DNA of 64,000 nucleotides from Escherichia phage slur09. The stretch is taken from sequence record NC_028840.1. The stretch is one strand, 5' to 3'. Below, one piece after another: positions 1-64,000 of this stretch. The stretch's first letter is position 1, and each line of letters begins with the position of its first letter. The position numbers and the translations under genes were made by a program. A model generated the notes under the pieces. It did no database searches and was not told where the DNA came from. It saw only the letters and a list, made by a program, of their open reading frames with translations.

Positions 1-3000
1 ACCGCAGCTAAAACTTCAGAAACTAATGCTAATAGTAGCAAAACTGCTGCGGCTGCTTCTGCTTCAGCAGCTAAAACATCAGAAACTAATGCCAGTGCTT
101 CGGCTGCTGCGGCTAAAACATCAGAAACTAATGCTAATAATAGTAAAAATGCTGCTGCTAATAGTGCTAATGCTGCTAAAGCATCAGAAACCAATGCTAA
201 AACATCAGAAACTAATGCGGCGGCATCTGCTACTAAAGCTGAAAATGTAGCTTCTGGTATGCGAGATTCTATAGGTCTTGGTTCATCACAACGTGAGTGT
301 ACTGATATTTCCGGCGATCCATCAGGATATATCGGATTTATGCGTATTAGGAGTAGCGCAAAAGGCTTCCCGTCGATCGCATCCGGTGAAAACAGTATTA
401 CAGGGTTTATTAGTCAGGTAGATGGAACTCCAGCGTATGCAGGTGTATTTCAGGGATGGGATACGTTCTCGCTTTATACTTATCGCTGGAATCCGACAAT
501 AGGTCCGCAATGGCAGCGCCATGCTCGCAAAAATGAAGTTGACAAACTTGTACAGCTTAATTCTGAGACCCAGCTGTTAAACCCAGGTGATAATGCTAAA
601 ATTATTATTACTAGTAATAAACTTTGGGGAGCTTATGATATAGAAAATAGATCATATATACCACTTGCAGTAGGACAAGGAGGTACTGGCGGTAGGTCAG
701 CTGCTGAAGCTAGAAATAATCTACAGCTAAACCGTTTTCAGCGTTCTAGTGATACAAGAACTATCATTTTATCTACAGACGTCCAGAAGGATGGTTGTTA
801 CTTACAGGTTGATGCTGATGGTCAATGGGGTGCGTTTAACCCTAAAATCGGTAAATGGCAAGCGCTTGCCATTCCGCAGGGTGGTACTGGGGCTAATGAT
901 ACCAGCACGGCACGCACAAATTTGCAGGTTATGTATGAGGCAAAAACTGGCCTTGATGAGAATACGAACTTAAACGATATAAAAGGTACTACAGCTGGTT
1001 TTTATTACCAACCAATGTCTGCCAATGCAAAGCCAGAACTAAATTACCCTATACAGCTTGCGGGTGCACTGAGGGTTTTAAAGGACGGGGCTAATGTTGG
1101 GTACTCATGTATTCAGACTTATTATGTATACAATAACCCAAAAATCTCATATAGCCGTGTATACAATGGTGGTTCTGACACATGGTCAGACTGGGTGAGA
1201 AACGTATCAACAGGAAGAATTGAAGAAGGAGAATCGACCACTTATGTTTATTCTGATTATTCTCCATTAGCACCTAGACTTCAAGTGGGAACATCTGGAT
1301 TGTGGGGCTGTCATAATGGATCATCATGGGTTCCATTATCTATTGGTCAAGGTGGCACAGGTGCAACTACACTTCAAGATGCAAAAACCAACTTACAGAT
1401 CCCTGAAGGTGGTTTAACTAAAGCCATGCTCTTGCAAGCTCCCAAAGGTGCAGAGGATGGTAAATACTACCCTGTCATAATCGACGCCTCAGGAATTGAA
1501 GGTAACGGAAACCTTACGTGCCCTATTGATATAAAAACAGCAGGACGCGCATCATCCGATCCGATGAATAGCAATACATTTAGTGGGTATTTTAGATGTG
1601 GTGGCTGGTCTGATACCAAAGATATAGCTTACGGCTCATTTATTACCTATGACAAAAATGAGCTTGGTATACTTTGTCTCAAGGTATCGCAGAAAGACTA
1701 TCCGCAATATGTAGCGTTTTATATTCACAAATCAGCTTTCCCGATATTATTGCAAACAGGCTATAAAGCGCGAGTTATTGTACCAACAGAAGATTATGTG
1801 ATCGGCACAAACGGCGTCAAATATAAATTTGGTGTATCAACGTCAACAGAGGGTAACGCCGAGAACTCTGTTAAAAATGCTCTCGATTTCACCGGTGGTG
1901 AAAGCGGGTTTTATAGCAACCTGCCGTTCCGGCAAGGCTACGCCTATAATGTGGCATTAACAAATGACCTGAATTTTGACAAAAATTTTACCTTCACTAC
2001 TCCTATATTTTTAAACAATGGCCAGATTAAAGCAACACAATCTTTCACCGCGTACGGTACGGATGTTTCAAATAGATCGTTTGTCTCTCAAAGATTACAA
2101 TCCGAAGGAGGTCAGGTTGTCGATCAAACCGAACTAAGGGCCGCTAACGGGTCAGGTGAGATCGTTGTTAGAGACGTAAACAATTCAGGTAATTCTAAAT
2201 GGTTTACTTTTAGTCTCGATGGAACTATGTCATCATACAATGGTATTGCTGTAACCGCGAGCCAAAACTGGGCAATACAACATAATGACAATGTAAATAA
2301 GTTTAAGCCAATAGCAGGGAGCGCAGGCAGTCCTGACGGAACAATGGTTGTTGGCGGATTCCATGCTCAATTTAGTGGTAATTACGCCACACAATTCGCC
2401 GGTCGCAACTCCAGTTTTTGGGCAAGAAGTTTTGAGGCTGGGGTTGATAAGGGATGGAAACGACTATTAACAGTAGACGATCTCAATTCATCTACTAATC
2501 TTACTGTTAACTCATTAACTACCATAAGTTCTGTAAAATCAGGAAGTGGCAATCTGACCATATTAGGTAGCACATCTGATAGCAGTTTAATGAATTGCAC
2601 TCTCCATGGGTATAACAGCGCCGGTTCAAGTCTTGCATGGACAATTGGAACGTCTGCATCTGAAAACAAGATGCTTACAATTAGGAACCTTCATAGCGAA
2701 GCAAAAGTATTACTAAACGGTGTAGATGGAGCAATTCAACTCAAAACAGGTACTGTTGGAGGAGCCGCTGCGCAAGCGATCACTATTAATAAGGATGAGG
2801 TCTACTCAACTGTTGATTTTGCCATTACAAAAGGAGGTAAGAGATTCTCTATACAAAACAGCGCCAACTCCGAACTACCATTCGCTATCAGGGTATGGGG
2901 CTCCAGCACTCGTCAAAACGTTTTTGAGGTTGGCACGTCTGCTGCGTATTTGTTCTATGCTCAAAAAACATCGCAGGGGCAACTGTTTGATGTAAATGGT

Positions 3001-3426
3001 AATATTAACTGTGTAACACTTAACCAGTCCTCGGACCGAAGACTTAAAGAGAATATCAATGTTATTTCTGACGCAACAGGAGCTATCAGAAAGATCAATG
3101 GATATACATACACCCTTAAAGATGGAGGTTCCAATAAGGCTGGTGTTATCGCCCAGGAAGTGATGGAAGCATTACCTGAAGCAGTAGGTTCATTTATCCG
3201 GTACGGTGAAGAACTTCCAGGCCCAACCGAAGATGGGAATACTTTGCGTGAAGAAGCATCATATCTTAACGTCGACTATTCCGCGCTTACTGGTCTTCTT
3301 GTTCAGGTGGCACGCGAAACAGATAACCGAGTCACCGAACTAGAATCAGAAGTATCTGATCTTAAAAAGCAACTTGCAGACCTAACTCTAGTAGTTAACT
3401 CTTTGTTAGCAAATAGGGCACAGTAA
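1..3426 (+). CDS. ltf: L-shaped tail fibre protein (pb1-like), 5'-partial, with C-terminal intramolecular chaperone (peptidase S74-like) domain
   Basis: Frame 1 is open from base 1 into the listed ORF 259..3426, so the start lies upstream of the window; N-terminal AAKTSETNA-type repeats; C-terminal SDRRLKENI...GYTYTLKDG...AQEVMEALPEAV motif typical of self-cleaving fibre chaperone domains. Confidence 0.85.
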   Translation, partial: TAAKTSETNANSSKTAAAASASAAKTSETNASASAAAAKTSETNANNSKNAAANSANAAKASETNAKTSETNAAASATKAENVASGMRDSIGLGSSQRECTDISGDPSGYIGFMRIRSSAKGFPSIASGENSITGFISQVDGTPAYAGVFQGWDTFSLYTYRWNPTIGPQWQRHARKNEVDKLVQLNSETQLLNPGDNAKIIITSNKLWGAYDIENRSYIPLAVGQGGTGGRSAAEARNNLQLNRFQRSSDTRTIILSTDVQKDGCYLQVDADGQWGAFNPKIGKWQALAIPQGGTGANDTSTARTNLQVMYEAKTGLDENTNLNDIKGTTAGFYYQPMSANAKPELNYPIQLAGALRVLKDGANVGYSCIQTYYVYNNPKISYSRVYNGGSDTWSDWVRNVSTGRIEEGESTTYVYSDYSPLAPRLQVGTSGLWGCHNGSSWVPLSIGQGGTGATTLQDAKTNLQIPEGGLTKAMLLQAPKGAEDGKYYPVIIDASGIEGNGNLTCPIDIKTAGRASSDPMNSNTFSGYFRCGGWSDTKDIAYGSFITYDKNELGILCLKVSQKDYPQYVAFYIHKSAFPILLQTGYKARVIVPTEDYVIGTNGVKYKFGVSTSTEGNAENSVKNALDFTGGESGFYSNLPFRQGYAYNVALTNDLNFDKNFTFTTPIFLNNGQIKATQSFTAYGTDVSNRSFVSQRLQSEGGQVVDQTELRAANGSGEIVVRDVNNSGNSKWFTFSLDGTMSSYNGIAVTASQNWAIQHNDNVNKFKPIAGSAGSPDGTMVVGGFHAQFSGNYATQFAGRNSSFWARSFEAGVDKGWKRLLTVDDLNSSTNLTVNSLTTISSVKSGSGNLTILGSTSDSSLMNCTLHGYNSAGSSLAWTIGTSASENKMLTIRNLHSEAKVLLNGVDGAIQLKTGTVGGAAAQAITINKDEVYSTVDFAITKGGKRFSIQNSANSELPFAIRVWGSSTRQNVFEVGTSAAYLFYAQKTSQGQLFDVNGNINCVTLNQSSDRRLKENINVISDATGAIRKINGYTYTLKDGGSNKAGVIAQEVMEALPEAVGSFIRYGEELPGPTEDGNTLREEASYLNVDYSALTGLLVQVARETDNRVTELESEVSDLKKQLADLTLVVNSLLANRAQ

Positions 3427-3433
3427 AAAGAAA

Positions 3434-3465
3434 CCCCAGTGGACAAAATCCACTGGGGTTTTTCT
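3434..3465 (+). terminator. Rho-independent terminator after ltf (hairpin CCCCAGTGG/CCACTGGGG plus T-run)
   Basis: GC hairpin followed by TTTTTCT directly after the ltf stop. Confidence 0.7.
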
Positions 3466-3466
3466 A

Positions 3467-3730
3467 TTATTCGCTTCTACAACCTTCTATAATACCAAGA
3501 TTATAAATAGTTAGTAGTATTTTTAAATGTTCATTATCAGTATTAGTACAAAGCTCTACAAAACCTTCAGGATCCCAGAAAGTAACATTACCTTCTTTAT
3601 CTGTTCTTAGCACAAATGTTTCTGATTCAGTAGTTTTAATCTGATAAGTTGACGTATTAGTATCAATACCTACCATATTAGGATCAGTAAAATTATTTGC
3701 TTCCTGAACTTCCAAATCCGCCTTCCCCAC
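3467..3730 (-). CDS. hypothetical small protein (true start may be the internal Met at 3676)
   Basis: ORF track; the longest ORF overlaps the dut stop, the internal ATG removes the overlap. Confidence 0.4.
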   Translation of the reverse strand: MGKADLEVQEANNFTDPNMVGIDTNTSTYQIKTTESETFVLRTDKEGNVTFWDPEGFVELCTNTDNEHLKILLTIYNLGIIEGCRSE

Positions 3731-4139
3731 GATTAGTCTCCCCTAGTTTGTCGACGATTTCAAAATTATGAGTTGAGTAGTGTGGTACTACTACTAGCTG
3801 ACAAAGTCTTTCAAAATTCTCCAGAGTTTGAATTTCAGAACCGTAGTTGAACAAGTTCATCTTAATAGTTCCACGATAGTCTGAGTCAATCACCCCTGCG
3901 GTGTTTGCAATCATCAGATGACGCTTACCTAAAGAACTACGAGGAACTACCAAACCGAACCAACCTCGCGGAATTTCTACCGCGACACCGGTGTCAATCA
4001 TAAGAGATTTGCCTGGTGCAATAGCACGTAAATCTGCAGCAGGGTTAGTACCAAAGAACGCTCTCAGATCCATACCTGCGGCATCTTCTGAACCAATCTT
4101 AGGCATACAATCTGGATGAGTTAACTTAATTTTAATCAT
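3693..4139 (-). CDS. dut: dUTP pyrophosphatase (dUTPase)
   Basis: 148 aa; AGMDLRA, GLVVPRSSLG, GVIDSDYRG and C-terminal GGFGSSG motifs of trimeric dUTPases. Confidence 0.9.
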   Translation of the reverse strand: MIKIKLTHPDCMPKIGSEDAAGMDLRAFFGTNPAADLRAIAPGKSLMIDTGVAVEIPRGWFGLVVPRSSLGKRHLMIANTAGVIDSDYRGTIKMNLFNYGSEIQTLENFERLCQLVVVPHYSTHNFEIVDKLGETNRGEGGFGSSGSK

Positions 4140-5011
4140 TGTTCTGCAATCTCCAAAATATCTTTTGTAAACTTATCTAATACATCTTGACCTACAGCAG
4201 CAATAGCATCCACACAGTAGGTAGGTAAATCAACCAGAATTAAATTTCGGTAAAGCAATTCTTCCGAAGCATTTAAATTCTGTATATATTTCTGTTTTCC
4301 AGGTAGTGGAAGCTGATCAATAATATCCAGAACGTTACCAAATTCACGAATAATGTTATACCCGCGTTTTGCCCCAATACCCTCAACACCACGGATATTA
4401 TCTCCTAAATCACCCATAATTGCTTTCAGAGAGATAAACTGCTCTACATCGTCAACATTATGATGCTCATACATATCACGAAGATGGTATTCACGACGTG
4501 TTGTGAAAGAGAAGCGAGATATTTTATCTGTTAATAAAGTATCCCAGTCACCGTCAGTAGAAATCAGCCAAACGTGATCATATAGATGCCCGATCAGCTT
4601 AACAATATAAGCTGCCATATCATCTGCTTCTACGCCACGAATAGTGAAGGTTGGGAATGTAGTTTCACATAGTTCGAAAGCATCTTTCAAATACTCGAAG
4701 AACTGCTCATCTAACGCTTTCTCCTCTTCCGTACGCTGTGAGTATTTCTCATCTCGGTTCCCTTTATACTCGGGGAGATGCTCTAGGCGGAATGCAGACT
4801 TCCCTTTATCTCCTAAAACTATTGTAGTTCTAGCAGAATAAGATTTTGCAAGAGACTGGATAGTGGAAACATAACTTGAGGCAAATGGTTTTTTACTATT
4901 GTTATGCTTGAAGCGAAAGCCTAAGTTAGTTCCATCGACAATCATTAGGTTACTACGGGAAGCCATTTCAGCTTCCTCTTCTTCAATAAATTTTCCCCAG
5001 GATTTACTCAT
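4136..5011 (-). CDS. flap endonuclease / 5'-3' exonuclease (T5 D15-like)
   Basis: 291 aa; N-terminal LMIVDGTNLGFR and helix-hairpin-helix GIGAKRG motifs of the FEN/T5 exonuclease family; start overlaps dut stop (ATGA). Confidence 0.9.
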   Translation of the reverse strand: MSKSWGKFIEEEEAEMASRSNLMIVDGTNLGFRFKHNNSKKPFASSYVSTIQSLAKSYSARTTIVLGDKGKSAFRLEHLPEYKGNRDEKYSQRTEEEKALDEQFFEYLKDAFELCETTFPTFTIRGVEADDMAAYIVKLIGHLYDHVWLISTDGDWDTLLTDKISRFSFTTRREYHLRDMYEHHNVDDVEQFISLKAIMGDLGDNIRGVEGIGAKRGYNIIREFGNVLDIIDQLPLPGKQKYIQNLNASEELLYRNLILVDLPTYCVDAIAAVGQDVLDKFTKDILEIAEQ

Positions 5012-5493
5012 TATTTAATTAAGTCCTCAACAGATGCATGATGTAGCCACGGCTCAAATAAACCAATTACGATTTCCATGTCTTTCTTATTTAACACCAT
5101 ATGGGTACGACTCATTAAGTTGTCAACCATCGGGTCTGAGCTATCCAAAGCTATTAACCACTGTCCTCTGTCTTTCTTGAATATTAATGCAGGTTTGGAG
5201 TTCATCTGCTCACCTTCACGTGAGCATTGCTGCCACCACTTCTCTAGAGTGGATTCACCAACATTAAATAAATTACTTGATAATGCGTCATCTTTATACC
5301 ACTTAACTTCGAAGCAGTATTTACTAATGTGTCCGCTTTGTGGTGGAAGGTAGATGTCACCTTTCAGTCCGTGGCTCTGGCCAAAAGCACCAGAGCCAGG
5401 AACACGTTCCCACTCAAGACCTGTACGCTCACGTAGAATATCTCTTACCTGATACTCACCTCGTTTACCTTTCTCTCTACTATCTACAGCCAT
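5011..5493 (-). CDS. putative PD-(D/E)xK-type nuclease (D14-like)
   Basis: 160 aa; GDIY...FEVKW arrangement resembles a D...ExK nuclease core; position between flap endonuclease and SbcC as in T5. Confidence 0.5.
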   Translation of the reverse strand: MAVDSREKGKRGEYQVRDILRERTGLEWERVPGSGAFGQSHGLKGDIYLPPQSGHISKYCFEVKWYKDDALSSNLFNVGESTLEKWWQQCSREGEQMNSKPALIFKKDRGQWLIALDSSDPMVDNLMSRTHMVLNKKDMEIVIGLFEPWLHHASVEDLIK

Positions 5494-5496
5494 GTT

Positions 5497-7335
5497 TTAT
5501 TCTAAGTAGGAAAATCCTTCTGCATCTTTTTTAACAGTAATCTTATGAGCTAATGGATGCGTATGCCCATGAGAAACAATGATAGAATTTAGACTTTCTT
5601 CCTCATTTAATAGTTCAACAAGAGTGTCAAGTCCTTTAGTATCAATAAAGCTAATTACTTCATCAAGGAATAGAAGATTAATATTAACTTTACTAATAGA
5701 TGTTAGTAGCATTCGAATAGCTAACAGAGTTGCTAGGTTGATTCGACTTTGCTGACCAGTAGAGCAATTCTCCATACTAGTACGATTTCCATCATTGAAG
5801 ATTACTACTTGTAATTTTGTTTCATCAAGTTCAAATCCAAGTGCGAACTTACCGCCAGTCATAATGGAAAGGTATTTATTGATAAGCTCTTCAAATACTT
5901 TCACACTATGCTCTAGTTTATATCCTACTAGATTCTTTAATGCAGCGATCAGAATATCGAGATCAGCAACAGCCTCTGATACCTCATCCAGTTTGGAAGT
6001 AATCTCAGACATTTCTGCCTCAGCTTTCTCAATCTGTTCTAGTTTCGCTTTATATTTTGCATTGGCTAATTCGACATTTGCATTATGCTCTTTGGCAATT
6101 GCAACCTTAGAACGGCCATCAGCGATTTCCTGTTCTAATTGTCGGATTTGCACCTGTAGGTTTTGCACATTGAGTTCTTCAAAAGAAGCATCACTCATTG
6201 AACTTTTGAACTCGTCTCTAGCTGCTAATGCTTTATCCAAAGCATCCTTTGCTCTAATATATGCAGTGTATTCAAGTTGTTCTTTCTTCAACTGTTCTAG
6301 CTTAGCTTCAAGAGATTGCTTCTCTTTGAACAGAGGATCATATTCTGTTCTAGCCATATCCATTGCTTTTTGAGCAGCCGTTGTATCCAGATGAGTACCG
6401 CAAGTAGGGCATTCAGTATTTGAAGCCTCTTGCTTGAACTTCTGATAACGTTTCTTAACTTCGCCTGCACGTGAGGTTACAATCGTTAGATCACGCGTAA
6501 CACTTGAGATCTCTTCGTTTTGGTCAATGGGCGCGGGCAAATTTTTGAAAGGCTCGAAAGATTGTTCGGCAACTTGTACAGCTTTGTCCAAATTACGCAA
6601 TTTAGTAATATTAGCCTCTTGAGACTTGGCTAATGCCGCCTTAATTTTCGATTCAGTAAGTTCTTGTGCTAATGGCTCTTCATCAAACTCTGGTACTTCT
6701 ACAGGTTCCTGCAAAGTTCCCAGATTATTCTTTCCATTAAGGATTTTCGTAATTACAGCCATTTGGCCCTGCAAATTATTTAAGGTATTTGCTATTTCTT
6801 TACGGTCAGCCTTAATAGTTTCTGACATTTCTTTGTACTGTTCTTGATTGAACAAGTTAACAAGAAAAGCCTTACGTGTTGCATCTGTTGCTTTTAGAAA
6901 GTCTAGATTGGAACCCACCGATTGATAAATCAGTTTGGTGAATGTTTGGAAGTCACCACCCATAATTTCTTCAATCATCTTGTATGTTTGGGTTGCCGTG
7001 TGTCCACTAATATCTTCCCCATTCTTAATAAGAGTTACTTTAGCAGTTGATTTAACTACTTTATGCAGTTCGTACTCATCTTCATCTTTCGAGAAGTAAG
7101 CGTGCATATCGTATTCTTTTTTCGGAGAAGACCAGGAGAACAGAGCATCCTTCTTAATACCACGTGAGTTCTTGTTATAAAACAATTCCTCGATAACCGT
7201 AGCGATGGTGGATTTTCCTAATCCATTGCCACCAATTAGTTGAGTAACTGGATTCTTATCGAAATGAATTACGATGTCCTTACCGTAAGACATAACGTTA
7301 CTAAATTTTAGTGTCTTAATTGTAATCTTTGACAT
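5497..7335 (-). CDS. SbcC/Rad50-like recombination nuclease ATPase subunit (D13-like)
   Basis: Walker A GGNGLGKST, long coiled-coil, CPTCG zinc hook, C-terminal signature/Walker B LLFLDE; start taken at the internal ATG (MSKITIKTL) to avoid overlap with the upstream gene; ORF track extends to 7416. Confidence 0.8.
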   Translation of the reverse strand: MSKITIKTLKFSNVMSYGKDIVIHFDKNPVTQLIGGNGLGKSTIATVIEELFYNKNSRGIKKDALFSWSSPKKEYDMHAYFSKDEDEYELHKVVKSTAKVTLIKNGEDISGHTATQTYKMIEEIMGGDFQTFTKLIYQSVGSNLDFLKATDATRKAFLVNLFNQEQYKEMSETIKADRKEIANTLNNLQGQMAVITKILNGKNNLGTLQEPVEVPEFDEEPLAQELTESKIKAALAKSQEANITKLRNLDKAVQVAEQSFEPFKNLPAPIDQNEEISSVTRDLTIVTSRAGEVKKRYQKFKQEASNTECPTCGTHLDTTAAQKAMDMARTEYDPLFKEKQSLEAKLEQLKKEQLEYTAYIRAKDALDKALAARDEFKSSMSDASFEELNVQNLQVQIRQLEQEIADGRSKVAIAKEHNANVELANAKYKAKLEQIEKAEAEMSEITSKLDEVSEAVADLDILIAALKNLVGYKLEHSVKVFEELINKYLSIMTGGKFALGFELDETKLQVVIFNDGNRTSMENCSTGQQSRINLATLLAIRMLLTSISKVNINLLFLDEVISFIDTKGLDTLVELLNEEESLNSIIVSHGHTHPLAHKITVKKDAEGFSYLE

Positions 7336-8293
7336 ATTTTGCAGCTCTAGCCAAGATTCTATCAATGTCGCCTTGAGATAGCTTCTCGACTTCACGGAAG
7401 TAAAGTTCAAGTTCACCTAACATATCAAGATCAACAAGATTTAACTTAGCGTCTTTAGTAACTCGATGGTTAATCTTCTTATCTAATAAATCAGAGTCTT
7501 TGATAGACTTTAATTGAACAACGTCACCAGTAACTTCATAGACTACACGATCATAATCACTAGGTTCCATCTCTTCACCAGCCCCGATTGTTTTACGAAT
7601 CAGTTGTGGTAAATCACCGAGTTCAATCCATTCTACTTTTAATGTGTCGGTATCAACGATAAAGCAACCATTTGTACCTTTTGTGCGTTCTCTATGAAAC
7701 GATGTAGTTAATGGAGACCCTGGGTAGAGAAGTCTAGTAGATCCGATAGTCTGGCTATTAGTATAAGAATGTAAATCGCCAGCAATTACAGTATCATAAC
7801 AGTTGTACTTAGTTAGATCAATTTCTGGTTTTACATGTGGAGGGATTTCACCACGAACATGCGTGAAACATAGTTTTGATTCAGATGGTTTCCACTTAGA
7901 TTTATGGATTTCATCATACGGAACAATATCAAATTCAGGGGAACGATATGGTTTGGTAATTACTTCCCACTTACCACTCGTTACCTTATTAATAACTCCT
8001 GCATAATGATATAGACATGAAATGGTTTTAGTTAACATTTCATGATTACCAGTAAAGATTTTGCCTGGATGGTCAAGTCTTGACATGAACTGTTCAAGCA
8101 GTTCTATTTCTTCTGACGACGGGTCGGCAACATCAAGTATATCACCACCAGCAATATGAAGATCACAGTTATGATTATGGAATATATCATTTAACCGTTC
8201 TCCTAGCATCAGGAAGCGACGCTTCTGCCATTCTTTGGGTATCTTATCTTGGCCCAGCTTAATATGATGATCAGCACTAAATAGTATTTTCAC
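7316..8293 (-). CDS. SbcD/Mre11-like nuclease (D12-like), calcineurin-type phosphoesterase
   Basis: 325 aa; N-terminal MKILFSADHH and GNHE metallophosphatase motifs. Confidence 0.85.
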   Translation of the reverse strand: MKILFSADHHIKLGQDKIPKEWQKRRFLMLGERLNDIFHNHNCDLHIAGGDILDVADPSSEEIELLEQFMSRLDHPGKIFTGNHEMLTKTISCLYHYAGVINKVTSGKWEVITKPYRSPEFDIVPYDEIHKSKWKPSESKLCFTHVRGEIPPHVKPEIDLTKYNCYDTVIAGDLHSYTNSQTIGSTRLLYPGSPLTTSFHRERTKGTNGCFIVDTDTLKVEWIELGDLPQLIRKTIGAGEEMEPSDYDRVVYEVTGDVVQLKSIKDSDLLDKKINHRVTKDAKLNLVDLDMLGELELYFREVEKLSQGDIDRILARAAKYVKDYN

Positions 8294-8753
8294 TTAATAG
8301 ACTATCATATACTGCATTTGCTACAGTCTCTGCTTCATGTATGGAATCTGTATATCCATAATGCTTACCTTTAATTTGAACAAAATATCTACCAGTTGAA
8401 TGTTTTAAGAAGACACCTTTTGGTAATTCTTTATTACTATTCTTGTTTCTATTCAACTGATTGCGTGACTTAGAAGAGTCTAGTAAATTATCTATGGCAT
8501 TATTTAATGGATTCCTATCCTTATGGTCAATTTCTTCTGGAATGTACCCATACACATATAAGAAAGCTAACTGATGTGCTTTATACCTTTTACTATCAAT
8601 TCGGATTTCCAATCTGATATAGTTATCAGATACCCGTACTTCCGTCCCTGCTATGGAGCCTTTCGATACTCTTCCTCTTGAGACTTTCCATCTAAATATA
8701 CCAGTTAGAGGATCATAGTCTAATAGCTCTTTAAGTCTATCTTGTGTAATCAT
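8277..8753 (-). CDS. HNH-family homing endonuclease
   Basis: 158 aa; N-terminus MITQDRLKELLDYDPLTGIFRWKV shared with ORFs 15805..16338 and 63464..64000; HKD/RNPLNN motif region. Confidence 0.7.
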   Translation of the reverse strand: MITQDRLKELLDYDPLTGIFRWKVSRGRVSKGSIAGTEVRVSDNYIRLEIRIDSKRYKAHQLAFLYVYGYIPEEIDHKDRNPLNNAIDNLLDSSKSRNQLNRNKNSNKELPKGVFLKHSTGRYFVQIKGKHYGYTDSIHEAETVANAVYDSLLSENTI

Positions 8754-8761
8754 AAAGATAT

Positions 8762-8786
8762 AAGAAAAGGGGCCGAAGCCCCTCTA
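8762..8786 (-). terminator. intrinsic terminator hairpin (GGGGC-CGAA-GCCCC)
   Basis: GC stem with tetraloop and T-run on the minus strand downstream of ORF 8791..9564. Confidence 0.5.
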
Positions 8787-8790
8787 TTTA

Positions 8791-9564
8791 TTAGTCGTCC
8801 AGATCGCTTGCAGCTTCTGTGTCAATACCTTTCTGGGAGCCTGCATTGCTATTACCAGATTTGGCATCGTCATCTTTATTCTCACGACCCTCCATGAAGG
8901 CTAGAATTGCTTCTTTCTGCTCTTCATAGGTAGGAACCGGATAGGTTTGTTCCAGAGAAGGAACTTTTTCGAACTTAATGATGTCGCCATCTTCATCACA
9001 CATAGCTTCACCGATCAGATCTACATCCGCAGCATATTGCTTAGATTCCGCGCTGTTAGGATCTTGCAGCTTAATCTGGAACTGCATAGCAGCAATCTGC
9101 TGTACATCATACTCAGTATCGAAACCTTTACCTTTTTTCTCGATAGAAATATCAATATCAAACGGAGTTGCCAAACTCAACTGCTTCATGATAGACTGGA
9201 TGCCTTTCAGAATAGTAGCCTTGACTTCCATTACTTTCAGTTTGTTATCAGAACGGTCGATAACAAAAGCGATATAGTTTTTCTTCGGTTTCAGCGGAAC
9301 ACGATTACCATCTTTATCCAGTTCTTTCTCGAAGAAGCCCATCTCATGAACCGGATCAGCTTTACCACGAACAAAGCTCTCTTTGTCACGGTTAAAACGG
9401 AGACATTCGAAAGGAGCTACGTTACCCTCTTTATTAGTCAGCCAATAGACATAACGTGGAAGAACACCAGAAACGATACGAACACGAGTGATACCGTTGT
9501 TGAACTTCAGGAATTCGATTTTATCGTTAGAACCGCCAGTAGTTTCGCCCCAAGACTTAGCCAT
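8791..9564 (-). CDS. putative single-stranded DNA-binding protein (D11-like), acidic C-terminal tail
   Basis: 257 aa; acidic C-terminus ...DTEAASDLDD typical of SSB tails; replication-module context. Confidence 0.45.
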   Translation of the reverse strand: MAKSWGETTGGSNDKIEFLKFNNGITRVRIVSGVLPRYVYWLTNKEGNVAPFECLRFNRDKESFVRGKADPVHEMGFFEKELDKDGNRVPLKPKKNYIAFVIDRSDNKLKVMEVKATILKGIQSIMKQLSLATPFDIDISIEKKGKGFDTEYDVQQIAAMQFQIKLQDPNSAESKQYAADVDLIGEAMCDEDGDIIKFEKVPSLEQTYPVPTYEEQKEAILAFMEGRENKDDDAKSGNSNAGSQKGIDTEAASDLDD

Positions 9565-9841
9565 ATTTTATTTCCTCTTTAAAGATTAATTTTGATTTGT
9601 TAATTGCGATTAGTGGGTTAGTGTCGATTACTAAACGTGGTATCCATACTGGAACATATTGCATGTCCAAACTAGGATCGTTTGTAAACTTGTATTCGGC
9701 ATAATTTCGTAGACTTAAAATTCCTAGATATTCTGCCAGTTGTCTATTAGACAATTTATTTGGATTATCAACTATTGTTGATTCATTCAAAATGAATGAG
9801 GAACCGACCAATAATTGGTGAGCATCAGGCTCTGTAAGCAT
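9557..9841 (-). CDS. hypothetical protein
   Basis: ORF track; preceded on the minus strand by tandem promoter-like repeats. Confidence 0.5.
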   Translation of the reverse strand: MLTEPDAHQLLVGSSFILNESTIVDNPNKLSNRQLAEYLGILSLRNYAEYKFTNDPSLDMQYVPVWIPRLVIDTNPLIAINKSKLIFKEEIKYG

Positions 9842-9948
9842 TCTTTTGAATAACTTAATAATTAGGTCGGAATTTCCTCTAGCTAGTAAGTATAGCTTTT
9901 CATAATCGAAGAATTTAATTTTTGTTTTCTCCTCGAATTTATGTATAT

Positions 9949-9978
9949 ATTATACTAGATTTCGAGAGAATTTAGCAA
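9949..9978 (-). promoter_or_regulatory. T5-type early promoter (minus strand), one of two tandem copies
   Basis: rc TTGCTA-N18-TATAAT; 25-bp motif TCTCAAATTTATGTATATATTATAC repeated at about 9931 and 10034. Confidence 0.55.
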
Positions 9979-10061
9979 CTAAAATTTTTATTTTTCTGCT
10001 TCGGACTTTCTTATCAATCCGAAACTTTCTCTCTCAAATTTATGTATATATTATACATCAT

Positions 10062-11414
10062 TTATGAGCTGTTGCCAAATGCAATTTTAGCTAATTGAAC
10101 TGCTTTCTCCGGAGTCATGGTAATAGTTTTCCACCCGTTGTTACGATATACTGCCATACGTCCAGAAGCCTGTCTTAGTCCAGTGCCCCCTTTCATAATT
10201 AGATCTACAACAATAGGGTCGAGTTTACCTTCAACAATACGTTGAACACGACCTGCAAGCTGTTCAATGAGAGACTCATTATTAATAAGACTTCCCATTA
10301 TTAAACAAGATAGCTCATTAAGGGAAATACCTTCAGAGAAGATACTCTGAGCTGCTGCAAGTACACAAGGTCCACCTTTTGCTATATCTTCCTGGATTTT
10401 TAATCGGTCATCTAAGGGGGTTGCCCCTATAATTTCATATGTTGTAACACCACGCTGTGCAAGAGCTTCTAGTACTGTTTGGATTAACTCTGTTCTATCG
10501 CTTACAATGAGTACTTTATGCCCCATATTCACGTATAAATGTGCTAGATTTATAATAGTCTCTCGATATTCAGGATGATTATATACATCGTTAGCACGTA
10601 ATGCCCATGGTACGTTTTGGTTCCCTGATAACTCAACAGGTACGGAGTACCTATGGATTGTAGGTGCAACAGTATTATTAACCGGTGGGCTAAAGATCTT
10701 ATATCCAAAGAAATCTTTGAACATAACTTGTAGACCATCTTTTCTTTTTAATGTTCCAGATAGTCCAATCTTATAGCGAGCACATGATATTTCTAGGAAG
10801 TTAGTGAAAGTTGTAGCCACACAATGGTGAACTTCATCAACTATAACAGTACCGAATACTTTAGAAAGATTATTCGCATGCTTATTCACTGTTTGAATAT
10901 TACTGACCACAATTGGTGGATCAATATTGTATTTCCCAGAACCTATGATACCAGGTTCAAACCCAAACCATTTACGAACTTCTGCTGCCCACATTTCACG
11001 AATGGATGTATTCGTACAGATTACCAAAGTTTTCTGGCCAAATTTATACGCAAGTGCAAGGGCTAGGATAGTTTTACCAAACCCAGGCTTACCATTAATA
11101 ATACAGGTATCATCGCACTCTTCATATATTGGGAGCTGGTCTTCTTCACGCAGCTTGAACTTAGGTTTTGGTATATCTACCGGAGCTAATGTACGTTTAT
11201 CTACTAATTCGTATTTTACTCCTTTAGCATCTAATAAATCCAGACGCGTGATAGGAATCCACTTAATCTCTTTAGCAACAACACCACTATTCTTATACAT
11301 AATAGGGTATTTACTAGTCATTGTCTCTATGTGATAGGTGGTTTGCTTACTACAATAATCCCAAAGTTCATCATCGGGCTTGAAATAGGCTTTATTAGAT
11401 ATAACAACCTTCAT
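10062..11414 (-). CDS. ATP-dependent DNA helicase (D10-like, SF2)
   Basis: 450 aa; Walker A GKPGFGKT, DEVHH box, helicase C-terminal motifs. Confidence 0.85.
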   Translation of the reverse strand: MKVVISNKAYFKPDDELWDYCSKQTTYHIETMTSKYPIMYKNSGVVAKEIKWIPITRLDLLDAKGVKYELVDKRTLAPVDIPKPKFKLREEDQLPIYEECDDTCIINGKPGFGKTILALALAYKFGQKTLVICTNTSIREMWAAEVRKWFGFEPGIIGSGKYNIDPPIVVSNIQTVNKHANNLSKVFGTVIVDEVHHCVATTFTNFLEISCARYKIGLSGTLKRKDGLQVMFKDFFGYKIFSPPVNNTVAPTIHRYSVPVELSGNQNVPWALRANDVYNHPEYRETIINLAHLYVNMGHKVLIVSDRTELIQTVLEALAQRGVTTYEIIGATPLDDRLKIQEDIAKGGPCVLAAAQSIFSEGISLNELSCLIMGSLINNESLIEQLAGRVQRIVEGKLDPIVVDLIMKGGTGLRQASGRMAVYRNNGWKTITMTPEKAVQLAKIAFGNSS

Positions 11415-11908
11415 AATTTTATTCTAAGTCTAGGAATTTCAGGCTCCTCTTGATGGACTTGATAAATAACAGGGCTATTATTTACCAGAATATAGCTTAT
11501 ATAAGCTGGAACATAGGATAATACAAATGGATATGGAACTTTAGCTACATAGCACTGGTATTTTCCGTTATAAATTCTAGCTGAATGCAAAACTTTAGAG
11601 GTAACAACATCATAGAACGTAGTTTTCTTCCAATTAATAAGATTTCCATCAGAATCTATAAATTGGCTACGCTTTGACCCAACTAATTGGGACAACATTG
11701 ATATTCTACCTCTAATAGGATAGAGCTTGTACGGTAATTCTTTCCGTTTCTCAAATAGAATAAGCCTACGTTGAGAAAACGTGCCAGGCAACTTCCTGTT
11801 ATCTAGCACATATTTATTATATCTTGTTGTAATTACGGAATAATCACCTTCTTGCTCAATTGATACAAACGCCCGTAACGCATAGACGGGCAATTTGAAA
11901 TCAAGCAC
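11411..11908 (-). CDS. hypothetical protein
   Basis: ORF track; start/stop overlaps with both neighbours (operon-like). Confidence 0.5.
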   Translation of the reverse strand: MLDFKLPVYALRAFVSIEQEGDYSVITTRYNKYVLDNRKLPGTFSQRRLILFEKRKELPYKLYPIRGRISMLSQLVGSKRSQFIDSDGNLINWKKTTFYDVVTSKVLHSARIYNGKYQCYVAKVPYPFVLSYVPAYISYILVNNSPVIYQVHQEEPEIPRLRIKL

Positions 11909-14468
11909 CGAGAATCCTTCTTACGTTATCCAAATCTTTACATACAGCAATAAACTTATCATCCTTGTATTTGCTATGATCTGGATGCTCTTTATCCATT
12001 GCAGCTAGTTTCTTATACTCGAAATCTGCATCAAGTAACACACCTTTGACATAACGAGTATATTCATCATCATCAATACAAGCGATTGATGGATGCTGCT
12101 TCTTCATCTTACCACAGGAATAGTCACGAGAACCTCCAGCCTCAGAATCAGAATCAATACCAATCGGACAGCCAGGAATACTGATACCACGGTCTTTCTG
12201 AATATTACGAATCAGGATTTCATTGTATTGGTCGATCAAATCCTCACGAACAATAGCAACTACGGAGTCATGAACCAGCATAACAATCTTCATCTCTTGT
12301 TCTAGGCCAAGAGAAATGATCTCATTATCTGCATCTACAGCACCTAAAAGTAGGCTATCAGAAGAAGCAGACTGAATGATTGCGTTAAATCCAGAACGAA
12401 TTTCTTCACCCTGAACACCACGGTCTTCGGAGTGGATATTATGCAGACGACGTTTACGACCAAAGTGACTGTAGATAAATCCATGATTCTTGATCTGATC
12501 ATGGCACTTATCAATCCAACGCTTAAGCTGCGGAAACTGACTGAAGTAAGTTTCAATGTACTCTTTAGCATCTGCAACAGTACACTCTACAAACGGTTCG
12601 CCTGTCTTAGCAGCCTGTTCCAGAAGAGCTTCGTTAACAGAATGAGCTACTTTAGCCGGGCCAGAACCGTACAAAATACCGAAGGTAATTGCCTTAGCAG
12701 CCTGACGCAGAGCTGGGAATAACTTTTTAACATCACGAGGCTCGCATTGGAGCTTAAATACCATGTGCGCGATGTTAGAATGGAAGTCCGGGTACTTATC
12801 AGGTTCATTTCTCATGTTGATAAATACCTGTTGCATATTTCTATCACCAGATAGAACAGCAGCATAATAAACTTCCGCAGTTGTTAAGTCCCACGCGATT
12901 ACACGATACCCTGGAGGAGCTACTACACAACCCTTGATAATAGATTCATCACGAGGTAACTGCTGCAGGTTCAGTTTACCAGAAGAACTCAGACGACCAG
13001 AAGTAGTCATGTGTTCGTGGAAACCAGTACGAATGCAACCATCAGCATCAATGCTCAGAAGAATCTTCTCAACATAAGTAGAGATCAGCTTAGTCAGCTT
13101 ACGAATCTCTAGCAGAGTCTTAGCAATTGGATGCTGCGTAGACAATTCGTTCAGAGCTTCTGCATCTGTAGAGTCTGCTCCAGTATCCGTCAATTTACCT
13201 GTTGGAGTTAAGCCAACATAATCAAACAGAAGAACACGGAGTTGTTTAACAGAGTTTGGGTTAAACGCTTCATTCTGATCTTTCTCTAGCTGAACTACTT
13301 CTGGATAAGTATACAGCTTCTCACGAGCTTTATTCAGATTATGGGTTAACTGGTACTGAGCTTCTTTTAAACGATCAATAGAAATTGGTACACCACGATC
13401 CTCAACACGCTGGAGAAATACACAACCAGGCATCAAAACATCATAATACAGACTGCAAAGTTTTTCGTTCTTCTCAATTTTTGGTAAGAAGAAGTTGTGC
13501 AAACGTATGGTGGCATCGGTATCTTTTGCAGCGTAAGGCCACATAATATCAAACGGAATTAAATCATAGGTGAAATCTTCTTTCTTGATTTTATGTGCTT
13601 TGCAGTAATCCTCTTTGAACTTATCTAGTTCGAAGTCATAGTCACCCATATCGGTGTACTTCATCGCTAGAGATTTCAAGCCATGAGTACCACGACGTTC
13701 ATCTAGAACATAGTGTTGCAACATGGTATCATGGAGCCTGCGTTCTTTATGCGCTTTATCAAAAGTAAGTCCCAGATGGTACTTATAAAAGTGCATATCA
13801 AACTTCAAGTTGTGAAAAACAATAGTGTGGTTTTCACTATCCAGAATTTTCTGGAGATAATATACCGCAACCTCTGTGAGGCAATCAGAATCTATATATA
13901 CACCCTGATACTCTTGGTGAGACATAGAAACACCGAGCAGATAACCATCTCGACAGTATAGTGCTGAGGTTTCGGAGTCGAATGCGACAGGTCCGATAAC
14001 CATATTATACACCATCTTGATATATTCTTCTGCCTCATCAGGGTCAGTAATAGGACGGTAATCACCAGCTTTTGCAATCTTCTCACGACCATTGATAATA
14101 TCGTGGATATTCTCTACTGTTGCATCAAAAACTGGTTTCATTTCAGGTTTAAAGTGTAACTGGGCTGGGCTGATACTCGCAATCCAGTTAGCATATCCAT
14201 TATATTCTACACGTTTACCGGTATAATCACCAATACCTTTCTTACCTGCAAAGTACAGGAAAGGTTCAGCACCTACTAGTATAACAAAATCATAATCATT
14301 CGGATCAAATGGGTTTTCTGGTGTTCCAATAGTAATGTGCTTTTTAAGCAAACGACCAGATAACTTCTCGTTACACATATGGAATACATCAACTTCCTCG
14401 CCGTATAGCTGGAAATGTTTATCATAACGAGTGTTGTTTAGAGCTTTATCAACTACTGCGATTTTCAA
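11901..14468 (-). CDS. DNA polymerase, family A, with 3'-5' exonuclease domain
   Basis: 855 aa; Pol A motifs (RRLHDTMLQHYVLDE..., KAITFGILYGSG, VHDSV) and exonuclease motifs. Confidence 0.92.
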   Translation of the reverse strand: MKIAVVDKALNNTRYDKHFQLYGEEVDVFHMCNEKLSGRLLKKHITIGTPENPFDPNDYDFVILVGAEPFLYFAGKKGIGDYTGKRVEYNGYANWIASISPAQLHFKPEMKPVFDATVENIHDIINGREKIAKAGDYRPITDPDEAEEYIKMVYNMVIGPVAFDSETSALYCRDGYLLGVSMSHQEYQGVYIDSDCLTEVAVYYLQKILDSENHTIVFHNLKFDMHFYKYHLGLTFDKAHKERRLHDTMLQHYVLDERRGTHGLKSLAMKYTDMGDYDFELDKFKEDYCKAHKIKKEDFTYDLIPFDIMWPYAAKDTDATIRLHNFFLPKIEKNEKLCSLYYDVLMPGCVFLQRVEDRGVPISIDRLKEAQYQLTHNLNKAREKLYTYPEVVQLEKDQNEAFNPNSVKQLRVLLFDYVGLTPTGKLTDTGADSTDAEALNELSTQHPIAKTLLEIRKLTKLISTYVEKILLSIDADGCIRTGFHEHMTTSGRLSSSGKLNLQQLPRDESIIKGCVVAPPGYRVIAWDLTTAEVYYAAVLSGDRNMQQVFINMRNEPDKYPDFHSNIAHMVFKLQCEPRDVKKLFPALRQAAKAITFGILYGSGPAKVAHSVNEALLEQAAKTGEPFVECTVADAKEYIETYFSQFPQLKRWIDKCHDQIKNHGFIYSHFGRKRRLHNIHSEDRGVQGEEIRSGFNAIIQSASSDSLLLGAVDADNEIISLGLEQEMKIVMLVHDSVVAIVREDLIDQYNEILIRNIQKDRGISIPGCPIGIDSDSEAGGSRDYSCGKMKKQHPSIACIDDDEYTRYVKGVLLDADFEYKKLAAMDKEHPDHSKYKDDKFIAVCKDLDNVRRILGA

Positions 14469-14529
14469 ATTTAATCTCCTCTTGGTAAGTAAGTATAACT
14501 TCAGTGTTTCTTCTCTAACTTACCAATAT

Positions 14530-14558
14530 ATTATATCAAAATATTGGGATAATAGCAA
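14530..14558 (-). promoter_or_regulatory. T5-type early promoter (minus strand) upstream of the DNA polymerase gene
   Basis: rc TTGCTA-N17-TATAAT. Confidence 0.55.
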
Positions 14559-14561
14559 ATA

Positions 14562-14891
14562 CTATTTATAGGTGTGAAGTAATTTACGCATTTCATTGCG
14601 CTGCTTTTCTAGTACCCGAAATTCTTCATCTATACGCAGAAAAGCATCTAGCGCTTTCATAGATTGCTCAGTATTTTCTACAACAGCCCAATCATATGTT
14701 AGGTATACCTCTTGACCTGTATCTTTTACTTTAAAGTAAATATAAGATGCAGGTAATTTAGGATCACCAAATAAATGGAAATTCTTTCGTTTATTAAGGG
14801 ACTCCAGTGTTGTAAACCGCTCTAGTTTAACCTCTTTGTGTGTTATACTATCATACACTGGAACATCCGCATAAATATATACATATTCCAT
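14562..14891 (-). CDS. hypothetical protein
   Basis: ORF track, 109 aa. Confidence 0.5.
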   Translation of the reverse strand: MEYVYIYADVPVYDSITHKEVKLERFTTLESLNKRKNFHLFGDPKLPASYIYFKVKDTGQEVYLTYDWAVVENTEQSMKALDAFLRIDEEFRVLEKQRNEMRKLLHTYK

Positions 14892-14917
14892 AGTAGCTCC
14901 TCAGTTATTTAGGACTA

Positions 14918-15808
14918 TTATACCAAATCTTTAAGCGATTCAGCAACTAAAATTTCAATACGTTTTGCTAACATATCAATTTCTTCTTTATTTAAGTCAC
15001 CTGGGTCTTTACCTTCAGGCAGAAGAAAGTTAGCAACTACAGGTGTTAAACGCGTTTTTGTACGAATTAGCTTAGCCAGTGCTTGTGCAGCTTTATTACC
15101 AGAAGCATCATTATCTAGTAAGATAACAACAACTTTAACACCAGCAATAATATACGGACTGAACTTATCTGCAATGTTGTCTGAAGTAAACTGATGTGTA
15201 CCAAAGCAACAAGAAGCATAGTCTATACCATTATCCTCTAGATTCAGCATATCAAAGATACCTTCAACTAGAATAAGAACTGGAGTATTATATCGTACAG
15301 GAAAAATTGGCGGTGAAACTTGTTTTGGTTTTACTAGGTATTTAGGAGGGGCAGAACTGTTTATAGAACGACCCAAAAATAGGATATTGCGTCCAACAGC
15401 ATCTGTGATTGGGAATACAATTCTGCCTTCCCAGTCTGCTTGGTGTTGGAAAGCAAAATATTTCTTCAAGGTCTTAGAACTTATACCTCGGAAATCACCT
15501 TCGAAAAGGTAAGCAGATTCAGGAATTGCAAGATTCGTAGATCCATTCCTAATCTCTGAAATCTTTTTACGTACCTGTGCTAGTCTTGGGGACTGTCGGT
15601 ACTGAGTCTCATTAAAATAATGGTAAATGCTCGGTATACCTTTACCGAAGCCACAACTCAAGCAGTGCATAATACCTGTTTCAGGATCAATACGCAAACT
15701 TGGGTGTTTATCGTCATGATCTGGATTGAGACAACAGATTAAAATATCTCCACCAGTATCTTTATACTCAATTCCCTTAAGATCAAGTAATTCTGTTATT
15801 CGACTCAT
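14918..15808 (-). CDS. DNA primase (CHC2 zinc finger plus Toprim)
   Basis: 296 aa; CLNPDHDDKHPSLRIDPETGIMHCLSCG zinc finger; Toprim-like acidic motifs (LVEGIFDMLNL, ILLDNDASG). Confidence 0.8.
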   Translation of the reverse strand: MSRITELLDLKGIEYKDTGGDILICCLNPDHDDKHPSLRIDPETGIMHCLSCGFGKGIPSIYHYFNETQYRQSPRLAQVRKKISEIRNGSTNLAIPESAYLFEGDFRGISSKTLKKYFAFQHQADWEGRIVFPITDAVGRNILFLGRSINSSAPPKYLVKPKQVSPPIFPVRYNTPVLILVEGIFDMLNLEDNGIDYASCCFGTHQFTSDNIADKFSPYIIAGVKVVVILLDNDASGNKAAQALAKLIRTKTRLTPVVANFLLPEGKDPGDLNKEEIDMLAKRIEILVAESLKDLV

Positions 15809-16338
15809 GAATTTAACTCCTCCAGTGAAGGATAATTAGATGTATCAAAAATTTCTATAACAGCACGTTCTCCATGTAACTTAGTCCTTAATATATTTGC
15901 TGAATTTACAGCTAGCTCTAGCTCTTCATGCTTAAATCTGCCACCATTTTTAAGAGTGCTATTAGAGTCTCTTACTTGAACTCTCCATCTTTGTTTTTCG
16001 GTATCCCAAGCAACTCCCAAATATCCAGACTTACTACATGCGGTTTTATTTCTACTATTTTCCTGAGCTGTGGCGTCTCTTAGATTACACCACCTATTAT
16101 CAAAAGGTATTCTGTTTACATGGTCTACTTTTTTCGGCAATGTATTTTCCATAAATAGAAAAGCCATCCGATGGGCTTTGTAATCCTTGCCATCTATACC
16201 AATAATTATATAACCGTTAGAGTCTTTTCTGGTTATTATACTACCAGCTTTCTGATTACCTCTAGATACTTTTCTAGTAAACTCCCCAGTTTCTGGGGAG
16301 TAATCAAATAACTCTTTTAGCCTTTCCTGTGTTATCAT
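15805..16338 (-). CDS. HNH-family homing endonuclease
   Basis: 177 aa; N-terminus MITQERLKELFDYSPETGEFTRKVS homologous to 8277..8753 and 63464..64000. Confidence 0.7.
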   Translation of the reverse strand: MITQERLKELFDYSPETGEFTRKVSRGNQKAGSIITRKDSNGYIIIGIDGKDYKAHRMAFLFMENTLPKKVDHVNRIPFDNRWCNLRDATAQENSRNKTACSKSGYLGVAWDTEKQRWRVQVRDSNSTLKNGGRFKHEELELAVNSANILRTKLHGERAVIEIFDTSNYPSLEELNS

Positions 16339-17807
16339 ATATCGCTGGCCTGTTCACCTGTTGAATTTTCAGCTTTGTCTTTCTTAGCACGTTTAGATTG
16401 AGCCGGCTTATCCTTCTCAATAGGGATAACGAACTCAGCTTCCATTTGAGATATATCTTCCATTGCTAGGTTGGTAGTGTTATCCATCCGCAGGGTTTCC
16501 CAGTTCATTTTAGGCATAAACTTCACGCTATCAGAAGAACGAGTCTTAACGAAGTCAAACATAATAGCACCTTGACCATTATCAGCTTTTGCAGCATTAA
16601 GATTAGCAGCCATGTCTGCGGAATCAAGAATCCCCTTTGACATACGTGTTCTACCATCTTGATCAATCTGGTAAGGAGCTACACCAGCCACGTTATGTTT
16701 CTGGCAGATAGATTTGAAAGACGAGCTAACAACCATCTGTTCTTTCCAGTCATACATATCAATGGTTTTAGAGTCTGGAAGTCGGGTTTGGTTAATATAG
16801 TCCAGTAAAGCTACTGTAACTTTATCCCCATATCTAGCAACTAATTTATTTAATTCTACGTCAACTGTTGTAATAGACAGCTCAGGGTCATAAACAATAA
16901 TCATAGGAGTATGTAGCTCATACCCTTCTATTAGCTTACTCTCCATATCGTAGAAATCACTCATCTTAGCCATTGTATACTGTTTAACGAAGTTATCGAA
17001 AAGCTCTTCACCACCGTTAAACATCCTAGCTCTAGTTCTGGCTAATCTCAACAGAGCTGCACCTTCTAGAGTATTATTACGCATTGCTAGTGCTGATACA
17101 CCAGCTAACATAGCTAGATTACGTCTAAATACTTCATGTTCTTTCATCTCAATTGAGAAGTATGGAGCAATATCTCCATTCAAATATTGCTGAACCTGTA
17201 TGTTTGAACAGATAATGGATTTACCAGTACCACGCCAACCACCAAGCAGTAACGTTTCTGTGCGAGCTAAACCAATTTGAGCGTCGAACTCATTACAAAT
17301 ACCAAGAGCGATTAAGTTCAGTTTGGTATCTTCTTCTCTCTGGAAAATACGCATGTTATCTGCGTTGAATACTTTTCCAGTATTCGTTACTTTCTCTTCT
17401 AATTTTAAGTGAAGGGAGGCAACTCGGTTAAGAATTTCTCCCTGATCCAGCATTGTTAAATCTTGAAGCACGTCTGTTTCTAGAAGCTTCAGGAATAAAT
17501 CCTGTGTATACTCGGCCTCTAGGACTTCAAGTGCCTGTTCCATGCTAACTTCTGGAATTTGAGTGTTAGCTAAAACGACTAGAGCTTGAGAAAGGCGGGC
17601 GTTCCTATTAGCCTCAAGCATCAGTGCGTCAATGGACGGCATTGTGTTATATTTTTTATAATAATTCTGGACGGCTTGGTAAATTGAGGAGAAAGCGTCA
17701 TTAAAATGATCTTTATGCAGTTTTGAGAATGTTTCCAATGCTATTTGCTTCTGTTCAGAAGCGAGAAGCATCTTCAACACTACAGCTTGCACGTTAAACA
17801 AGGTCAT
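16335..17807 (-). CDS. DnaB-like replicative helicase
   Basis: Walker A GGWRGTGKS; start set at the internal ATG preceded by AGGAGA RBS (ORF track extends to 17858). Confidence 0.75.
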   Translation of the reverse strand: MTLFNVQAVVLKMLLASEQKQIALETFSKLHKDHFNDAFSSIYQAVQNYYKKYNTMPSIDALMLEANRNARLSQALVVLANTQIPEVSMEQALEVLEAEYTQDLFLKLLETDVLQDLTMLDQGEILNRVASLHLKLEEKVTNTGKVFNADNMRIFQREEDTKLNLIALGICNEFDAQIGLARTETLLLGGWRGTGKSIICSNIQVQQYLNGDIAPYFSIEMKEHEVFRRNLAMLAGVSALAMRNNTLEGAALLRLARTRARMFNGGEELFDNFVKQYTMAKMSDFYDMESKLIEGYELHTPMIIVYDPELSITTVDVELNKLVARYGDKVTVALLDYINQTRLPDSKTIDMYDWKEQMVVSSSFKSICQKHNVAGVAPYQIDQDGRTRMSKGILDSADMAANLNAAKADNGQGAIMFDFVKTRSSDSVKFMPKMNWETLRMDNTTNLAMEDISQMEAEFVIPIEKDKPAQSKRAKKDKAENSTGEQASDI

Positions 17808-17889
17808 TCTCCTTTGCACGCTTTCGTGCCTTCTAAATGCAAAAAGGGGAAGGAGCATAGCCCCCTCCCCTTAGGTTTAATTTACCAGA

Positions 17890-18657
17890 TTATTCAGCAG
17901 CCGCAGCTTTTGCATCCAGTTTAGCACGCTTAGCGGCACCATCATAGTCCTTAGCAACCAGACCACGACGAGACAGCATAGATTTAACACCGCGCTCAGA
18001 TTTACCAGTTTTCTCAGCGATCTCAGCAACAGTCATGTTAACCAGATCCAGACCTTCTAACAGATCTTCACGAGTTTTAGCACTTGAGGTTTCCTGTACC
18101 GGCATAGCAGCGATACGACCTTCACGAAGCAAACTCAGAGCTTTACCACGGATCTGCTTAATATTGCGACCGAAGTGAGCAGCGATAGCTTCAATAGTAG
18201 CACCAGCAATAACCTGATTAACAAAATCAGTTTCTTCATCCGGAGTGAAGGAACGAACAGCAGCAGCTTTTTCAGTTGGTTTAACAGAAGCAGTCATTTC
18301 CAGACTCAGGATCTTACCCTGTACCTGTTTAGCACCGAACTGACCACCAGCTACAGCAGCAGCGATTTCAGCATAGGTATACTGACCAGCATGAGCGTTC
18401 AGGAAATCAACCAGTTCAGCTTCCTGCTCAGGAGTCCACGGGGATTTCTGTACTTCGTTAGCTTTCTGTACTTCAAAACCTTCTTTACGCAGTTTAGAGC
18501 CAACAGAGCGAGCAGTAACATCTTTGCCAGTTTCAGCAGCCAGTTCAGTAGCGATAGCAGCTACTTGTTCTTGAGAGATTACAGAAACACCCAGAGCAGT
18601 GGCTTTTGCTTTCAGAGACTCGGTTACACCTTCTACGTTCCAGTTCAGTTTAGACAT
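17890..18657 (-). CDS. putative DNA-binding protein (D5-like) with internal repeats
   Basis: 255 aa; Ala/Lys-rich with repeated ...IRGKALSLL... segments. Confidence 0.5.
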   Translation of the reverse strand: MSKLNWNVEGVTESLKAKATALGVSVISQEQVAAIATELAAETGKDVTARSVGSKLRKEGFEVQKANEVQKSPWTPEQEAELVDFLNAHAGQYTYAEIAAAVAGGQFGAKQVQGKILSLEMTASVKPTEKAAAVRSFTPDEETDFVNQVIAGATIEAIAAHFGRNIKQIRGKALSLLREGRIAAMPVQETSSAKTREDLLEGLDLVNMTVAEIAEKTGKSERGVKSMLSRRGLVAKDYDGAAKRAKLDAKAAAAE

Positions 18658-19432
18658 TATTATTTTTCTCCAATAGTTCTTTAATCGACAGGATTTCTAT
18701 CCCATTCATTTCGGCTTTCTTATAAGATGAGGAAGAACGTTTTGATTCATCCTCACAGATTAGGTATTTGACGTCTTTGGTAACGGATTTCTTAACCGTA
18801 TATCCTAGACCTTCTAAATAGTTTGTTGCATCCGTTCTATTTGCAAAACCTTGCAAAGATCCGGTAATACATACTGTGATTCCGTTTGGCTGGGCAACTA
18901 AATCATCAGTAATGATAATATTAGCTTTTGCACCTCTGATACCAGTTGAGAATTTCCACGGTAATTCGATAACATCCTTGCCTTGTGGGGAATTTAGCCA
19001 GGCTTTATAGTTTTCTCCAGCCTTGCCGTCAGCCTTCACATCGTGGAAGCTAGTGCAATTTTGGGATAATTTCTTTGCTGCAACCTCTCCAATTAGAGGG
19101 ATTCCTAAAGAACCGAGAACTGAACCAAAGTCAATGTCTCCGCGAACTTTAGTATTTAATTCGCTAATTAACTTAGCGGCAACCTTGCTACCCACGGCTC
19201 TAACCAAATCTTCTTCGGTTAGGTAAAATAGTTCTGAAATCTTCGTCAGCTCCAGCTTCTCAATAGTTTTTGGACCAAAGCCCTTTAACTTCATTTTTGT
19301 ACAGAAGTTCTCAATTAACTTACTTGATTGCGCTGGACAGTTGGACTTATTCCGACAGAATAATTGTCCGTTGACAAGATCTAGCTTAGAACCACAAGAG
19401 GGACATTGTGTTGGAATTTCGATTTTCATCAA
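18650..19432 (-). CDS. ligB: NAD-dependent DNA ligase, C-terminal subunit (Zn finger-HhH-BRCT)
   Basis: 260 aa; CPSCGSKLDLVNGQLFCRN...CP zinc finger followed by HhH and BRCT-like region. Confidence 0.85.
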   Translation of the reverse strand: MMKIEIPTQCPSCGSKLDLVNGQLFCRNKSNCPAQSSKLIENFCTKMKLKGFGPKTIEKLELTKISELFYLTEEDLVRAVGSKVAAKLISELNTKVRGDIDFGSVLGSLGIPLIGEVAAKKLSQNCTSFHDVKADGKAGENYKAWLNSPQGKDVIELPWKFSTGIRGAKANIIITDDLVAQPNGITVCITGSLQGFANRTDATNYLEGLGYTVKKSVTKDVKYLICEDESKRSSSSYKKAEMNGIEILSIKELLEKNNNV

Positions 19433-19459
19433 ATTTCTTCCTTATCAATTTATATAAAT

Positions 19460-19488
19460 ATTATAGCAAGTATTTAAGCATTTAGCAA
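19460..19488 (-). promoter_or_regulatory. T5-type promoter (minus strand) between the two ligase ORFs
   Basis: rc TTGCTA-N17-TATAAT in the roughly 200-bp spacer. Confidence 0.6.
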
Positions 19489-19631
19489 CTACAATTTTAA
19501 CTAACTTTGCTTACCCTCACCATAACTTTCTATCCCTCAACTGAATGATAATAGTATATACCTAAGCGGCGAAAATGTCAATAACCACTTTATAATTCCG
19601 ATATGGTAGATGGGTAGCAAAGGGTTATGTA

Positions 19632-20603
19632 TTAATCGTATACTCGCTCTACTATGCACGGGATTACACCACCAGCACGAATCACTCGAATCTGGCAACC
19701 GATCTCTAGATCAAGAGAGTTAATATAATCAACGTTATTAAGAGTCGCTTTAACAATTGTAGCATCATCAATAATTACCGGTTCGAAATAACCAACTGGA
19801 GTTACTTTACCAGAAGCCCCTACCTGCCATTCAACTTTAGTAAGAGTTGTAATCTCGCCTTCTTCATCCTCTTTAATAGCGAATGCTCCACGAGGGAATT
19901 TATTAGTCCAGCCTTCGCGGAAGAATTTGTTGTTATCATTAATACGAACAACTTTACCGTCCGTCGGAATCCATTTAAAGAAGGAACGCACATTAACAAC
20001 TGTTAAGAAGTTCTCATTCTCCAGCCAAAGCATATCTTTTAAATATGCTTCTGTAATACCTACAGATTCAGCAGAACACTGGATACCATATGCAACGAAG
20101 ATTAAACCACCTTCCCCGATACGTTGTACGAAATCATCGCTATCTTTTAGGTTAATAGCACCAGAGGCAAAGTTACGTTTATTTTCTACTTCTTTTGTAA
20201 TTAGAACTTCACCAGTGATTTGAGTAGGTATTTTTTGGGAAATCTTTTTAGGGATATTCAGCAATCTTACGTTGCTTGTGACATCATTTCCCAGAATACC
20301 ATTGCCACGAGTTAGTGCTTGAACAAATTCTCCATTAATATATAACAGAGAAATCGCACAACCATCTAACTTATCAGTTTCTACCTGACCTAATGGGTTG
20401 AATGGGGGTTTATCTCCACGATTATAATAAACTTTCTGTAAAGAATACATACGATATAGATGTGGAATATCACCCTTAGGTCCGATCTCTTCTTCTAATG
20501 GGAAGCGTTTTACCAGGCAATCATACTCCTCATCAGAGATTAAAGACATACCTTGATAATATGCTTCTTGACAGCGTTTAATAAAGTCTTTTACATTAGT
20601 CAT
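19632..20603 (-). CDS. ligA: NAD-dependent DNA ligase, N-terminal subunit (adenylation and OB domains)
   Basis: 323 aa; KLDG adenylation motif (ETDKLDGCAISLLY) and LigA-type adenylation domain. Confidence 0.85.
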   Translation of the reverse strand: MTNVKDFIKRCQEAYYQGMSLISDEEYDCLVKRFPLEEEIGPKGDIPHLYRMYSLQKVYYNRGDKPPFNPLGQVETDKLDGCAISLLYINGEFVQALTRGNGILGNDVTSNVRLLNIPKKISQKIPTQITGEVLITKEVENKRNFASGAINLKDSDDFVQRIGEGGLIFVAYGIQCSAESVGITEAYLKDMLWLENENFLTVVNVRSFFKWIPTDGKVVRINDNNKFFREGWTNKFPRGAFAIKEDEEGEITTLTKVEWQVGASGKVTPVGYFEPVIIDDATIVKATLNNVDYINSLDLEIGCQIRVIRAGGVIPCIVERVYD

Positions 20604-20634
20604 TTATTTATATCTCTCATCAATTTATATAAAT

Positions 20635-20663
20635 ATTATATAATAAAACTGAGTTGAAAGCAA
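20635..20663 (-). promoter_or_regulatory. T5-type promoter (minus strand) upstream of ligA
   Basis: rc TTGCTT-N17-TATAAT. Confidence 0.55.
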
Positions 20664-20690
20664 ATACATTTATAAAGAAAAAGCCAAGAA

Positions 20691-20999
20691 CTAGGCATTC
20701 TTGGCTTTGAGTTCTTCAGCTCGTTTCTGTACTTCATGTAAAACCTCAGATTCGCTAAGAATCTGTGTAAACGCATAGAAAAGCTGCGATGTTGTTTCTA
20801 GGGTGTAAGGAAAAGAGAAGCCAGATTTCGTTGGAAACCATTCATCATTAATATCAAGAAGCCAGTAACGAATACCCATGTATAGATTCCCACGAAATTC
20901 AGATACTGTTAGTCTTACTTGTTCTCCCTCCTTCTCCCAAAGTATGATGGACTGGTCATCAACGTGTCCTTCATAGTTTTGATTTACCTGTTCGCTCAT
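20691..20999 (-). CDS. hypothetical protein
   Basis: ORF track, 102 aa. Confidence 0.5.
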   Translation of the reverse strand: MSEQVNQNYEGHVDDQSIILWEKEGEQVRLTVSEFRGNLYMGIRYWLLDINDEWFPTKSGFSFPYTLETTSQLFYAFTQILSESEVLHEVQKRAEELKAKNA

Positions 21000-21018
21000 T
21001 TACATATCCCAAATACAC

Positions 21019-21039
21019 AAAAAGCCCCATATAGGGGCT
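21019..21039 (-). terminator. terminator-like hairpin (GCCCC-ATATA-GGGGC)
   Basis: GC stem-loop with T-run on the minus strand between ORFs. Confidence 0.45.
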
Positions 21040-21049
21040 AATTGGTTTC

Positions 21050-21346
21050 TTATCGGCCTACTGGAGAAGCACGATCTAACTCTGATTGGAGGCTAGTCAC
21101 ACGACGGACTTTTTCGACAGGAATAAAACGGAAGCTATCATTAGTACGAGAGAAGACAAGGATCTCATCATCTTTCGCTTTACGAATACGTTCACGTTTA
21201 ATACGCTCAGCCAGATATTTATCTTGGGCTGGATCAAATTCCATCGTACCCTGAAGGTACGTGGTTCCTTTCTGACGAAGTTTCTCGTAATGAAGATAAA
21301 ACTCACCAAATTTTTCACATTGTGCGATAATTTCAGCTTTGGTCAT
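21050..21346 (-). CDS. hypothetical protein
   Basis: ORF track, 98 aa. Confidence 0.5.
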   Translation of the reverse strand: MTKAEIIAQCEKFGEFYLHYEKLRQKGTTYLQGTMEFDPAQDKYLAERIKRERIRKAKDDEILVFSRTNDSFRFIPVEKVRRVTSLQSELDRASPVGR

Positions 21347-21382
21347 AACTGTAGTTCCTTTTGTTGGTGGATTTATCTAAAA

Positions 21383-21793
21383 TTACTTAGTGATAGCTCG
21401 GATTGCTTCTGCCAGATGAGCAGCCGCTTTACCGGTCAGTTTGTCGATAATTGCATCATCCAGAAAATCTGGGGCTAAGCCAGCATCAGAGAATGCTGAA
21501 CGAAGGTCGGCATGAGCTTGGGCTTTGGAAGTACGAGAACCACCAGAAGCCTTTTCTCCAGTAGATGCGCTAGATTTAGAAGCAGAGCCAGCAGCTTTCT
21601 TGATATATACACCTGCTTTGGTCAACTTCATACGAAAACCGTTCGGAGTTACACCATTTTCCTGAGCAATTTCGCTAACAATTTCCATGCTAACACCCGG
21701 ACGTTCATCCTCTGGGAATTGCTCCATACGAGCAACGTATTCGGAAGACATTTTTTCGAACAGTTCATCAGTCCACTGAGTTGGAGTAGTCAT
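21383..21793 (-). CDS. hypothetical protein
   Basis: ORF track, 136 aa. Confidence 0.5.
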   Translation of the reverse strand: MTTPTQWTDELFEKMSSEYVARMEQFPEDERPGVSMEIVSEIAQENGVTPNGFRMKLTKAGVYIKKAAGSASKSSASTGEKASGGSRTSKAQAHADLRSAFSDAGLAPDFLDDAIIDKLTGKAAAHLAEAIRAITK

Positions 21794-21850
21794 ATTTTAT
21801 ATTTCCTTAATTAAGAATTAAACAGAATAGTTCTTTCAAACTATGAGAAT

Positions 21851-21879
21851 ATTATATCAAGAATTATAGGATTAAGCAA
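21851..21879 (-). promoter_or_regulatory. T5-type promoter (minus strand)
   Basis: rc TTGCTT-N17-TATAAT. Confidence 0.55.
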
Positions 21880-21899
21880 CTGAAATTTTTCGGTAATTG

Positions 21900-22169
21900 C
21901 TACACATCTAGCTCAACAATCTCCCAATCATCCGCTAGAATTTCTTCTAAAGTTAACTCCACATCTTGCTTATGTGATCGTTTAAAATTTTCAAAAATAC
22001 CTGTGGGCAATGGTGCAAAACTTTTGATGGTATCATTGTCAACATTAAACTCAAAAAGAAGCATAAAGTTTTTATCGTTTTTCCAGCAATCTCGCTGGAG
22101 ATATTTTACGTCCCCAGCTTTCAGTAAATCTGTTAGTTTACTCACGGCGTTTTCCTTTTTCTTTATCAA
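21900..22169 (-). CDS. hypothetical protein
   Basis: ORF track, 89 aa. Confidence 0.45.
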   Translation of the reverse strand: MIKKKENAVSKLTDLLKAGDVKYLQRDCWKNDKNFMLLFEFNVDNDTIKSFAPLPTGIFENFKRSHKQDVELTLEEILADDWEIVELDV

Positions 22170-22842
22170 GTTTCAGGGCAGCCTTAACAGCTTCGTTAAT
22201 CAACGAAATTACTTCTTCACGAGTCCACTTGTATCCCAGAGATTTTACATCAACCCCTAGCTTTTCCAGATGTTTAACAGAAGCCAGCTCGTAATTCATA
22301 TAATGAACGTTCTGTTGTTTGCCTTCTGATAGAAGCCATACACGGTAACAACCAACAGGGTTATCCATTGCTTTTTTGATTTCACCAATACACTGGTATC
22401 CAGGAACCCAAACAAGCTCACCAACTGCAAATTCTTCTGCTACAGCATCATCAGGAATAATTGGAGGATTCAATGGATCTACAATATCGTTCAAACGAAG
22501 TAGAGCACCGTAGCGTTCCAGAACAGATTTAACCATTGCTACAGAGCGGTAATTACGATCAGCAATTTCTTCAAAAGAATCACCAGATAAATACTGCTCA
22601 ATAACGTTAGCTAACTCAATGCCTTCAATGAGTGTGCCACGTTTCTTTTTCTTCATTTCGGCAACTTGAATCTGGCGGTCTTGCCATTCTTCAATCATCC
22701 TTTCCATAGTTGGATTGGATGATACGCCGAGCATTTCACATGCTGCTTTCTTAGTACCACCGTTCTCCAGATGCTCTATAACCTTTTTAAAGACTTCATC
22801 CGGGATTTCATGGATGTGTTTCTTTCTACGAGAACCAGCCAT
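22138..22842 (-). CDS. putative DNA-binding protein (helix-turn-helix-like N-terminus)
   Basis: Start set at the internal ATG (MAGSRRKK) downstream of the minus-strand promoter at 22876-22904; ORF track extends to 22947. Confidence 0.5.
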   Translation of the reverse strand: MAGSRRKKHIHEIPDEVFKKVIEHLENGGTKKAACEMLGVSSNPTMERMIEEWQDRQIQVAEMKKKKRGTLIEGIELANVIEQYLSGDSFEEIADRNYRSVAMVKSVLERYGALLRLNDIVDPLNPPIIPDDAVAEEFAVGELVWVPGYQCIGEIKKAMDNPVGCYRVWLLSEGKQQNVHYMNYELASVKHLEKLGVDVKSLGYKWTREEVISLINEAVKAALKLDKEKGKRRE

Positions 22843-22875
22843 ATTTAAACTCCTCTCTCTCAAATTTATGAATCT

Positions 22876-22904
22876 ATTATACAGAAAAATTTTCCTGAAA
22901 GCAA
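22876..22904 (-). promoter_or_regulatory. T5-type promoter (minus strand)
   Basis: rc TTGCTT-N17-TATAAT. Confidence 0.55.
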
Positions 22905-22912
22905 ATAAATTT

Positions 22913-23155
22913 TTACGATTCCTTGAGCAAAGAAGCAAGTTCAGCATAGACTTTATCTAACTCAAAGCCGATGCGAAGAGACACGTTAGTTTTCCGTTGT
23001 TTAAGTAACCACTCGGATATGTTAGGGATGCCAGCTAATCTGTGTGGTACCACCCTACATAGCTTTTCCGAAGTGTCGTAAACAGGAACTTTACGTTCTT
23101 TTACTGGAAACTTCCTTGTCTCCCATTTTTTATTCTTCACTGTCATTTCTAGCAC
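22913..23155 (-). CDS. hypothetical protein
   Basis: ORF track, 80 aa. Confidence 0.4.
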   Translation of the reverse strand: MLEMTVKNKKWETRKFPVKERKVPVYDTSEKLCRVVPHRLAGIPNISEWLLKQRKTNVSLRIGFELDKVYAELASLLKES

Positions 23156-25919
23156 CTAGCTCTGCCATTGCTTCATCATGCATATGTTTCTCCTCATCAG
23201 TCATAAACTTATACGGGATTGGCATACACTCGATTTTACAGTAAGTTCTGTACCAGTCTACAATATTCTCCGTGTTCATATCCTTACCAATACCCATCAT
23301 ACCAAGATACATTCTGGCGTATTTTGGGTTAGCACTCTGACCTGTTTTAAGGAAGAAATCTTTCTTCTTACCTTTCAGAGCTTCTATGAATGGTTTGATA
23401 GTGACATTTGAACACTTCTTAATATCTTCCCAGAACATCTCGTGCATTTTATGGAAGAATGCGGCTCGATCATTCGGTTTATCCTTGATATACTGTTCAA
23501 CATGCTCAACTGTTACATCTTTAATAGACTCAAGATGATAATAGCGAACAAGAAGTAGTTTAGCTTCATACGCATCTGCATGGCGTGGAGCACAATAATC
23601 AGGGGTTGAATACAAAATGGCTTTGATTCGCTCTTCCGTATACTCTTTTCCCGCACCTTCGATAGTTCCCCAGCTTTCACTGAAAATATCAATAGTTGCA
23701 CCCTGATCAAGCAAGTAATAACGTAAAGTACTAGTATATTTTCTAGATTCCAGCTCCCTACGACGTGCGTATAATTGCTGTGCTAACTCCAGCCAACCTT
23801 CATCAATGTTATATTGCTCAGAACCTGCGGAGAATCCACTCGTAGATTTATCAATAAAATAATAAATGTTCTGGGCGCCACGGTCGCGCCTGATTGCTTG
23901 GAAACGCATGTTTGGCGCTTGGTTGCTGGTTCTAGTAATAACGAATACGTTATCAAAATAGTTGAAGTCAACACCACTAGTTACGGATGGACTACATAAT
24001 AAGCAATCAATTTGTTGATCAATTAGCTCATTAGTTGTGTAATCCAGAATACGTCGAATATCTACATCAGACGTAGAGTTTGAGTGGATTTCCTTAACTA
24101 ACGCACCCGTATTACGACGAAGTGCCATACCCTTCTCATTCAGTTCATCCGGCCCACAGTCAGATACTAGGATAGATTTCTCACCCATCTCTAGGGAAGT
24201 CTGAAGTGCAACCCAAATACTGGATTCATCAGGGAACTCATAAGCATGGGCTTTTGAGAGCATTTTACGATGATGATTGTAAAATGCAACCGGTTTATCA
24301 AAATCAATTAGAGAACCGTAGGCTTCAATAGTCTCAGCACTAATATCACCATCGGATAAGATTACAGTTTTAGCTGTCATGAGGATGTCACGTAGAACTT
24401 GAATACATTCGCGACGTTGTTTAACAACTGGGGCGAATAATAGATCATTCATTACAGCGTCACATTCATCAATAAAGATGGTGTCTATTTGACCAATAAA
24501 ACTTTTGAACTTATGCAAAGAGTGAATAGTTGTGGACATACGATCAATAGCTCCACGTTTAAAGTTGAGCATATCTACAGACTTATCATATTGTCCTGCG
24601 CTAAATTTCTTAGCGTTTGAAGATACCAGCGCCCTAGTATTTGTAACTGCTAAAAAGTTGCCAGGAAGAACACCTGCGTCCAGCCATTTAGTTACTGCCG
24701 TAGTTTTGCCAGTACCAAGACTTGCCTTAACAAATGTTATATGGCCTTTTGGGGGCACAATGTTAATCTTCAGGTATGGAACTTCTGGTGGAGAATCCAC
24801 TTCTAATTTCTTAAGAGGAACACCTTTCAGATTTAATGGAATCTCGCGTTTAGAATTATTAACAAACGCTTTGAGAGCCTGCTTACGACCGTTATTAAAG
24901 TAATCTTGAATATTACGACTGTTATCTTTAGTTGCAATATATTCAGATAAAGCGGGTTTAATCTCACGTTCTAGCCATGCGAAATCAACACCATCCTCTA
25001 ATGCTCTATGGTATAGTTTGGGGATAATACGCAAGTACACCCCATCCTCAGCTTCTTCCAATTCGCTGATGGTTTCTTCTACTTTATCAGACGCGATCTT
25101 TTTGCCTTTAATTTGGTCAAGTAAGGAATAGAATTCCTCTTTGAACTCCCCTCTAGTTGTTTCATAGTCAACCAGATTATTAGGCAAATTTACCTTCGAA
25201 CCTTTAACATACACCAGACGTGGCTTACTCTCCGCTTTAAACGGATCAACAATACCATCACTAAATAAAGGGTCGGCAAAATAGTGAAGCTGGACAGATG
25301 AATAATAAGCTAAGTCGGCAATATCAAAACCGAATTTTTGCTTACTACTATCATTGATAGACGTAAATAAGAACTTTAACTGACCTTGAGTTACCTTGAC
25401 GTTAGATTCTAGCATTAAGTGCATTCGGATACCTGGTTTTAGGCCAGCCGAAGACGATGCATGAGCAATAAACCCTGCATCAAGAGGAAACATGTCCTCA
25501 CTAATACTATTCAACATCTTAATAATGTGACGGGCCATACCTACAAGATTAAACTTGTCGTACCCACCGGTATCCAGGATACCATCCACGTCCATAGCAA
25601 TAATATTGCTAGGGTTGGATACATTAAAGTTACCTTTCTTACGTCGCACATTATTTTTAGGTGCAAGACATCGACCTCGCACCGCAACGATATGAGGGTC
25701 AGACGTTAAACGTCTCATAAGTGGTAACATTTCGGCAAGGCTTTGCGGGTCATGCTCTTCTATTACATCAAATTTGAAGGGCATAGAAGCTGGTTTACCT
25801 TCTGGATGCTCTTTCGAGAATCGCTTGGCAAAGGTATAATCTTCCGCTTTGATTTCTCGCCAAATACCTGTTGCTAAATCACGAGAAAATCCGGCGTGAC
25901 CTTGAAGAATAGAAAACAC
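23130..25919 (-). CDS. large replication-associated ATPase/helicase (D2-like, putative origin-binding)
   Basis: 929 aa; Walker A GTGKTTAV and Walker B-like FIDECD. Confidence 0.7.
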   Translation of the reverse strand: MFSILQGHAGFSRDLATGIWREIKAEDYTFAKRFSKEHPEGKPASMPFKFDVIEEHDPQSLAEMLPLMRRLTSDPHIVAVRGRCLAPKNNVRRKKGNFNVSNPSNIIAMDVDGILDTGGYDKFNLVGMARHIIKMLNSISEDMFPLDAGFIAHASSSAGLKPGIRMHLMLESNVKVTQGQLKFLFTSINDSSKQKFGFDIADLAYYSSVQLHYFADPLFSDGIVDPFKAESKPRLVYVKGSKVNLPNNLVDYETTRGEFKEEFYSLLDQIKGKKIASDKVEETISELEEAEDGVYLRIIPKLYHRALEDGVDFAWLEREIKPALSEYIATKDNSRNIQDYFNNGRKQALKAFVNNSKREIPLNLKGVPLKKLEVDSPPEVPYLKINIVPPKGHITFVKASLGTGKTTAVTKWLDAGVLPGNFLAVTNTRALVSSNAKKFSAGQYDKSVDMLNFKRGAIDRMSTTIHSLHKFKSFIGQIDTIFIDECDAVMNDLLFAPVVKQRRECIQVLRDILMTAKTVILSDGDISAETIEAYGSLIDFDKPVAFYNHHRKMLSKAHAYEFPDESSIWVALQTSLEMGEKSILVSDCGPDELNEKGMALRRNTGALVKEIHSNSTSDVDIRRILDYTTNELIDQQIDCLLCSPSVTSGVDFNYFDNVFVITRTSNQAPNMRFQAIRRDRGAQNIYYFIDKSTSGFSAGSEQYNIDEGWLELAQQLYARRRELESRKYTSTLRYYLLDQGATIDIFSESWGTIEGAGKEYTEERIKAILYSTPDYCAPRHADAYEAKLLLVRYYHLESIKDVTVEHVEQYIKDKPNDRAAFFHKMHEMFWEDIKKCSNVTIKPFIEALKGKKKDFFLKTGQSANPKYARMYLGMMGIGKDMNTENIVDWYRTYCKIECMPIPYKFMTDEEKHMHDEAMAELGARNDSEE

Positions 25920-26416
25920 AACAATACTCCTGTGTTGGTTAATCGAAATCTTTTCTTTAGGACTATTCAGAAAGAATAGAACAACTATTACTACTATTTA
26001 CGTAAACATCAATCATCATCAAGCAATATGAATAAGTTATCATATCTCAGTGCTGTGCTCTCTTCGCTCATATACAGAATAGAACCTAGGTCATTGGCCG
26101 CTAAGCCGATTCTATTTGTCCTCACTATCCTATTGGTAGGTGACTACTGTACGTGCCGCCATTCGCTGCTCTTTTCGTTCGCACCCCCATATAAAGCTCT
26201 GCCTATATAACGAGCTAAATATGCACGGTTTGGATTTACCTTTCCGAATTCAGGGTACACAGATCACTTAATTGAAGATTAACTAATGCAATATAAACAC
26301 TAGTAATAGTTAAAACAACCCTTAATGGGGCAGCCTAACTGTTCCGTATCGCGGATTGTAAACAAGAAAAATTAGCAAAATCAATTTTTACTAATGTCTC
26401 TCAATTCAATATAAAT

Positions 26417-26445
26417 ATTATATCAAGATTTTGGGCATCCTGCAA
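26417..26445 (-). promoter_or_regulatory. promoter-like element (minus strand), weaker -35 TTGCAG
   Basis: rc TTGCAG-N17-TATAAT in the 620-bp intergenic region. Confidence 0.4.
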
Positions 26446-26539
26446 GTAAAATTTTCCAGATGGTGCTATCATTGGTCTTGAGTACGGATAAAACCGAGCC
26501 AAAATGACTCGGTAATCAGAGTTCAGCTAATAAAAATCA

Positions 26540-26935
26540 TTAGTCATTTAATCCCGGAACATATATCCCAACACGGTTTAATTGTTCTTTAGCTTCTTTG
26601 AGAATATCTGGAGTGTACTCCCAAATATCATCTTCCACCTGTAAAAGATGGGGCGAACAACCATCATCCGGCACACGACATATGGCCAAACCACGTGGAT
26701 GGAACAAAGAGAAGTTTAGGGCAACAATCAATCCCATAGCAGACAATTCATTCCAATCCAATTCCCATCCCCCGGCGTATCCAGACAGGAAAACGCCAAT
26801 GCATGGATCATCTGTTTGCTGCTCAGGAAAAGTGAAGGAGGCTTGTCTTACCCCCCCCCCCAACCAACGTTGTAGCAGCTTCTCCGCACGTTTCACCAAA
26901 CTAGGATCAATCTGACGCCAATATACTTGTTCCAT
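26540..26935 (-). CDS. hypothetical protein, tandem paralog 1; contains an in-frame G11 homopolymer
   Basis: 131 aa; related to ORF 26945..27373 (shared ...CIG...GW.EL...MGL..ALN..LF.P...VPGL pattern). Confidence 0.5.
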   Translation of the reverse strand: MEQVYWRQIDPSLVKRAEKLLQRWLGGGVRQASFTFPEQQTDDPCIGVFLSGYAGGWELDWNELSAMGLIVALNFSLFHPRGLAICRVPDDGCSPHLLQVEDDIWEYTPDILKEAKEQLNRVGIYVPGLND

Positions 26936-26944
26936 TCTGCCTCC

Positions 26945-27373
26945 TTAAGCAGTTAAACCTGGGATCATATATCCGAAACGTCGAAGTTTTTGGATACCAT
27001 CATTCACTTCTTCTGGTGAGTAAGACCAACCGTAACGTTCATTAACTTGAAAACCAGGAGATTCACTAGTTTTATAGTTAACAACAAGGCGATGCTTAGC
27101 AGGCATAAACAGCTTATAGTTTAACGCAAAAACTAAGCCCATTTCGTCTAACTCTTTCCAGCCCACAATCTCTTCAAGACCATCCTCTACCTGCACAATT
27201 AAACCAATACAGGGGGCCTCATCAATATCATCTTTAAAAGCAAAGGAGATTTCGTTATTCTCACACCATATTTTCAAAGAGTTAATAGCCTCATTATATA
27301 GGCTAGCTGGGAGAGTACGCCAAAAGTTAACCAAAATTGGATTAGCTTCTTTAGAGAATACATTATTGAACAT
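26945..27373 (-). CDS. hypothetical protein, tandem paralog 2
   Basis: 142 aa; paralogous to 26540..26935. Confidence 0.5.
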   Translation of the reverse strand: MFNNVFSKEANPILVNFWRTLPASLYNEAINSLKIWCENNEISFAFKDDIDEAPCIGLIVQVEDGLEEIVGWKELDEMGLVFALNYKLFMPAKHRLVVNYKTSESPGFQVNERYGWSYSPEEVNDGIQKLRRFGYMIPGLTA

Positions 27374-27375
27374 AC

Positions 27376-27882
27376 TTACACCTTAAATTGTTGTAGAGCT
27401 TTACACATTTCAAGATCTGGACTAAATTCTAGCATATAGCTAACAGCTTTTAAATCTTGAAGATTTATCCCAGTCCTACCGTTGACTATAACCGTTGGAT
27501 ACTGATACATCATAGCACCCGCATCATCAAGCACACACCAATGTTTGAGCTTATGCTTTTCAACGAAGCGAAGAACAGAATTACCCCTAGATAATCCACC
27601 ACCAGTAAAATCCGTTGTACCAAGAAAACGATCGATAAGACCTAATCCGGTCATAATCTGAACGTTCTCCATCTCATTTCTGACAGAGAACCAAGATGAT
27701 ACTCCAACAATCATTATCGGAGAAGGACGAATAAAGTCCTGAAAAGCCTTGAGAAGCGGTTTGAAAACCCAGTCACTTCCAAAGAAAATCTTTTCATCAT
27801 CAGGTGCATGATGGTGGGAGATGCTCGAATTAAGCACCCCATCAATGTCTAGAAAAATAATTGGAGTATTACTTATTTCCAT
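27376..27882 (-). CDS. HAD-superfamily hydrolase-like protein
   Basis: 168 aa; N-terminal IIFLDIDGVLN motif. Confidence 0.5.
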   Translation of the reverse strand: MEISNTPIIFLDIDGVLNSSISHHHAPDDEKIFFGSDWVFKPLLKAFQDFIRPSPIMIVGVSSWFSVRNEMENVQIMTGLGLIDRFLGTTDFTGGGLSRGNSVLRFVEKHKLKHWCVLDDAGAMMYQYPTVIVNGRTGINLQDLKAVSYMLEFSPDLEMCKALQQFKV

Positions 27883-28051
27883 TTTTGTTCCTTTCTAAGA
27901 ACGTATCATACTCAACCGTATCAACATATATGACACCATAGTCATCGGATTTATAGTCCATTTCCCATAACTCACATCGATAGCACCAACTACCATCCGC
28001 CCATACAAATATATCATCGGGATGTGTATACACAGATTTAACTATAGACAT
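27869..28051 (-). CDS. hypothetical small protein
   Basis: ORF track, 60 aa, overlapping start/stop chain. Confidence 0.35.
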   Translation of the reverse strand: MSIVKSVYTHPDDIFVWADGSWCYRCELWEMDYKSDDYGVIYVDTVEYDTFLERNKNGNK

Positions 28052-28227
28052 ATCTGTTTCTCCTCATCTCCAGAGGATAACCATATGTTCTCTGTGGTAT
28101 AGATAATTTTATATGTGTATCCCAACCGTTCTCTTACACTAGGAAACCTGTAGGCAAACCTATAACACCAAGTGCCAGACTCAGTTATAAAAATATCCCA
28201 TTCATTATTTCTTGCTTCTCGACACAT
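28042..28227 (-). CDS. hypothetical small protein
   Basis: ORF track, 61 aa. Confidence 0.35.
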   Translation of the reverse strand: MCREARNNEWDIFITESGTWCYRFAYRFPSVRERLGYTYKIIYTTENIWLSSGDEEKQICL

Positions 28228-29023
28228 AAGGTCTACCCTCTAAATGAGCTTCTACACGAGCAATAAAATCAGGATCACTGAAAGCATCTACCGCACCTTT
28301 ACTCCAGTAAGGGATACCACGTTCTTCCAGCTGGTACATCTCATTACGAGTCATACCTTGATAGCCCAGTTCCGCCGCTAGGGCACTATCATAGTAGTTA
28401 ACAACCATAAGTTTCGCAGCAGTCAAATTAAGAACAGGAAATAATTCCCAGTAGAAGTTAATTACTTGGTTAGAGCAACCAACCACAACGATCATATCTT
28501 GACTGGTAATACCATCAAAAACATTGTACATTTCTGCGTATGTAGGAGCATGCTCTCCAAAGAAGATTACATTAGGTTTAACCCATTTATAATTATCTGG
28601 ATCAATAGAATTGTACCCTACATCAATAATCCGTTTATTGCTACTATTGTAGCTATCAGCTACAACAACCTCTTTTAAATATCCGTGAATGTGCAGAATG
28701 TCACTATGTGGAACGCCAGCACGCTCAATAAGGTCATCAACGTTGGTAGTCAAGTTTACTACTTGACCTGGATATTGTTTATACCATTCACCGATACGCA
28801 AATGTGCAAGATTGGGTTCAACAGTTTTTAGCTCTTCACGACGCTTGTTGTAAAACATATGGGTTTTATGATAAAAATTACCACGAAAGGCATGAATATT
28901 ACACACTTCTTCTAGATCATAATCATCCCATAATGCTTTACCATTAGCAGTATCAGTACGGAAGGCTCGTACACCACTTTCAACACTCAAACCTGCACCG
29001 CTAATAATAATTAATCTACGCAT
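28205..29023 (-). CDS. Sir2-family (sirtuin-like) NAD-dependent protein, no Zn ribbon
   Basis: 272 aa; SGAGLSVESGVRAFR, catalytic-type HIHGYL, VIFFGE and VVVGCS motifs; no CxxC pairs. Confidence 0.65.
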   Translation of the reverse strand: MRRLIIISGAGLSVESGVRAFRTDTANGKALWDDYDLEEVCNIHAFRGNFYHKTHMFYNKRREELKTVEPNLAHLRIGEWYKQYPGQVVNLTTNVDDLIERAGVPHSDILHIHGYLKEVVVADSYNSSNKRIIDVGYNSIDPDNYKWVKPNVIFFGEHAPTYAEMYNVFDGITSQDMIVVVGCSNQVINFYWELFPVLNLTAAKLMVVNYYDSALAAELGYQGMTRNEMYQLEERGIPYWSKGAVDAFSDPDFIARVEAHLEGRPYVSRSKK

Positions 29024-29237
29024 TTTTCACCTGTTCTCTGAAGTTTTGCCCAATACTGTCTAATAGCTCAGCTAATTCTTTATTGCCTTTCTCCATTAAG
29101 GTATTAGCAATAACTTCTAGCATAGTAGCACAGGATTCAACACCATCCTTATAGCCAGTTTCCCACTGCTGCATTAATGCATTTTCCAAAGCGGCATTTA
29201 AACCATTATCTGGTAGCATCGGCTTCGAGAATGCCAT
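29016..29237 (-). CDS. hypothetical protein
   Basis: ORF track, 73 aa. Confidence 0.4.
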   Translation of the reverse strand: MAFSKPMLPDNGLNAALENALMQQWETGYKDGVESCATMLEVIANTLMEKGNKELAELLDSIGQNFREQVKNA

Positions 29238-29430
29238 AAAGTTTCTCCTCTAGTTCCATAACACGATTTTCATAAGAGGCACGCAACTTTTCAATTGCCA
29301 GCGCACGCACTGTAACCTCATTAGAATTAATAGCTAATTGGGCCAGATCTTCTGTTTCCATACGTCCGTTGTAGATTAAGCGATATTTAAGGTGTTTCAC
29401 ATTCTTAGTCATTATTAAACTCCACTGCAA
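29206..29430 (-). CDS. hypothetical protein
   Basis: ORF track, 74 aa. Confidence 0.4.
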   Translation of the reverse strand: MQWSLIMTKNVKHLKYRLIYNGRMETEDLAQLAINSNEVTVRALAIEKLRASYENRVMELEEKLYGILEADATR

Positions 29431-29785
29431 CTGTTTCTAGGTCTTCATCAGAAAAATTAGAGTATACATCTTTAAGATATTGTTTAATGTCTTCAGTAAT
29501 ATCTTCGTATCCCTCAGGACTACGTTGGTATACTTTTAGTACTCTATTATAAACAAATTCAATATCATACTTTATTTCCCCCTCATCCTCGTCAAACAAG
29601 CAATCTGAGTTATACGGTGATACATCTAGATTTGTTTCTACCCAATCACCAATAATTGATGAATATCCAATACCCTCTAGATGGGAATAATCTCCAGTAG
29701 ATGCAAAAATAGCTTCCCTAAGATCGTCTACGCCAAGATGGAAATCACCACATGTAGACTCAACTATATAGGGCTTTAATTCCAT
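29405..29785 (-). CDS. hypothetical acidic protein
   Basis: ORF track, 126 aa. Confidence 0.45.
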   Translation of the reverse strand: MELKPYIVESTCGDFHLGVDDLREAIFASTGDYSHLEGIGYSSIIGDWVETNLDVSPYNSDCLFDEDEGEIKYDIEFVYNRVLKVYQRSPEGYEDITEDIKQYLKDVYSNFSDEDLETVAVEFNND

Positions 29786-29813
29786 ATCTTTCTCCTCTCA
29801 AATTTATAAATCT

Positions 29814-29842
29814 ATTATATATAAATTTTTGGCTGAAAGCAA
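29814..29842 (-). promoter_or_regulatory. T5-type promoter (minus strand)
   Basis: rc TTGCTT-N17-TATAAT. Confidence 0.55.
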
Positions 29843-29884
29843 ATAAAATAAAAGCCAGGTCGACTAGCAACCCGGCTGATTAGC

Positions 29885-31759
29885 TTATTTAGCTCGAATA
29901 TCCTGATGTTTCACCCTGCCCATCACCTCGTGCTGTTTGCCAGGGTTAAATGGACGAGCACCCGGATTTCCAAGATACCCACAAACTCGACGAGTTACTT
30001 CAAGAGTTTCGGGGTCATGATTACCACAGATAGGGCACTTAAATCCATCTTCGGATGCTATTGTTTCACCTAAGAATCCACATTTACCACAAGAATCCAC
30101 TGGAGTATTAATACCGAAGTAATGAACCTTACTAGCAGCATAATTAATAACCCATTCCAATGCATCTGGGAATCGTTTCATATCCGGTAATTCTACGTAG
30201 GAAATACACCCACCAGAAGCAATCGGAGTAAAGTTAGACTCATAATCAAATTTCACGTTAGGAGCAACTTTACGTTCCACATCAAGGTGGTGAGAGTTAG
30301 TGTAGTACCCTTTGGACAGAATATCTTCATGCTCCGGGAAATATTCACGGTCTAGACGACAAAAACGGTCACATAGGGATTCTGATGGTGTAGCATACAG
30401 GCTATAACCTAATTTAGTTTCTTCCTTCTTCTGATCGACTCTATCTCGCATGTACTGCAATACACGCTGAACAAACTTGATGCAGGTCTCGGACATTGTG
30501 TCTACATCTTTGCCAAACATGAACTGTAGCATTTCATGGCAACCAATATACCCTAGAGATACAGAAGCACGGTTATAGAAATGATCGAATACATACTCAT
30601 CAGGCCCTAAGCGTAATCCAAAGGCTCCTGACATATAGAGGATGGGTGCGGCTTTAGCTTGAATGTATTTTAAGCGATCAACTCTCCACTCCAATGCTTT
30701 TAACGCTGTATCCACACGTAGCTCAAGCAAATCAAAGAATAGATCAATATTCCCTTCAGCTTCGATAGCAATTCTAGGCAAGTTTACAGAAACAACACCT
30801 AAGTTATTACGGCCGGCAGTTTCACCATCTTCTGTAGCAGCTAGGAATGAACGGCAGCCCATAGAAACTTTGTAGTCTCCAGTAACTTCTACAACCTTGT
30901 CATAGCTGATATAATCTGGATACATACGTTCAGCAGTACATTTCATAGCTAACTTCTTGATGTCATAATTAACATCTCCTGGTTTCATATTTACACCATC
31001 ACGAAGTACAAATACCAGTTTCGGGAAGATAGCTGTACGTTTATTGATACCTAAGCCATCCATGCGTACTTTCAGTATTGCTTTCTGTACTAGACGTGCT
31101 TCCCAAGAAGTTCCTAGACCAAAACCAAAGGTAATAAATGGACTCTGACCATTAGAGTTGAACATGGTATTGATTTCATATTCTAAACCCTGACAAGCGT
31201 CATAGACTTCTTTTTCAGTCATCTCCGTAGCCATTACGGATGCTTTGGCTTCATCCTTAGTCCAACGTTTTGCAAACGCATGATTTTTATCATAGGATTT
31301 ACGAACATAAGGGGCTAATACTTCATCAAGGCGATCCACAGAAGTACCACCATACTGATGGGAGCTAACTTGAGTGATAATCTGAGCAGTAATAGCCGCC
31401 GCAGTAGTGATAGAATTTGGAGTGCTAATTTCAGCATTACCAACCTTCATACCATTCTTTAACATATCTTCCAGAGCTACCAGACAACAATTAGTCATGC
31501 CTAATGCAGCATAATCAGCATCATGGAAATGAATATCCCCAATCATATGAGCATTTCGAATCTGAATTGGCATTTCTTCTAGAATCAGATACTTACTCAA
31601 TTCGCCTGCAAGCATATCCCTTTGTGTAGGGAAACGTTCTGAGGGTTTATTGGCATTATTAAATAGCAGTTCTTCATCTGCTGACCCTTCGATAATCTCT
31701 TTGCAGTTTCTAATTAACGCCTGCATTTCTTTATATTTTAGTTCTTCATTACGATTCAT
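29885..31759 (-). CDS. nrdD: anaerobic ribonucleoside-triphosphate reductase (class III RNR)
   Basis: 624 aa; C-terminal glycyl-radical motif RVCGYLG and CxxC zinc site (CGKCG...CPICG). Confidence 0.92.
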   Translation of the reverse strand: MNRNEELKYKEMQALIRNCKEIIEGSADEELLFNNANKPSERFPTQRDMLAGELSKYLILEEMPIQIRNAHMIGDIHFHDADYAALGMTNCCLVALEDMLKNGMKVGNAEISTPNSITTAAAITAQIITQVSSHQYGGTSVDRLDEVLAPYVRKSYDKNHAFAKRWTKDEAKASVMATEMTEKEVYDACQGLEYEINTMFNSNGQSPFITFGFGLGTSWEARLVQKAILKVRMDGLGINKRTAIFPKLVFVLRDGVNMKPGDVNYDIKKLAMKCTAERMYPDYISYDKVVEVTGDYKVSMGCRSFLAATEDGETAGRNNLGVVSVNLPRIAIEAEGNIDLFFDLLELRVDTALKALEWRVDRLKYIQAKAAPILYMSGAFGLRLGPDEYVFDHFYNRASVSLGYIGCHEMLQFMFGKDVDTMSETCIKFVQRVLQYMRDRVDQKKEETKLGYSLYATPSESLCDRFCRLDREYFPEHEDILSKGYYTNSHHLDVERKVAPNVKFDYESNFTPIASGGCISYVELPDMKRFPDALEWVINYAASKVHYFGINTPVDSCGKCGFLGETIASEDGFKCPICGNHDPETLEVTRRVCGYLGNPGARPFNPGKQHEVMGRVKHQDIRAK

Positions 31760-31788
31760 TATACTCTCCTTCTCTAACTAAGACTACT

Positions 31789-31817
31789 ATTATAACTCAT
31801 TCGAGGGCGGATGTCAA
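31789..31817 (-). promoter_or_regulatory. consensus sigma70 promoter for nrdD (TTGACA-N17-TATAAT, minus strand)
   Basis: Perfect -35 and -10 hexamers with 17-bp spacer, about 30 bp upstream of the nrdD start; RBS AGGAG follows. Confidence 0.65.
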
Positions 31818-32009
31818 CAATATTTTACTGTAAAGTTCTGTAACATGATCTGAGTCAAAAAATTTTATTTGCCAACCTCTATTAAAAATCGTATAATCAC
31901 GCACTCGTGTATGCGATATAAAATGATTATCTAGTATCACACATCTCCCGTTAAAAGCAAGCAAATTTTTTATTTAAATGCAATATCATAGGCTTATTTA
32001 AAATTGTAG

Positions 32010-32038
32010 TTGCTTTTTACTGTATATATTGGTATAAT
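32010..32038 (+). promoter_or_regulatory. T5-type early promoter upstream of phoH
   Basis: TTGCTT-N17-TATAAT. Confidence 0.6.
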
Positions 32039-32111
32039 ATATTTGTAAGTTGATAAACAAGATCTTTTTGTTGATCCTCTGTTAGCGAAGTACACTATAG
32101 GAGTGTTATTT

Positions 32112-32864
32112 ATGGGAAAAGCACGTCAAAAAAGAGAGAACCGCAATGGTTCAAGAAAGCGTGGCAACAAATATGAGAATAACGTAATTCAGGCTGATTT
32201 TTCTAATGATTACGCTAACCCAGTTGCTAAATCCCTAGTAGGTAAAAACCGCGAGCAAAAATCATATATCAATATGATCAAGAACAACACAGTGACTGTG
32301 GGTATCGGTGAGCCAGGTACTGGTAAAACTTTTATTCCGTCCGTTCTTGCAGCTCAGGAACTCGTAGACATTCACTCAGATATTGAGCAAGTGATTCTCG
32401 TACGTCCTAATGAACCTCTAGGTAAGTCTCTTGGTATGCTTCCTGGTGATCTAGCGGAAAAGCTAGAGCCTTGGTTGGAGCCAATAGCTGATGGTATGAA
32501 ATGGGCCATCGGCGATCATGCATATAAAGGATATGTCGAACGTCAGAAAATTAAATTTTTGGCTATCGAACATGCTCGTGGCAGAACTTTCAACAACTCC
32601 TATGTAATTGTCGATGAAGCTCAGAATATTTCCGTTGAGGCAATGATTTGTCTCCTAACTCGTGTAGGACAAGACTGCCGTTTAATTATCTGCGGAGATA
32701 TAGCTCAGAAAGACATTAAAGGTGACTCAGGTCTAGCACTCCTTATGGAAGTCTATGAAAAATACGAAAATGCCCCATTCTCAATGATCGAATTGATTGA
32801 TAACGTTCGTTCTATTGAGTCTAAAGCATTCTATGATATTTTTAAAGACATGGGGAAGGTGTAA
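32112..32864 (+). CDS. phoH: PhoH-like ATPase
   Basis: Walker A GEPGTGKT, Walker B IVDEAQN; start at ATG 32112 after AGGAG RBS (ORF track starts at 32103). Confidence 0.85.
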   Translation: MGKARQKRENRNGSRKRGNKYENNVIQADFSNDYANPVAKSLVGKNREQKSYINMIKNNTVTVGIGEPGTGKTFIPSVLAAQELVDIHSDIEQVILVRPNEPLGKSLGMLPGDLAEKLEPWLEPIADGMKWAIGDHAYKGYVERQKIKFLAIEHARGRTFNNSYVIVDEAQNISVEAMICLLTRVGQDCRLIICGDIAQKDIKGDSGLALLMEVYEKYENAPFSMIELIDNVRSIESKAFYDIFKDMGKV

Positions 32865-32865
32865 T

Positions 32866-33087
32866 ATGGGAAACGTCGTTCATCTGAGCCGTAAAACTAA
32901 AATACATCGTACTTCACTGAGTGCTGCTAATATGATTACACGTAAGGAAGGGGAAGAAAGTCCTAAGACAACCCTAGCGTGGAAAATTGTAACCTCAAAT
33001 CCAAATAAACCATTCAACTATAACGAGCTGAGCACCTCCATAGATATTCTATTAAAAGAAGTAGCTAGAGCTAAAGTAATTGAATAA
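32866..33087 (+). CDS. hypothetical small protein
   Basis: ATG overlapping the phoH stop (TAATATG); longer ORF in track starts inside phoH. Confidence 0.4.
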   Translation: MGNVVHLSRKTKIHRTSLSAANMITRKEGEESPKTTLAWKIVTSNPNKPFNYNELSTSIDILLKEVARAKVIE

Positions 33088-33229
33088 GCTAAAAAGCTAG
33101 ACTGGTAGTATACAGGGCCTGGGTATGAAAATACTCGGGCCTTTTCTATCAGAAAATTTTATTTGCCTAATGACCGATAATAAAGTAGAATATTCCTTAA
33201 ATCCTGATAACTATAAAAAGGAAAGCCAA

Positions 33230-35560
33230 ATGAGCCATCGCATTGAAAAAGTAATTAAACGTGACGGTACTGTAGAAGACTTTGCTCCTGAAAAACTCAA
33301 TGGTTGGGCAGAGTATGGTTGCAAAACAGTTGATGTAAGTTGGTCAGCCATTACTATGGCTGCTCAAAAAACTCTGCCTAAAGGGGTTGTAGATTCCGAC
33401 ACTCTGATGGATGCATTAATTAAAGCTGCTGAAAGTCTTATCAAAGATAATCCAGCATATGATGTGCCGGCAAAGGAATTACGTCTTGCGCAAATGCGTA
33501 AACGCCTTTATGATTCTTTCGAACCACCTTCTCTACGCTTCTTCCATGACCATATGGTTAGCGTAGGTGCATGGGAAGACATGAGTGCATGGATTACCGA
33601 TGAGCAATTTGAAGCTCTGAATCAGGTTATCGACCATGATCGTGACCGTCTTTTTACTAGTGGTGGGCTAAAGCAGTTCTTTGATAAGTATTCCCGTCGT
33701 AACATAGCCACTGGTGAAATTTATGAAACTCCGCAGTTTGCCTACATGGGTATGGCAATGGCGATGCTATCTCAACCTAACTGGACAATTCTAGATGCAA
33801 TCGACCTCTACAACGCAATGTCACTCCACAAAATCAACGTTCCTACGCCGCCACTGGTTGGTCTGCGCTCTAGTGACCGTGGATTTGCTAGTTGCTGCCT
33901 CGTGGATTCCACTGACACGTTGGATTCAATCGACACCGCCGAGCACATCGTCTTCAAAATGGTCGCAGCCAGAGCGGGAATCGGGTATCATCTTGAAAGC
34001 CGATCAATTGCTGATCCGGTGCGAAATGGGGCATTCCCGCATTCCGGAAAACTGCCATATTATCGACACATTGACCGCTCAGTAAAGGCCAATACTCAGC
34101 AAACTCGTGGTGGTTCTGCCACAGTGTCTTATCCGTACTTCGACCCTGAAATCATTCAATTGATGCAGGTTAAGCAACAACGTGCTACAGATGAGAATAA
34201 AATCGATAAGATGGATTATTCTCTGAGCTTTAACAATCTTTTGTTAAAACGTTATCTTAAAAACGAAGATATTACGCTAATGTCATACTTCTATGCTCCA
34301 GAAGTTCATGAAGCGTTTTATAGTGATGACGAGGCTAAATTTGAAGAAATCTACGTGGCAGCGGAGAAACGTGTGGCATCTCTTACAAAGATCGACCACG
34401 AAGGAAAAACAGTTCCTGCAGCTCCTAAAGTCTCTGCAAAAGAAATTCTAGATACTTGGCTACGTATCCGAATGGAAACAGGACGTATGTATGCTCATCA
34501 CATTGGGGAATCTAATCGTCACGGTAACTTTCTTGATCCGATCCGTATGACAAACCTTTGTGTTGAAATTACTCAGCCTACACGCCCGTTCCATCATATC
34601 ACAGAGCTGTATAAGACAAAAGAGCAGCTTGATCAAATGAAGCCGGAGGATATTGGTGAAGTATCTCTGTGTAACTTAGGTGGTGTTGTACTTGGACGCA
34701 TGGAATCTCTGGCTGAGTGGGAAAAAACTTGCTACATCCTTCTGAAATTCGTTGATACAATTATTGAAATTCAGGATTATCCGTTCCCAACTATGGAATA
34801 TACGGCTAAGAAACGTCGTAATGTTGGTATTGGCCTGATGAACGCAGCAGGTGCAATGGCAGCAGAAGGTCTGGCTTATGAAGGTATTGAAGCCCGTAAC
34901 TGGATTCACCGTGAGGCTGAAAAACTGTCTTACTTCCTGCATAAAGCCTCTGTACGCCTAGCTAAAGAACAGGGTGCATGTGAGTGGTTTGATCGTACTA
35001 AACCGTCTAAAGGAATTCTGGTAATCGACACGTACAAGAAAACTGTTGATGAACTGGTATCCGTAGGTCTAGAAATGGATTGGGAGTCTCTGCGTGCAGA
35101 TATTCTGAAATATGGTATGCGTAACTCTGTTCTGACTGCTCAGATGCCAGGAGAAAGTTCTTCTGTTCTGCTAGGAGTTACTAACTCTATCGAACCGCCT
35201 CGTAAGATTGTATCTATCAAGGGTAGTGCAGTAAATAAAGTAATTGCAATTGCTCCAGGTGCAACCGATTGGGAAACGTTAATGAGCTATAAACTGGCTT
35301 ATGACATTGATAGGGTAGAGTATATTAAGTGGAATGCTGTTTACCAGAAGTTCCTGAATCAGTCTTCAAGCTTCCAGTCGTATTATGACTACTCTAAATT
35401 CGAGAATGAAATCATTCCAGGCCCAGTAGTAGTTCGTGACTTCATGATCGCTGTTAAGTATGGTATAAAAACTTGGTATTATGCTAATTTTAACACTGAA
35501 AATGGTGGTGGAGCTGGTGAAGAAGCAGTAGGTTGTGCATCAGGAGGCTGTCAGTTATAA
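33230..35560 (+). CDS. nrdA: ribonucleoside-diphosphate reductase alpha subunit (class Ia)
   Basis: ATP-cone N-terminus (MSHRIEKVIKRDGTVEDF), catalytic Cys motifs (NLCVEI, SLCNLG) and C-terminal Cys pair; start set at the internal ATG after AGGAAAG (ORF track starts at 33125). Confidence 0.9.
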   Translation: MSHRIEKVIKRDGTVEDFAPEKLNGWAEYGCKTVDVSWSAITMAAQKTLPKGVVDSDTLMDALIKAAESLIKDNPAYDVPAKELRLAQMRKRLYDSFEPPSLRFFHDHMVSVGAWEDMSAWITDEQFEALNQVIDHDRDRLFTSGGLKQFFDKYSRRNIATGEIYETPQFAYMGMAMAMLSQPNWTILDAIDLYNAMSLHKINVPTPPLVGLRSSDRGFASCCLVDSTDTLDSIDTAEHIVFKMVAARAGIGYHLESRSIADPVRNGAFPHSGKLPYYRHIDRSVKANTQQTRGGSATVSYPYFDPEIIQLMQVKQQRATDENKIDKMDYSLSFNNLLLKRYLKNEDITLMSYFYAPEVHEAFYSDDEAKFEEIYVAAEKRVASLTKIDHEGKTVPAAPKVSAKEILDTWLRIRMETGRMYAHHIGESNRHGNFLDPIRMTNLCVEITQPTRPFHHITELYKTKEQLDQMKPEDIGEVSLCNLGGVVLGRMESLAEWEKTCYILLKFVDTIIEIQDYPFPTMEYTAKKRRNVGIGLMNAAGAMAAEGLAYEGIEARNWIHREAEKLSYFLHKASVRLAKEQGACEWFDRTKPSKGILVIDTYKKTVDELVSVGLEMDWESLRADILKYGMRNSVLTAQMPGESSSVLLGVTNSIEPPRKIVSIKGSAVNKVIAIAPGATDWETLMSYKLAYDIDRVEYIKWNAVYQKFLNQSSSFQSYYDYSKFENEIIPGPVVVRDFMIAVKYGIKTWYYANFNTENGGGAGEEAVGCASGGCQL

Positions 35561-35568
35561 TAAAAACA

Positions 35569-35594
35569 AGGAGATCTTCGGGTCTCCTTTTTCT
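35569..35594 (+). terminator. Rho-independent terminator after nrdA
   Basis: Hairpin AGGAGATC-TTCG-GGTCTCCT plus T-run. Confidence 0.7.
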
Positions 35595-35606
35595 TTGAAA
35601 TTTTAC

Positions 35607-35635
35607 TTGCTAATCGCTACCAGATTTGCTATAAT
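35607..35635 (+). promoter_or_regulatory. T5-type promoter upstream of nrdB
   Basis: TTGCTA-N17-TATAAT. Confidence 0.6.
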
Positions 35636-35666
35636 ATTCCTGAAATAGTGAGAAAGAGGAAAATCA

Positions 35667-36812
35667 ATGACTACTTTACTAAACCTGAATTGGGATCATA
35701 CTAACGCTGACCTTTTCCTGGGAGATTCTCTCGGTATCGCAGATTATGTACGTGTAGCACATCCAGAACTAGAACGTCTGGCACTTCTGCAACGCTCTCA
35801 ATTTTGGACTGAAACTGAAATCAGTCTGGAAGCAGATAAGAAACAATGGCCTAATCTCCCACGGGAAATTCAGGAAATTACACTCCTGAACTTAGCATGG
35901 CAGACTCAAACAGATTCCTTTATCAGTCGTGCTCCTGAAGCAGCTATTATGCCGCTTGTAAGTCGTCCAGAATTGGAAGGTATGCTCAAGCAGTGGAGCT
36001 ACTTCGAAGATCTGCATAGTCGTGCTTATAGCAATATTATTCGTAATGTGCTAACTGATCCAGCAGAATTTATTGATTCTGTAACCAAAAACCAAGAAGC
36101 ATTCGCCCGTATCGCTGATTCTGTTGAACTATTCGATGAGCTATATCAGTTAGGTCAGTATTTCATCGCAGTACGCGATCATCGTGGCGACAATACATAT
36201 CCAGAAACTGAGTTCCCTGAAGTTAAACGTGAAACTCAGGCTAAGCTATTAGATGCTTACTTTGCGATCTACGGTCTGGAAGCAATGCAGTTTTACGCAT
36301 CCTTTGCATGTACCTTTGCATTAGCAGAGAACGATATTCTGCAAGGTATTGCTAAAAATCTGCAATTAATCGCTAAAGATGAAGCTCTGCACACTCAGAT
36401 GTCCAAAGCAATCATCCAGATTATGTTCCAGCAGTTTGACAAAGATCTGGTGGATGAAGCATTGGCTAAAGCACCAGCACAGCTCCTGAAAACTCTGAAA
36501 ACTGAAATTGAATGGGGTCATTTCATTTTCAAAGGTCGTAGTCTGATTGGTTTGAACGCAGAACTTCTAGAAGAGTACCTATATTTTGTGGGGCGTAATG
36601 CGTTTATGCACATTGGGGTAGAATGGCCTAGTCATTTACCAGTAATCACCAAAAACCCTATTCCGTGGATCATGAACTGGTTGGATACCACTTCTTTACA
36701 GCCTGCTCCACAAGAAATCCAGATTGGTGCAGCCTACCGTGTAGGTCAGGTAACTGAGACCTCTACGGATACTCTGAAAGATCTGGGCAATGAATTTGGA
36801 GATTTCTTATGA
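35667..36812 (+). CDS. nrdB: ribonucleoside-diphosphate reductase beta subunit
   Basis: 381 aa; di-iron ligand pattern (EALH, ENDILQ) and tyrosyl radical region. Confidence 0.9.
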   Translation: MTTLLNLNWDHTNADLFLGDSLGIADYVRVAHPELERLALLQRSQFWTETEISLEADKKQWPNLPREIQEITLLNLAWQTQTDSFISRAPEAAIMPLVSRPELEGMLKQWSYFEDLHSRAYSNIIRNVLTDPAEFIDSVTKNQEAFARIADSVELFDELYQLGQYFIAVRDHRGDNTYPETEFPEVKRETQAKLLDAYFAIYGLEAMQFYASFACTFALAENDILQGIAKNLQLIAKDEALHTQMSKAIIQIMFQQFDKDLVDEALAKAPAQLLKTLKTEIEWGHFIFKGRSLIGLNAELLEEYLYFVGRNAFMHIGVEWPSHLPVITKNPIPWIMNWLDTTSLQPAPQEIQIGAAYRVGQVTETSTDTLKDLGNEFGDFL

Positions 36813-37342
36813 TAACGGCATTATATGCAGTTGGGCCGAATGGGGAGTTCGGCCTCCGAGGTAAACTCCCCTGGGGTTCCTTCAAAGAAGAACTAGATGC
36901 TTTCTACTCCCAACTGGACGTGTTGAACCCAGATAACATCATCATTGGTGCGGGTACTTATTTAGCACTTCCAGAAGTTGTTCGGCAACGTATGATTGGA
37001 GAATCTGACCTCTTTATTCGTGCGGATCGTCCTCTGCCTGATGATATTAAACATGGTATCTATACCCCGATTTCAAAGATTGGGGATACATTACCTACTT
37101 TCTTAAAAGATCAGCAGACAGTGGTTTTAGGTGGCGCAACATTACTATACGAAATGTATATTCATGGACATATTGAAAGTGCTTTTGTATCCACAATCTT
37201 TAGTAATCAAAAACTAGAGGCAGATGTACATCTGGATAATATGATTCTAGATTACAACTATGAATCTACTCGTTTAGTTTACGCAACTGGCGCAAACAGT
37301 GATAACAGCCTGCGATTTGTACAGGAATTGGTTACTTATTAA
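36809..37342 (+). CDS. frd: dihydrofolate reductase
   Basis: 177 aa; position between nrdB and thyA, DHFR-like N-terminus (ITALYAVGPNGEFG); overlaps the nrdB stop (ATGA). Confidence 0.75.
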   Translation: MITALYAVGPNGEFGLRGKLPWGSFKEELDAFYSQLDVLNPDNIIIGAGTYLALPEVVRQRMIGESDLFIRADRPLPDDIKHGIYTPISKIGDTLPTFLKDQQTVVLGGATLLYEMYIHGHIESAFVSTIFSNQKLEADVHLDNMILDYNYESTRLVYATGANSDNSLRFVQELVTY

Positions 37343-38181
37343 TGCAACAATATTTAAAAATTCTAACAGATGTAATTCTACTAGGTGAACCACGTAACGA
37401 TCGTACAGGAACAGGCACAGTTTCAATTTTTGATTCCTATGCTAAGTTCGATTTACGTGAGGGATTCCCAGCTGTAACTACTAAACGTCTAGCTTGGAAA
37501 TCGGTAGTTGGAGAACTCTTATGGTTTTTATCTGGATCTACAAATCTCCATGATCTACGAGTATTCACATTTGGGCGTGACGAAGGACAGTGGACTATCT
37601 GGACTCCAAATTATGAAGACCAAGCCATAAGCATGGGTTATGACAGAGGTAATCTGGGGCCAGTATATGGTAAACAATGGCGCAACTTTGGTGGACGAGA
37701 TCAGATCCTAGAACTCATTGAGGGTCTCAAGAATAATCCACATGGTCGTAGACACCTAGTATCTGCATGGAACGTAGCTGAACTGGATAAGATGGCATTA
37801 CCACCATGTCACTATGGTTTCCAATGTTACGTAAGTAATGATGGATACTTAGATCTTAAATGGACACAACGTTCTGTAGACTGTTTTCTAGGTCTGCCTT
37901 TCAATATTGCTAGCTATGCTTTATTAACACATATCCTGGCAAAACTGACTGGATTAAAACCCCGTTATCTTATCTTTAGTGGGGGAGATACGCATATTTA
38001 TAGTGATCATATAGAGCAAGTAGAGGAGCAAATGAAACGTAAACCACGTCCTTTGCCAACTCTAGTAATGCCAGAATTTGTAGATCTCTATGATTTATTA
38101 GAGAATAATACTGCGGCTTGGTCCTTCCAACTTGAAGGATATGATCCACATCCAGCTCTTAAAGCTAAAATGTCCTCTTAA
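37342..38181 (+). CDS. thyA: thymidylate synthase
   Basis: 279 aa; active-site LPPCHYGFQCYV motif and DRTGTGT N-terminal motif. Confidence 0.92.
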   Translation: MQQYLKILTDVILLGEPRNDRTGTGTVSIFDSYAKFDLREGFPAVTTKRLAWKSVVGELLWFLSGSTNLHDLRVFTFGRDEGQWTIWTPNYEDQAISMGYDRGNLGPVYGKQWRNFGGRDQILELIEGLKNNPHGRRHLVSAWNVAELDKMALPPCHYGFQCYVSNDGYLDLKWTQRSVDCFLGLPFNIASYALLTHILAKLTGLKPRYLIFSGGDTHIYSDHIEQVEEQMKRKPRPLPTLVMPEFVDLYDLLENNTAAWSFQLEGYDPHPALKAKMSS

Positions 38182-38187
38182 CTTAAG

Positions 38188-38212
38188 TAGCCCTTCGGGG
38201 CTATTATATTTA
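38188..38212 (+). terminator. terminator hairpin after thyA (AGCCC-TTCG-GGGCT)
   Basis: GC stem with TTCG loop followed by T-rich tract. Confidence 0.6.
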
Positions 38213-38220
38213 AATTTCAT

Positions 38221-38249
38221 TTGCTTATTTAGTGAAATTTAAATATAAT
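38221..38249 (+). promoter_or_regulatory. T5-type promoter
   Basis: TTGCTT-N17-TATAAT. Confidence 0.6.
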
Positions 38250-38274
38250 ATATTTTATAAATTGGAGGTATATA

Positions 38275-38556
38275 ATGATCTCAGCCAAAGAAGCTCAAGA
38301 ACTTGCAGGATTAACAGAAGTACCCGCATTTCTAAAGTTTATAGAAGAAAAGATTGTAGAAGCTGCTAAGTCTGGAAATACAGAAGTAATTATTCGAGAT
38401 AATCCTTACGCTAGGTGGCTATATAATCCTAGAGAAATGCCAGGAGCAGCTAAATCGGTACTAAAAACCTTATCGGATAAGGGGTATCATCTCTCACAAT
38501 ACTACCGAGAAGCCGCCTTTGTAGACATGGGTCTTAAAATTAGTTGGGAGGTATAA
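38275..38556 (+). CDS. hypothetical protein
   Basis: ORF track, 93 aa, GGAGG RBS. Confidence 0.5.
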   Translation: MISAKEAQELAGLTEVPAFLKFIEEKIVEAAKSGNTEVIIRDNPYARWLYNPREMPGAAKSVLKTLSDKGYHLSQYYREAAFVDMGLKISWEV

Positions 38557-39032
38557 TGTCGGTTTTCCACATTTACACAGATGGTGCTTGTAAGTCTAAC
38601 CCAGGTCCAGGTGCTTGGGGTTTTATTGTCTATGATGATAACGACGATCGTTTAGGTTCTAAATCTGGTTATAGTCCTAAAACTACAAATAATGAGATGG
38701 AACTCACAGCTATTGTAGAAGCTCTACGTTGGTCTGTTAAAAAAGATAATAGACCAATTGCTATCTATACTGACTCTGCTTATTGCAAAAATGGCATGGA
38801 AAGTTGGATGTTTTCTTGGCAAAGGAAAGGCTGGAAGAAAGCAGATGGTGAAGCTCCTCTTAATCTAGAACTTTGGCAGGAAGCATTTAAATTAACACAG
38901 CAGTATATCAACTTTCATAATACTAACCCTACATTTATTAAGGTTAAAGGACATTCTGGTATTAGTGGTAATGAAGCTGTAGATGCCTTATGTAATACAG
39001 TTATTACTGAAGCTGAAATGGCTGAGATGTGA
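38556..39032 (+). CDS. rnh: ribonuclease H
   Basis: RNase H motifs (IYTDGAC, ELTAI, YTDSAY, GHSG...NE.VD); start at ATG after GGGAGG (ORF track starts at 38544). Confidence 0.85.
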   Translation: MSVFHIYTDGACKSNPGPGAWGFIVYDDNDDRLGSKSGYSPKTTNNEMELTAIVEALRWSVKKDNRPIAIYTDSAYCKNGMESWMFSWQRKGWKKADGEAPLNLELWQEAFKLTQQYINFHNTNPTFIKVKGHSGISGNEAVDALCNTVITEAEMAEM

Positions 39033-39052
39033 TAAATAAATTAAAAATTTTC

Positions 39053-39081
39053 TTGCTTAAAGCCCTCTAATTTAGTATAAT
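39053..39081 (+). promoter_or_regulatory. T5-type promoter, -10 region enclosed by an inverted repeat (AAGCCCTC / GAGGGCTT)
   Basis: TTGCTT-N17-TATAAT; 8-bp inverted repeat arms at about 39060 and 39092. Confidence 0.55.
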
Positions 39082-39108
39082 ATTCGTATTGAAAGTGAGG
39101 AGGGCTTT

Positions 39109-39393
39109 ATGCGGATTTATAACTCAAATTCATTAGGATTTAAACCATTGAGAAAACGTGCACAATCACCTCGTCAAATAAGAAAGGCTAATATTGGTGA
39201 GCCAGAAACACGTCTTCCACCCCCTCCAGAACAACGTTTAGTTTATCTGGACGAAGAATTAGCTGAACGCGAAAGAAAAGCTCAAGAAGAGATTGAGCGT
39301 AAGAAAATGTGTACTGCTCCAGCCTACTCCAAAGGGGCTTATCAGTATATCTATACAGCCGAGGAGGCTAAAGATGCGGGGCGTAAAAAATGA
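39109..39393 (+). CDS. hypothetical protein
   Basis: ORF track, 94 aa. Confidence 0.5.
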   Translation: MRIYNSNSLGFKPLRKRAQSPRQIRKANIGEPETRLPPPPEQRLVYLDEELAERERKAQEEIERKKMCTAPAYSKGAYQYIYTAEEAKDAGRKK

Positions 39394-39839
39394 AGATTAC
39401 TGAATTTAAAGGTGCTTATAGTTTCTTATCAAACTTTTATTTATCACCAATTACTTTCGAATATCTAAATGAAATATGGCATGCTGATACTGTAGAACAT
39501 GCTTTTCAGGCTATGAAATCCGACCAAAAAGATGATGTAGCTCATGTACTGCGCTCCCTAAATGCAGGTGTTGCCAAACGTAGAGGACGTAAATTAACTC
39601 TGCGCTCTGACTGGGATAAGGTAAAAGATGATGTAATGCTAGAGCTTTTACGGTTAAAGTTTGCAATCCCTGATTTGAGAGACAAACTGTTAGCAACAAA
39701 AAATGCAACTTTGATCGAAGGAAATACCTGGGGAGATACATATTGGGGTGTTTGCCGAGGCATCGGGGATAATACTTTAGGAGTTCTTTTGATGCAGGTA
39801 AGGTCTGAAATTAAAAGAAGCTTACAGTTAATAAATTAA
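39390..39839 (+). CDS. NADAR-domain (YbiA/DUF1768-like) protein
   Basis: 149 aa; YSFLSNFY, EHAFQAMK and GNTWGD...YWGV motifs resemble the NADAR family. Confidence 0.6.
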   Translation: MKITEFKGAYSFLSNFYLSPITFEYLNEIWHADTVEHAFQAMKSDQKDDVAHVLRSLNAGVAKRRGRKLTLRSDWDKVKDDVMLELLRLKFAIPDLRDKLLATKNATLIEGNTWGDTYWGVCRGIGDNTLGVLLMQVRSEIKRSLQLIN

Positions 39840-39847
39840 AAATTCAT

Positions 39848-39876
39848 TTGCTAAACGCTTCAAATTCTCGTATAAT
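39848..39876 (+). promoter_or_regulatory. T5-type promoter
   Basis: TTGCTA-N17-TATAAT with downstream CATAAATT. Confidence 0.65.
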
Positions 39877-39914
39877 ATACTTCATAAATTGATAAACAAA
39901 AAGGAAAACAAATA

Positions 39915-49194: not shown

Positions 49195-49383
49195 GTGGAA
49201 TTATACATAGTTTATGTTGTGTTTATTCAAGATAGAGAATACCCTGATGAATATAAACAAGGATATAGGTTAGCCAGAGCTACTTCTGAAGCCCAAGCTA
49301 TGGATAAGGTGGCAGATTATATGATTACAGTAGAAAACGTACACTATATCGACTACCTTGAAGCCTCAAAAGTAATTGACTAA
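49195..49383 (+). CDS. hypothetical small protein (GTG start)
   Basis: ORF-track ORF 49048..49383 overlaps two tRNAs at its 5' end; in-frame GTG after AGGGGA lies downstream of the tRNAs. Confidence 0.3.
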   Translation: MELYIVYVVFIQDREYPDEYKQGYRLARATSEAQAMDKVADYMITVENVHYIDYLEASKVID

Positions 49384-49392
49384 GGAGACTAT

Positions 49393-49578
49393 ATGTCTAA
49401 GTTTCAAGAACTCAAGCAAGAGCTAGAAGAGTGTGCCTGCCCTGAGTGTAGAGGAATTGGTGAAAGTTCTGATGCAGAAGCAGGAGATACTTTTTGCAAT
49501 ATCTGGGTTTGCCCAAATTGCAATGGTACAGGTATTAATCCTAACTGTGGTATTTCCCTAGATATTGAACGAGGATAA
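49393..49578 (+). CDS. hypothetical zinc-ribbon mini-protein
   Basis: 61 aa; CACPEC...CPNC. Confidence 0.45.
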   Translation: MSKFQELKQELEECACPECRGIGESSDAEAGDTFCNIWVCPNCNGTGINPNCGISLDIERG

Positions 49579-49679
49579 TACCTGTGAAACTAAAAGATTA
49601 TTATATTGGTTGGTTTGTGGGACTAGTAGTAGGATTTTCACTAGGCTATAATATGTATCAACTAATAAACTGATTACAT

Positions 49680-49756
49680 GGGGGTGTAATCGAATTGGCA
49701 TAGGTACTGGACTTAAAATTCAGGTTTTGTGGGTTCGAATCCCACCACCCCTACCA
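49680..49756 (+). tRNA. tRNA with Leu anticodon TAA on a short-variable-arm (type I) scaffold
   Basis: Acceptor GGGGGTG/CACCCCT, A73, D-loop AATTGGCAT, anticodon arm CTGGA-CTTAAAA-TTCAG, 5-nt variable loop, T-arm GTGGG-TTCGAAT-CCCAC. Confidence 0.6.
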
Positions 49757-49772
49757 AATTAAGGAAATAAGA

Positions 49773-49943
49773 TGTATAGACATCCACCTCCGCCAACACG
49801 TCGTTCTAGAGAAGTTATTCTCATGGAATTGACTAAAAACTTCAAGGCAACTCTTGAAGATAGAGATCTAGGCACGGATGAAGACATTGATTTTATTTGT
49901 AGACTATTAAAGATGAAACTGGAGAAACAACATGGCTAATCCT
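49773..49943 (+). CDS. hypothetical small protein (56 aa)
   Basis: ATG after AAGGAAATAAG; below ORF-track length cutoff; stop overlaps the next ORF start. Confidence 0.4.
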
Positions 49944-50138
49944 GAAATTACCGCACAACGTTTCATGCTTAAAGGCATGATTGCTGAGGCAGGTATAACT
50001 CAAGAGGTTGCAGATTTTCATAAGCAATTTCTTGACATTATAACTCTAGCTAAAGAGACTGGAGAAAAAGAACACGGAGCAGCAATTATGGCTATATCTC
50101 TTATTAGTCTAGACTTGGCTGAAGAGTCTGGAGTTTAG
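49932..50138 (+). CDS. hypothetical protein
   Basis: ORF track, 68 aa. Confidence 0.45.
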   Translation: MANPEITAQRFMLKGMIAEAGITQEVADFHKQFLDIITLAKETGEKEHGAAIMAISLISLDLAEESGV

Positions 50139-50168
50139 CTCCTCCAAACAGAATTTTTAAAAATGTAC

Positions 50169-50198
50169 TTGCCTTTTGCTTTAAATTTCTGGTATAAT
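50169..50198 (+). promoter_or_regulatory. T5-type promoter (TTGCCT -35)
   Basis: TTGCCT-N18-TATAAT. Confidence 0.5.
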
Positions 50199-50228
50199 AG
50201 TTATATAAATTGATGAAGGAGTTAACGA

Positions 50229-50504
50229 ATGCAAAATCGTGTTATAGCAACTGGTATTGAAAGTGCAATCTGTAAATCCTGGGAAGGCTGGGAAGGTGAG
50301 ATTGAATGGCTTTATTTCTACGATGTAGAACTTCTGCCGGAAGTTAAAACTAAATGTGTTGAAGCTGGCATGGCTCCAGATGCAAAAGCTGATATTGATA
50401 TTTCAATGTCTGAACTTAAAGGTCGTGTAATTACTGTTAGTGATGAGGGTGAAGAAGTTTTCGAACTTCCATTCTCCTTAACTGTCACTCCTAAGTTCGA
50501 CTAA
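50229..50504 (+). CDS. hypothetical protein
   Basis: ORF track, 91 aa. Confidence 0.5.
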   Translation: MQNRVIATGIESAICKSWEGWEGEIEWLYFYDVELLPEVKTKCVEAGMAPDAKADIDISMSELKGRVITVSDEGEEVFELPFSLTVTPKFD

Positions 50505-50527
50505 CTAATACAGCACTGAGCAAGTTC

Positions 50528-50567
50528 TTTAAAATTTGACTTGCTCAGTGCCATAAAACTTGATATA
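50528..50567 (+). terminator. long hairpin (13-bp stem GCACTGAGCAAGT/ACTTGCTCAGTGC) whose 3' arm overlaps the -35 of the next promoter
   Basis: Perfect 13-bp inverted repeat; TTGACT -35 lies inside the 3' arm; TATAAT follows 17-18 bp later. Confidence 0.55.
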
Positions 50568-50634
50568 ATATTTATCTAATTTGGAAACATATTTAAAAGT
50601 GTTTAAATGAGGCTTTTTGAATACTTCTAAATAT

Positions 50635-50722
50635 GGGCGTTTATTCCGTAAGTGGTAGCGGAGGGGATTGTAAATCCCTGGTCATTGCGACTCGAGTGGT
50701 TCGACTCCATTAACGCCCACCA
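50635..50722 (+). tRNA. tRNA-Tyr (anticodon GTA), long variable arm
   Basis: Acceptor GGGCGTT/AACGCCC, A73, anticodon arm GGGGA-TTGTAAA-TCCCT, long variable arm, encoded CCA. Confidence 0.75.
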
Positions 50723-50739
50723 AATTAAAGGTAAAGGAT

Positions 50740-51231
50740 ATGTATATTGATCGGATAATTCAAGAAGCTGCAAATAGGGGTATTATACAGTTGGGTTCAC
50801 CCGCTGATATAAACAAAGATCTAATATTAGAAAGCCTCACATTTGGTACAGCTAACTTTGGTCGCGATAGTAATCGTCGATATAGCTTGAAGTTATCTGC
50901 ACTATCTTTTATCAAGTATAACAAAAGTATTGGAGAAAAATCCAGCTGTGGTTTTATTTACGCAATAACTAACCCAGCTTGGGATAACTATGTAAAAATT
51001 GGTATGTCTTCTGATCCTAAAACAAGATTAGGAAATTACCAAACCTATTCTCCTTTACGTGATTATAAGTTAATACATTGGTCATTTTGGTTTAATGCTA
51101 GAGAAGCGGAGAAAATGCTTCATAATAGCTTTCCTGAACGGCTTAATGAATGGGTAGTGTTAGACAGAGGTGTAGACGAAATACTTTCCGAGTTTAACAA
51201 TCTATCCAATAAGCAATTTAAGTCCTGTTAG
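50740..51231 (+). CDS. T5orf172-domain protein (GIY-YIG-like, putative homing endonuclease family)
   Basis: 163 aa; GFIYAITNPAWDNYVKIGMS...RL.NYQTYSP motif shared with ORF 54257..54730. Confidence 0.6.
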   Translation: MYIDRIIQEAANRGIIQLGSPADINKDLILESLTFGTANFGRDSNRRYSLKLSALSFIKYNKSIGEKSSCGFIYAITNPAWDNYVKIGMSSDPKTRLGNYQTYSPLRDYKLIHWSFWFNAREAEKMLHNSFPERLNEWVVLDRGVDEILSEFNNLSNKQFKSC

Positions 51232-51298
51232 ACAAACTGGTAAAGTCACTACCCTTTCAAGGTAGGATTTGCGGGTTCGATCCCCGCACAGGACGCCA
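51222..51298 (+). tRNA. tRNA-Glu (anticodon TTC)
   Basis: Acceptor GTCCTGT/ACAGGAC, anticodon arm CTACC-CTTTCAA-GGTAG, T-arm GCGGG-TTCGATC-CCCGC; 5' end overlaps the last codons of ORF 50740..51231. Confidence 0.75.
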
Positions 51299-51306
51299 AT
51301 TTCTGC

Positions 51307-51383
51307 ATTCCTAGAGTGTTACTGGACAGCATGTCGGTCTCCAAAACCGTACGGTCTAGGTTCGAGTCCTAGTAGGTTTGCCA
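51307..51383 (+). tRNA. tRNA-Trp-like (anticodon CCA) with two U-U mismatches in the acceptor stem
   Basis: Anticodon arm CGGT-CTCCAAA-ACCG, T-arm CTAGG-TTCGAGT-CCTAG, acceptor ATTCCTA/TAGGTTT pairs 5 of 7. Confidence 0.45.
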
Positions 51384-51389
51384 AAATTT

Positions 51390-51464
51390 GCACCTTTAGC
51401 TGAGATGGATTAGCGCTTGCCTGAAGAGCTTGAGAGGTTCGTTCGATTCGAACAGGGTGCACCA
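51390..51464 (+). tRNA. tRNA-Phe (anticodon GAA)
   Basis: Acceptor GCACCTT/AGGGTGC, anticodon loop CTGAAGA, T-arm GTTCG-TTCGATT-CGAAC; anticodon stem has two U-U mismatches. Confidence 0.6.
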
Positions 51465-51481
51465 ATTTGAAGGAGCTGCTG

Positions 51482-51754
51482 ATGCATCCTGAAAACTTCT
51501 TTATTTACTGCGCTGATAAGTCGCTGAAACGTAGAATTAACAAAGTCTATCATTATCGTGCTAGTCAACAGCCTTATGTATATGCTTTTGACGGTGATCA
51601 CATTCCATTAGAACAATTATCCTGTGATTACATGATATTGAAGAACTTTGATGAGACAAAGATCTCAAGCGTTCATAATCGACAGAATCCATTAACGTGG
51701 AAATATAAGAAGAAAAAGAAAGGCATCAAATTCTTAAAAAATGTAGTTGCTTAG
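51482..51754 (+). CDS. hypothetical protein
   Basis: ATG after AAGGAG RBS (ORF track starts at 51467). Confidence 0.45.
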   Translation: MHPENFFIYCADKSLKRRINKVYHYRASQQPYVYAFDGDHIPLEQLSCDYMILKNFDETKISSVHNRQNPLTWKYKKKKKGIKFLKNVVA

Positions 51755-51775
51755 TTTCCAAAAGTTCTGTATAAT
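51747..51775 (+). promoter_or_regulatory. T5-type promoter
   Basis: TTGCTT-N17-TATAAT. Confidence 0.6.
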
Positions 51776-51804
51776 AATTACATAAATTGAACTGGAGAAG
51801 CAAC

Positions 51805-52029
51805 ATGACAGAACAAGAATTGAATGAACGTAAGCTGGTAATGCTTCGCTTACTAAATATTTTCTCTGGTATGGACGGTGGAATTGACTTTGTTCATCTA
51901 CGTTCTTTCGTAGAAGAAGCCGAAGGCGAATCTATCACTAAAATCCTTAAACACATGGGATTACTTTTAGATGCTGCTAATGTGGCTACTGAATATAAAC
52001 TAGAAGATCTACCGAAGCGTGTTAAATGA
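51805..52029 (+). CDS. hypothetical protein
   Basis: ATG after GGAGAAG (ORF track starts at 51787). Confidence 0.45.
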   Translation: MTEQELNERKLVMLRLLNIFSGMDGGIDFVHLRSFVEEAEGESITKILKHMGLLLDAANVATEYKLEDLPKRVK

Positions 52030-52217
52030 AACGATTAGTTAGATTTAAGTGTTGTGGTTCTGAACATATTTTCACATATCTTCGTGAATTTAAAATGTGT
52101 GATTGTGGTAAATCAGGCTATGACTCAGGAGACGGGTTCTACACCCGTACTCTAGGGAACTTCAATGATCTAGAATTTGAAGATCTCGAAAAACAAGATA
52201 AATCGACCGTTGGCTGA
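52026..52217 (+). CDS. hypothetical zinc-ribbon mini-protein
   Basis: 63 aa; CC...CDC pattern; 3' end overlaps the start of tRNA-Cys. Confidence 0.45.
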   Translation: MKRLVRFKCCGSEHIFTYLREFKMCDCGKSGYDSGDGFYTRTLGNFNDLEFEDLEKQDKSTVG

Positions 52218-52279
52218 ATGGCTTAGGCGAAGGATTGCAAATCCTTTTTATGTGAGTTCAAATCTCATGCGGTCGTCCA
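52204..52279 (+). tRNA. tRNA-Cys (anticodon GCA)
   Basis: Acceptor CGACCGT/GCGGTCG, anticodon arm AAGGA-TTGCAAA-TCCTT, T-arm GTGAG-TTCAAAT-CTCAT, encoded CCA. Confidence 0.75.
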
Positions 52280-52281
52280 AT

Positions 52282-52422
52282 TTGCTGAAAGAATTGTTAA
52301 ATCAATTCAGGCACGCGTAGGAACACTGTCTCCGTAATTGAAAGATGAGGCACGGTTTGGAGAGGTATGCTGCTACACGCTACGGTGCTAACTCCGTCTA
52401 GGTGAAAATCCTAGTCAGCAAT
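52282..52422 (+). ncRNA. tRNA-like RNA (about 141 nt) with 7-bp acceptor stem, D-like arm, T-arm and a roughly 59-nt insertion enclosed by an extended anticodon-type stem
   Basis: Perfect acceptor TTGCTGA/TCAGCAA; T-arm CTAGG-TGAAAAT-CCTAG; D-like hairpin GAATT...AATTC; 9-bp stem GCACGCGTAG/CTACGGTGC enclosing 52321-52379; no encoded CCA. Confidence 0.4.
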
Positions 52423-52431
52423 ATAAATTTA

Positions 52432-52514
52432 GGGTCGTTAGCCAAGCGGTTTGGCGGTGGACTGTTAATCCATGTCGAAAGACAACGTAGGTTCGAATCC
52501 TACACGGCCCGCCA
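52432..52514 (+). tRNA. tRNA with Asn anticodon GTT on a long-variable-arm (type II) scaffold
   Basis: Acceptor GGGTCGT/ACGGCCC, G73, D-arm GCCA/TGGC, anticodon arm GTGGA-CTGTTAA-TCCAT, 13-nt variable arm with GTC-GAAA-GAC hairpin, T-arm GTAGG-TTCGAAT-CCTAC. Confidence 0.6.
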
Positions 52515-52616
52515 AATTCTGTGTAGAGTTAAGTAAACCGGTAGCCAACCAGCTATCATTGCTGACATCGAATTCAGCCACAGATACCATTTTCATTAAT
52601 AACTGAGGAAACAAGC

Positions 52617-52802
52617 ATGTCCAAGAATGTAATTGCACAGTTAGAAGTTCATCGTGATAGCACTATCAACAATATTGAAGTTGAGAAGAAATACATCGAA
52701 GAACTTAAACATGATATACTAGTAAGTCTTAATCGTCTTAATGTACGAAAAGACTTTCTTAAAGAACTTAATGCAGCTATTGAAAAACTCAAAGCTGAGT
52801 AA
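52617..52802 (+). CDS. hypothetical protein
   Basis: ORF track, 61 aa. Confidence 0.45.
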   Translation: MSKNVIAQLEVHRDSTINNIEVEKKYIEELKHDILVSLNRLNVRKDFLKELNAAIEKLKAE

Positions 52803-52811
52803 ATGAATTAT

Positions 52812-52888
52812 GCGACCGGGGCTGGCTTGGTAATGGTACTCCCCTGTCACGGGAGAGAATGTGGGTTCGAATCCCATCGGTCGCGCCA
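52812..52888 (+). tRNA. tRNA-Asp (anticodon GTC)
   Basis: Acceptor GCGACCG/CGGTCGC, anticodon arm CTCCC-CTGTCAC-GGGAG, T-arm GTGGG-TTCGAAT-CCCAT, encoded CCA. Confidence 0.75.
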
Positions 52889-52914
52889 AACTAAACTAGC
52901 ACGAGAAATATGCT

Positions 52915-53262
52915 ATGATTAATGCTAAAGAAGAATTGTTACTTGCCCTAAAGAATACTAATTCTGAAGTTAAGTGTATTAAGATAGAATTCGGTTATTA
53001 TGGGGACAAAGAAGTTTGGGTATTACCCGTAGGTTATACAGAAAAAGATATTGAAGATTTTCTAAATAATCTAGACTTTAAATATGATTCTGGTTTCGGT
53101 GGACAATTGCTTTATGGTAACGTATGGTTTACTGATGGAACTTGGTTAGAACGTGGTGAATATGATGGTTCTGAATGGTGGGAATATAAGACTACACCAG
53201 CAATTCCAGAGGAATGTCGAACAATTAATGGTGAAGTAGATCATACATTACTATTAAATTAA
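52915..53262 (+). CDS. hypothetical protein
   Basis: ORF track, 115 aa. Confidence 0.5.
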   Translation: MINAKEELLLALKNTNSEVKCIKIEFGYYGDKEVWVLPVGYTEKDIEDFLNNLDFKYDSGFGGQLLYGNVWFTDGTWLERGEYDGSEWWEYKTTPAIPEECRTINGEVDHTLLLN

Positions 53263-53384
53263 CAAAATTTCAGTGCAGAACACGGAGCTAGCAATTCGGA
53301 AGTGCCGACTCATGATAGGCTGCCTATGTACTTGCGAAGCGGTCGTGTCCAAGACTCGGACTCTTGCACTGAAAACAATCAAAC

Positions 53385-53505
53385 ATTCTAGCGTGGTTGA
53401 TGGGGAAACCAGCTTGGCTAGGGCAGAAGCTCGTTCGATTCGAGTGAAAGAATGGTTCTCGTAAGTCCGCACAAGTGATAACAGGTTCGAGTCCTGTCTA
53501 GAATG
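53385..53505 (+). ncRNA. tRNA-like RNA (about 121 nt) with a roughly 53-nt insertion in the anticodon arm
   Basis: Perfect 7-bp acceptor ATTCTAG/CTAGAAT; D-arm TGGT/ACCA with GG-containing loop; anticodon-type stem CTTG/CAAG enclosing 53418-53470; T-arm ACAGG-TTCGAGT-CCTGT. Confidence 0.4.
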
Positions 53506-53514
53506 ACACTATAA

Positions 53515-53637
53515 AGTTTACTTATTATGTAGGTTCCGATAGATCGGCGGGTCTATTCTGGCATTTAAGAGAGGTCTCGCAAACTTCTTTGTCAGCCGTG
53601 GGGTTGATAGCCTCCAGGTGGCCTACACAATAAGTAA
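53515..53637 (+). repeat. 17-bp inverted repeat (TTTACTTATTATGTAGG / CCTACACAATAAGTAAA, one mismatch) flanking an 89-bp core
   Basis: Arms at 53515-53531 and 53621-53637 are reverse complements with a single mismatch; no ORF inside. Confidence 0.6.
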
Positions 53638-53654
53638 ATTTATTAAAAATTCAT

Positions 53655-53683
53655 TTGCTATTCTGCTTAATTATCTGTATAAT
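53655..53683 (+). promoter_or_regulatory. T5-type promoter
   Basis: TTGCTA-N17-TATAAT. Confidence 0.6.
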
Positions 53684-53715
53684 ATATTTTATAAAGTGAA
53701 GAGAAGGAAAGCAAA

Positions 53716-53913
53716 ATGAAAAAAGTTTTACTGCTGTCTGTATTCCTACTCACTGGTTGTTTTAAACTTGACTCAACCATTAATAAAGAGTATGAATTTG
53801 CTAAAAATTTCTGTGGCGGAGAGAGTAATATAAAGAATTTCTACATATATAGTACAATTCCTAGTACCGTTTATTGTGTAGACGGACGAATTATTAATAT
53901 TCCTCCACAATAA
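53716..53913 (+). CDS. small lipoprotein (lipobox LLTGC)
   Basis: 65 aa; MKKVLLLSVFLLTGC signal peptide with lipobox Cys. Confidence 0.55.
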   Translation: MKKVLLLSVFLLTGCFKLDSTINKEYEFAKNFCGGESNIKNFYIYSTIPSTVYCVDGRIINIPPQ

Positions 53914-53922
53914 AAGAATTAA

Positions 53923-53998
53923 CAGTGCGTAGCGCAGTTGGTAGCGTGGGAGCCTTGGATGCTTCGGGTCGCAGGTTCGAGTCCTGCCGCACTGACCA
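53923..53998 (+). tRNA. tRNA-Pro (anticodon TGG)
   Basis: Acceptor CAGTGCG/CGCACTG, D-arm GCGC/GCGT, anticodon arm GGAGC-CTTGGAT-GCTTC, T-arm GCAGG-TTCGAGT-CCTGC, encoded CCA. Confidence 0.8.
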
Positions 53999-54004
53999 AA
54001 CAAT

Positions 54005-54082
54005 TGCGGGTTAGATCTCTGGTAGAGATCGCTAGTCTCATAAGCTAGAAAGAGGTAGGTTCGATTCCTGCACCCGCTTCCA
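54005..54082 (+). tRNA. tRNA with CAT anticodon (Met/Ile2/initiator candidate), U1-U72 mismatch
   Basis: Acceptor TGCGGGT/ACCCGCT (first pair U-U), D-arm GATC/GATC, anticodon arm CTAGT-CTCATAA-GCTAG, T-arm GTAGG-TTCGATT-CCTGC. Confidence 0.6.
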
Positions 54083-54102
54083 TTTTAATAGAGGATTTCG
54101 AA

Positions 54103-54267
54103 ATGAAAGTATTTCGATTAGTAGTAAGTGACAAACGTTTAGGTAAGAATACCTCAAAATCCTTACTTGCTCATTATGGAAAAGACGAGAAAGAAGTAAT
54201 GGCGGAGTTTGGGATTAATCACCCTTACTTGAAAGTTCACTCTATTAAGGAAGTTTATGCTTATTAA
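54103..54267 (+). CDS. hypothetical small protein (54 aa)
   Basis: ATG shortly after the tRNA; below ORF-track cutoff; stop overlaps the start of ORF 54257. Confidence 0.35.
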   Translation: MKVFRLVVSDKRLGKNTSKSLLAHYGKDEKEVMAEFGINHPYLKVHSIKEVYAY

Positions 54268-54730
54268 CAAGGTGCTTCAAGCTCTAGATCTTCCAGAGCT
54301 CTTTACTATTACCGACTCCTTAATACATCGGTATATGGAAAAGTATAATGAAATCTCTGGTAAAAAAGGGAAACTAAAATCCTCAGAATTTAAGTTCTGT
54401 TATAGAATGGCAGCATTAAACCTCTTAAAGTATAAGAGGGAGCATAAAATTCCTATAACAGAAGGATTTGTCTATGTAATAGGTAATCCAGCATGGCCTG
54501 GACTATATAAGATAGGCATGACAGTAGATGTGAACGAAAGACTGTCTAGTTATCAAACATATTCGCCTTATCGTGATTACAAGTTATACCATTTCAGATT
54601 CTCCTCAGACAAGAGAAGAACTGAAAAAGCATTACATAACCTTCTGAAAGACTACAAAATATCAGGAGAATGGTTTGAAGTACCTCTGTTAGACGCCTTC
54701 AAACTATTAGTAGAAAATTTGGATTGCTAA
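54257..54730 (+). CDS. T5orf172-domain protein (GIY-YIG-like, putative homing endonuclease family)
   Basis: 157 aa; GFVYVIGNPAWPGLYKIGMT...RLSSYQTYSP motif, paralog of 50740..51231. Confidence 0.6.
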   Translation: MLINKVLQALDLPELFTITDSLIHRYMEKYNEISGKKGKLKSSEFKFCYRMAALNLLKYKREHKIPITEGFVYVIGNPAWPGLYKIGMTVDVNERLSSYQTYSPYRDYKLYHFRFSSDKRRTEKALHNLLKDYKISGEWFEVPLLDAFKLLVENLDC

Positions 54731-54798
54731 CTCAACTGGATAAGAGTACCGGACCTTTAATCCGTCAGTTCTGGGTTCGAATCCCAGGCAATCCACCA
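54721..54798 (+). tRNA. tRNA-Lys (anticodon TTT)
   Basis: Acceptor GGATTGC/GCAATCC, D-arm ACTC/GAGT, anticodon loop CCTTTAA, T-arm CTGGG-TTCGAAT-CCCAG, encoded CCA. Confidence 0.8.
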
Positions 54799-54816
54799 AT
54801 TTCAAGAAAAACTCAG

Positions 54817-54845
54817 TTGCTTGATGCTTAATTTCTTGTTATAAT
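54817..54845 (+). promoter_or_regulatory. T5-type promoter driving a 1.2-kb ORF-free tRNA/ncRNA transcript
   Basis: TTGCTT-N17-TATAAT; no ORF of 60 aa or more until 56023. Confidence 0.6.
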
Positions 54846-55083
54846 ATTTATATAAATTGATGAGGAGAAATCCTCATCATAGTTCACTAAGGTATTAGCT
54901 CGACCTAGGACTGGCTGCCAAAAAGCACGATCCCTTCTACTTGGGAGGAGTTCTAGATTAGTCCACTAGATTCAGTGGCAACTGAGTAGTGTATCGGGTT
55001 TGCGAGATGACGTAGTTCCTTCCGCTCGAAGCGAAGGTGCTGTAGTTACGCCGAGCTAATAGCCTTAGTAAACTAAAGAATTT

Positions 55084-55162
55084 GGGGAATGGGTCTGCAT
55101 GGAGTGGACACCTCGCTTGCACCGAGGACATCAGGACGGTTCGATTCCGTTATTCTCCACCA
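55084..55162 (+). tRNA. tRNA-Ala (anticodon TGC)
   Basis: Acceptor GGGGAAT/ATTCTCC (G3-U70 wobble), anticodon arm CCTCG-CTTGCAC-CGAGG, T-arm GACGG-TTCGATT-CCGTT, encoded CCA. Confidence 0.65.
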
Positions 55163-55167
55163 AATAC

Positions 55168-55244
55168 GCGTGATTGATGGAATTGGCATACATACCGTCC
55201 TTAGAAGTCGGGTTTTGAGGGTTCGAATCCCTTGTCACGCACCA
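55168..55244 (+). tRNA. tRNA with Leu anticodon TAG on a short-variable-arm (type I) scaffold
   Basis: Acceptor GCGTGAT/GTCACGC, A73, D-loop AATTGGCAT, anticodon arm CCGTC-CTTAGAA-GTCGG (one U-U), T-arm GAGGG-TTCGAAT-CCCTT; paralogous to the tRNA at 49680. Confidence 0.6.
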
Positions 55245-55356
55245 AATTTGATGGTCAGAGTAAATTAAACCTACTATCTCGGTTGAGCTGTTTTAATGGG
55301 TTCGAATCCCAGCGAGGCGTAACTGCCTGGTGTGATAGAGGCATCATCTTATTATT

Positions 55357-55447
55357 GGAAGAGCAAATCGAATTGGCGACGAAAACCGCTTGGAAAGTGG
55401 CTGACTGGTAAAACGGCTTGAGAGTTCAAATCTCTCCTCTTCCGCCA
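55357..55447 (+). tRNA. tRNA-Ser (anticodon GGA), long variable arm
   Basis: Acceptor GGAAGAG/CTCTTCC, G73, anticodon arm CCGC-TTGGAAA-GTGG, long variable arm, T-arm GAGAG-TTCAAAT-CTCTC, encoded CCA. Confidence 0.65.
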
Positions 55448-55459
55448 AACAATTTATAT

Positions 55460-55554
55460 GGTAGGTCAATCCAATGGCTGGCGCTGGACTCCGACTTGAA
55501 ATCGGTTGATCGTAGTGATACGGTGTAAGGGTTCGATCCCCTTACCTACCTCCA
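55460..55554 (+). tRNA. tRNA-Ser (anticodon TGA), long variable arm
   Basis: Acceptor GGTAGGT/ACCTACC, anticodon arm CCGA-CTTGAAA-TCGG, long variable arm, T-arm AAGGG-TTCGATC-CCCTT, encoded CCA. Confidence 0.65.
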
Positions 55555-55559
55555 AGTCT

Positions 55560-55691
55560 TGAAGTATGCCGGAATCGGTAGACGGGGCTGCCTAAAAGGT
55601 TTACAGGGAACATCCACTCCTTGCAACATACCTCATAAAGCGGCTGAGATAAATGGTCTATCTCGTGAAGGTTCAAGTCCTTCTGCTTCTT
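55560..55691 (+). ncRNA. tRNA-like RNA (about 132 nt): type II-like scaffold with a roughly 48-nt insertion in the anticodon arm
   Basis: Acceptor TGAAGTA/TGCTTCT (6 of 7 pairs, U1-U72), D-arm CCG-GAATCGGTAGA-CGG, anticodon-type stem GCTGC/GCGGC enclosing 55592-55639, variable hairpin GAGATA/TATCTC, T-arm GAAGG-TTCAAGT-CCTTC; no CCA. Confidence 0.35.
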
Positions 55692-55802
55692 GATACATCT
55701 ATGGCTCAAAGTGTAACGGTGCTATTTGATGCTCTTAGTAAGACTTTCCCGACATGCGTTCGGGAGTAAGCTGCTAAGGCTAGAGTAGAAGAGTTTCTGA
55801 GA

Positions 55803-55925
55803 GCCGCCACAATTGAAAATTCGTACTCGTCTTGAGCTGCGTGCAATAGGAGATAACTTGATTAGTATTCTAGAACATGCTAATTGAGGATGGTTTCGCT
55901 AACCCTGCGAGTTTTCAATTGTGGC
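55803..55925 (+). repeat. 14-bp perfect inverted repeat (GCCACAATTGAAAA / TTTTCAATTGTGGC, extendable to about 18 bp with one mismatch) flanking a 95-bp core; 3' arm overlaps the 5' end of tRNA-His
   Basis: Arms at 55803-55816 and 55912-55925 are exact reverse complements. Confidence 0.55.
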
Positions 55926-55997
55926 TATATCATAATTGGTTAATGATCCTGATTGTGAATCAGGCCTATGTGGATTCGAATTCCACTAGCCACCCCA
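55921..55997 (+). tRNA. tRNA-His (anticodon GTG)
   Basis: Acceptor GTGGCTA/TAGCCAC, anticodon arm CCTGA-TTGTGAA-TCAGG, T-arm GTGGA-TTCGAAT-TCCAC, encoded CCA. Confidence 0.8.
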
Positions 55998-56022
55998 AAT
56001 TAACTTAAATAGGAAATAAAAT

Positions 56023-56220
56023 ATGGCTGATTTCTGCAAACAATGCTCCATTGATATGTGGGGCAGAGATACTGGTGATCTTTCTGGTTTGATTACAGAA
56101 GCTGAGGTCAAAGAAGGTTATGGTGCAGTTGTGATTTGCGAAGGGTGCGGAGTTATTCGAGTAGATCATGAAGGCAAACGTTTAGAAGAACCGGAAAACT
56201 TAGGAGAAACAAATGAGTAA
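56023..56220 (+). CDS. hypothetical zinc-ribbon mini-protein
   Basis: 65 aa; CKQCS...CEGCG. Confidence 0.45.
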   Translation: MADFCKQCSIDMWGRDTGDLSGLITEAEVKEGYGAVVICEGCGVIRVDHEGKRLEEPENLGETNE

Positions 56221-56449
56221 TGCTTTAATTAGTGAAATTATGTTAACACGTCTTGCAGAACTGCAAACTCTTCGAGATGAATCTCAGAATAACTTATCCT
56301 ACCATAAACAAATGGTAGATACTCTTACTACTCGTATTGATACTTACGAGCGTGATATTGCAGCATTACAAGCTCTCTTCTCTGTATCAGCACCAGATAC
56401 GTTAGAACAGCCTGCTGTATCCCAGCCAGTAGAAACAGCGTCTAGTTAA
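56213..56449 (+). CDS. hypothetical protein
   Basis: ORF track, 78 aa. Confidence 0.45.
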   Translation: MSNALISEIMLTRLAELQTLRDESQNNLSYHKQMVDTLTTRIDTYERDIAALQALFSVSAPDTLEQPAVSQPVETASS

Positions 56450-56458
56450 TAGCATTCT

Positions 56459-56534
56459 TGGGATGTAGATCAATTGGCAGATCGTCGGCCCCTGACTCCG
56501 AAGGTTCCTGGTTCGATCCCAGGCACTCCAGCCA
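56459..56534 (+). tRNA. tRNA-Gln (anticodon CTG), non-canonical anticodon arm
   Basis: Acceptor TGGGATG/CACTCCA (one A-C mismatch), D-arm GATC/GATC, anticodon region TCGGC-CCCTGAC-TCCGA (C at position 33), T-arm CCTGG-TTCGATC-CCAGG, encoded CCA. Confidence 0.5.
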
Positions 56535-56540
56535 AATAAT

Positions 56541-56616
56541 TGGAGAGTAGTGTAACGGTTAGCACAACGGCCTTTGACTCCGTTAATGGTAGGTTCGATT
56601 CCTCCTTCTCCAGCCA
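56541..56616 (+). tRNA. tRNA-Gln (anticodon TTG)
   Basis: Acceptor TGGAGAG/TTCTCCA, anticodon arm ACGGC-CTTTGAC-TCCGT, T-loop TTCGATT, encoded CCA. Confidence 0.65.
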
Positions 56617-56624
56617 AATAATAA

Positions 56625-56700
56625 GCGGTTAAGCACACGGGTTGTGTCGCAGGCCTTCCAAGCCTCGCTGAGTAGGGTTCGATTCCCTCTAGCCGCTCCA
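56625..56700 (+). tRNA. tRNA-Gly (anticodon TCC)
   Basis: Acceptor GCGGTTA/TAGCCGC, D-arm CACA/TGTG, anticodon arm AGGC-CTTCCAA-GCCT, T-loop TTCGATT, encoded CCA. Confidence 0.7.
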
Positions 56701-56716
56701 ACTTTAAGGAAACATT

Positions 56717-56968
56717 ATGCACGTTTTTGAGTTTCGTAATAAAAGTACCGATAAACGGGTTATTGTTATTGGAGAAACATACCGAGCATACGAACAAACT
56801 GACGGCTCTGTTATCCTGAATGATGAGAAAGGAGGTTTTAGCTTTTATCCAGAAGAACCTTATGAAGAGTTTCGAAAACAATTTAACCTAGACTGGAGAA
56901 AGCATTTAAACACTGTTGCTTCATCTGTAGTATTGCCAACTACCAGTACTGTACTCTCTAATGGCTGA
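56717..56968 (+). CDS. hypothetical protein
   Basis: ORF track, 83 aa. Confidence 0.45.
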   Translation: MHVFEFRNKSTDKRVIVIGETYRAYEQTDGSVILNDEKGGFSFYPEEPYEEFRKQFNLDWRKHLNTVASSVVLPTTSTVLSNG

Positions 56969-57125
56969 TAACCTAAAAGTCAAGATCGATAAACAAAAGA
57001 AACGTGTAGAAGTAGAGATTGGTGAAGAACGTGTAGCCTTCACCTTTGAATTTCTACAACAAATGGCAATGACAGTTATGACTGATAAGTCCCCTGTTAT
57101 TGAAAAAGAAATCCCGTTGAAATAA
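56961..57125 (+). CDS. hypothetical small protein (54 aa)
   Basis: ATG overlapping the previous stop region; below ORF-track cutoff. Confidence 0.35.
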   Translation: MADNLKVKIDKQKKRVEVEIGEERVAFTFEFLQQMAMTVMTDKSPVIEKEIPLK

Positions 57126-57133
57126 CGGGTTCT

Positions 57134-57220
57134 GCTGGGTTGGCAGAATGGTTGAATGCACCTGATTTGTAATCAGGAGGAGTAATCCCGTTGCAGGTTC
57201 GAATCCTGTGCCCAGCACCA
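57134..57220 (+). tRNA. tRNA with Thr anticodon TGT on a long-variable-arm (type II, Leu-like) scaffold
   Basis: Acceptor GCTGGGT/GCCCAGC (G1-C72, C2-G71), A73, D-arm GCA-GAATGGTTGAA-TGC, anticodon arm CCTGA-TTTGTAA-TCAGG, 15-nt variable arm, T-arm GCAGG-TTCGAAT-CCTGT, encoded CCA. Confidence 0.6.
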
Positions 57221-57234
57221 ATTTAAGGACTATT

Positions 57235-57402
57235 ATGTTTAAATTATTAGTAGTTATCTGGTATAGTCAATCAAATAGAGCGAATACCTCCCACGTTATA
57301 GACTTTAATACTAAAAATGAAGCTGAAAAAGCATATGCTAATTTAATAGAACGTAATAAAGAATCTCGTAGTATAGTTTATGAAGTGACTAAACTTTATT
57401 AA
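57235..57402 (+). CDS. hypothetical small membrane-like protein
   Basis: ATG after AAGGA RBS; ORF-track version 57208..57402 overlaps the preceding tRNA. Confidence 0.45.
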   Translation: MFKLLVVIWYSQSNRANTSHVIDFNTKNEAEKAYANLIERNKESRSIVYEVTKLY

Positions 57403-57410
57403 AAATTCAT

Positions 57411-57439
57411 TTGCTTTCTCTCTTATTTATTGTTATAAT
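57411..57439 (+). promoter_or_regulatory. T5-type promoter
   Basis: TTGCTT-N17-TATAAT. Confidence 0.6.
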
Positions 57440-57469
57440 ATTTATATAAATTAATGAGAGGGAAGCCAA

Positions 57470-57763
57470 ATGAAACGTTATCTTTCTGTTGTGTTCCAAA
57501 CTGGTGGTCAACACTATACCTATGAATTTCCTGGCTCTTGGAAGATCAAAGAAGGTGATCAAGTAGTAGTGTTAACACCGCGTGAGGGTTTCAAGGTAGT
57601 AACGGTTAAGCAAGTATTTCCAAAAGATCATGAACCAGCTAAAGGCATTCGCTATAAGATGATTCATGGTGTAGTTCGTCAAGTACCACGAGCGGAAGTC
57701 GAAATCAAAGTAGATAAAGATGGTAAACTTAAATATACCTCTTGCTTAGACGAGTTGCTATAA
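57470..57763 (+). CDS. hypothetical protein
   Basis: ORF track, 97 aa. Confidence 0.5.
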   Translation: MKRYLSVVFQTGGQHYTYEFPGSWKIKEGDQVVVLTPREGFKVVTVKQVFPKDHEPAKGIRYKMIHGVVRQVPRAEVEIKVDKDGKLKYTSCLDELL

Positions 57764-57969
57764 TGAGGATTACTTTCACAGAAAAGATCATGAGTAATGG
57801 TGTTATGATCATTACCGCATGGGATGGTAATCAGTGGTGTAGTGTTTCAGGTATTAAGCCTGAAGAACAAACACTAGAAAATATCTCAAAGATTAAGCGA
57901 AGAATGGCAGAACGTGCACGACTTCCAGGTGCACCTAGAAATGGCAAACGTTCTGCTGTAAAATGTTAA
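57763..57969 (+). CDS. hypothetical protein
   Basis: ATG overlapping the upstream stop (TAATG); ORF track starts at 57742. Confidence 0.45.
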   Translation: MRITFTEKIMSNGVMIITAWDGNQWCSVSGIKPEEQTLENISKIKRRMAERARLPGAPRNGKRSAVKC

Positions 57970-57970
57970 T

Positions 57971-58047
57971 GCTTCGGTAGCTTAGCGATCTAAAGCACTC
58001 GGCCGATAACCGAGAGATCGGGGGTTTAAATCCCTCCCGGAGTACCA
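57971..58047 (+). tRNA. tRNA-Ile (anticodon GAT)
   Basis: Acceptor GCTTCGG/CCGGAGT (two G-U), D-arm GCTT/AAGC, anticodon arm CTCGG-CCGATAA-CCGAG (C at position 33), T-arm GGGGG-TTTAAAT-CCCTC, encoded CCA. Confidence 0.65.
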
Positions 58048-58143
58048 AATTTAGGAACTAAGACTATGCGTCCAGGAAAGTTTAAAAAAGCTAATTGGTC
58101 TAAAGAGTATAAAGAATACTTACTTAGTCTAGTAAAACATAAT

Positions 58144-58219
58144 AGTTAGTTGGCAGAGTGGTTATGCACCTCCTTCATACGGAGCGACTACAGTGGTTCA
58201 AATCCACTACTAACTACCA
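58144..58219 (+). tRNA. tRNA with CAT anticodon (Met/initiator/Ile2 candidate)
   Basis: Acceptor AGTTAGT/ACTAACT, anticodon arm CTCC-TTCATAC-GGAG, T-arm AGTGG-TTCAAAT-CCACT, encoded CCA. Confidence 0.65.
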
Positions 58220-58256
58220 TTAAAAGAGCTAGAGATAGCCAAATTTAGGAGCAGCT

Positions 58257-58451
58257 ATGTTAACAATTAAAATAATGTCAGCCAAGAATGGGGAGCAGAT
58301 TCATACAGGCAAAAGTGTAAGCTTTAATCCTAGAAATAAAAGATTGGCTATAGTTGGAGTAGACCAAGCCATCTTTTTAAAAGAAGATGAAGTAGCATAT
58401 GTCATGAACCAAACTGGTAAGACAGTTTCCGTATACTATGGAAAAGTATAA
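58257..58451 (+). CDS. hypothetical protein
   Basis: ORF track, 64 aa. Confidence 0.45.
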   Translation: MLTIKIMSAKNGEQIHTGKSVSFNPRNKRLAIVGVDQAIFLKEDEVAYVMNQTGKTVSVYYGKV

Positions 58452-58637
58452 AGAATAAAAAGATCAGGCCTTTGTGCCAGATCTCTATGTTTATTAAGCT
58501 GAATGGGACTATCAATCCACGAGCCGGACTACGAGCGATTATCGGGTATTCACTTAATAAATAGCCTGCCTCCCAGTTTTTATCTTGCTTCTGGGTTAAC
58601 AAAAAGCTGAGCCAAATTCTAACATCGGGGAGATCTA

Positions 58638-59006
58638 ATGAAAGCGTATCAAAATATTAAATCTGGCGTAATTAACCTTGTTCATGAAAATCAGATTATT
58701 CAGCTATACTCCGACAACGGTGAACTTAAACAGAAAGTTCTAGTTGAAGATCTAGAAGGTATCACACCACAATTCGATCCCGAAGCCTTCCGTGAAGTCA
58801 AAGTGGAAGTCGCCCCTCAAATTGAAGGTGGTCAACACCTAAATGTCAATGTGTTAAGTCGTGATCAGCTTTTGGATGCACAGAAACATCCTGAAAAATA
58901 CCCTCAATTAACTATCCGTGTTTCAGGATACGCTGTACGTTTTAATGCACTGACGCGTGAACAACAGAACGACGTTATTAGTCGTACATTTACTCAGGCG
59001 ATGTAA
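58638..59006 (+). CDS. hypothetical protein
   Basis: ORF track, 122 aa. Confidence 0.5.
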
Positions 59007-59087
59007 TGGGGTTTGGGTACGATTTCTCCGAACTACGTGAGGTAGTCGAGCAAACTCCATTTATCTCCCAAGTTTTAGGAGAAATGT

Positions 59088-59402
59088 GTGGATCGAGCAT
59101 TAAGACGCCATCACCGGCAACGTGTGAAGAACAACCGCAGGAAGTATTGGACAGTCTTCCCACATGAAGAAAGCCCTAAGCGGTTAGGTATTATCACTAC
59201 TACTCCTTGCATCTGTTCTTGTTGGATGTGTGGGAACCCTCGCAAGTACTATAAGAATAGTAAAGCAGGCATGAAAATTTCGGAGATTAGAAAAATGGAA
59301 GCAATGATTATGGGCATCTCAAATGATGAATTTGATGGCTTTGTAGGATTCGGAGAAGGAATCAGTTCAGGCTGTTTCGAAGATGAACGCCCCGATCTGT
59401 GA
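59088..59402 (+). CDS. hypothetical Cys-rich basic protein
   Basis: 104 aa; basic N-terminus and CICSCWMCGNP cluster. Confidence 0.45.
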   Translation: MDRALRRHHRQRVKNNRRKYWTVFPHEESPKRLGIITTTPCICSCWMCGNPRKYYKNSKAGMKISEIRKMEAMIMGISNDEFDGFVGFGEGISSGCFEDERPDL

Positions 59403-59411
59403 TTAATAACA

Positions 59412-59447
59412 AACCCCAGCTATTGAATAAGTAGTCTGGGGTTTTTC
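59412..59447 (+). terminator. Rho-independent terminator (ACCCCAG ... CTGGGGT plus T-run)
   Basis: GC stem followed by TTTTTCT. Confidence 0.65.
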
Positions 59448-59523
59448 TGTATATAGGTAAATAGTTTATGTATAATAAAATTCATCCACATTAGGTTAAT
59501 TTAAAAGACTTAATGGAGGTAAT

Positions 59524-59871
59524 ATGAGCCGTACTTATCGTAAACAATCTGGTGATCAGTGGTGGAAGTCTAAAGAACAATTCTCTCAAGAATATTCTTT
59601 CCTTAAAGAAAATGGCTACTGGATTCGTGTTATTTATGCTAAATCCTGGGATGATGTAGAACAGGAAATGAAGGAAGCAACCATTCGTAATGAGAAAAAG
59701 GATGGTTATAACTGGAATTCTATTAGTAAGAATGTTAAGTGGCATTCTAATAAAATGGTTCGTCAAGGGAATCGTCAAGAACTCCACCGCGTGATGAAAG
59801 ATCCAGAAAATTACGACTATAATCGCGATCATGACATGCGTAAGCGTGGATTATGGTGGTGCTATGACTAA
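59524..59871 (+). CDS. hypothetical protein
   Basis: ORF track, 115 aa. Confidence 0.5.
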   Translation: MSRTYRKQSGDQWWKSKEQFSQEYSFLKENGYWIRVIYAKSWDDVEQEMKEATIRNEKKDGYNWNSISKNVKWHSNKMVRQGNRQELHRVMKDPENYDYNRDHDMRKRGLWWCYD

Positions 59872-59888
59872 ATTCTGAAATAATTCAT

Positions 59889-59917
59889 TTGCTAAACCTC
59901 TCTTTTCTTGATATAAT
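59889..59917 (+). promoter_or_regulatory. T5-type promoter
   Basis: TTGCTA-N17-TATAAT. Confidence 0.6.
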
Positions 59918-59947
59918 ATATTTATAAATTGATGAGAGAGGTTTGAA

Positions 59948-60229
59948 ATGAAAAATCGCCTAGACTGTGCTGTTCATGTTCTTGAACATGATGTTGCGGG
60001 AACCTGTATGTCTTACCACGAAGCAGGTCGTTTAATTAAAGAACGTGTGGCAGATGTGTGCGGATTGAAGATTACTGCTGAGGAAGCTGATGATCTTTTA
60101 GGTCAAGCACTGGAGAAAACCGAAATGTTCCTCTGCGATTCTTGTTCTTGGTGGTGTGAAGCTCACGAACGTTCTTTCAACGATTATGATGTATGTCGTG
60201 ATTGTAGTGGGGAGGATGAAGATGAATAA
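59948..60229 (+). CDS. hypothetical Cys-rich acidic protein
   Basis: 93 aa; CDSCSWWC...CRDCSG. Confidence 0.45.
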   Translation: MKNRLDCAVHVLEHDVAGTCMSYHEAGRLIKERVADVCGLKITAEEADDLLGQALEKTEMFLCDSCSWWCEAHERSFNDYDVCRDCSGEDEDE

Positions 60230-60521
60230 GTTTATTATTGCACTGATGATCTCCACAGTTAGTTTCGGTTCTCTGGCATCTACCAAAGTTTCTATGAAAA
60301 ATGGTAATGTTAAAGTTCAACAGAATGGCATTATTACCGAGTATGGTAAAGTTCGTGATGTTAAGGAACGTAATGGTAAAGTAGAAATATATACTAATAA
60401 AAACTTCTCTACTCCAGCCGTTACTATTAGTAAACATGGTGAAATAACTACTCAACGTACTAATAGCTCTAGTTCTTTTACTTGTCGTTATGATTGCGAC
60501 TTTGAAGGTGAAGATGAATAA
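60222..60521 (+). CDS. hypothetical secreted protein (signal peptide)
   Basis: ATG overlapping the upstream stop after GGGGAGGA; N-terminus MNKFIIALMISTVSFGSLAS; ORF track starts at 60156. Confidence 0.5.
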   Translation: MNKFIIALMISTVSFGSLASTKVSMKNGNVKVQQNGIITEYGKVRDVKERNGKVEIYTNKNFSTPAVTISKHGEITTQRTNSSSSFTCRYDCDFEGEDE

Positions 60522-60933
60522 TTTAGACCCTAGAATTAAATTTGCAATTACAGAAATCCAAGATCAAATTGATGAGGACTTCACTGTTTGGTCAAGGTCT
60601 GGTAATGGAGAATATTGCCAGCTTTATAGCATGAAAATGGGTATCTCAATTGAGCTTAATATCAACTCTGAAGGTAGAGTAGAAGCCCAACCCATGTTCA
60701 GTGTTCCAGGCTTCTCTGGATTTGTTTCAGGTATAAAATTGTGTCTACCAAATAACCATCTTCATCGAGTTATTTGTCAGCTAGAGACTATCAAGCATTT
60801 CTTGCCAGAAGATAACATTAATGACTACTACCACGAAGTTGTAGCAGCTCATATGATGAAAGAATGTAAACGTCGGAGAGAAGAACGTGAAAAGGCTAAA
60901 CATCAACAGCACGGTGCAGATTCCAGCAACTAA
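60514..60933 (+). CDS. hypothetical protein
   Basis: ATG overlapping the upstream stop (ATGAATAA); ORF track starts at 60490. Confidence 0.5.
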   Translation: MNNLDPRIKFAITEIQDQIDEDFTVWSRSGNGEYCQLYSMKMGISIELNINSEGRVEAQPMFSVPGFSGFVSGIKLCLPNNHLHRVICQLETIKHFLPEDNINDYYHEVVAAHMMKECKRRREEREKAKHQQHGADSSN

Positions 60934-61183
60934 GGATATTTTAACATTCCTACGTAGTGAGAATACCCAGTTTTGGCATGACTATATTCAGGAAAATAAA
61001 AATAATCCAGATGTAGTTGCTTTTGCCAAGAAACGTATTGGGGAGTATAAAGATCCAGAGATTAAAGATGGGATGATTACTATGCAGTTATGGATAGCTA
61101 TGAAAACCTTTGGACCCACTATGAGTCTAGGATTTACTCCACTGTTTACTGATATTCTAATTAATGAAAAGGATCTGAAATGA
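60887..61183 (+). CDS. hypothetical protein (overlaps upstream gene by 47 nt)
   Basis: ORF track; no alternative in-frame start downstream of the upstream stop. Confidence 0.4.
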   Translation: MKRLNINSTVQIPATKDILTFLRSENTQFWHDYIQENKNNPDVVAFAKKRIGEYKDPEIKDGMITMQLWIAMKTFGPTMSLGFTPLFTDILINEKDLK

Positions 61184-61464
61184 TTATCTCTCCCTTTGCT
61201 CTTTGGTTCGTCATCGGGTCTGTGGTTGCTATTTACAGCTTGATTGATGATCTATATATTTCTAAGAATAAAGATGTAATATTATACGTTATACATAAAA
61301 CCCGACCATTAGACCTACCACCTCTTGATGATAAAACATTACTCAGGTGTGCTAGATCTATGATATTTATTATGGATATTCTTTTAGGGCCAGCATCTGT
61401 ACTTTTCTTTTATAGAAAAACTCGTAATATGAAAAAGTTTAAAGCTGAAATGCGGAATATTTAA
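61180..61464 (+). CDS. hypothetical membrane protein
   Basis: 94 aa; hydrophobic N-terminus. Confidence 0.45.
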   Translation: MIISPFALWFVIGSVVAIYSLIDDLYISKNKDVILYVIHKTRPLDLPPLDDKTLLRCARSMIFIMDILLGPASVLFFYRKTRNMKKFKAEMRNI

Positions 61465-61574
61465 AGAACTCGCGTAGGACCGAGTTGCGTCACCTGCAAC
61501 TGTTACGGATAAGGGAGTCGTGCCCCTTAGTGCGGTAAGTGGTGAGGTGGCTGCTAGCCATAACTGGAGATGAT

Positions 61575-61919
61575 ATGACTATATTACTAATTCTTGTTAC
61601 AACTTGGTTTTTAATTGGTGCTGGATATGCGATAGCTATTATTAGACATTTGGACGAATATTCTGCTGAATGGTTTGTTAAGTATCTACGTATTGATGAT
61701 CAGGAACATGAATTTAAGGATGAAAAGCAGAAAAAGGCAGTAGAGAAAATGACAGGCAAAGAATGTTTATTCTACATGCGTATTGTAGGATTCTTTGGGT
61801 TATTAATTGCTGGCCCAATTGGTTCTACTATTGCTCCGTACAAAGAAACAGTTGCTGACATCAAATTATGGAGAAATTCAGGGGTACTACGCAAAGCTAG
61901 AGAAACTAATATCACATAA
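61575..61919 (+). CDS. hypothetical membrane protein
   Basis: ATG after GGAG (ORF track starts at 61539); two hydrophobic segments. Confidence 0.45.
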   Translation: MTILLILVTTWFLIGAGYAIAIIRHLDEYSAEWFVKYLRIDDQEHEFKDEKQKKAVEKMTGKECLFYMRIVGFFGLLIAGPIGSTIAPYKETVADIKLWRNSGVLRKARETNIT

Positions 61920-61962
61920 GATTGACACTAAGTCAACTTACTAGCAAAAGCAAATAATGACA

Positions 61963-61999
61963 AAGCCCAGCCTGCACTTTTGCGACTGGGCTATTTTTG
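61963..61999 (+). terminator. Rho-independent terminator (AGCCCAG ... CTGGGCT plus T-run)
   Basis: Stem-loop followed by ATTTTTGT. Confidence 0.6.
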
Positions 62000-62013
62000 T
62001 AATAAAATTTTAG

Positions 62014-62042
62014 TTGCATAGATGCCCGAACTTTTGTATAAT
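62014..62042 (+). promoter_or_regulatory. T5-type promoter (TTGCAT -35)
   Basis: TTGCAT-N17-TATAAT. Confidence 0.55.
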
Positions 62043-62073
62043 ATATTCATAGATTGAGGCAAGAGGATTAAAT

Positions 62074-62772
62074 ATGAGGATTATTTCTAAATTCGCAGAT
62101 GTATATGATTTGCAGAACAGTTTGTTTGATCCCGATCGTGTTTGGGAGCGTAAAACTGAAGAGCTACTGGTTAAAGTAACTGATGATGCAGAAAAGAACA
62201 TCGTGCATAGTCGCCAGGTATTTCGTGAAGATTCACTATCTTTCCGTGGCGACTTCGAATACTTTGTAAATCCATTGTTCGTTGCAGGTGAAGTTTACTG
62301 GTTACACGAGCTGTACTGCTGGCATCCAGAGTTTAGCTTCAAAACGTTCGACCTCGACACTATGTTCGATAAAATGGAAGAGATGGGATTGCATGCTCGC
62401 TCTTACTTAATGGATAAGAGTCGTGGAGATGTTCGTGAAACAATGCGTGATTTGCTCGTTGAAGCAAAACCTAAAGCAGAACGTATCTTGTCCGAACTGC
62501 GTGTACCGATTGCATATGTGAAAGGTATCAAGAAGAACGATAACGATGATGTCCGTAACTTCGTGATTCAGACTAACATTCGTTTCCATCAGTCAGGTAT
62601 TCCGTGGCAGGAAATTGAAAGTAACTTATACCGTTTACACCAAGTTCTCGAACAGTATATCTTCGGTGTACTAGGAACTGGTGAGCCTGATATGATTAAA
62701 GTATCAGATAAAGATAGGTTAGCAGCGCATGGATTTGATACAAAAACTTCTTTCAGGAATATGGCACGGTAA
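62074..62772 (+). CDS. hypothetical protein
   Basis: ORF track, 232 aa. Confidence 0.5.
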   Translation: MRIISKFADVYDLQNSLFDPDRVWERKTEELLVKVTDDAEKNIVHSRQVFREDSLSFRGDFEYFVNPLFVAGEVYWLHELYCWHPEFSFKTFDLDTMFDKMEEMGLHARSYLMDKSRGDVRETMRDLLVEAKPKAERILSELRVPIAYVKGIKKNDNDDVRNFVIQTNIRFHQSGIPWQEIESNLYRLHQVLEQYIFGVLGTGEPDMIKVSDKDRLAAHGFDTKTSFRNMAR

Positions 62773-63157
62773 GTGGTATATCCTGGGAGCAGGTCTAGCG
62801 ATAGGCATCGGGTTCGGTGCTTATCACTTAGTTAATAAGGTTGAGACTCTAGCAGGTGATCTTGCAGTAGCTACTAAAAAGATTTCTTCTCTAGAGACTT
62901 CCCTTAATAAGGTGAAAGCTGAAAGCGAACTTCGTGAGACTAGAATGAATCAGTATTTCACGATGAATAATATTTCGCAAGCAGATCTAGACAAAAAGAT
63001 TAAGCAGTTAGACAAAGCTCTTAGTCGCCAAGATATTATAGCTGCAAAGCCTGGATTGGTAACATTAATTGCTAAAAAGCAGAATAAAGAGTTCGAGGAA
63101 AGATTAGCGTGTTTAACTGGAAACTTGGAATACTGCTCGCAGCCGCAATCACAATAA
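62729..63157 (+). CDS. hypothetical membrane-anchored coiled-coil protein (overlaps upstream gene)
   Basis: ORF track; N-terminal hydrophobic segment. Confidence 0.4.
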   Translation: MDLIQKLLSGIWHGKWYILGAGLAIGIGFGAYHLVNKVETLAGDLAVATKKISSLETSLNKVKAESELRETRMNQYFTMNNISQADLDKKIKQLDKALSRQDIIAAKPGLVTLIAKKQNKEFEERLACLTGNLEYCSQPQSQ

Positions 63158-63462
63158 CAGGCTGTGCAGAAGAAATAAAACCAGAGCCATCTCATGAGTT
63201 AAAGCAAGCTCATGTAGACTGGCCTAAAGGACTTCAACCTTGTAGCTTTGACTTTAAGTTTGAAAAGAAACTAGCTACAAATGGAGAAGATGGCGTAGTA
63301 GTTGTTGTACCATATAAAGATTGGAATGCAAAAGCAAAATGTGAGGAAGCAGTTTACTCTTACATTTCACGACTGACTGGTATGGTTTGCTTCTATCGCC
63401 AAGATTTACAAGAAAAACGTTGCTTAGTTTACTATCCACCAATTAACAATAGGAAAGATTAA
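63109..63462 (+). CDS. putative lipoprotein (lipobox ITGC)
   Basis: 117 aa; MFNWKLGILLAAAITITGC signal/lipobox. Confidence 0.5.
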   Translation: MFNWKLGILLAAAITITGCAEEIKPEPSHELKQAHVDWPKGLQPCSFDFKFEKKLATNGEDGVVVVVPYKDWNAKAKCEEAVYSYISRLTGMVCFYRQDLQEKRCLVYYPPINNRKD

Positions 63463-63463
63463 T

Positions 63464-64000
63464 GTGGTGACACAAGAAAGATTAAAGGAATTACTTGAAT
63501 ATACCCCTGATACTGGATTATTTACTAGATTAGTGAGTGTTGGTAATCAAAAAGCGGGTAATATTGCAGGTACACTTAGGAAAGATGGGTATATACAAAT
63601 AAAGGTAGATGGAAAACCTTACCTAGCACATCAGCTAGCATTCCTTTATATGGAGGGCTATTTTCCTGAGATGGTGGATCACATAAACCGCGTAGGTGGT
63701 GACAATCGTTGGCTAAATCTTAGAGAGTCCAATAACCAAGAAAACCAGAGAAATAAAGCTGCCAGAAGTAAATCTGGTTATCTAGGAGTTAGCTGGAAGA
63801 AACGTGACCAGAAGTGGGAAGTAAACGTTGCTAATTCTAAGGGTAATAATATATACGGAGGTCACTTTGATTACCTATATCTAGGATCCGCCGTTAAAAG
63901 AGCCAATGAACTTCGTTTACAATTGCACGGTGAAAATGCTGTTATAGAAACTTTTGATTCTACAAAATCTTTACCAACTTTAGAGGAACTTAATAAATGA
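63464..64000 (+). CDS. HNH-family homing endonuclease
   Basis: 178 aa; N-terminus MVTQERLKELLEYTPDTGLFTRLVS homologous to 8277..8753 and 15805..16338; ends with a stop at the window edge. Confidence 0.7.
   Translation: MVTQERLKELLEYTPDTGLFTRLVSVGNQKAGNIAGTLRKDGYIQIKVDGKPYLAHQLAFLYMEGYFPEMVDHINRVGGDNRWLNLRESNNQENQRNKAARSKSGYLGVSWKKRDQKWEVNVANSKGNNIYGGHFDYLYLGSAVKRANELRLQLHGENAVIETFDSTKSLPTLEELNK

What the first reader, a model, noticed from the sequence alone, without database searches (positions are those of the whole stretch)
53716..53913. Small lipoprotein gene inside the tRNA cluster
A 65-aa ORF with a classical lipobox (LLTGC) has its own promoter. Small phage lipoproteins such as T5 Llp mediate superinfection exclusion by blocking the receptor. 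A second lipobox ORF is at 63109..63462.
Basis: partly seen in the sequence, partly recalled or inferred. Interest (0 to 1): 0.4.

Follow-up and report, generated by a model that had tools for sequence, protein, structure and literature searches.

The report
Small tethered periplasmic phage protein
A real, conserved 65-residue lipoprotein gene sits behind a fixed early promoter in the tRNA cluster of a T5-like phage; it is neither the phage's outer-membrane lysis protein (as databases label it) nor a relative of the T5 receptor-blocking protein Llp, and its function is still unknown.

Summary
Window 53716..53913 (+) encodes a 65-aa protein with a canonical lipoprotein signal (LLTG|C15). It has a Shine-Dalgarno and a TTGCTA-17-TATAAT promoter that is the counterpart of T5's annotated early promoter P13a, and it lies between stable-RNA genes and tRNA-Pro/tRNA-fMet. 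It is under purifying selection (dN/dS about 0.1-0.17).

It belongs to a small family found only in phage and viral sequences (phrog_6073; 38 representatives at 50% identity). The family shares a ~50-residue domain with two invariant cysteines, predicted as one helix plus three strands, with no match to any solved fold.

There is no homology to Llp/Cor beyond the signal peptide. The lineage has its own Llp-type gene beside the receptor-binding protein gene, outside the window, and the ORF does not track the RBP allele.

The public label "Rz-like spanin" is also unsupported. No i-spanin partner lies nearby, and the spanin census places the spanins elsewhere.

Family members swap anchors (lipobox with F/Y/D at +2, or a plain TM helix). 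This points to a membrane-tethered periplasmic binding module, probably an early envelope-protection or exclusion factor. Its function is untested. Interest is modest.

The parts
53655..53683 (+). Sigma-70 early promoter TTGCTA-17-TATAAT, counterpart of T5 promoter P13a
   Evidence: Consensus scan, 10 of 12 matches. Nearly identical in T5, IrmaTschudi and EH3, and falls inside the T5 feature annotated 'promoter P13a'.
53703..53708 (+). Shine-Dalgarno GAAGGA, 7 nt before the ATG
   Evidence: Read. The surrounding AAGGAAA core is conserved in all four phages of alignment A4, including T5, where a different ORF follows.
53716..53913 (+). 65-aa prolipoprotein gene, member of phrog_6073
   Evidence: ORF. 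PHROG hit E 1e-28. dN/dS 0.11-0.17. 82 phage records hold it. 38 family representatives in 1.84 billion proteins.
53716..53757 (+). Signal peptide, residues 1-14 (MKKVLLLSVFLLTG) with lipobox L-T-G
   Evidence: PS51257-type rule passed. Lipobox conserved in all T5-like and Vequintavirinae copies. Cleavage and lipidation are inferred, not shown.
53758..53910 (+). Mature 51-residue domain: Cys15 (lipidated, Phe at +2), helix about 18-33, strands 39-43, 50-54 and 59-62; invariant Cys33 and Cys54 (probable disulphide)
   Evidence: AlphaFold2 models, core pLDDT 87-98. Invariant Cys and the motifs W/F-A--FCGG and V-C-DGR--IP. The disulphide is inferred from invariance and periplasmic location.
53923..54082 (+). 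tRNA-Pro(UGG) and tRNA-fMet(CAU), 9 nt after the stop codon; probably co-transcribed with the ORF
   Evidence: ARAGORN and Rfam. No + strand terminator-like site in 52500..55000. Same arrangement in every T5-like copy. Co-transcription is inferred.
53384..53629 (+). Upstream flank: homologs of T5 stable RNAs rna2 (53384-53508) and rnaIV (53527-53629)
   Evidence: 98% identical to T5, mapped from T5 annotation. No Rfam family. Together with the promoter it forms the conserved left flank of the cassette.
62729..63157 (+). i-spanin of the phage's real spanin pair (not part of the 65-aa gene's system)
   Evidence: Position and overlapped arrangement match T5.045, annotated Rz-like spanin, T4 PseT-like. 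The spanin census lists an overlapped 147/117-aa pair for Spc35.
   Evidence: phrog_812 E 3.5e-30. Same length and position as T5.044, noted in the T5 record as similar to T4 PseT.2. The census lists T5 and Spc35 o-spanins of 117 aa.

Best explanation
SHOWN: the ORF is a genuine accessory gene of T5-like phages. It encodes a protein of about 50 residues after signal-peptide removal. The protein has a canonical lipoprotein signal, two invariant cysteines, and a confidently predicted small fold of one helix packed on a three-stranded sheet. It occupies a fixed slot directly behind a conserved early sigma-70 promoter and ribosome-binding site, just upstream of tRNA-Pro and tRNA-fMet. In T5 and 112 other records the same slot holds an unrelated 52-aa two-TM protein, so it is an exchangeable cassette for small envelope proteins. 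The protein belongs to a family found only in phage and viral sequences: T5-like phages, rV5-like Vequintavirinae, a lambdoid-type contig and other phage contigs. In that family the conserved domain is attached by interchangeable anchors: a lipobox with F, Y, D or another residue at +2, or a plain N-terminal TM helix. It is not the phage's spanin and not a homolog of Llp or Cor. INFERRED: the protein is exported, lipidated at Cys15, oxidised to a Cys33-Cys54 disulphide, and held on a very short tether at a membrane surface facing the periplasm. Because anchors that predict inner-membrane retention or TM insertion are common in the family, the working site is probably the periplasmic face of the inner membrane, or at least not exclusively the outer membrane. 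MOST LIKELY FUNCTION (speculative): an early-expressed binding module that protects the infected cell at the envelope. It would act as an exclusion or immunity factor that intercepts a periplasm-exposed component, such as the DNA-ejection or wall-piercing apparatus of a competing phage, or an import machinery. The logic is that of T4 Imm/Sp or the Ltp lipoprotein of phage TP-J34, rather than jamming the outer-membrane receptor as Llp does. My confidence is about 0.85-0.9 for the descriptive part and about 0.35 for the functional class.
For: Real gene: dN/dS 0.11-0.17 and a third-position bias; 82 phage records. Lipoprotein signal conserved. Promoter equals T5 P13a, and homology to T5 is 98% upstream but breaks exactly at the start codon. 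Alternative cassette T5.066 in 113 records. Accessory: 82 records hold the ORF, whereas 513 share part of the surrounding 1-kb stretch; two copies are frameshifted. Family and anchors: exhaustive profile search, alignment, anchor census of 20 lipobox, 10-11 lipobox with Asp at +2, and 4 TM-only. One TM-anchored member is itself in a T5-related phage. Y and D interchange at +2 within Vequintavirinae. Fold: pLDDT 80-83, core 87-98. Contexts are always early or accessory gene blocks with no recurring neighbour. The family was not found in 185,579 bacterial species genomes. By contrast, the presumed outer-membrane lipoproteins of these phages have small residues at +2: window o-spanin C-A, SCF Llp C-A, T5 Llp C-S.
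Against: No functional evidence of any kind was found: no homology to a characterised protein, no significant fold match, and no paper on this gene. Lipidation, disulphide formation and localisation are predictions. SignalP and LipoP were not available. That Phe or Tyr at +2 retains lipoproteins in the inner membrane is my recollection of Seydel et al. 1999 and could not be verified here. By the plain Asp-only '+2 rule' the window protein would go to the outer membrane. Hosts of the metagenomic members are unknown, so enterobacterial sorting rules may not apply to them. About a third of members have +2 residues typical of outer-membrane lipoproteins.
Confidence: 0.4

Rival explanations
1. Llp/Cor-type superinfection exclusion. 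An outer-membrane lipoprotein binds the periplasmic face of the phage's TonB-dependent receptor (BtuB, FepA or FhuA) and, by reverse allostery, closes the extracellular loops.
For: Same general design as Llp: a small early-expressed lipoprotein with two extra conserved cysteines (Llp features from PMC9586334). By the Asp-only +2 rule, Phe at +2 would allow outer-membrane sorting.
Against: No sequence or fold similarity beyond the signal peptide. The lineage already has an RBP-linked Llp-type gene. The ORF is not adjacent to the RBP gene and is decoupled from the RBP allele. It is present in myoviruses of the rV5 group, which are very different phages. Many homologs have Asp at +2 or TM anchors.
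Confidence: 0.12
2. o-spanin or spanin-like lysis protein, as labelled 'Rz-like spanin' in PHROGs, pharokka and RefSeq annotations. An outer-membrane lipoprotein pairs with an inner-membrane i-spanin to fuse the membranes at lysis.
For: Strong match to phrog_6073, whose label is 'Rz-like spanin'. The label is copied into many records. It is a small lipoprotein with periplasmic cysteines.
Against: A complete overlapped spanin pair exists elsewhere in the window and in T5. The curated spanin census places the Spc35 and PVP-SE1 spanins at other coordinates than this family. No i-spanin-like neighbour is present in any of five lineages. The gene is missing from most T5-like phages. Members with Asp at +2 or TM anchors could not reach the outer membrane. 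The domain is predicted to be compactly folded, not extended or proline-rich.
Confidence: 0.04
3. Lysis-timing regulator (antiholin of the T4 RI type). A membrane-tethered periplasmic domain binds the periplasmic domain of the T-type holin.
For: T5-like phages have a T4-type holin with a large periplasmic domain (Pfam Phage_holin_T, E 8e-114). An inner-membrane-tethered small periplasmic domain is the right topology.
Against: T-type holins are in about 2,000 records, whereas the lipoprotein is in about 66 T5-like records and in none of the Tevenvirinae seen. The family also occurs in a lambdoid-type contig and in rV5-like phages. There is no similarity to RI.
Confidence: 0.07
4. Host-takeover factor: an inhibitor or modulator of a host periplasmic or inner-membrane function (for example a murein hydrolase, protease, FtsH/HflKC, TonB or Tol), serving phage development rather than exclusion.
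For: Early expression. A compact disulphide-bonded mini-domain is typical of inhibitors. There is a weak, non-significant resemblance to the FtsH periplasmic domain (TM 0.52, E 0.5). A phage SPFH/Band_7 gene lies in the same region and is adjacent to the family member in L017.
Against: No significant similarity to any inhibitor family. The patchy, dispensable distribution fits a conditional benefit better than a core developmental role.
Confidence: 0.25
5. Spurious or decaying ORF that merely fills the leader of a tRNA transcript.
For: A lipobox arises by chance about once per shuffled window. Two records carry frameshifts.
Against: Purifying selection, invariant cysteines and motifs across 38 family representatives down to 24-30% identity, and a confident fold.
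Confidence: 0.02

Closest known systems
T5 Llp / Cor family of superinfection-exclusion lipoproteins (phrog_1119)
   Same: A small phage lipoprotein of 60-90 aa as precursor, expressed early, facing the periplasm, with two non-lipidated conserved cysteines. It is dispensable and moron-like.
   Different: No sequence or fold homology. It is not next to the RBP gene and does not co-vary with it. It is present in addition to a bona fide Llp-type gene. Its predicted disulphide joins the helix end to strand 2, rather than tying the termini together as in Llp. Family members have inner-membrane or TM anchors.
Two-component spanin o-subunit (lambda Rz1, T4 PseT.2, T5.044)
   Same: A small lipoprotein with periplasmic cysteines, and it shares the database label.
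   Different: It has no i-spanin partner and is not in the spanin census. The phage has a separate complete pair. The gene is not universal among relatives. The domain is compactly folded, and the +2 residues are atypical.
T4 Imm and Sp (spackle), and lipoprotein Ltp of Streptococcus phage TP-J34 (named from my own knowledge)
   Same: Early or constitutive small envelope proteins, tethered at or facing the periplasmic side of the cytoplasmic membrane, that block a step after adsorption (wall piercing or DNA entry) by superinfecting phage. This is the mechanistic analogy I favour.
   Different: No homology was detected: no PHROG, Pfam or PDB hit. The analogy rests on topology, timing and accessory status only. 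No exclusion phenotype has been tested.
T5.066 (52-aa, two TM segments)
   Same: It occupies exactly the same slot behind promoter P13a and before tRNA-Pro. It is also a small envelope protein of unknown function.
   Different: The sequence and topology are unrelated, and the listed records do not overlap between the two cassettes.

Membership tests
Llp/Cor superinfection-exclusion lipoproteins | N-terminal lipoprotein signal with lipobox | tested here: met
   LLTG-C15 passes the PS51257-type rule. Conserved in close homologs.
Llp/Cor superinfection-exclusion lipoproteins | Sequence homology of the mature domain to Llp or Cor | tested here: not met
   hhalign against T5 Llp aligns residues 1-24 only. 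The PHROG Cor hit is E 0.087 over residues 1-20.
Llp/Cor superinfection-exclusion lipoproteins | Gene adjacent to the receptor-binding protein gene | tested here: not met
   In SCF the RBP is at 106304-108064 and the ORF at 73341-73538. A separate Llp-type gene sits next to the RBP.
Llp/Cor superinfection-exclusion lipoproteins | Co-variation with RBP allele or receptor | tested here: not met
   ORF copies 98-100% identical occur with RBPs 64-73% identical (MM-1, ABTNLsp4, S124). Most phages with similar RBPs lack the ORF.
Llp/Cor superinfection-exclusion lipoproteins | Fold similar to Llp | tested here: not met
Llp/Cor superinfection-exclusion lipoproteins | Outer-membrane localisation and binding to the receptor plug | not testable with these tools
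   Phe at +2. The family includes members with Asp at +2 and with TM anchors. Needs fractionation and binding assays.
Two-component spanin, o-spanin | Cognate i-spanin gene embedded, overlapping or adjacent | tested here: not met
   No ORF with an N-terminal TM segment next to it, and no neighbour family recurs, in the window, PVP-SE1, L017, L018 or L020.
Two-component spanin, o-spanin | Listed as the spanin of its phage in the curated census | tested here: not met
   The census gives Spc35 22433-23161 and PVP-SE1 60594-61283. The family members are at Spc35 31494-31688 and PVP-SE1 130942-131154.
Two-component spanin, o-spanin | Obligate outer-membrane lipoprotein across the family | tested here: not met
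   10-11 members have Asp at +2 and 4 have TM anchors without a lipobox Cys.
Two-component spanin, o-spanin | Needed for lysis, hence present in all close relatives that lack another spanin | tested here: not met
   A complete pair lies at 62729..63462. The ORF is in only 82 records, while 513 share part of the surrounding 1-kb stretch.
Unimolecular spanin (T1 gp11 type) | Lipobox plus a C-terminal TM segment | tested here: not met
   The C-terminus is ...DGRIINIPPQ, with no hydrophobic segment.
phrog_6073 (uncharacterised family despite its label) | Significant full-length profile match | tested here: met
   E 1.2e-28 over residues 1-63 of 65. The family was rebuilt independently.
T4 RI-type antiholin | Co-occurrence with a T-type holin and homology to RI | tested here: not met
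   T-holin is in 1,983 records, the ORF in 82 with no Tevenvirinae among them. No PHROG hit to RI.

The most novel reading that the evidence does not exclude
The family is a previously unrecognised class of phage-encoded, inner-membrane-tethered periplasmic mini-domains, about 50 residues with one disulphide and a fold with no solved relative. Virulent phages would deploy it early to shield the infected cell, for example by blocking genome entry of competitors or colicin/TonB-Tol traffic. It would be traded as a plug-in cassette behind a fixed promoter and RBS in the T5 tRNA cluster, alternating with other small envelope proteins such as T5.066.
Probability: 0.25. Interest if true: 0.6.

Novelty: new variant of a known kind. 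Interest (0 to 1): 0.3.

Why it matters
There are three practical points. First, a widely propagated annotation ("Rz-like spanin" for phrog_6073, copied into RefSeq and pharokka-annotated genomes) is very probably wrong. It gives T5-like and rV5-like phages a phantom third spanin, which matters for lysis-cassette analyses and for vetting therapeutic phages. Second, T5-like phages, which are common biocontrol and therapy candidates, carry a second small envelope lipoprotein besides Llp. If it excludes other phages or colicins, it would affect cocktail design. Third, the slot behind P13a shows how small envelope proteins are swapped between conserved RNA-gene flanks, which makes it a convenient natural site for testing accessory genes. 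None of this is a surprise in kind, because small phage lipoproteins of unknown function are common.

Tried and rejected
1. Spanin reading: rejected on synteny, the census, distribution and anchors.
2. Llp/Cor homology: rejected.
3. Homology to the window's own o-spanin: only the signal peptide aligns.
4. Antiholin idea: no co-occurrence with T-type holins.
6. Pfam, NCBIfam, PADLOC and a PDB-sequence profile search: nothing significant. A sushi-repeat-like C-terminal motif at E 0.02 was judged a local chance resemblance.
7. Search for a conserved neighbour or partner gene: none.
8. Bacterial and prophage homologs: none in two genome scans; the single hit covers only the 15-residue search pattern.
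9. Attempt to verify from the literature that Phe/Tyr/Trp/Gly/Pro at +2 retain lipoproteins in the inner membrane: the original paper is not held, and citing papers restate only the Asp rule. This therefore stays a recollection.
The first rows show T, A, S and K.
11. Literature on this gene: none found.

Full report
WHAT THE WINDOW IS. The window is part of a T5-like phage genome (Demerecviridae). The stretch 53300-54258 is 99.7% identical to Salmonella phage SCF and 96-97% identical to FFH_1, SP15, SPC35 and others. ARAGORN finds 21 tRNA genes between 45.4 and 58.2 kb. The finding lies between tRNA-Asp (52812-52888) and tRNA-Pro (53923-53998).

OBSERVATION. The ORF is exactly as described: 53716..53913 on the + strand, 65 aa, MKKVLLLSVFLLTGCFKLD.... 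It passes a PROSITE PS51257-type lipoprotein rule, with Lys2/Lys3, an uncharged core, and L-T-G-C with Cys at position 15. A GAAGGA Shine-Dalgarno precedes the ATG by 7 nt. The promoter scan gives TTGCTA-17-TATAAT at 53655..53683, 10 of 12 matches.

Alignment with T5 shows that this promoter is the counterpart of the feature annotated "promoter P13a" in the T5 record. The 385 nt upstream are 98% identical to T5 and include homologs of the T5 stable RNAs rna2 and rnaIV. No + strand terminator-like site follows, and tRNA-Pro starts 9 nt after the stop codon. The ORF is therefore probably the first cistron of an mRNA-tRNA co-transcript (inference).

IS IT MORE THAN CHANCE? Base-shuffled copies of the window yield about one each, so the lipobox alone proves nothing. 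Conservation does.
- tblastn finds the protein in 82 phage records: 56 at 95% identity or more, others at 63-88%, and about 14 at 40-46% in Vequintavirinae.
- Among diverged T5-like copies, differences pile up at third codon positions. dN/dS is 0.11-0.17 in three of the four pairs where dS could be estimated and 0.38 in the fourth.
- The lipobox Cys and two further cysteines (Cys33, Cys54) are invariant in the T5-like and Vequintavirinae copies.

So it is a real protein-coding gene.

IT IS AN ACCESSORY CASSETTE. 513 phage records match part of the surrounding 1-kb stretch, but only 82 hold the ORF. In all T5-like carriers it sits in the same place, just 5' of tRNA-Pro and tRNA-fMet. In T5 itself the slot holds T5.066, an unrelated 52-aa protein with two TM segments. 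Homology between T5 and the window breaks exactly at the start codon, while the promoter and most of the RBS are shared. The T5.066 type is in 113 records, and none of the listed ones is also listed for the lipoprotein. Two records have 1-2 bp frameshifts in the lipoprotein gene.

THE PUBLIC LABEL 'Rz-LIKE SPANIN' DOES NOT HOLD. The protein matches phrog_6073, labelled "Rz-like spanin" (E 1e-28). That label appears in many records. The evidence against it is as follows.
- The window contains a complete overlapped spanin pair, an i-spanin at 62729..63157 and an o-spanin at 63109..63462 (phrog_812). These correspond to T5.045 and T5.044, which the T5 record relates to the T4 PseT spanin genes. 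In SCF and T5 the pair lies two to three genes from the holin and endolysin.
- The curated spanin census of Kongari et al. 2018 lists the spanins of Spc35 at 22433-23161 (147/117 aa, overlapped) and of PVP-SE1 at 60594-61283. The members of this family lie at Spc35 31494-31688 and PVP-SE1 130942-131154.
- No neighbour with an N-terminal TM segment is present in the window, PVP-SE1 or three further contigs, and the neighbours are unrelated to one another.
- The gene is absent from most T5-like phages.

IT IS NOT AN Llp/Cor HOMOLOG. Profile comparison with T5 Llp aligns only the signal peptide. The PHROG Cor hit is E 0.09 over residues 1-20. SCF has an 88-aa "Cor superinfection exclusion protein" divergently next to its RBP gene, at 105952-108064 and outside the window. 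That is the arrangement described for llp and oad in T5.

The 65-aa gene is decoupled from the RBP. Copies that are 98-100% identical occur in MM-1, ABTNLsp4 and S124, whose RBPs are 64-73% identical to SCF's. Only 17 records have an RBP at least 95% identical to SCF's, against 56 for the ORF.

THE FAMILY. An exhaustive profile search of 1.84 billion representatives gives 38 hits, nearly all 60-90 aa. The alignment shows a conserved mature domain, (Y/F)xWAxxFCGG ... VxCxDGRxxDIP, with two invariant cysteines. AlphaFold2 predicts one helix followed by three strands. Core pLDDT is 87-98, and Cys33 sits at the helix end and Cys54 at the end of strand 2. Foldseek finds nothing significant in the PDB, and in BFVD only members of the same family. 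The best whole-domain resemblance, the FtsH periplasmic domain, is not significant. Pfam, NCBIfam, PADLOC and PDB-sequence searches are empty. Two scans of 185,579 bacterial species genomes found no relative.

Contexts are early or accessory blocks of phage contigs: between RecT and YqaJ, in a replication/nin-like region, and among small genes of large phages.

THE ANCHOR VARIES, WHICH IS THE MOST INFORMATIVE FEATURE. Of 35 representatives, about 20 have a lipobox with a non-Asp residue at +2 (F 5, Y 3, N 3, K 2, others). Another 10-11 have a lipobox with Asp at +2, the enterobacterial inner-membrane retention signal (PMC4623201). Four have no lipobox cysteine but an N-terminal TM helix.

One TM-anchored member (P0043) is in a T5-related phage, since its SPFH protein is 77% identical to the window's. 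Within Vequintavirinae, Y and D interchange at +2. The presumed outer-membrane lipoproteins of these phages have A or S at +2. From memory, Seydel et al. 1999 found that Phe, Tyr, Trp, Gly and Pro at +2 also retain a reporter lipoprotein in the inner membrane. I could not verify this here.

Taken together, the domain does not need the outer membrane. It probably works on a short tether at the periplasmic face of the inner membrane. This argues against both the o-spanin and the Llp-type mechanism, independently of the synteny arguments.

MECHANISM. Shown: a conserved, early-promoter-driven, exported and membrane-tethered mini-domain that is an exchangeable accessory cassette. Inferred: lipidation, a disulphide, and the site of action. 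Proposed at about 0.35: an envelope-protection or exclusion factor that binds a periplasm-exposed target close to the membrane, analogous in logic to T4 Imm/Sp or the Ltp lipoprotein (named from my own knowledge).

Rivals are a host-function modulator (0.25), an Llp-type receptor blocker (0.12), an antiholin (0.07; no co-occurrence with T-type holins), a spanin (0.04) and a spurious ORF (0.02).

NOVELTY AND VERDICT. The sequence is already in dozens of public genomes as "hypothetical protein", "lipoprotein" or "Rz-like spanin". No paper on it was found in the searched library. It is best described as a new variant of a known kind: a small phage envelope lipoprotein with an unrelated predicted fold, interchangeable anchors and a fixed cassette slot. 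Interest is modest at 0.3. The most useful concrete results are the correction of the spanin annotation and the anchor-swap argument about where the protein acts.

Noticed in passing
window 53384-53508 and 53527-53629: Homologs of the T5 stable RNAs rna2 (tRNA-like) and rnaIV, 98% identical to T5 although the downstream ORF is completely replaced. ARAGORN does not call them and no Rfam family matches. The T5 record gives their function as unknown.
   Followed up: partly
window 53716 (start codon) compared with T5 NC_005859 32593-32751: The slot behind promoter P13a is polymorphic. A T5.066-type 52-aa two-TM ORF is in 113 records and the lipoprotein in about 66 T5-like records. Homology breaks exactly at the start codon while the promoter and RBS are shared, so this is a natural cassette-exchange site.
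   Followed up: partly
window 54257-54730: A 157-aa ORF absent from the otherwise 99.7% identical phage SCF (the match stops at 54258). Its counterpart in IrmaTschudi is annotated as a putative homing endonuclease. Its 3' end overlaps tRNA-Lys (54721).
   Followed up: no
window 45500-46447: The T5.080 homolog is annotated 'lipoprotein' in the T5 and SCF records but has no lipobox cysteine. It is a TM-anchored SPFH/Band_7 protein (Pfam E 2e-17). A 77% identical homolog lies about 750 bp upstream of the TM-anchored family member in contig L017.
   Followed up: partly
L021 (phage S124) 7888-10027 compared with L011 (SCF) 7953-10065: The Llp-type proteins of S124 and SCF are 97% identical, yet the adjacent receptor-binding proteins are only 65% identical. 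This is unexpected if Llp and the RBP co-evolve with the receptor.
   Followed up: no
L007 (KKP_3831) 1501-1700; L008 (KPP2018) 4001-4200: These copies of the 65-aa gene have 1-2 bp indels in simple runs. They are either pseudogenes or sequencing errors, and are annotated as truncated ORFs.
   Followed up: no
window 53618-53719: A 33-aa GTG ORF annotated as a hypothetical protein in SCF spans the promoter and Shine-Dalgarno of the lipoprotein gene. It is probably a spurious gene call.
   Followed up: no
residues 49-65 of the protein (window about 53860-53910): The C-terminal hairpin motif V-x-C-x-D-G-R-x-x-x-I-P resembles the C-terminal motif of sushi/CCP repeats (complement factor H; summed E 0.02). 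I judged this a local chance resemblance.
   Followed up: no
window 63464-64000: An ORF running off the window end directly after the o-spanin. In SCF the deoxynucleoside monophosphate kinase gene follows the o-spanin directly, and the spanin pair lies about 590 bp further along in the window than collinearity with SCF predicts. This is probably another inserted gene; it was not analysed.
   Followed up: no

What the first reader, a model, noticed from the sequence alone, without database searches (positions are those of the whole stretch)
54865..55083. Structured 220-nt leader between a promoter and tRNA-Ala
Immediately downstream of the promoter at 54817-54845 there is a hairpin (GATGAGGA...TCCTCATC) and about 200 nt of ORF-free sequence before the first tRNA of a 1.2-kb tRNA/ncRNA transcript. 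It could be a processed leader sRNA.
Basis: seen in the sequence. Interest (0 to 1): 0.4.

Follow-up and report, generated by a model that had tools for sequence, protein, structure and literature searches.

The report
Phage T5 stable RNA "RNA2H"
The flagged "leader" is this T5-like phage's copy of RNA2H, a small stable RNA already annotated in phage T5 whose function is still unknown; comparison across related phages shows it is a conserved, tightly folded RNA with two pseudoknots, embedded in the transfer-RNA gene cluster.

Summary
A T5-type early promoter (54817-54845), a 9-bp hairpin (54858-54879) and about 200 ORF-free, strongly folding bases precede tRNA-Ala.

The window is a T5-like phage (Tequintavirus). 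The region is 94% identical to the T5 feature annotated as "rna2H / RNA2H, stable RNA with unknown functions", downstream of "promoter P13b". So the reading "processed leader sRNA" is right, but the RNA is already known.

The conserved unit is 54880-55075, and the mature RNA by homology is 54893-55064.

New here:
- Covariance models recover the RNA across Demerecviridae, in Escherichia/Salmonella, Klebsiella, Pectobacterium, Proteus and one Vibrio phage.
- Covariation supports a 22-bp closing helix with a conserved bulged G, a four-helix core, two loop-strand pseudoknots and two swappable hairpins.
- It matches no Rfam family, has no bacterial or plasmid copy, and is not protein-coding.
- The annotated ends lie in the closing helix with a 2-bp stagger, which suggests RNase III processing.
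- It is dispensable in the laboratory.

Function remains unknown. A trans-acting protein-binding or decoy role is my inference.

The parts
54817..54845 (+). T5-type early promoter, the orthologue of T5 P13b: -35 TTGCTT at 54817-54822, 17-nt spacer, extended -10 TGtTATAAT ending at 54845
   Evidence: Sequence. The T5 'promoter P13b' feature aligns to 54798-54871 at 93% identity. The TTGCT-N18-TATAAT pattern is found 23 times against 0.16 expected.
54858..54879 (+). 5' leader hairpin (9 bp, GAAA loop) in the initially transcribed region. It belongs to the promoter module, not to RNA2H.
   Evidence: Energy -13.8 kcal/mol, z = -4.7. It is present only in homologues that carry the promoter and is replaced by unrelated sequence in phage 5, chee158, 8sent65, Kp150049, Ob_P and STK8t. 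T5 itself has one mismatched pair in it.
54880..55075 (+). Complete conserved RNA2H module, from the outer end of closing helix P1 to its other outer end
   Evidence: Covariance model hits of 229.5 bits (R1) and 211.9 bits (R2). Module boundaries come from alignment A1.
54893..55064 (+). Mature RNA2H (172 nt) by homology with the T5 annotation: 5' UAUUAGCUCG ... CGAGCUAAUAGCC 3'
   Evidence: The T5 misc_RNA rna2H (NC_005859 31808-31979) aligns end to end without gaps at 94.2% identity.
54880..54902 (+). P1 5' arm: outer 13 nt at 54880-54892, inner 10 nt at 54893-54902. The annotated 5' end lies between G54892 and U54893.
   Evidence: 22 pairs, 99% of cells paired, 18 pairs with compensatory changes across clades.
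54908..54913 (+). PK1 5' strand GGACUG, which pairs with the Pc loop at 54959-54964
   Evidence: 6 bp, 98.6-100% paired, 4 of 6 positions compensatory. Variants: GAGCCG/UGGCUC, GAGUCG/UGACUC, GAACCG/UGGUUC, GAACCA/UGGUUU.
54916..54919 (+). PK2 5' strand UGCC, which pairs with the Pd loop GGCA at 54977-54980
   Evidence: 100% paired, 3 of 4 positions compensatory. Variants: ACC/GGU, CGCC/GGCG, GCA/UGC.
54920..54924 (+). Conserved A-rich linker AAAAA between PK2 and Pj
   Evidence: Nearly invariant in alignments A2 and A6 and kept as AAAAA, AAAAG or ACAAA in all clades. Its role is inferred (possibly minor-groove contacts).
54925..54928 (+). Pj 5' strand GCAC, which pairs with GUGU at 54989-54992 and closes the V1/Pc/Pd junction
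   Evidence: 100% paired. The Proteus phage has AUGC/GCAU (two compensatory pairs) and Klebsiella phages have A-U in place of G.U.
54931..54946 (+). V1 variable hairpin. Epseptimavirus and Klebsiella phages carry a version 21-26 nt longer.
   Evidence: Basal pairs covary (CC/GG to UG/CA). The length differences of 23, 25 and 26 nt are not multiples of 3.
54952..54970 (+). Pc hairpin UCUAG/CUAGA with a 9-nt loop that contains PK1 3' strand UAGUCC (54959-54964)
   Evidence: Salmonella phage SE3 has the double compensatory change CUGA/UCAG. All 5 pairs covary across clades.
54971..54986 (+). Pd hairpin UUCAG/CUGAG with a loop that contains PK2 3' strand GGCA (54977-54980)
   Evidence: The stem covaries: ACGC/GCGU, AGGG/CCCU, GGGG/CCCC.
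54989..54992 (+). Pj 3' strand GUGU, within the conserved AGUGUA
   Evidence: helix 4.
54994..55005 (+). Ps small hairpin UCG-GGUUUG-CGA
   Evidence: 2 of 3 pairs are compensatory (AAG/UUU in the Pectobacterium phage).
55009..55049 (+). V2 variable hairpin. Two sequence versions exist within T5-like phages.
   Evidence: 10 of 11 pairs change on both sides, but largely through one cassette swap.
55052..55075 (+). P1 3' arm: inner part at 55052-55061, universally conserved bulged G at 55062, outer part at 55063-55075. The annotated 3' end follows C55064.
55084..55162 (+). tRNA-Ala(UGC), the first tRNA downstream, 8 nt after P1
   Evidence: ARAGORN. RNA2H homologues lie 2-8 nt upstream of a tRNA in Klebsiella and Pectobacterium phages.

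Best explanation
The region encodes the orthologue of bacteriophage T5 RNA2H.

Transcription (shown by homology and sequence). The sigma-70 early promoter P13b transcribes a polycistronic RNA: a short hairpin leader, then RNA2H, tRNA-Ala, tRNA-Leu and further tRNAs and stable RNAs.

Fold (shown by covariation). RNA2H folds on its own into a compact domain.
- A 22-bp closing helix, P1, carries a conserved bulged G.
- An inner helix, Pj, closes a junction of three hairpins: V1, Pc and Pd.
- The 5' strand GGACUG-GC-UGCC pairs with the loops of Pc and Pd, forming two pseudoknots.
- These are followed by a conserved A-rich strand.
- A small hairpin (Ps) and a variable hairpin (V2) complete the fold.

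Processing (inferred). The RNA is cut out of the precursor inside P1. The ends annotated in T5 sit opposite each other with a 2-bp stagger, leaving a 3' overhang. That is the geometry left by host RNase III on a duplex of 20 bp or more. RNase P then trims the downstream tRNA.

Function (inferred, low confidence). The released RNA of about 172 nt most likely acts in trans through its pseudoknotted core, as a binding partner or decoy for a host or phage protein. This would be an accessory part of the tRNA-cluster host-takeover and counter-defence module. It is not needed for growth on laboratory E. coli.
For: Identity.
- 94.2% identity, end to end, to T5 rna2H (T5s04), with the same promoter upstream and the same tRNA-Ala and tRNA-Leu downstream.
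- The same feature is annotated in BF23 and Salmonella phage 5.

Structure.
- 64 pairs in 9 helices; 97.7% of cells form standard pairs; 52 pairs change on both sides.
- Covariation score 0.476, against 0.181 in shuffles (0 of 500 reach it) and 0.055-0.107 with slid partners.
- The pseudoknot columns were not part of the covariance model, yet they are 98.6% and 100% paired, with 4 of 6 and 3 of 4 compensatory positions.

Family breadth.
- Hits of 87-92 bits in Klebsiella Sugarlandvirus and Pectobacterium Hongcheonvirus.
- Hits of 43 bits (E about 2e-12) in Proteus Novosibvirus and Vibrio phage D426.
- In 544 kb of unrelated DNA nothing scores between 10 and 209 bits.

Independence of the module.
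- Upstream and downstream neighbours change while the module is kept.

Processing.
- Annotated ends are U54893, paired with A55061, and C55064.
- The outer 13 bp of P1 and the bulged G are kept in all clades.

Dispensability.
- T5 deletion mutants covering 29191-32442 and 30661-38625 are viable (PMC11464382). RNA2H lies at 31808-31979.
- The natural isolate FFH1 lacks 126 nt of the core.

Not coding, not cellular.
- Indels are not multiples of 3.
- No match in 5,426 E. coli genomes, in plasmids, or in one genome per bacterial and archaeal species.
Against: - Accumulation of a stable 172-nt RNA and its exact ends rest on GenBank annotations by the Ksenzenko group. I could not read the primary papers or any RNA-seq data.
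- RNase III involvement is deduced from geometry only.
- The outer part of P1 is conserved in sequence more than a plain RNase III stem would need. Some other sequence-specific step may therefore act there.
- No binding partner, target or phenotype is known. The trans-acting or decoy role is an argument from architecture and genomic context.
- Two Demerecviridae examined (Vibrio phages Achelous and VspSw_1) gave no hit in 34 kb around their tRNA clusters.
Confidence: 0.75

Rival explanations
1. Purely cis-acting leader. The long helix is only a processing and insulation signal that separates the promoter-proximal leader from the tRNAs and sets up RNase P processing. The excised piece is a by-product without a function of its own.
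For: It always lies in the tRNA cluster, usually 2-8 nt upstream of a tRNA. Its ends lie in a 22-bp duplex. It is dispensable in the laboratory.
Against: A processing stem does not need two covarying pseudoknots, an invariant A-rich strand and a near-100% conserved core kept from Vibrio to Escherichia phages. In GEC_N7, STK8t, 8sent65 and the Proteus phage PM135 an ORF separates it from the next tRNA. T5 annotates it as a stable RNA, not a discarded spacer.
Confidence: 0.15
2. tRNA-like end, processed by the tRNA machinery rather than RNase III. The inner 10 bp of P1 plus G-CC mimic an acceptor stem, discriminator and CC. RNase P makes the 5' end, and the CCA-adding enzyme completes the 3' end.
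For: The mature ends read 5' U paired with A, followed by G-C-C. The neighbouring T5 RNAI ends ...GAGCC-G-CCA with a matching 5' GGCUC. The RNA lies among RNase P substrates.
Against: The base after GCC is U, not A. The Proteus and Vibrio homologues have G-CU at this place. In the precursor the CC is base-paired to the 5' leader (AAGG/CCUU). No tRNA model, T-loop or cloverleaf is detected in 54880-55075.
Confidence: 0.2
3. Self-cleaving or otherwise catalytic RNA. The double-pseudoknot core is a ribozyme that liberates itself, or acts on tRNA precursors.
For: The architecture is compact, pseudoknotted and about 170 nt long. Nucleotides around both ends are invariant: RG|N on the 5' side and the bulged G followed by CY| on the 3' side.
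Against: No similarity to any ribozyme family in Rfam, even at E up to 10 and in four clades. Both ends lie within a regular duplex, which is typical of RNase III and not of known small ribozymes. No catalytic-core motif was recognised.
Confidence: 0.05
4. Cis-regulatory riboswitch-like aptamer that controls transcription into the tRNAs.
For: Its structural complexity and invariant unpaired nucleotides resemble ligand-binding aptamers. It lies directly downstream of a promoter in this phage.
Against: There is no terminator or other expression platform on the + strand between 54880 and 55083 and no downstream ORF. Half of the homologues lack the adjacent promoter. It is annotated as a stable excised RNA.
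Confidence: 0.04
5. Protein-coding or DNA-level element. Several GenBank records annotate 'hypothetical protein' here. Alternatively it could be a homing-endonuclease target or replication site.
For: Hypothetical-protein annotations overlap it in a number of records. A 57-aa ORF lies on the minus strand at 54958-55131. Homing endonuclease genes populate the tRNA region.
Against: Indels of 23, 25 and 26 nt occur inside the element. The substitution pattern is base-pair compensatory, including long-range pseudoknot pairs. The minus-strand ORF runs through tRNA-Ala. A DNA site does not explain RNA-type G.U-tolerant covariation on one strand.
Confidence: 0.01

Closest known systems
Bacteriophage T5 RNA2H (gene rna2H, locus T5s04, NC_005859 31808-31979; also annotated in BF23 AJ604530 and Salmonella phage 5 AJ604531)
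   Same: Orthologous sequence (94% identity), same length, and the same position between promoter P13b and tRNA-Ala/tRNA-Leu.
   Different: Nothing essential differs. This phage lacks the tRNA-Val that precedes P13b in T5 and has a few substitutions in V1, Pd and V2. The annotation gives no structure and no function.
Bacteriophage T4 species 1 and species 2 RNAs (rnaC, rnaD)
   Same: Small stable RNAs of unknown function, encoded inside a phage tRNA gene cluster and cut from the tRNA precursor transcript (annotation; processing is general knowledge).
   Different: No homology: covariance model R2 finds nothing in the T4 tRNA region. They come from a different phage family and differ in size and sequence.
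RNase III processing stems (rRNA operon 16S/23S stems, T7 early RNA sites)
   Same: A long perfect duplex formed by sequences flanking the mature RNA. The ends are staggered by 2 bp and leave a 3' overhang (RNase III geometry is established knowledge).
   Different: Cleavage by RNase III has not been shown for RNA2H. The outer stem and a bulged G are conserved in sequence, which is unusual for RNase III substrates.
ROOL and GOLLD RNAs (large ornate RNAs of phages and prophages, often next to tRNA genes)
   Same: Elaborately structured, phage-borne, tRNA-adjacent and of unknown function (recalled knowledge).
   Different: RNA2H is far smaller (about 170 nt against roughly 500-800 nt). It does not match the Rfam models. 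There is no evidence of multimeric assembly.
Tandem-pseudoknot RNAs (tmRNA pseudoknots; the upstream pseudoknot domain next to plant-virus tRNA-like structures)
   Same: Consecutive hairpin-loop pseudoknots placed next to a tRNA or tRNA-like element.
   Different: No sequence or model similarity: the only tmRNA matches are 15-17-nt fragments elsewhere. There is no tag ORF and no aminoacylatable end.

Membership tests
T5 RNA2H orthologue group | Full-length sequence homology to the annotated T5 rna2H | tested here: met
   172 of 172 nt aligned at 94.2% identity without gaps. 425 phage records match the region.
T5 RNA2H orthologue group | Position inside the early tRNA gene region, same strand as the tRNAs, upstream of tRNA-Ala and tRNA-Leu | tested here: met
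   The same arrangement holds in Klebsiella phages.
T5 RNA2H orthologue group | Accumulates as a discrete stable RNA of about 172 nt in infected cells | not testable with these tools
   Rests on the GenBank annotation 'stable RNA'. No expression data were available.
Any Rfam 15 family (including ribozymes, riboswitches, tmRNA, RNase P, 6S, Y RNA, ROOL, GOLLD) | Score at or above the family's gathering threshold, or a consistent sub-threshold match across homologues | tested here: not met
   No match within 54880-55075 at gathering thresholds, and only chance-level snoRNA matches overlapping its 5' edge at E up to 10. Epseptimavirus copies show the same weak snoU30 edge match and the Pectobacterium copy a weak RNAI match; there is no hit over the Klebsiella copy.
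tRNA / tRNA-like RNA | Cloverleaf with a T-loop, detectable by ARAGORN or the Rfam tRNA model | tested here: not met
   No call in 54880-55075.
tRNA / tRNA-like RNA | Acceptor-type end: paired N1-N72, discriminator, CCA | tested here: inconclusive
   U-A pair followed by G-CC in T5-like, Klebsiella and Pectobacterium phages, but G-CU in the Proteus and Vibrio homologues, and the next base is U.
RNase III-processed RNA | Duplex of about 20 bp or more spanning the cleavage sites | tested here: met
   P1 has 22 bp and is 99% paired in 23 sequences.
RNase III-processed RNA | Mature ends staggered to leave a 2-nt 3' overhang | tested here: met
   The annotated 5' end U54893 pairs with A55061. The 3' end C55064 pairs with G54891, two pairs beyond, plus the bulged G. 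This rests on annotated ends.
RNase III-processed RNA | Processing abolished in an rnc mutant host | not testable with these tools
   Needs an experiment.
T4 rnaC/rnaD | Sequence and structure homology | tested here: not met
   R2 finds nothing in T4 66000-76000 at E up to 10.
Riboswitch / cis-regulatory leader | Expression platform (terminator or sequestered ribosome-binding site) and a regulated downstream gene | tested here: not met
   No + strand terminator in 54880-55083. No ORF follows; tRNA follows directly.

The most novel reading that the evidence does not exclude
RNA2H is the founding member of an unclassified RNA family conserved across Demerecviridae. Its double-pseudoknot core would have a specific molecular activity in trans. 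Candidates are a high-affinity decoy or inhibitor of a host RNA-targeting or tRNA-targeting defence or RNA-processing enzyme, or an RNA-only ligand-binding or catalytic module. In that case the phage tRNA cluster carries a second, non-tRNA kind of counter-defence RNA.
Probability: 0.3. Interest if true: 0.65.

Novelty: already known. Interest (0 to 1): 0.4.

Why it matters
T5 and its relatives are classic model phages and common candidates for therapy and biocontrol. Their tRNA region has recently been shown to carry counter-defence functions: tRNA-Lys acts against PARIS (PMC11464382).

That region also encodes seven annotated RNAs beyond the standard tRNAs (RNA1, RNA2, RNA3, RNAI, RNAIII, RNAIV, RNA2H), most described as of unknown function. 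Showing three things about RNA2H gives a defined target for mutagenesis, pull-downs and structure determination, and a ready model for annotation:
- it is an independently folding, double-pseudoknotted RNA;
- it is conserved from Vibrio to Escherichia phages;
- it is absent from cellular genomes and from Rfam.

Many GenBank records currently leave it blank or call it a hypothetical protein.

As a scan finding, however, it rediscovers an annotated feature.

Tried and rejected
- Minimum-free-energy and RNAalifold models. These proposed helix P2 (CUAGGACU/AGUUCUAG), helix Px (CACUA/UAGUG) and a small hairpin H1 (GCU/AGC). All are rejected. Salmonella phage SE3 breaks P2 and Px while keeping the competing Pc hairpin through double compensatory changes. 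Klebsiella phages break H1 and P2. The same nucleotides form pseudoknots PK1 and PK2 and helix Pj, with covariation.
- The leader hairpin as part of the RNA. Rejected from alignment A1.
- Protein-coding reading. Rejected because of frame-breaking indels and the covariation pattern.
- Host homologue or target. A pattern scan of one genome per bacterial and archaeal species gave only chance matches (72 found, about 130 expected by my estimate; none confirmed by nhmmer). BLAST against 5,426 E. coli genomes and against plasmids found nothing.
- A recurring 83-nt-span pattern match in Bacteroidales and rumen contigs. It is unrelated to RNA2H.
- Metagenome and IMG/VR scans added only close T5-like copies.
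- T4 rnaC/rnaD homology. None.
- Filters-off covariance searches failed technically. Absence from Vibrio phages Achelous and VspSw_1 therefore rests on default filters only.
- Literature searches for RNA2H, T5 stable RNAs and Demerecviridae ncRNAs found nothing usable in the held library beyond reference-list citations and the deletion-mutant data.
- Resemblances recalled from memory were not supported by any model match and are not claimed: RNase P helix P4, twister, B12 box, boxA, and the CRISPR repeat in V1.

Full report
**What is there.**
The window is part of a T5-like phage. An 8-kb stretch around the finding matches hundreds of Tequintavirus and Epseptimavirus genomes at 85-97% identity. 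The window carries 21 tRNA genes on one strand.

The finding lies between tRNA-Lys (54721-54798) and tRNA-Ala (55084-55162).
- The promoter is TTGCTT, 17 nt, TGtTATAAT at 54817-54845.
- The generic sigma-70 scan does not list it, because its -35 hexamer matches TTGACA at only three positions.
- It belongs to the phage's own promoter class: TTGCT-N18-TATAAT occurs 23 times in the window against 0.16 expected.
- The hairpin at 54858-54879 has 9 bp, -13.8 kcal/mol and z = -4.7.
- No + strand ORF of 20 aa or more lies between it and the tRNA.
- The 224 nt fold far better than shuffles, at -81.3 kcal/mol and z = -5.4.

**Identity.**
The 219 nt of the finding match 425 phage records.
- In the T5 reference genome the aligned stretch is annotated misc_RNA rna2H (T5s04), 'RNA2H, stable RNA with unknown functions', 172 nt. 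'Promoter P13b' precedes it, and tRNA-Ala and tRNA-Leu follow.
- The tRNA-region records of Salmonella phage 5 and of BF23 carry the same annotation.
- The T5 feature aligns to window 54893-55064 without gaps at 94.2% identity, and P13b aligns to 54798-54871.

The feature is already known. Its function is not.

**Boundaries.**
An alignment with twelve homologues shows the conserved unit running from 54880 (UAGUUCAC...) to 55075 (...GUAAACUA).
- Upstream of 54880, half of the homologues have the promoter-plus-hairpin module and the other half have unrelated sequence.
- Downstream, some have an ORF inserted before tRNA-Ala.

A 5' stem-loop that stabilises the primary transcript is a plausible role, but that is inference.

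**Structure within T5-like phages.**
Three blocks are almost invariant and two hairpins, V1 and V2, vary.
- V1 differs in length by 23-26 nt between genera.
- V2 exists in two sequence versions that keep the same pairing.

The thermodynamic and RNAalifold models turned out to be partly wrong.
- Salmonella phage SE3 carries four linked substitutions that keep a hairpin, Pc (UCUAG/CUAGA to UCUGA/UCAGA), but break the predicted helices P2 and Px.

**Structure across the family.**
A covariance model built from 22 T5-like sequences (R1) found full-length homologues outside the subfamily.
- Klebsiella phages Roth39 and GlastoCabaret (Sugarlandvirus) score 92 and 90 bits.
- Pectobacterium phage DU_PP_V (Mccorquodalevirinae) scores 87 bits.

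A second model that included them (R2) reached two more distant phages.
- Proteus phage PM135 and Vibrio phage D426 each score 43 bits, E about 2e-12.
- As a specificity control, 544 kb of unrelated metagenomic DNA gave nothing between 10 and 209 bits.

These distant copies settle the fold. On 23 sequences the count gives the following.
- 64 pairs in 9 helices, with 97.7% of cells forming standard pairs.
- 52 pairs change on both sides.
- The covariation score is 0.476, against 0.181 for shuffles (0 of 500 reach it) and 0.055-0.107 with slid partners.

The model has these parts.
- P1 is a 22-bp closing helix (54880-54902 with 55052-55075), interrupted by a universally conserved bulged G (55062).
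- Pj (GCAC/GUGU) closes a junction holding hairpins V1, Pc and Pd.
- Pseudoknot PK1 joins GGACUG (54908-54913) to the Pc loop UAGUCC. Its variants are GAGCCG/UGGCUC, GAGUCG/UGACUC, GAACCG/UGGUUC and GAACCA/UGGUUU.
- Pseudoknot PK2 joins UGCC (54916-54919) to the Pd loop GGCA. Its variants are ACC/GGU, CGCC/GGCG and GCA/UGC.
- A conserved A-rich strand lies between PK2 and Pj.
- A small hairpin, Ps, and the variable hairpin V2 follow.

The pseudoknot columns were not part of the covariance model, so their 98.6% and 100% pairing, with 4 of 6 and 3 of 4 compensatory positions, is an independent test.

The mature 172 nt, folded without pseudoknots, score only z = -1.8. The order in the core is tertiary.

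**What it is not.**
- No Rfam 15 family matches any clade's copy, even at E up to 10.
- It is not a tRNA.
- It is not related to the T4 rnaC/rnaD RNAs.
- It is not protein-coding. Indels are not multiples of three and the substitution pattern is base-pair compensatory. Several GenBank records nonetheless place 'hypothetical protein' on it.
- It has no copy in 5,426 E. coli genomes, in 72,556 plasmids, or in one genome per bacterial and archaeal species.
- Metagenome and IMG/VR scans returned only T5-like phage contigs.

**Biogenesis (inferred).**
The ends annotated in T5 map to U54893 and C55064.
- In P1, U54893 pairs with A55061.
- The 3' end extends through the bulged G55062 and two more paired bases.
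- Both cuts therefore lie in a continuous duplex of 20 bp or more, offset by 2 bp and leaving a 3' overhang. This is the signature of RNase III, from established knowledge of that enzyme.

An alternative is a tRNA-like reading: acceptor-type stem, discriminator G, then CC.
- The neighbouring RNAI, which ends GAGCC-G-CCA, suggests it.
- The G-CU found at this position in the Proteus and Vibrio homologues weakens it, as does pairing of the CC with the leader.

One point is not explained by either view. The outer 13 bp of P1, which the annotation says are removed, keep more sequence identity across clades than a plain processing stem needs.

**Function (inferred, low confidence).**
- The module is kept as a unit while its neighbours change.
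- It always sits in the tRNA cluster on the tRNA strand.
- It is conserved across much of the phage family.
- It is dispensable in the laboratory. T5 deletion mutants lacking 29191-32442 or 30661-38625 are viable (PMC11464382; RNA2H is at 31808-31979). The isolate FFH1 has lost 126 nt of the core by deletion between two GCTCGA repeats.

A compact, pseudoknotted, excised and stable RNA with invariant unpaired nucleotides fits a trans-acting binding or decoy RNA better than an antisense regulator or a mere spacer. The same cluster is known to supply counter-defence tRNAs (PMC11464382). I therefore favour an accessory host-takeover or counter-defence role, and no tool result tests this.

Rivals are a cis-only processing element, a ribozyme and a riboswitch. 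They are listed with what would refute them.

**Verdict.**

The element is the already annotated T5 RNA2H, so as a discovery it is not new.

What this analysis adds is a covariation-supported double-pseudoknot model, family-wide distribution, corrected boundaries, and a testable processing hypothesis for an RNA whose function is still unknown.

Noticed in passing
window 52517-52589, 53384-53508, 53527-53629, 55558-55702, 55703-55809, 55814-55919: Orthologues of the six other annotated T5 small RNAs are present: RNA3, RNA2, RNAIV, RNA1, RNAI and RNAIII. T5 describes most as of unknown function and three as tRNA-like. RNAIII has a 17-bp closing helix whose 3' arm overlaps the 5' end of tRNA-His. 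RNAI ends like a tRNA acceptor (GAGCC-G-CCA in T5).
   Followed up: partly
window ~55358-55447 and 55460-55550: Two tRNA-Ser-like genes (anticodons GGA and UGA by eye) are missed by ARAGORN and by Rfam at gathering threshold. The second scores 37.6 bits against the tRNA-Sec model, below its cut-off. Only the 3' part resembles T5 tRNA-Ser1.
   Followed up: no
window, 23 sites, e.g. 22876-22904 (-), 53655-53683 (+), 57411-57439 (+): The T5-type promoter pattern TTGCT-N18-TATAAT is enriched about 140-fold: 23 sites against 0.16 expected. From memory, the site at 22876-22904 looks the same as the classic strong T5 promoter used in expression vectors.
   Followed up: partly
window 54257-54730 (+): An ORF encodes a MUG113/T5orf172-domain protein (Pfam E = 2e-19). 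It is inserted between tRNA-Met and tRNA-Lys, and its 3' end overlaps the start of tRNA-Lys. T5 has a 168-nt ORF at this place and a tRNA-Val after tRNA-Lys. It is possibly a mobile nuclease-like gene.
   Followed up: partly
L238 (Escherichia phage FFH1, NC_024139 30060-30952): A natural 126-nt deletion removes the whole RNA2H core. It lies between two GCTCGA repeats, one in the P1 5' arm and one in the V2 loop. The promoter, the hairpin and tRNA-Ala stay intact.
   Followed up: yes
L237 (Klebsiella phage vB_Kpn_3, MZ079855 84167-84382): This RNA2H copy is a chimera: the 5' half is of Klebsiella type and the 3' half of Epseptimavirus type, so P1 no longer pairs. It is either a recombinant pseudogene or an assembly artefact; the record is labelled 'partial genome'.
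   Followed up: no
GenBank records MG065692 (Campylobacter phage C13) and MG065642 (A148): Records labelled Campylobacter phage carry T5-like sequence, including RNA2H at 96.7% identity. They are probably mislabelled or contaminating T5-like phages.
   Followed up: no
metagenome and genome loci such as L040, L046, L053, L157, L176, L197: The search pattern GGACTGGCTGCC-N-TAGTCCA recurs with an identical 83-nt span in many rumen and Bacteroidales contigs. These are not RNA2H (no nhmmer hit). Some conserved Bacteroidales sequence seems to contain both words.
   Followed up: no
Epseptimavirus V1 insert, e.g. L006 ~470-500: The longer V1 version contains a CCCC-UAAUGGC-GGGG hairpin followed by GAUAC. 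From memory it faintly resembles an enterobacterial type I-E CRISPR repeat hairpin. This was not tested and is probably chance.
   Followed up: no

What the first reader, a model, noticed from the sequence alone, without database searches (positions are those of the whole stretch)
55245..55356. Orphan T-arm without a matching acceptor stem
A canonical T-arm (ATGGG-TTCGAAT-CCCAG at about 55296-55312) lies between tRNA-Leu(TAG) and tRNA-Ser(GGA), but no 5' acceptor strand complementary to the 3' flank was found. It is either a degenerate tRNA remnant or part of another non-canonical RNA.
Basis: seen in the sequence. Interest (0 to 1): 0.35.

Follow-up and report, generated by a model that had tools for sequence, protein, structure and literature searches.

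The report
Circularly permuted tRNA-like RNA in T5-like phages
The "orphan T-arm" belongs to a conserved, unannotated 107-base RNA fold in the tRNA cluster of T5-like phages: a tRNA look-alike whose acceptor stem is closed by a loop and whose ends lie where the anticodon loop would be, so it is neither a broken tRNA nor a real one.

Summary
A canonical T-loop sits at 55297-55311, and no tRNA is found there even with relaxed ARAGORN or the Rfam models. The window is a T5-like phage (Tequintavirus).

The 107-nt stretch 55245-55351 is a discrete cassette. About 240 phage genomes in at least five Demerecviridae genera carry it, always directly after the CCA of a tRNA. It is absent from T5 itself, where an HNH endonuclease gene fills the slot, and from bacterial genomes.

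Four sequence lineages share one fold:
- A 4-bp T-stem abuts a 7-bp hairpin. The strand complementary to the acceptor 3' strand lies downstream, not upstream.
- A 2-nt linker follows.
- A long-range 8-9-bp helix H, extended by a 5-bp helix P1, closes the molecule.

Across H, the T arm and the hairpin, all 19 pairs stay paired in every variant, and 7 show compensatory double changes. The element is as conserved between genera (72.6%) as the neighbouring tRNA-Ser (70.8%).

I read it as a selected, circularly permuted, D-armless tRNA mimic released by processing of the tRNA operon. Its topology resembles the tRNA-like module of bacterial YrlA Y RNAs, but it lacks their D arm and Ro-binding motif. 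Its function is unknown and only inferred. Curated BF23 and phage 5 records and Rfam do not list it.

The parts
54817..54845 (+). Likely promoter of the transcription unit: TTGCTT, 17-nt spacer, TATAAT. It corresponds to P13b of BF23 and phage 5.
   Evidence: Read from the sequence. It matches the T5 promoter consensus quoted in the AKFV33 record and the position of promoter P13b upstream of RNA 2H in the curated records. The simple sigma-70 scan did not flag it.
55168..55244 (+). Upstream tRNA-Leu(TAG). Its encoded CCA (55242-55244) directly abuts the element.
   Evidence: ARAGORN and Rfam tRNA at 47.5 bits. In other phages, three different tRNA-Leu(TAG) sequences or a tRNA-Ala precede the same element.
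55245..55351 (+). The whole conserved element, 107 nt. Homology among the four lineages starts right after the tRNA CCA and ends at CATCATCTTA.
   Evidence: Covariance model R1 scores 132 bits here and finds only one copy in the window.
55249..55253 (+). P1 5' strand (TGATG), pairing with 55342-55346.
   Evidence: Predicted by RNAalifold. It is invariant except for one U-A to U.G change in Pectobacterium phage DU_PP_V. This is the weakest helix, with no compensatory change.
55254..55269 (+). 5'-side internal loop between P1 and H (GTCAGAGTAAATTAAA). It is 10 nt long in the other three lineages.
   Evidence: Alignment A3. A possible CAG/CTG pairing with 55288-55290 shows no covariation, is broken in this lineage, and would cross helix H.
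55270..55278 (+). Helix H 5' strand (CCT[A]CTATC, with A55273 bulged), pairing with 55334-55341.
   Evidence: MFE folds of lineages B, C and D form this helix unaided. Of its 9 pairs, 100% of cells are paired, 4 have changes on both sides and 2 have wobble changes.
55279..55296 (+). Junction J1 from H to the T arm. It contains the invariant CTGTTTTAA (55288-55296) and an invariant GG (55281-55282).
   Evidence: Invariant columns in A3 and A4. GTTTT plus the T arm resembles the variable loop plus T arm of the phage's own tRNA-Leu genes.
55297..55311 (+). T arm: stem 55297-300 with 55308-311, loop TTCGAAT.
   Evidence: The stem varies TGGG/CCCA, CAGG/CCTG and CGGG/CCCG among lineages. Two pairs are compensatory and 100% of cells are paired.
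55312..55331 (+). Closed acceptor-like hairpin (AS). Strand GCGAGGC is 55312-18, the loop GTAACT is 55319-24, and strand GCCTGGT is 55325-31. It has 7 stacked positions, including a conserved G.G mismatch (55314/55329).
   Evidence: It follows the T stem with no spacer, as the acceptor 3' strand does in a tRNA. Changes seen are A-U to G-C (compensatory), G.U to G-C and G-C to G.U, with 100% of cells paired. Loop length and sequence vary, 6-8 nt.
55332..55333 (+). Two-nucleotide linker (GT) between AS and helix H, in the place of tRNA positions 8-9.
   Evidence: Alignment A4 with the structure.
55334..55341 (+). Helix H 3' strand (GATAG AGG).
   Evidence: A single-nucleotide variant in L009 (GATAG to GGTAG) keeps the pair as G.U.
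55342..55346 (+). P1 3' strand (CATCA), contiguous with the H 3' strand.
55347..55356 (+). 3' tail and leader of the next tRNA (TCTTATTATT). Only TCTTA is shared by all lineages.
   Evidence: Two metagenome contigs diverge immediately after CATCAT.
55357..55447 (+). Downstream tRNA-Ser(GGA). Cleavage at its 5' end by RNase P would define the element's 3' end.
   Evidence: ARAGORN finds it only at an 85% threshold. It is annotated tRNAS2 in the curated BF23 and phage 5 records.

Best explanation
Window 55245-55351 (+ strand) encodes a small structured RNA under selection: a circularly permuted, D-armless tRNA mimic.

Shown:
- A canonical T arm stacks directly on a 7-bp acceptor-like stem that is closed by a 6-8-nt loop instead of ending in free 5' and 3' ends.
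- A 2-nt linker, in the place of tRNA positions 8-9, leads into a long helix (H, 8-9 bp, plus P1, 5 bp). This helix takes the place of the D/anticodon arm.
- The RNA's own ends sit where the anticodon loop would be.

Inferred:
- It is transcribed from the P13b-type promoter at about 54.82 kb, within the unit RNA 2H, tRNA-Ala, tRNA-Leu, element, tRNA-Ser, tRNA-Ser.
- It is released as an RNA of about 107-112 nt. Maturation of the 3' end of tRNA-Leu would set its 5' end, and RNase P cleavage at the 5' end of tRNA-Ser would set its 3' end.
- It has no anticodon loop and no encoded CCA, so it cannot decode.
- It presents the T-loop elbow and a roughly 11-12-bp acceptor/T minihelix. Proteins that handle tRNA (TruB, TrmA, RNase P, the CCA-adding enzyme, or host factors that target tRNA) recognise that surface.
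- Its most likely role is a dispensable accessory tRNA mimic or decoy in the phage-host contest over tRNAs.

The confidence given applies to the identity and structure claims (a selected, permuted tRNA-like RNA). The decoy role on its own deserves about 0.2-0.3.
For: Structure:
- On 10 distinct variants from 4 lineages, H + T + AS make 19 pairs and 100% of cells are paired.
- Seven pairs show compensatory double changes; only 2 of 500 shuffles reach that number. Sliding the partners by 1-3 columns gives 32-47% paired and 0-2 such pairs.
- Helix H came from MFE folds of lineages B and C. It was then confirmed in lineages A and D, where 3 of its pairs differ on both sides.
- RNAalifold independently returns P1, T and AS.
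- G.U pairs (G55312.T55331, U.G in DU_PP_V) fit only the + strand.

Conservation:
- Identity between Tequintavirus and Sugarlandvirus is 72.6% for the element, 70.8% for tRNA-Ser and 56.8% for tRNA-Leu.
- 239 phage records cover at least 80% of the element.
- The records include Tequintavirus, Epseptimavirus phiR2-01, Sugarlandvirus, Hongcheonvirus DU_PP_V and Erwinia phage KEY.

Autonomy:
- The element has the same boundaries behind different tRNAs (three kinds of tRNA-Leu, or tRNA-Ala) and in front of different neighbours (tRNA-Ser or an ORF).

Not coding:
- The only ORFs present run across tRNA genes.

Precedent for the topology:
- The YrlA layout is V, T, closed acceptor-like stem, D, all inside a closing stem. 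M. smegmatis YrlA has a 7-bp acceptor-like stem, is cut by RNase P and receives CCA (PMC4201824).
Against: - There are no expression or end-mapping data for this RNA. T5, the best-studied member, lacks it.
- Only four independent lineages exist, so the number of independent compensatory events is small, roughly 7-9.
- The alignment used for helix H was made on sequences trimmed by hand so that the 5' strand came into register.
- P1 is essentially invariant and therefore untested by covariation.
- The single-sequence MFE of the window's own variant does not give the consensus fold, and its z-score is only -0.2 to -0.45. The proposed fold is 3.6 kcal/mol above the MFE.
- The element is dispensable. 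About a third of sampled relatives have 6-18 nt, an ORF or an HNH gene in its place.
- There is no D-loop partner for the T-loop, so an L-shape is inferred rather than shown.
- Any decoy or mimic function is pure inference.
Confidence: 0.65

Rival explanations
1. It is a cis-acting structured spacer. The fold exists but works only within the precursor, for example as an entry or ordering platform for RNase P or RNase E, or as a protective cap that improves maturation of the flanking tRNAs. It would not be a trans-acting RNA.
For: - It always lies directly after a tRNA CCA, and its single-stranded AU-rich tails (AAUU, UCUUA) are invariant.
- It sits inside a densely packed tRNA operon with no terminator before it.
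Against: - The same tRNA-Leu and tRNA-Ser pair is joined by only 6 or 18 nt in relatives (L047, L072), so the spacer is not needed for processing.
- The element also occurs behind tRNA-Ala and in front of an ORF, so it is not tied to particular tRNAs.
- A canonical T-loop and a stem kept at exactly 7 positions are more than a spacer needs.
Confidence: 0.15
2. It is a non-functional remnant: two tandem copies of one tRNA that lost their outer halves, leaving a 3' half, a short spacer and a 5' half. The helices would exist by descent only.
For: - The permuted order is what such a deletion would leave.
- The T arm is identical over 15 nt to that of the phage tRNA-Lys, and GTTTT plus the T arm resembles the phage tRNA-Leu genes.
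- The region is a hotspot of cassette exchange and HNH endonuclease insertion.
Against: - Seven compensatory pairs and no disruptive substitution in 19 pairs across genera.
- Conservation equals that of a functional tRNA.
- No parental tRNA matches beyond the T arm.
- No D arm is left.
- The 9-nt single-stranded CTGTTTTAA is invariant.
Confidence: 0.1
3. It is a true YrlA-type Y RNA that recruits the host Ro60 orthologue (Rsr) of Salmonella or Klebsiella.
For: - The order of modules matches: T arm, closed acceptor-like stem, closing helix formed by the two ends.
- YrlA RNAs are known in phages (PMC4201824).
Against: - There is no GNCGAAN0-1G motif and no D stem-loop.
- The closing helix is short and has no Ro-type bulged helix.
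- No Rfam family matches at E<=10.
- The element also occurs in phages of E. coli K-12. That this host lacks rsr is my own knowledge and was not tested here.
Confidence: 0.05
4. It is a DNA-level or coding feature: a homing-endonuclease target or recombination site, or part of a small protein gene, as some genome records annotate.
For: - T5 carries an HNH endonuclease gene exactly at this slot.
- Some records place 'hypothetical protein' over the element.
Against: - Compensatory changes and strand-specific G.U pairs point to RNA.
- The only ORFs read through tRNA genes, and no start codon is conserved.
Confidence: 0.03

Closest known systems
tRNA-like module of YrlA-class bacterial Y RNAs (Chen et al. 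2014, PMC4201824)
   Same: - Both have a circularly permuted tRNA topology: a T arm with a canonical T-loop, followed by an acceptor-like stem closed by a loop. The whole is enclosed by a helix made of the RNA's 5' and 3' ends, which takes the place of the anticodon stem.
- M. smegmatis YrlA also has a 7-bp acceptor-like stem.
   Different: - No D stem-loop; a 2-nt linker stands in its place.
- No GNCGAAN0-1G or Ro-binding module.
- No neighbouring rsr gene seen.
- No covariance-model match.
- It sits inside a phage tRNA operon directly after a tRNA.
RNA1, RNA2 and RNA3, the 'tRNA-like RNAs with unknown functions' of T5, BF23 and phage 5 (curated records NC_042564, AJ604531, AY692264)
   Same: - They lie in the same tRNA gene region of the same phages.
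- They have T-arm-like hairpins.
- They are co-transcribed with tRNAs.
- Their function is unknown.
   Different: - Those RNAs close their acceptor stem with their own 5' and 3' ends, the normal topology; this one is permuted.
- There is no sequence or model similarity: R1 and R2 find one copy only.
- This interval is left unannotated in all three curated records.
tRNA-like domain of tmRNA, especially circularly permuted (two-piece) tmRNA genes
   Same: - T arm plus acceptor stem, with a long helix in place of the anticodon arm and no true D stem.
- In permuted genes the acceptor 3' strand is encoded upstream of the 5' strand.
   Different: - No tag reading frame, no pseudoknots and no G3.U70 (pair 3-70 is C-G).
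- No CCA.
- ARAGORN's tmRNA search is negative.
- The element is only 107 nt long.
D-armless mitochondrial tRNAs and circularly permuted tRNA genes of red algae (my knowledge, not tested here)
   Same: - A short linker between the acceptor stem and an extended 'anticodon' helix.
- The 3' half is encoded before the 5' half.
   Different: - Those mature into decoding tRNAs with an anticodon loop and CCA.
- Here there is no anticodon loop and no evidence of circularisation.

Membership tests
Canonical tRNA (Rfam RF00005 / ARAGORN) | T arm with a GTTCRANYC-type loop | tested here: met
   GGG-TTCGAAT-CCC at 55298-55310, identical to four tRNA T arms in the window. The stem covaries.
Canonical tRNA (Rfam RF00005 / ARAGORN) | Acceptor stem formed by the 5' and 3' ends, followed by an encoded CCA as in all neighbouring phage tRNAs | tested here: not met
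   The strand complementary to 55312-18 lies downstream at 55325-31. The stem is closed by the loop GTAACT and there is no CCA.
Canonical tRNA (Rfam RF00005 / ARAGORN) | D arm, and anticodon arm with a 7-nt loop | tested here: not met
   A 2-nt linker stands in place of the D arm, and the closing helix is open-ended. Artificial re-permutation with a 7-nt loop is not called at ARAGORN's default threshold; at relaxed thresholds it is called only in other registers.
Canonical tRNA (Rfam RF00005 / ARAGORN) | Detection by tRNA finders or the covariance model | tested here: not met
   No call by ARAGORN at its default, 85% or 80% thresholds. No Rfam tRNA-clan hit at E<=10.
YrlA-class bacterial Y RNA | Module order: T stem-loop, closed acceptor-like stem-loop, enclosing stem formed by the RNA ends | tested here: met
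   T arm 55297-311, AS 55312-31, enclosing H + P1. YrlA layout taken from PMC4201824.
YrlA-class bacterial Y RNA | Nearly invariant D stem-loop | tested here: not met
   Only GT lies between AS and helix H.
YrlA-class bacterial Y RNA | GNCGAAN0-1G motif near the 5' end (presumed Rsr contact) | tested here: not met
   A regular-expression search of all four lineages found none.
YrlA-class bacterial Y RNA | Encoded next to a Ro60/TROVE (rsr) gene | not tested
   The neighbours seen are tRNAs, small ORFs and an HNH gene. The whole genome was not scanned for a TROVE domain.
tmRNA (standard or permuted) | Tag reading frame, alanine identity pair G3.U70, and detection by ARAGORN | tested here: not met
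   ARAGORN reports no tmRNA. Pair 3-70 is C-G. No ORF is present.
Decayed tRNA pseudogene | Neutral evolution: substitutions that break stems, and lower conservation than functional neighbours | tested here: not met
   None of the 185 cells in the 19 pairs is unpaired, and 7 pairs are compensatory. Identity is 72.6% against 70.8% for tRNA-Ser.

The most novel reading that the evidence does not exclude
As in M. smegmatis YrlA, host RNase P cuts the loop of the 7-bp acceptor-like hairpin. That would turn the element into a two-piece tRNA-like molecule, held together by about 21 base pairs, with a free acceptor 3' end that receives CCA.

This anticodon-less pseudo-tRNA would then act as a decoy or sponge for host immune effectors that attack the tRNA elbow or acceptor end, or would be charged for a use outside the ribosome. 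It would be the first phage-encoded permuted or split tRNA mimic with an anti-defence role.
Probability: 0.12. Interest if true: 0.85.

Novelty: new variant of a known kind. Interest (0 to 1): 0.6.

Why it matters
T5-like phages are model systems, and their tRNA clusters are now known to counter host defences that cleave tRNA. The BF23 paper read here cites work showing that T5 tRNA-Tyr rescues toxicity of the Eco7 retron. The titles returned report that a T5 tRNA neutralises PARIS.

This would add a covariation-supported RNA family to that cluster. About 240 sequenced phages carry it, including the classic phage BF23. Neither the hand-curated records nor Rfam lists it.

It would also extend the YrlA-type permuted tRNA mimic beyond Ro60-associated RNAs. 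That suggests the elbow-plus-minihelix surface of tRNA can be used on its own.

The element is a clean presence/absence cassette among near-identical phages. Natural isogenic comparisons are therefore available to test its function.

Tried and rejected
- **Canonical or relaxed tRNA search.** ARAGORN at default, 95, 90, 85 and 80% thresholds, in mitochondrial mode and with introns, found nothing credible in the native element.
- **Rfam.** Searches at E<=1 and E<=10 gave only chance-level snoRNA and plastid fragments.
- **First structural model.** I first treated 55256-55290 as a long variable arm (P2, CAG/CTG) and GAGG as a D-loop mimic. I rejected this because P2 is broken in this lineage and never covaries, while the GG is paired within helix H.
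- **Artificial re-permutation into a linear tRNA.** ARAGORN does not call it at its default threshold; at relaxed thresholds it calls it only in other registers.
- **Search for a parental tRNA.** Among 293 phage tRNAs, only generic T-arm similarity appeared.
- **Pattern scans for distant relatives.**
  - The metagenome scan returned only the same lineages.
  - The scan of 185,579 species genomes gave 5 GC-rich partial matches that the model rejects as full-length.
  - There is no match in 5,426 complete E. coli genomes.
- **Models R1 and R2 on related loci that lack the element.** No diverged copies were found.
- **Literature.** Six full-text searches (one further call failed on a too-short term) found no paper describing this element or permuted tRNA-like RNAs in phages.
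- **Coding potential.** No plausible ORF was found.

Full report
**What the window is.** The region around the finding is 96-98% identical to many T5-like phages (Tequintavirus, Demerecviridae). The finding lies in their well-known tRNA gene region.

- ARAGORN tRNAs between 45.4 and 58.2 kb, all on the + strand.
- Rfam adds a few more.

**Checking the observation.** ATGGG-TTCGAAT-CCCAG is at 55296-55312, as reported.

- The 13-mer GGGTTCGAATCCC occurs five times in the window, against zero expected. The other four copies are T arms of called tRNAs.
- The interval 55245-55356 lies between tRNA-Leu(TAG), 55168-55244, and tRNA-Ser(GGA), 55357-55447.
- Default ARAGORN misses that Ser tRNA and the next one, tRNA-Ser(TGA) at 55460-55554. 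They appear at relaxed thresholds of 85% and 95% respectively. Nothing appears in the spacer even then.
- Nothing appears in the native element at 80% either.
- No Rfam family, including the tRNA clan, matches at E<=10 on the 141-nt stretch.

**It is a discrete, conserved cassette.** BLAST with the spacer alone finds 250 phage records, and 239 of them cover at least 80% of it.

Carriers:
- many Tequintavirus genomes, including BF23 and Salmonella phage 5;
- Yersinia phage phiR2-01, an Epseptimavirus;
- Klebsiella Sugarlandvirus phages, about 73-75% identical;
- Pectobacterium phage DU_PP_V, a Hongcheonvirus;
- Erwinia phage KEY.

Boundaries:
- Homology always begins right after the CCA of a tRNA.
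- That tRNA is one of three quite different tRNA-Leu(TAG) sequences, or tRNA-Ala in KEY.
- Homology ends at CATCATCTTA, whatever follows: tRNA-Ser, an ORF or unrelated sequence.

Presence and absence:
- The slot is polymorphic. Of about 30 IMG/VR relatives with enough flank, 19 carry the element.
- Others have 6 or 18 nt between tRNA-Leu and tRNA-Ser, or a small ORF.
- T5 itself has the HNH endonuclease gene T5p062 at this slot.
- A pattern scan of 185,579 species-representative bacterial and archaeal genomes gave only partial GC-rich chance matches.
- 5,426 complete E. coli genomes have no match.

**Structure.** Comparison between genera shows compensatory changes.

- *T arm.* The stem reads TGGG/CCCA here, CAGG/CCTG in the Klebsiella and Erwinia phages, and CGGG/CCCG in the Pectobacterium phage.
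- *Acceptor-like hairpin (AS).*
  - With no spacer after the T stem comes GCGAGGC (55312-18). It pairs with GCCTGGT 6 nt downstream (55325-31), not with anything upstream.
  - Changes seen are A-U to G-C, G.U to G-C and G-C to G.U.
  - A G.G mismatch is conserved, and the loop varies from 6 to 8 nt.
- *Helix H.*
  - MFE folds of the Klebsiella and Pectobacterium variants revealed a long-range helix.
  - In the window it pairs 55270-72 and 55274-78 (CCT[A]CTATC) with 55334-41 (GATAG AGG).
  - It encloses an 18-nt junction, the T arm and AS.
- *Covariation count.*
  - On an alignment of 10 distinct variants, H + T + AS make 19 pairs and 100% of cells are paired.
  - Seven pairs have changes on both sides; only 2 of 500 shuffles reach that number.
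  - Controls with partners slid by 1-3 columns give 32-47% paired and 0-2 such pairs.
  - Helix H alone has 4 compensatory pairs out of 9.
- *Helix P1.* A further 5-bp helix (55249-53 with 55342-46) continues H. RNAalifold predicts it, but it is invariant apart from one wobble change, so it is less certain.
- *Discarded idea.* My earlier 'variable arm' (CAG/CTG) is not supported.
- *Energetics.* MFE folds of three of the four lineages recover H, T and AS unaided. The proposed fold (P1+H+T+AS) is 3.6 kcal/mol above the MFE for the window's own variant and 3.8-10 kcal/mol for the other three, whose MFE replaces P1 with another closing helix.
- *Strand.* G.U pairs fit only the + strand.

**What the fold is.** Read from the closed hairpin outward, the order is:

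1. acceptor 5' strand, 7 nt;
2. a 2-nt linker, in the place of positions 8-9;
3. one long helix, H + P1, in place of the D and anticodon arms;
4. the RNA's own ends, where the anticodon loop would be;
5. the return strand of that helix;
6. an 18-nt 'variable' junction containing an invariant CUGUUUUAA;
7. the T arm;
8. the acceptor 3' strand.

This is a circularly permuted, D-armless tRNA-like fold. Its T stem plus acceptor-like stem form a continuous stack of 11-12 bp, the length of a tRNA minihelix. It has no anticodon loop, and no CCA although every neighbouring tRNA gene encodes one. It therefore cannot decode.

**Selection or remnant.** The permuted order could arise from two tandem tRNA copies that lost their outer halves. 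Part of the junction plus the T arm does resemble the phage's own tRNA-Leu genes. A neutral remnant, however, would not:
- keep 19 of 19 pairs through at least seven double substitutions;
- keep a 9-nt single-stranded block invariant;
- stay as similar between genera (72.6%) as the functional tRNA-Ser next to it (70.8%; tRNA-Leu 56.8%).

There is no plausible ORF.

**How it probably works (inferred).**

- A T5-type promoter, TTGCTT-N17-TATAAT at 54817-54845, is the P13b of the curated records. It precedes RNA 2H, tRNA-Ala, tRNA-Leu, the element and the two tRNA-Ser genes. No terminator-like site lies before the element.
- Maturation of the 3' end of tRNA-Leu and RNase P cleavage at the 5' end of tRNA-Ser would release an RNA of about 107-112 nt. 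The invariant AU-rich tails fit such processing.
- The exposed surface is the T-loop elbow plus the acceptor/T minihelix, the part of tRNA read by TruB, TrmA, RNase P, the CCA-adding enzyme and several tRNA-directed toxins.
- I therefore favour an accessory tRNA mimic or decoy. I stress that no data here bear on function.
- The element is dispensable, because many relatives lack it.

**Comparison with known RNAs.**

- *YrlA.*
  - The closest in topology is the tRNA-like module of YrlA-class bacterial Y RNAs: a variable stem-loop, the T arm, a closed acceptor-like stem and the D arm, all inside a stem made of the RNA ends.
  - M. smegmatis YrlA has a 7-bp acceptor-like stem, is cut there by RNase P and receives CCA (PMC4201824).
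  - Membership fails. There is no D stem-loop, no GNCGAAN0-1G motif, no covariance-model match and no rsr context seen.
- *T5-group RNAs.*
  - The hand-curated BF23, phage 5 and T5 records annotate the 'tRNA-like RNAs with unknown functions' RNA1-3 and the stable RNAs I, III, IV, 2H and X.
  - They leave this 112-nt interval blank.
  - Those tRNA-like RNAs have ordinary end-to-end acceptor stems and do not match my models.
- *tmRNA, including permuted genes.* It shares the idea of a T arm plus acceptor with a long helix, but there is no tag frame, no G3.U70 and no ARAGORN call.
- *Literature.* Full-text searches found no description of the element.

**Verdict.**

- 'Degenerate remnant' is unlikely, and 'part of a non-canonical RNA' is right.
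- The element is best described as a new family of phage tRNA-like RNA with a YrlA-like permuted topology, restricted so far to Demerecviridae and of unknown function.
- Caveats: four lineages only, one alignment trimmed by hand, no expression data, and P1 and the three-dimensional shape are inferred.

Noticed in passing
window 55357-55447 and 55460-55554: Default ARAGORN misses both tRNA-Ser genes downstream of the element, (GGA) and (TGA). They appear only at 85% and 95% thresholds. Rfam lists the second only under the tRNA-Sec model (37.6 bits) and does not list the first at E<=1. Both have unusual D-arm regions. The curated BF23 record notes that Ser2 with a CUA anticodon does not become a suppressor.
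   Followed up: partly
window 55168-55244; L013-L015, L008/L024, L003-L006: The tRNA-Leu(TAG) here is 77 nt long with a short variable loop, unlike ordinary long-arm bacterial tRNA-Leu. T5 and other relatives carry 81-87-nt forms at the same position. At least three unrelated-looking tRNA-Leu(TAG) sequences precede the identical element in different phages, which suggests cassette-like replacement of individual tRNA genes.
   Followed up: partly
L027 3026-3610 (T5 st0 AY692264, T5p062); L065: In T5 itself, an HNH endonuclease gene occupies exactly the slot held by the element in BF23-like phages. Other relatives have 6-18 nt or a small ORF there. The slot is a hotspot of exchange, perhaps driven by homing endonucleases.
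   Followed up: partly
window ~54893-55064, ~55559-55700, ~55703-55809, 55814-55919: These unannotated gaps correspond to the stable RNAs of the T5 group: RNA 2H, RNA1 (tRNA-like), RNA I and RNA III (an exact match). With introns allowed, ARAGORN calls RNA1 a 'tRNA-Phe(aaa) with intron' at 55560-55691. All are of unknown function.
   Followed up: partly
window ~52517, ~53384, ~53527: By seed matches, these are counterparts of BF23 RNA3 (74 nt, tRNA-like, ends in ACCA), RNA2 (125 nt, tRNA-like with a TTCGAAT T arm) and RNA IV.
   Followed up: no
window 44817-44888, 49097-49171, 56624-56697: The Rfam tRNA or tRNA-Sec models score 35.5, 40.3 and 30.9 bits at three places where ARAGORN calls nothing. 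The last lines up with the tRNA-Gly annotated after the two tRNA-Gln genes in T5-like records.
   Followed up: no
L035 and L036 (metagenome contigs): Two contigs carry the element but diverge from all others immediately after CATCAT, the 3' strand of P1. This marks a recombination breakpoint exactly at the end of the fold.
   Followed up: no
L031 ~826-974 (Erwinia phage KEY); L068, L070, L073 after tRNA-Leu: A small conserved ORF family (for example MTSTIYLAKNLNTGKLVFIEAGEKYDQ...) follows the element in KEY. In Epseptimavirus-like contigs that lack the element, it follows tRNA-Leu directly. The KEY record's CDS key_099 appears to start inside the RNA element.
   Followed up: no
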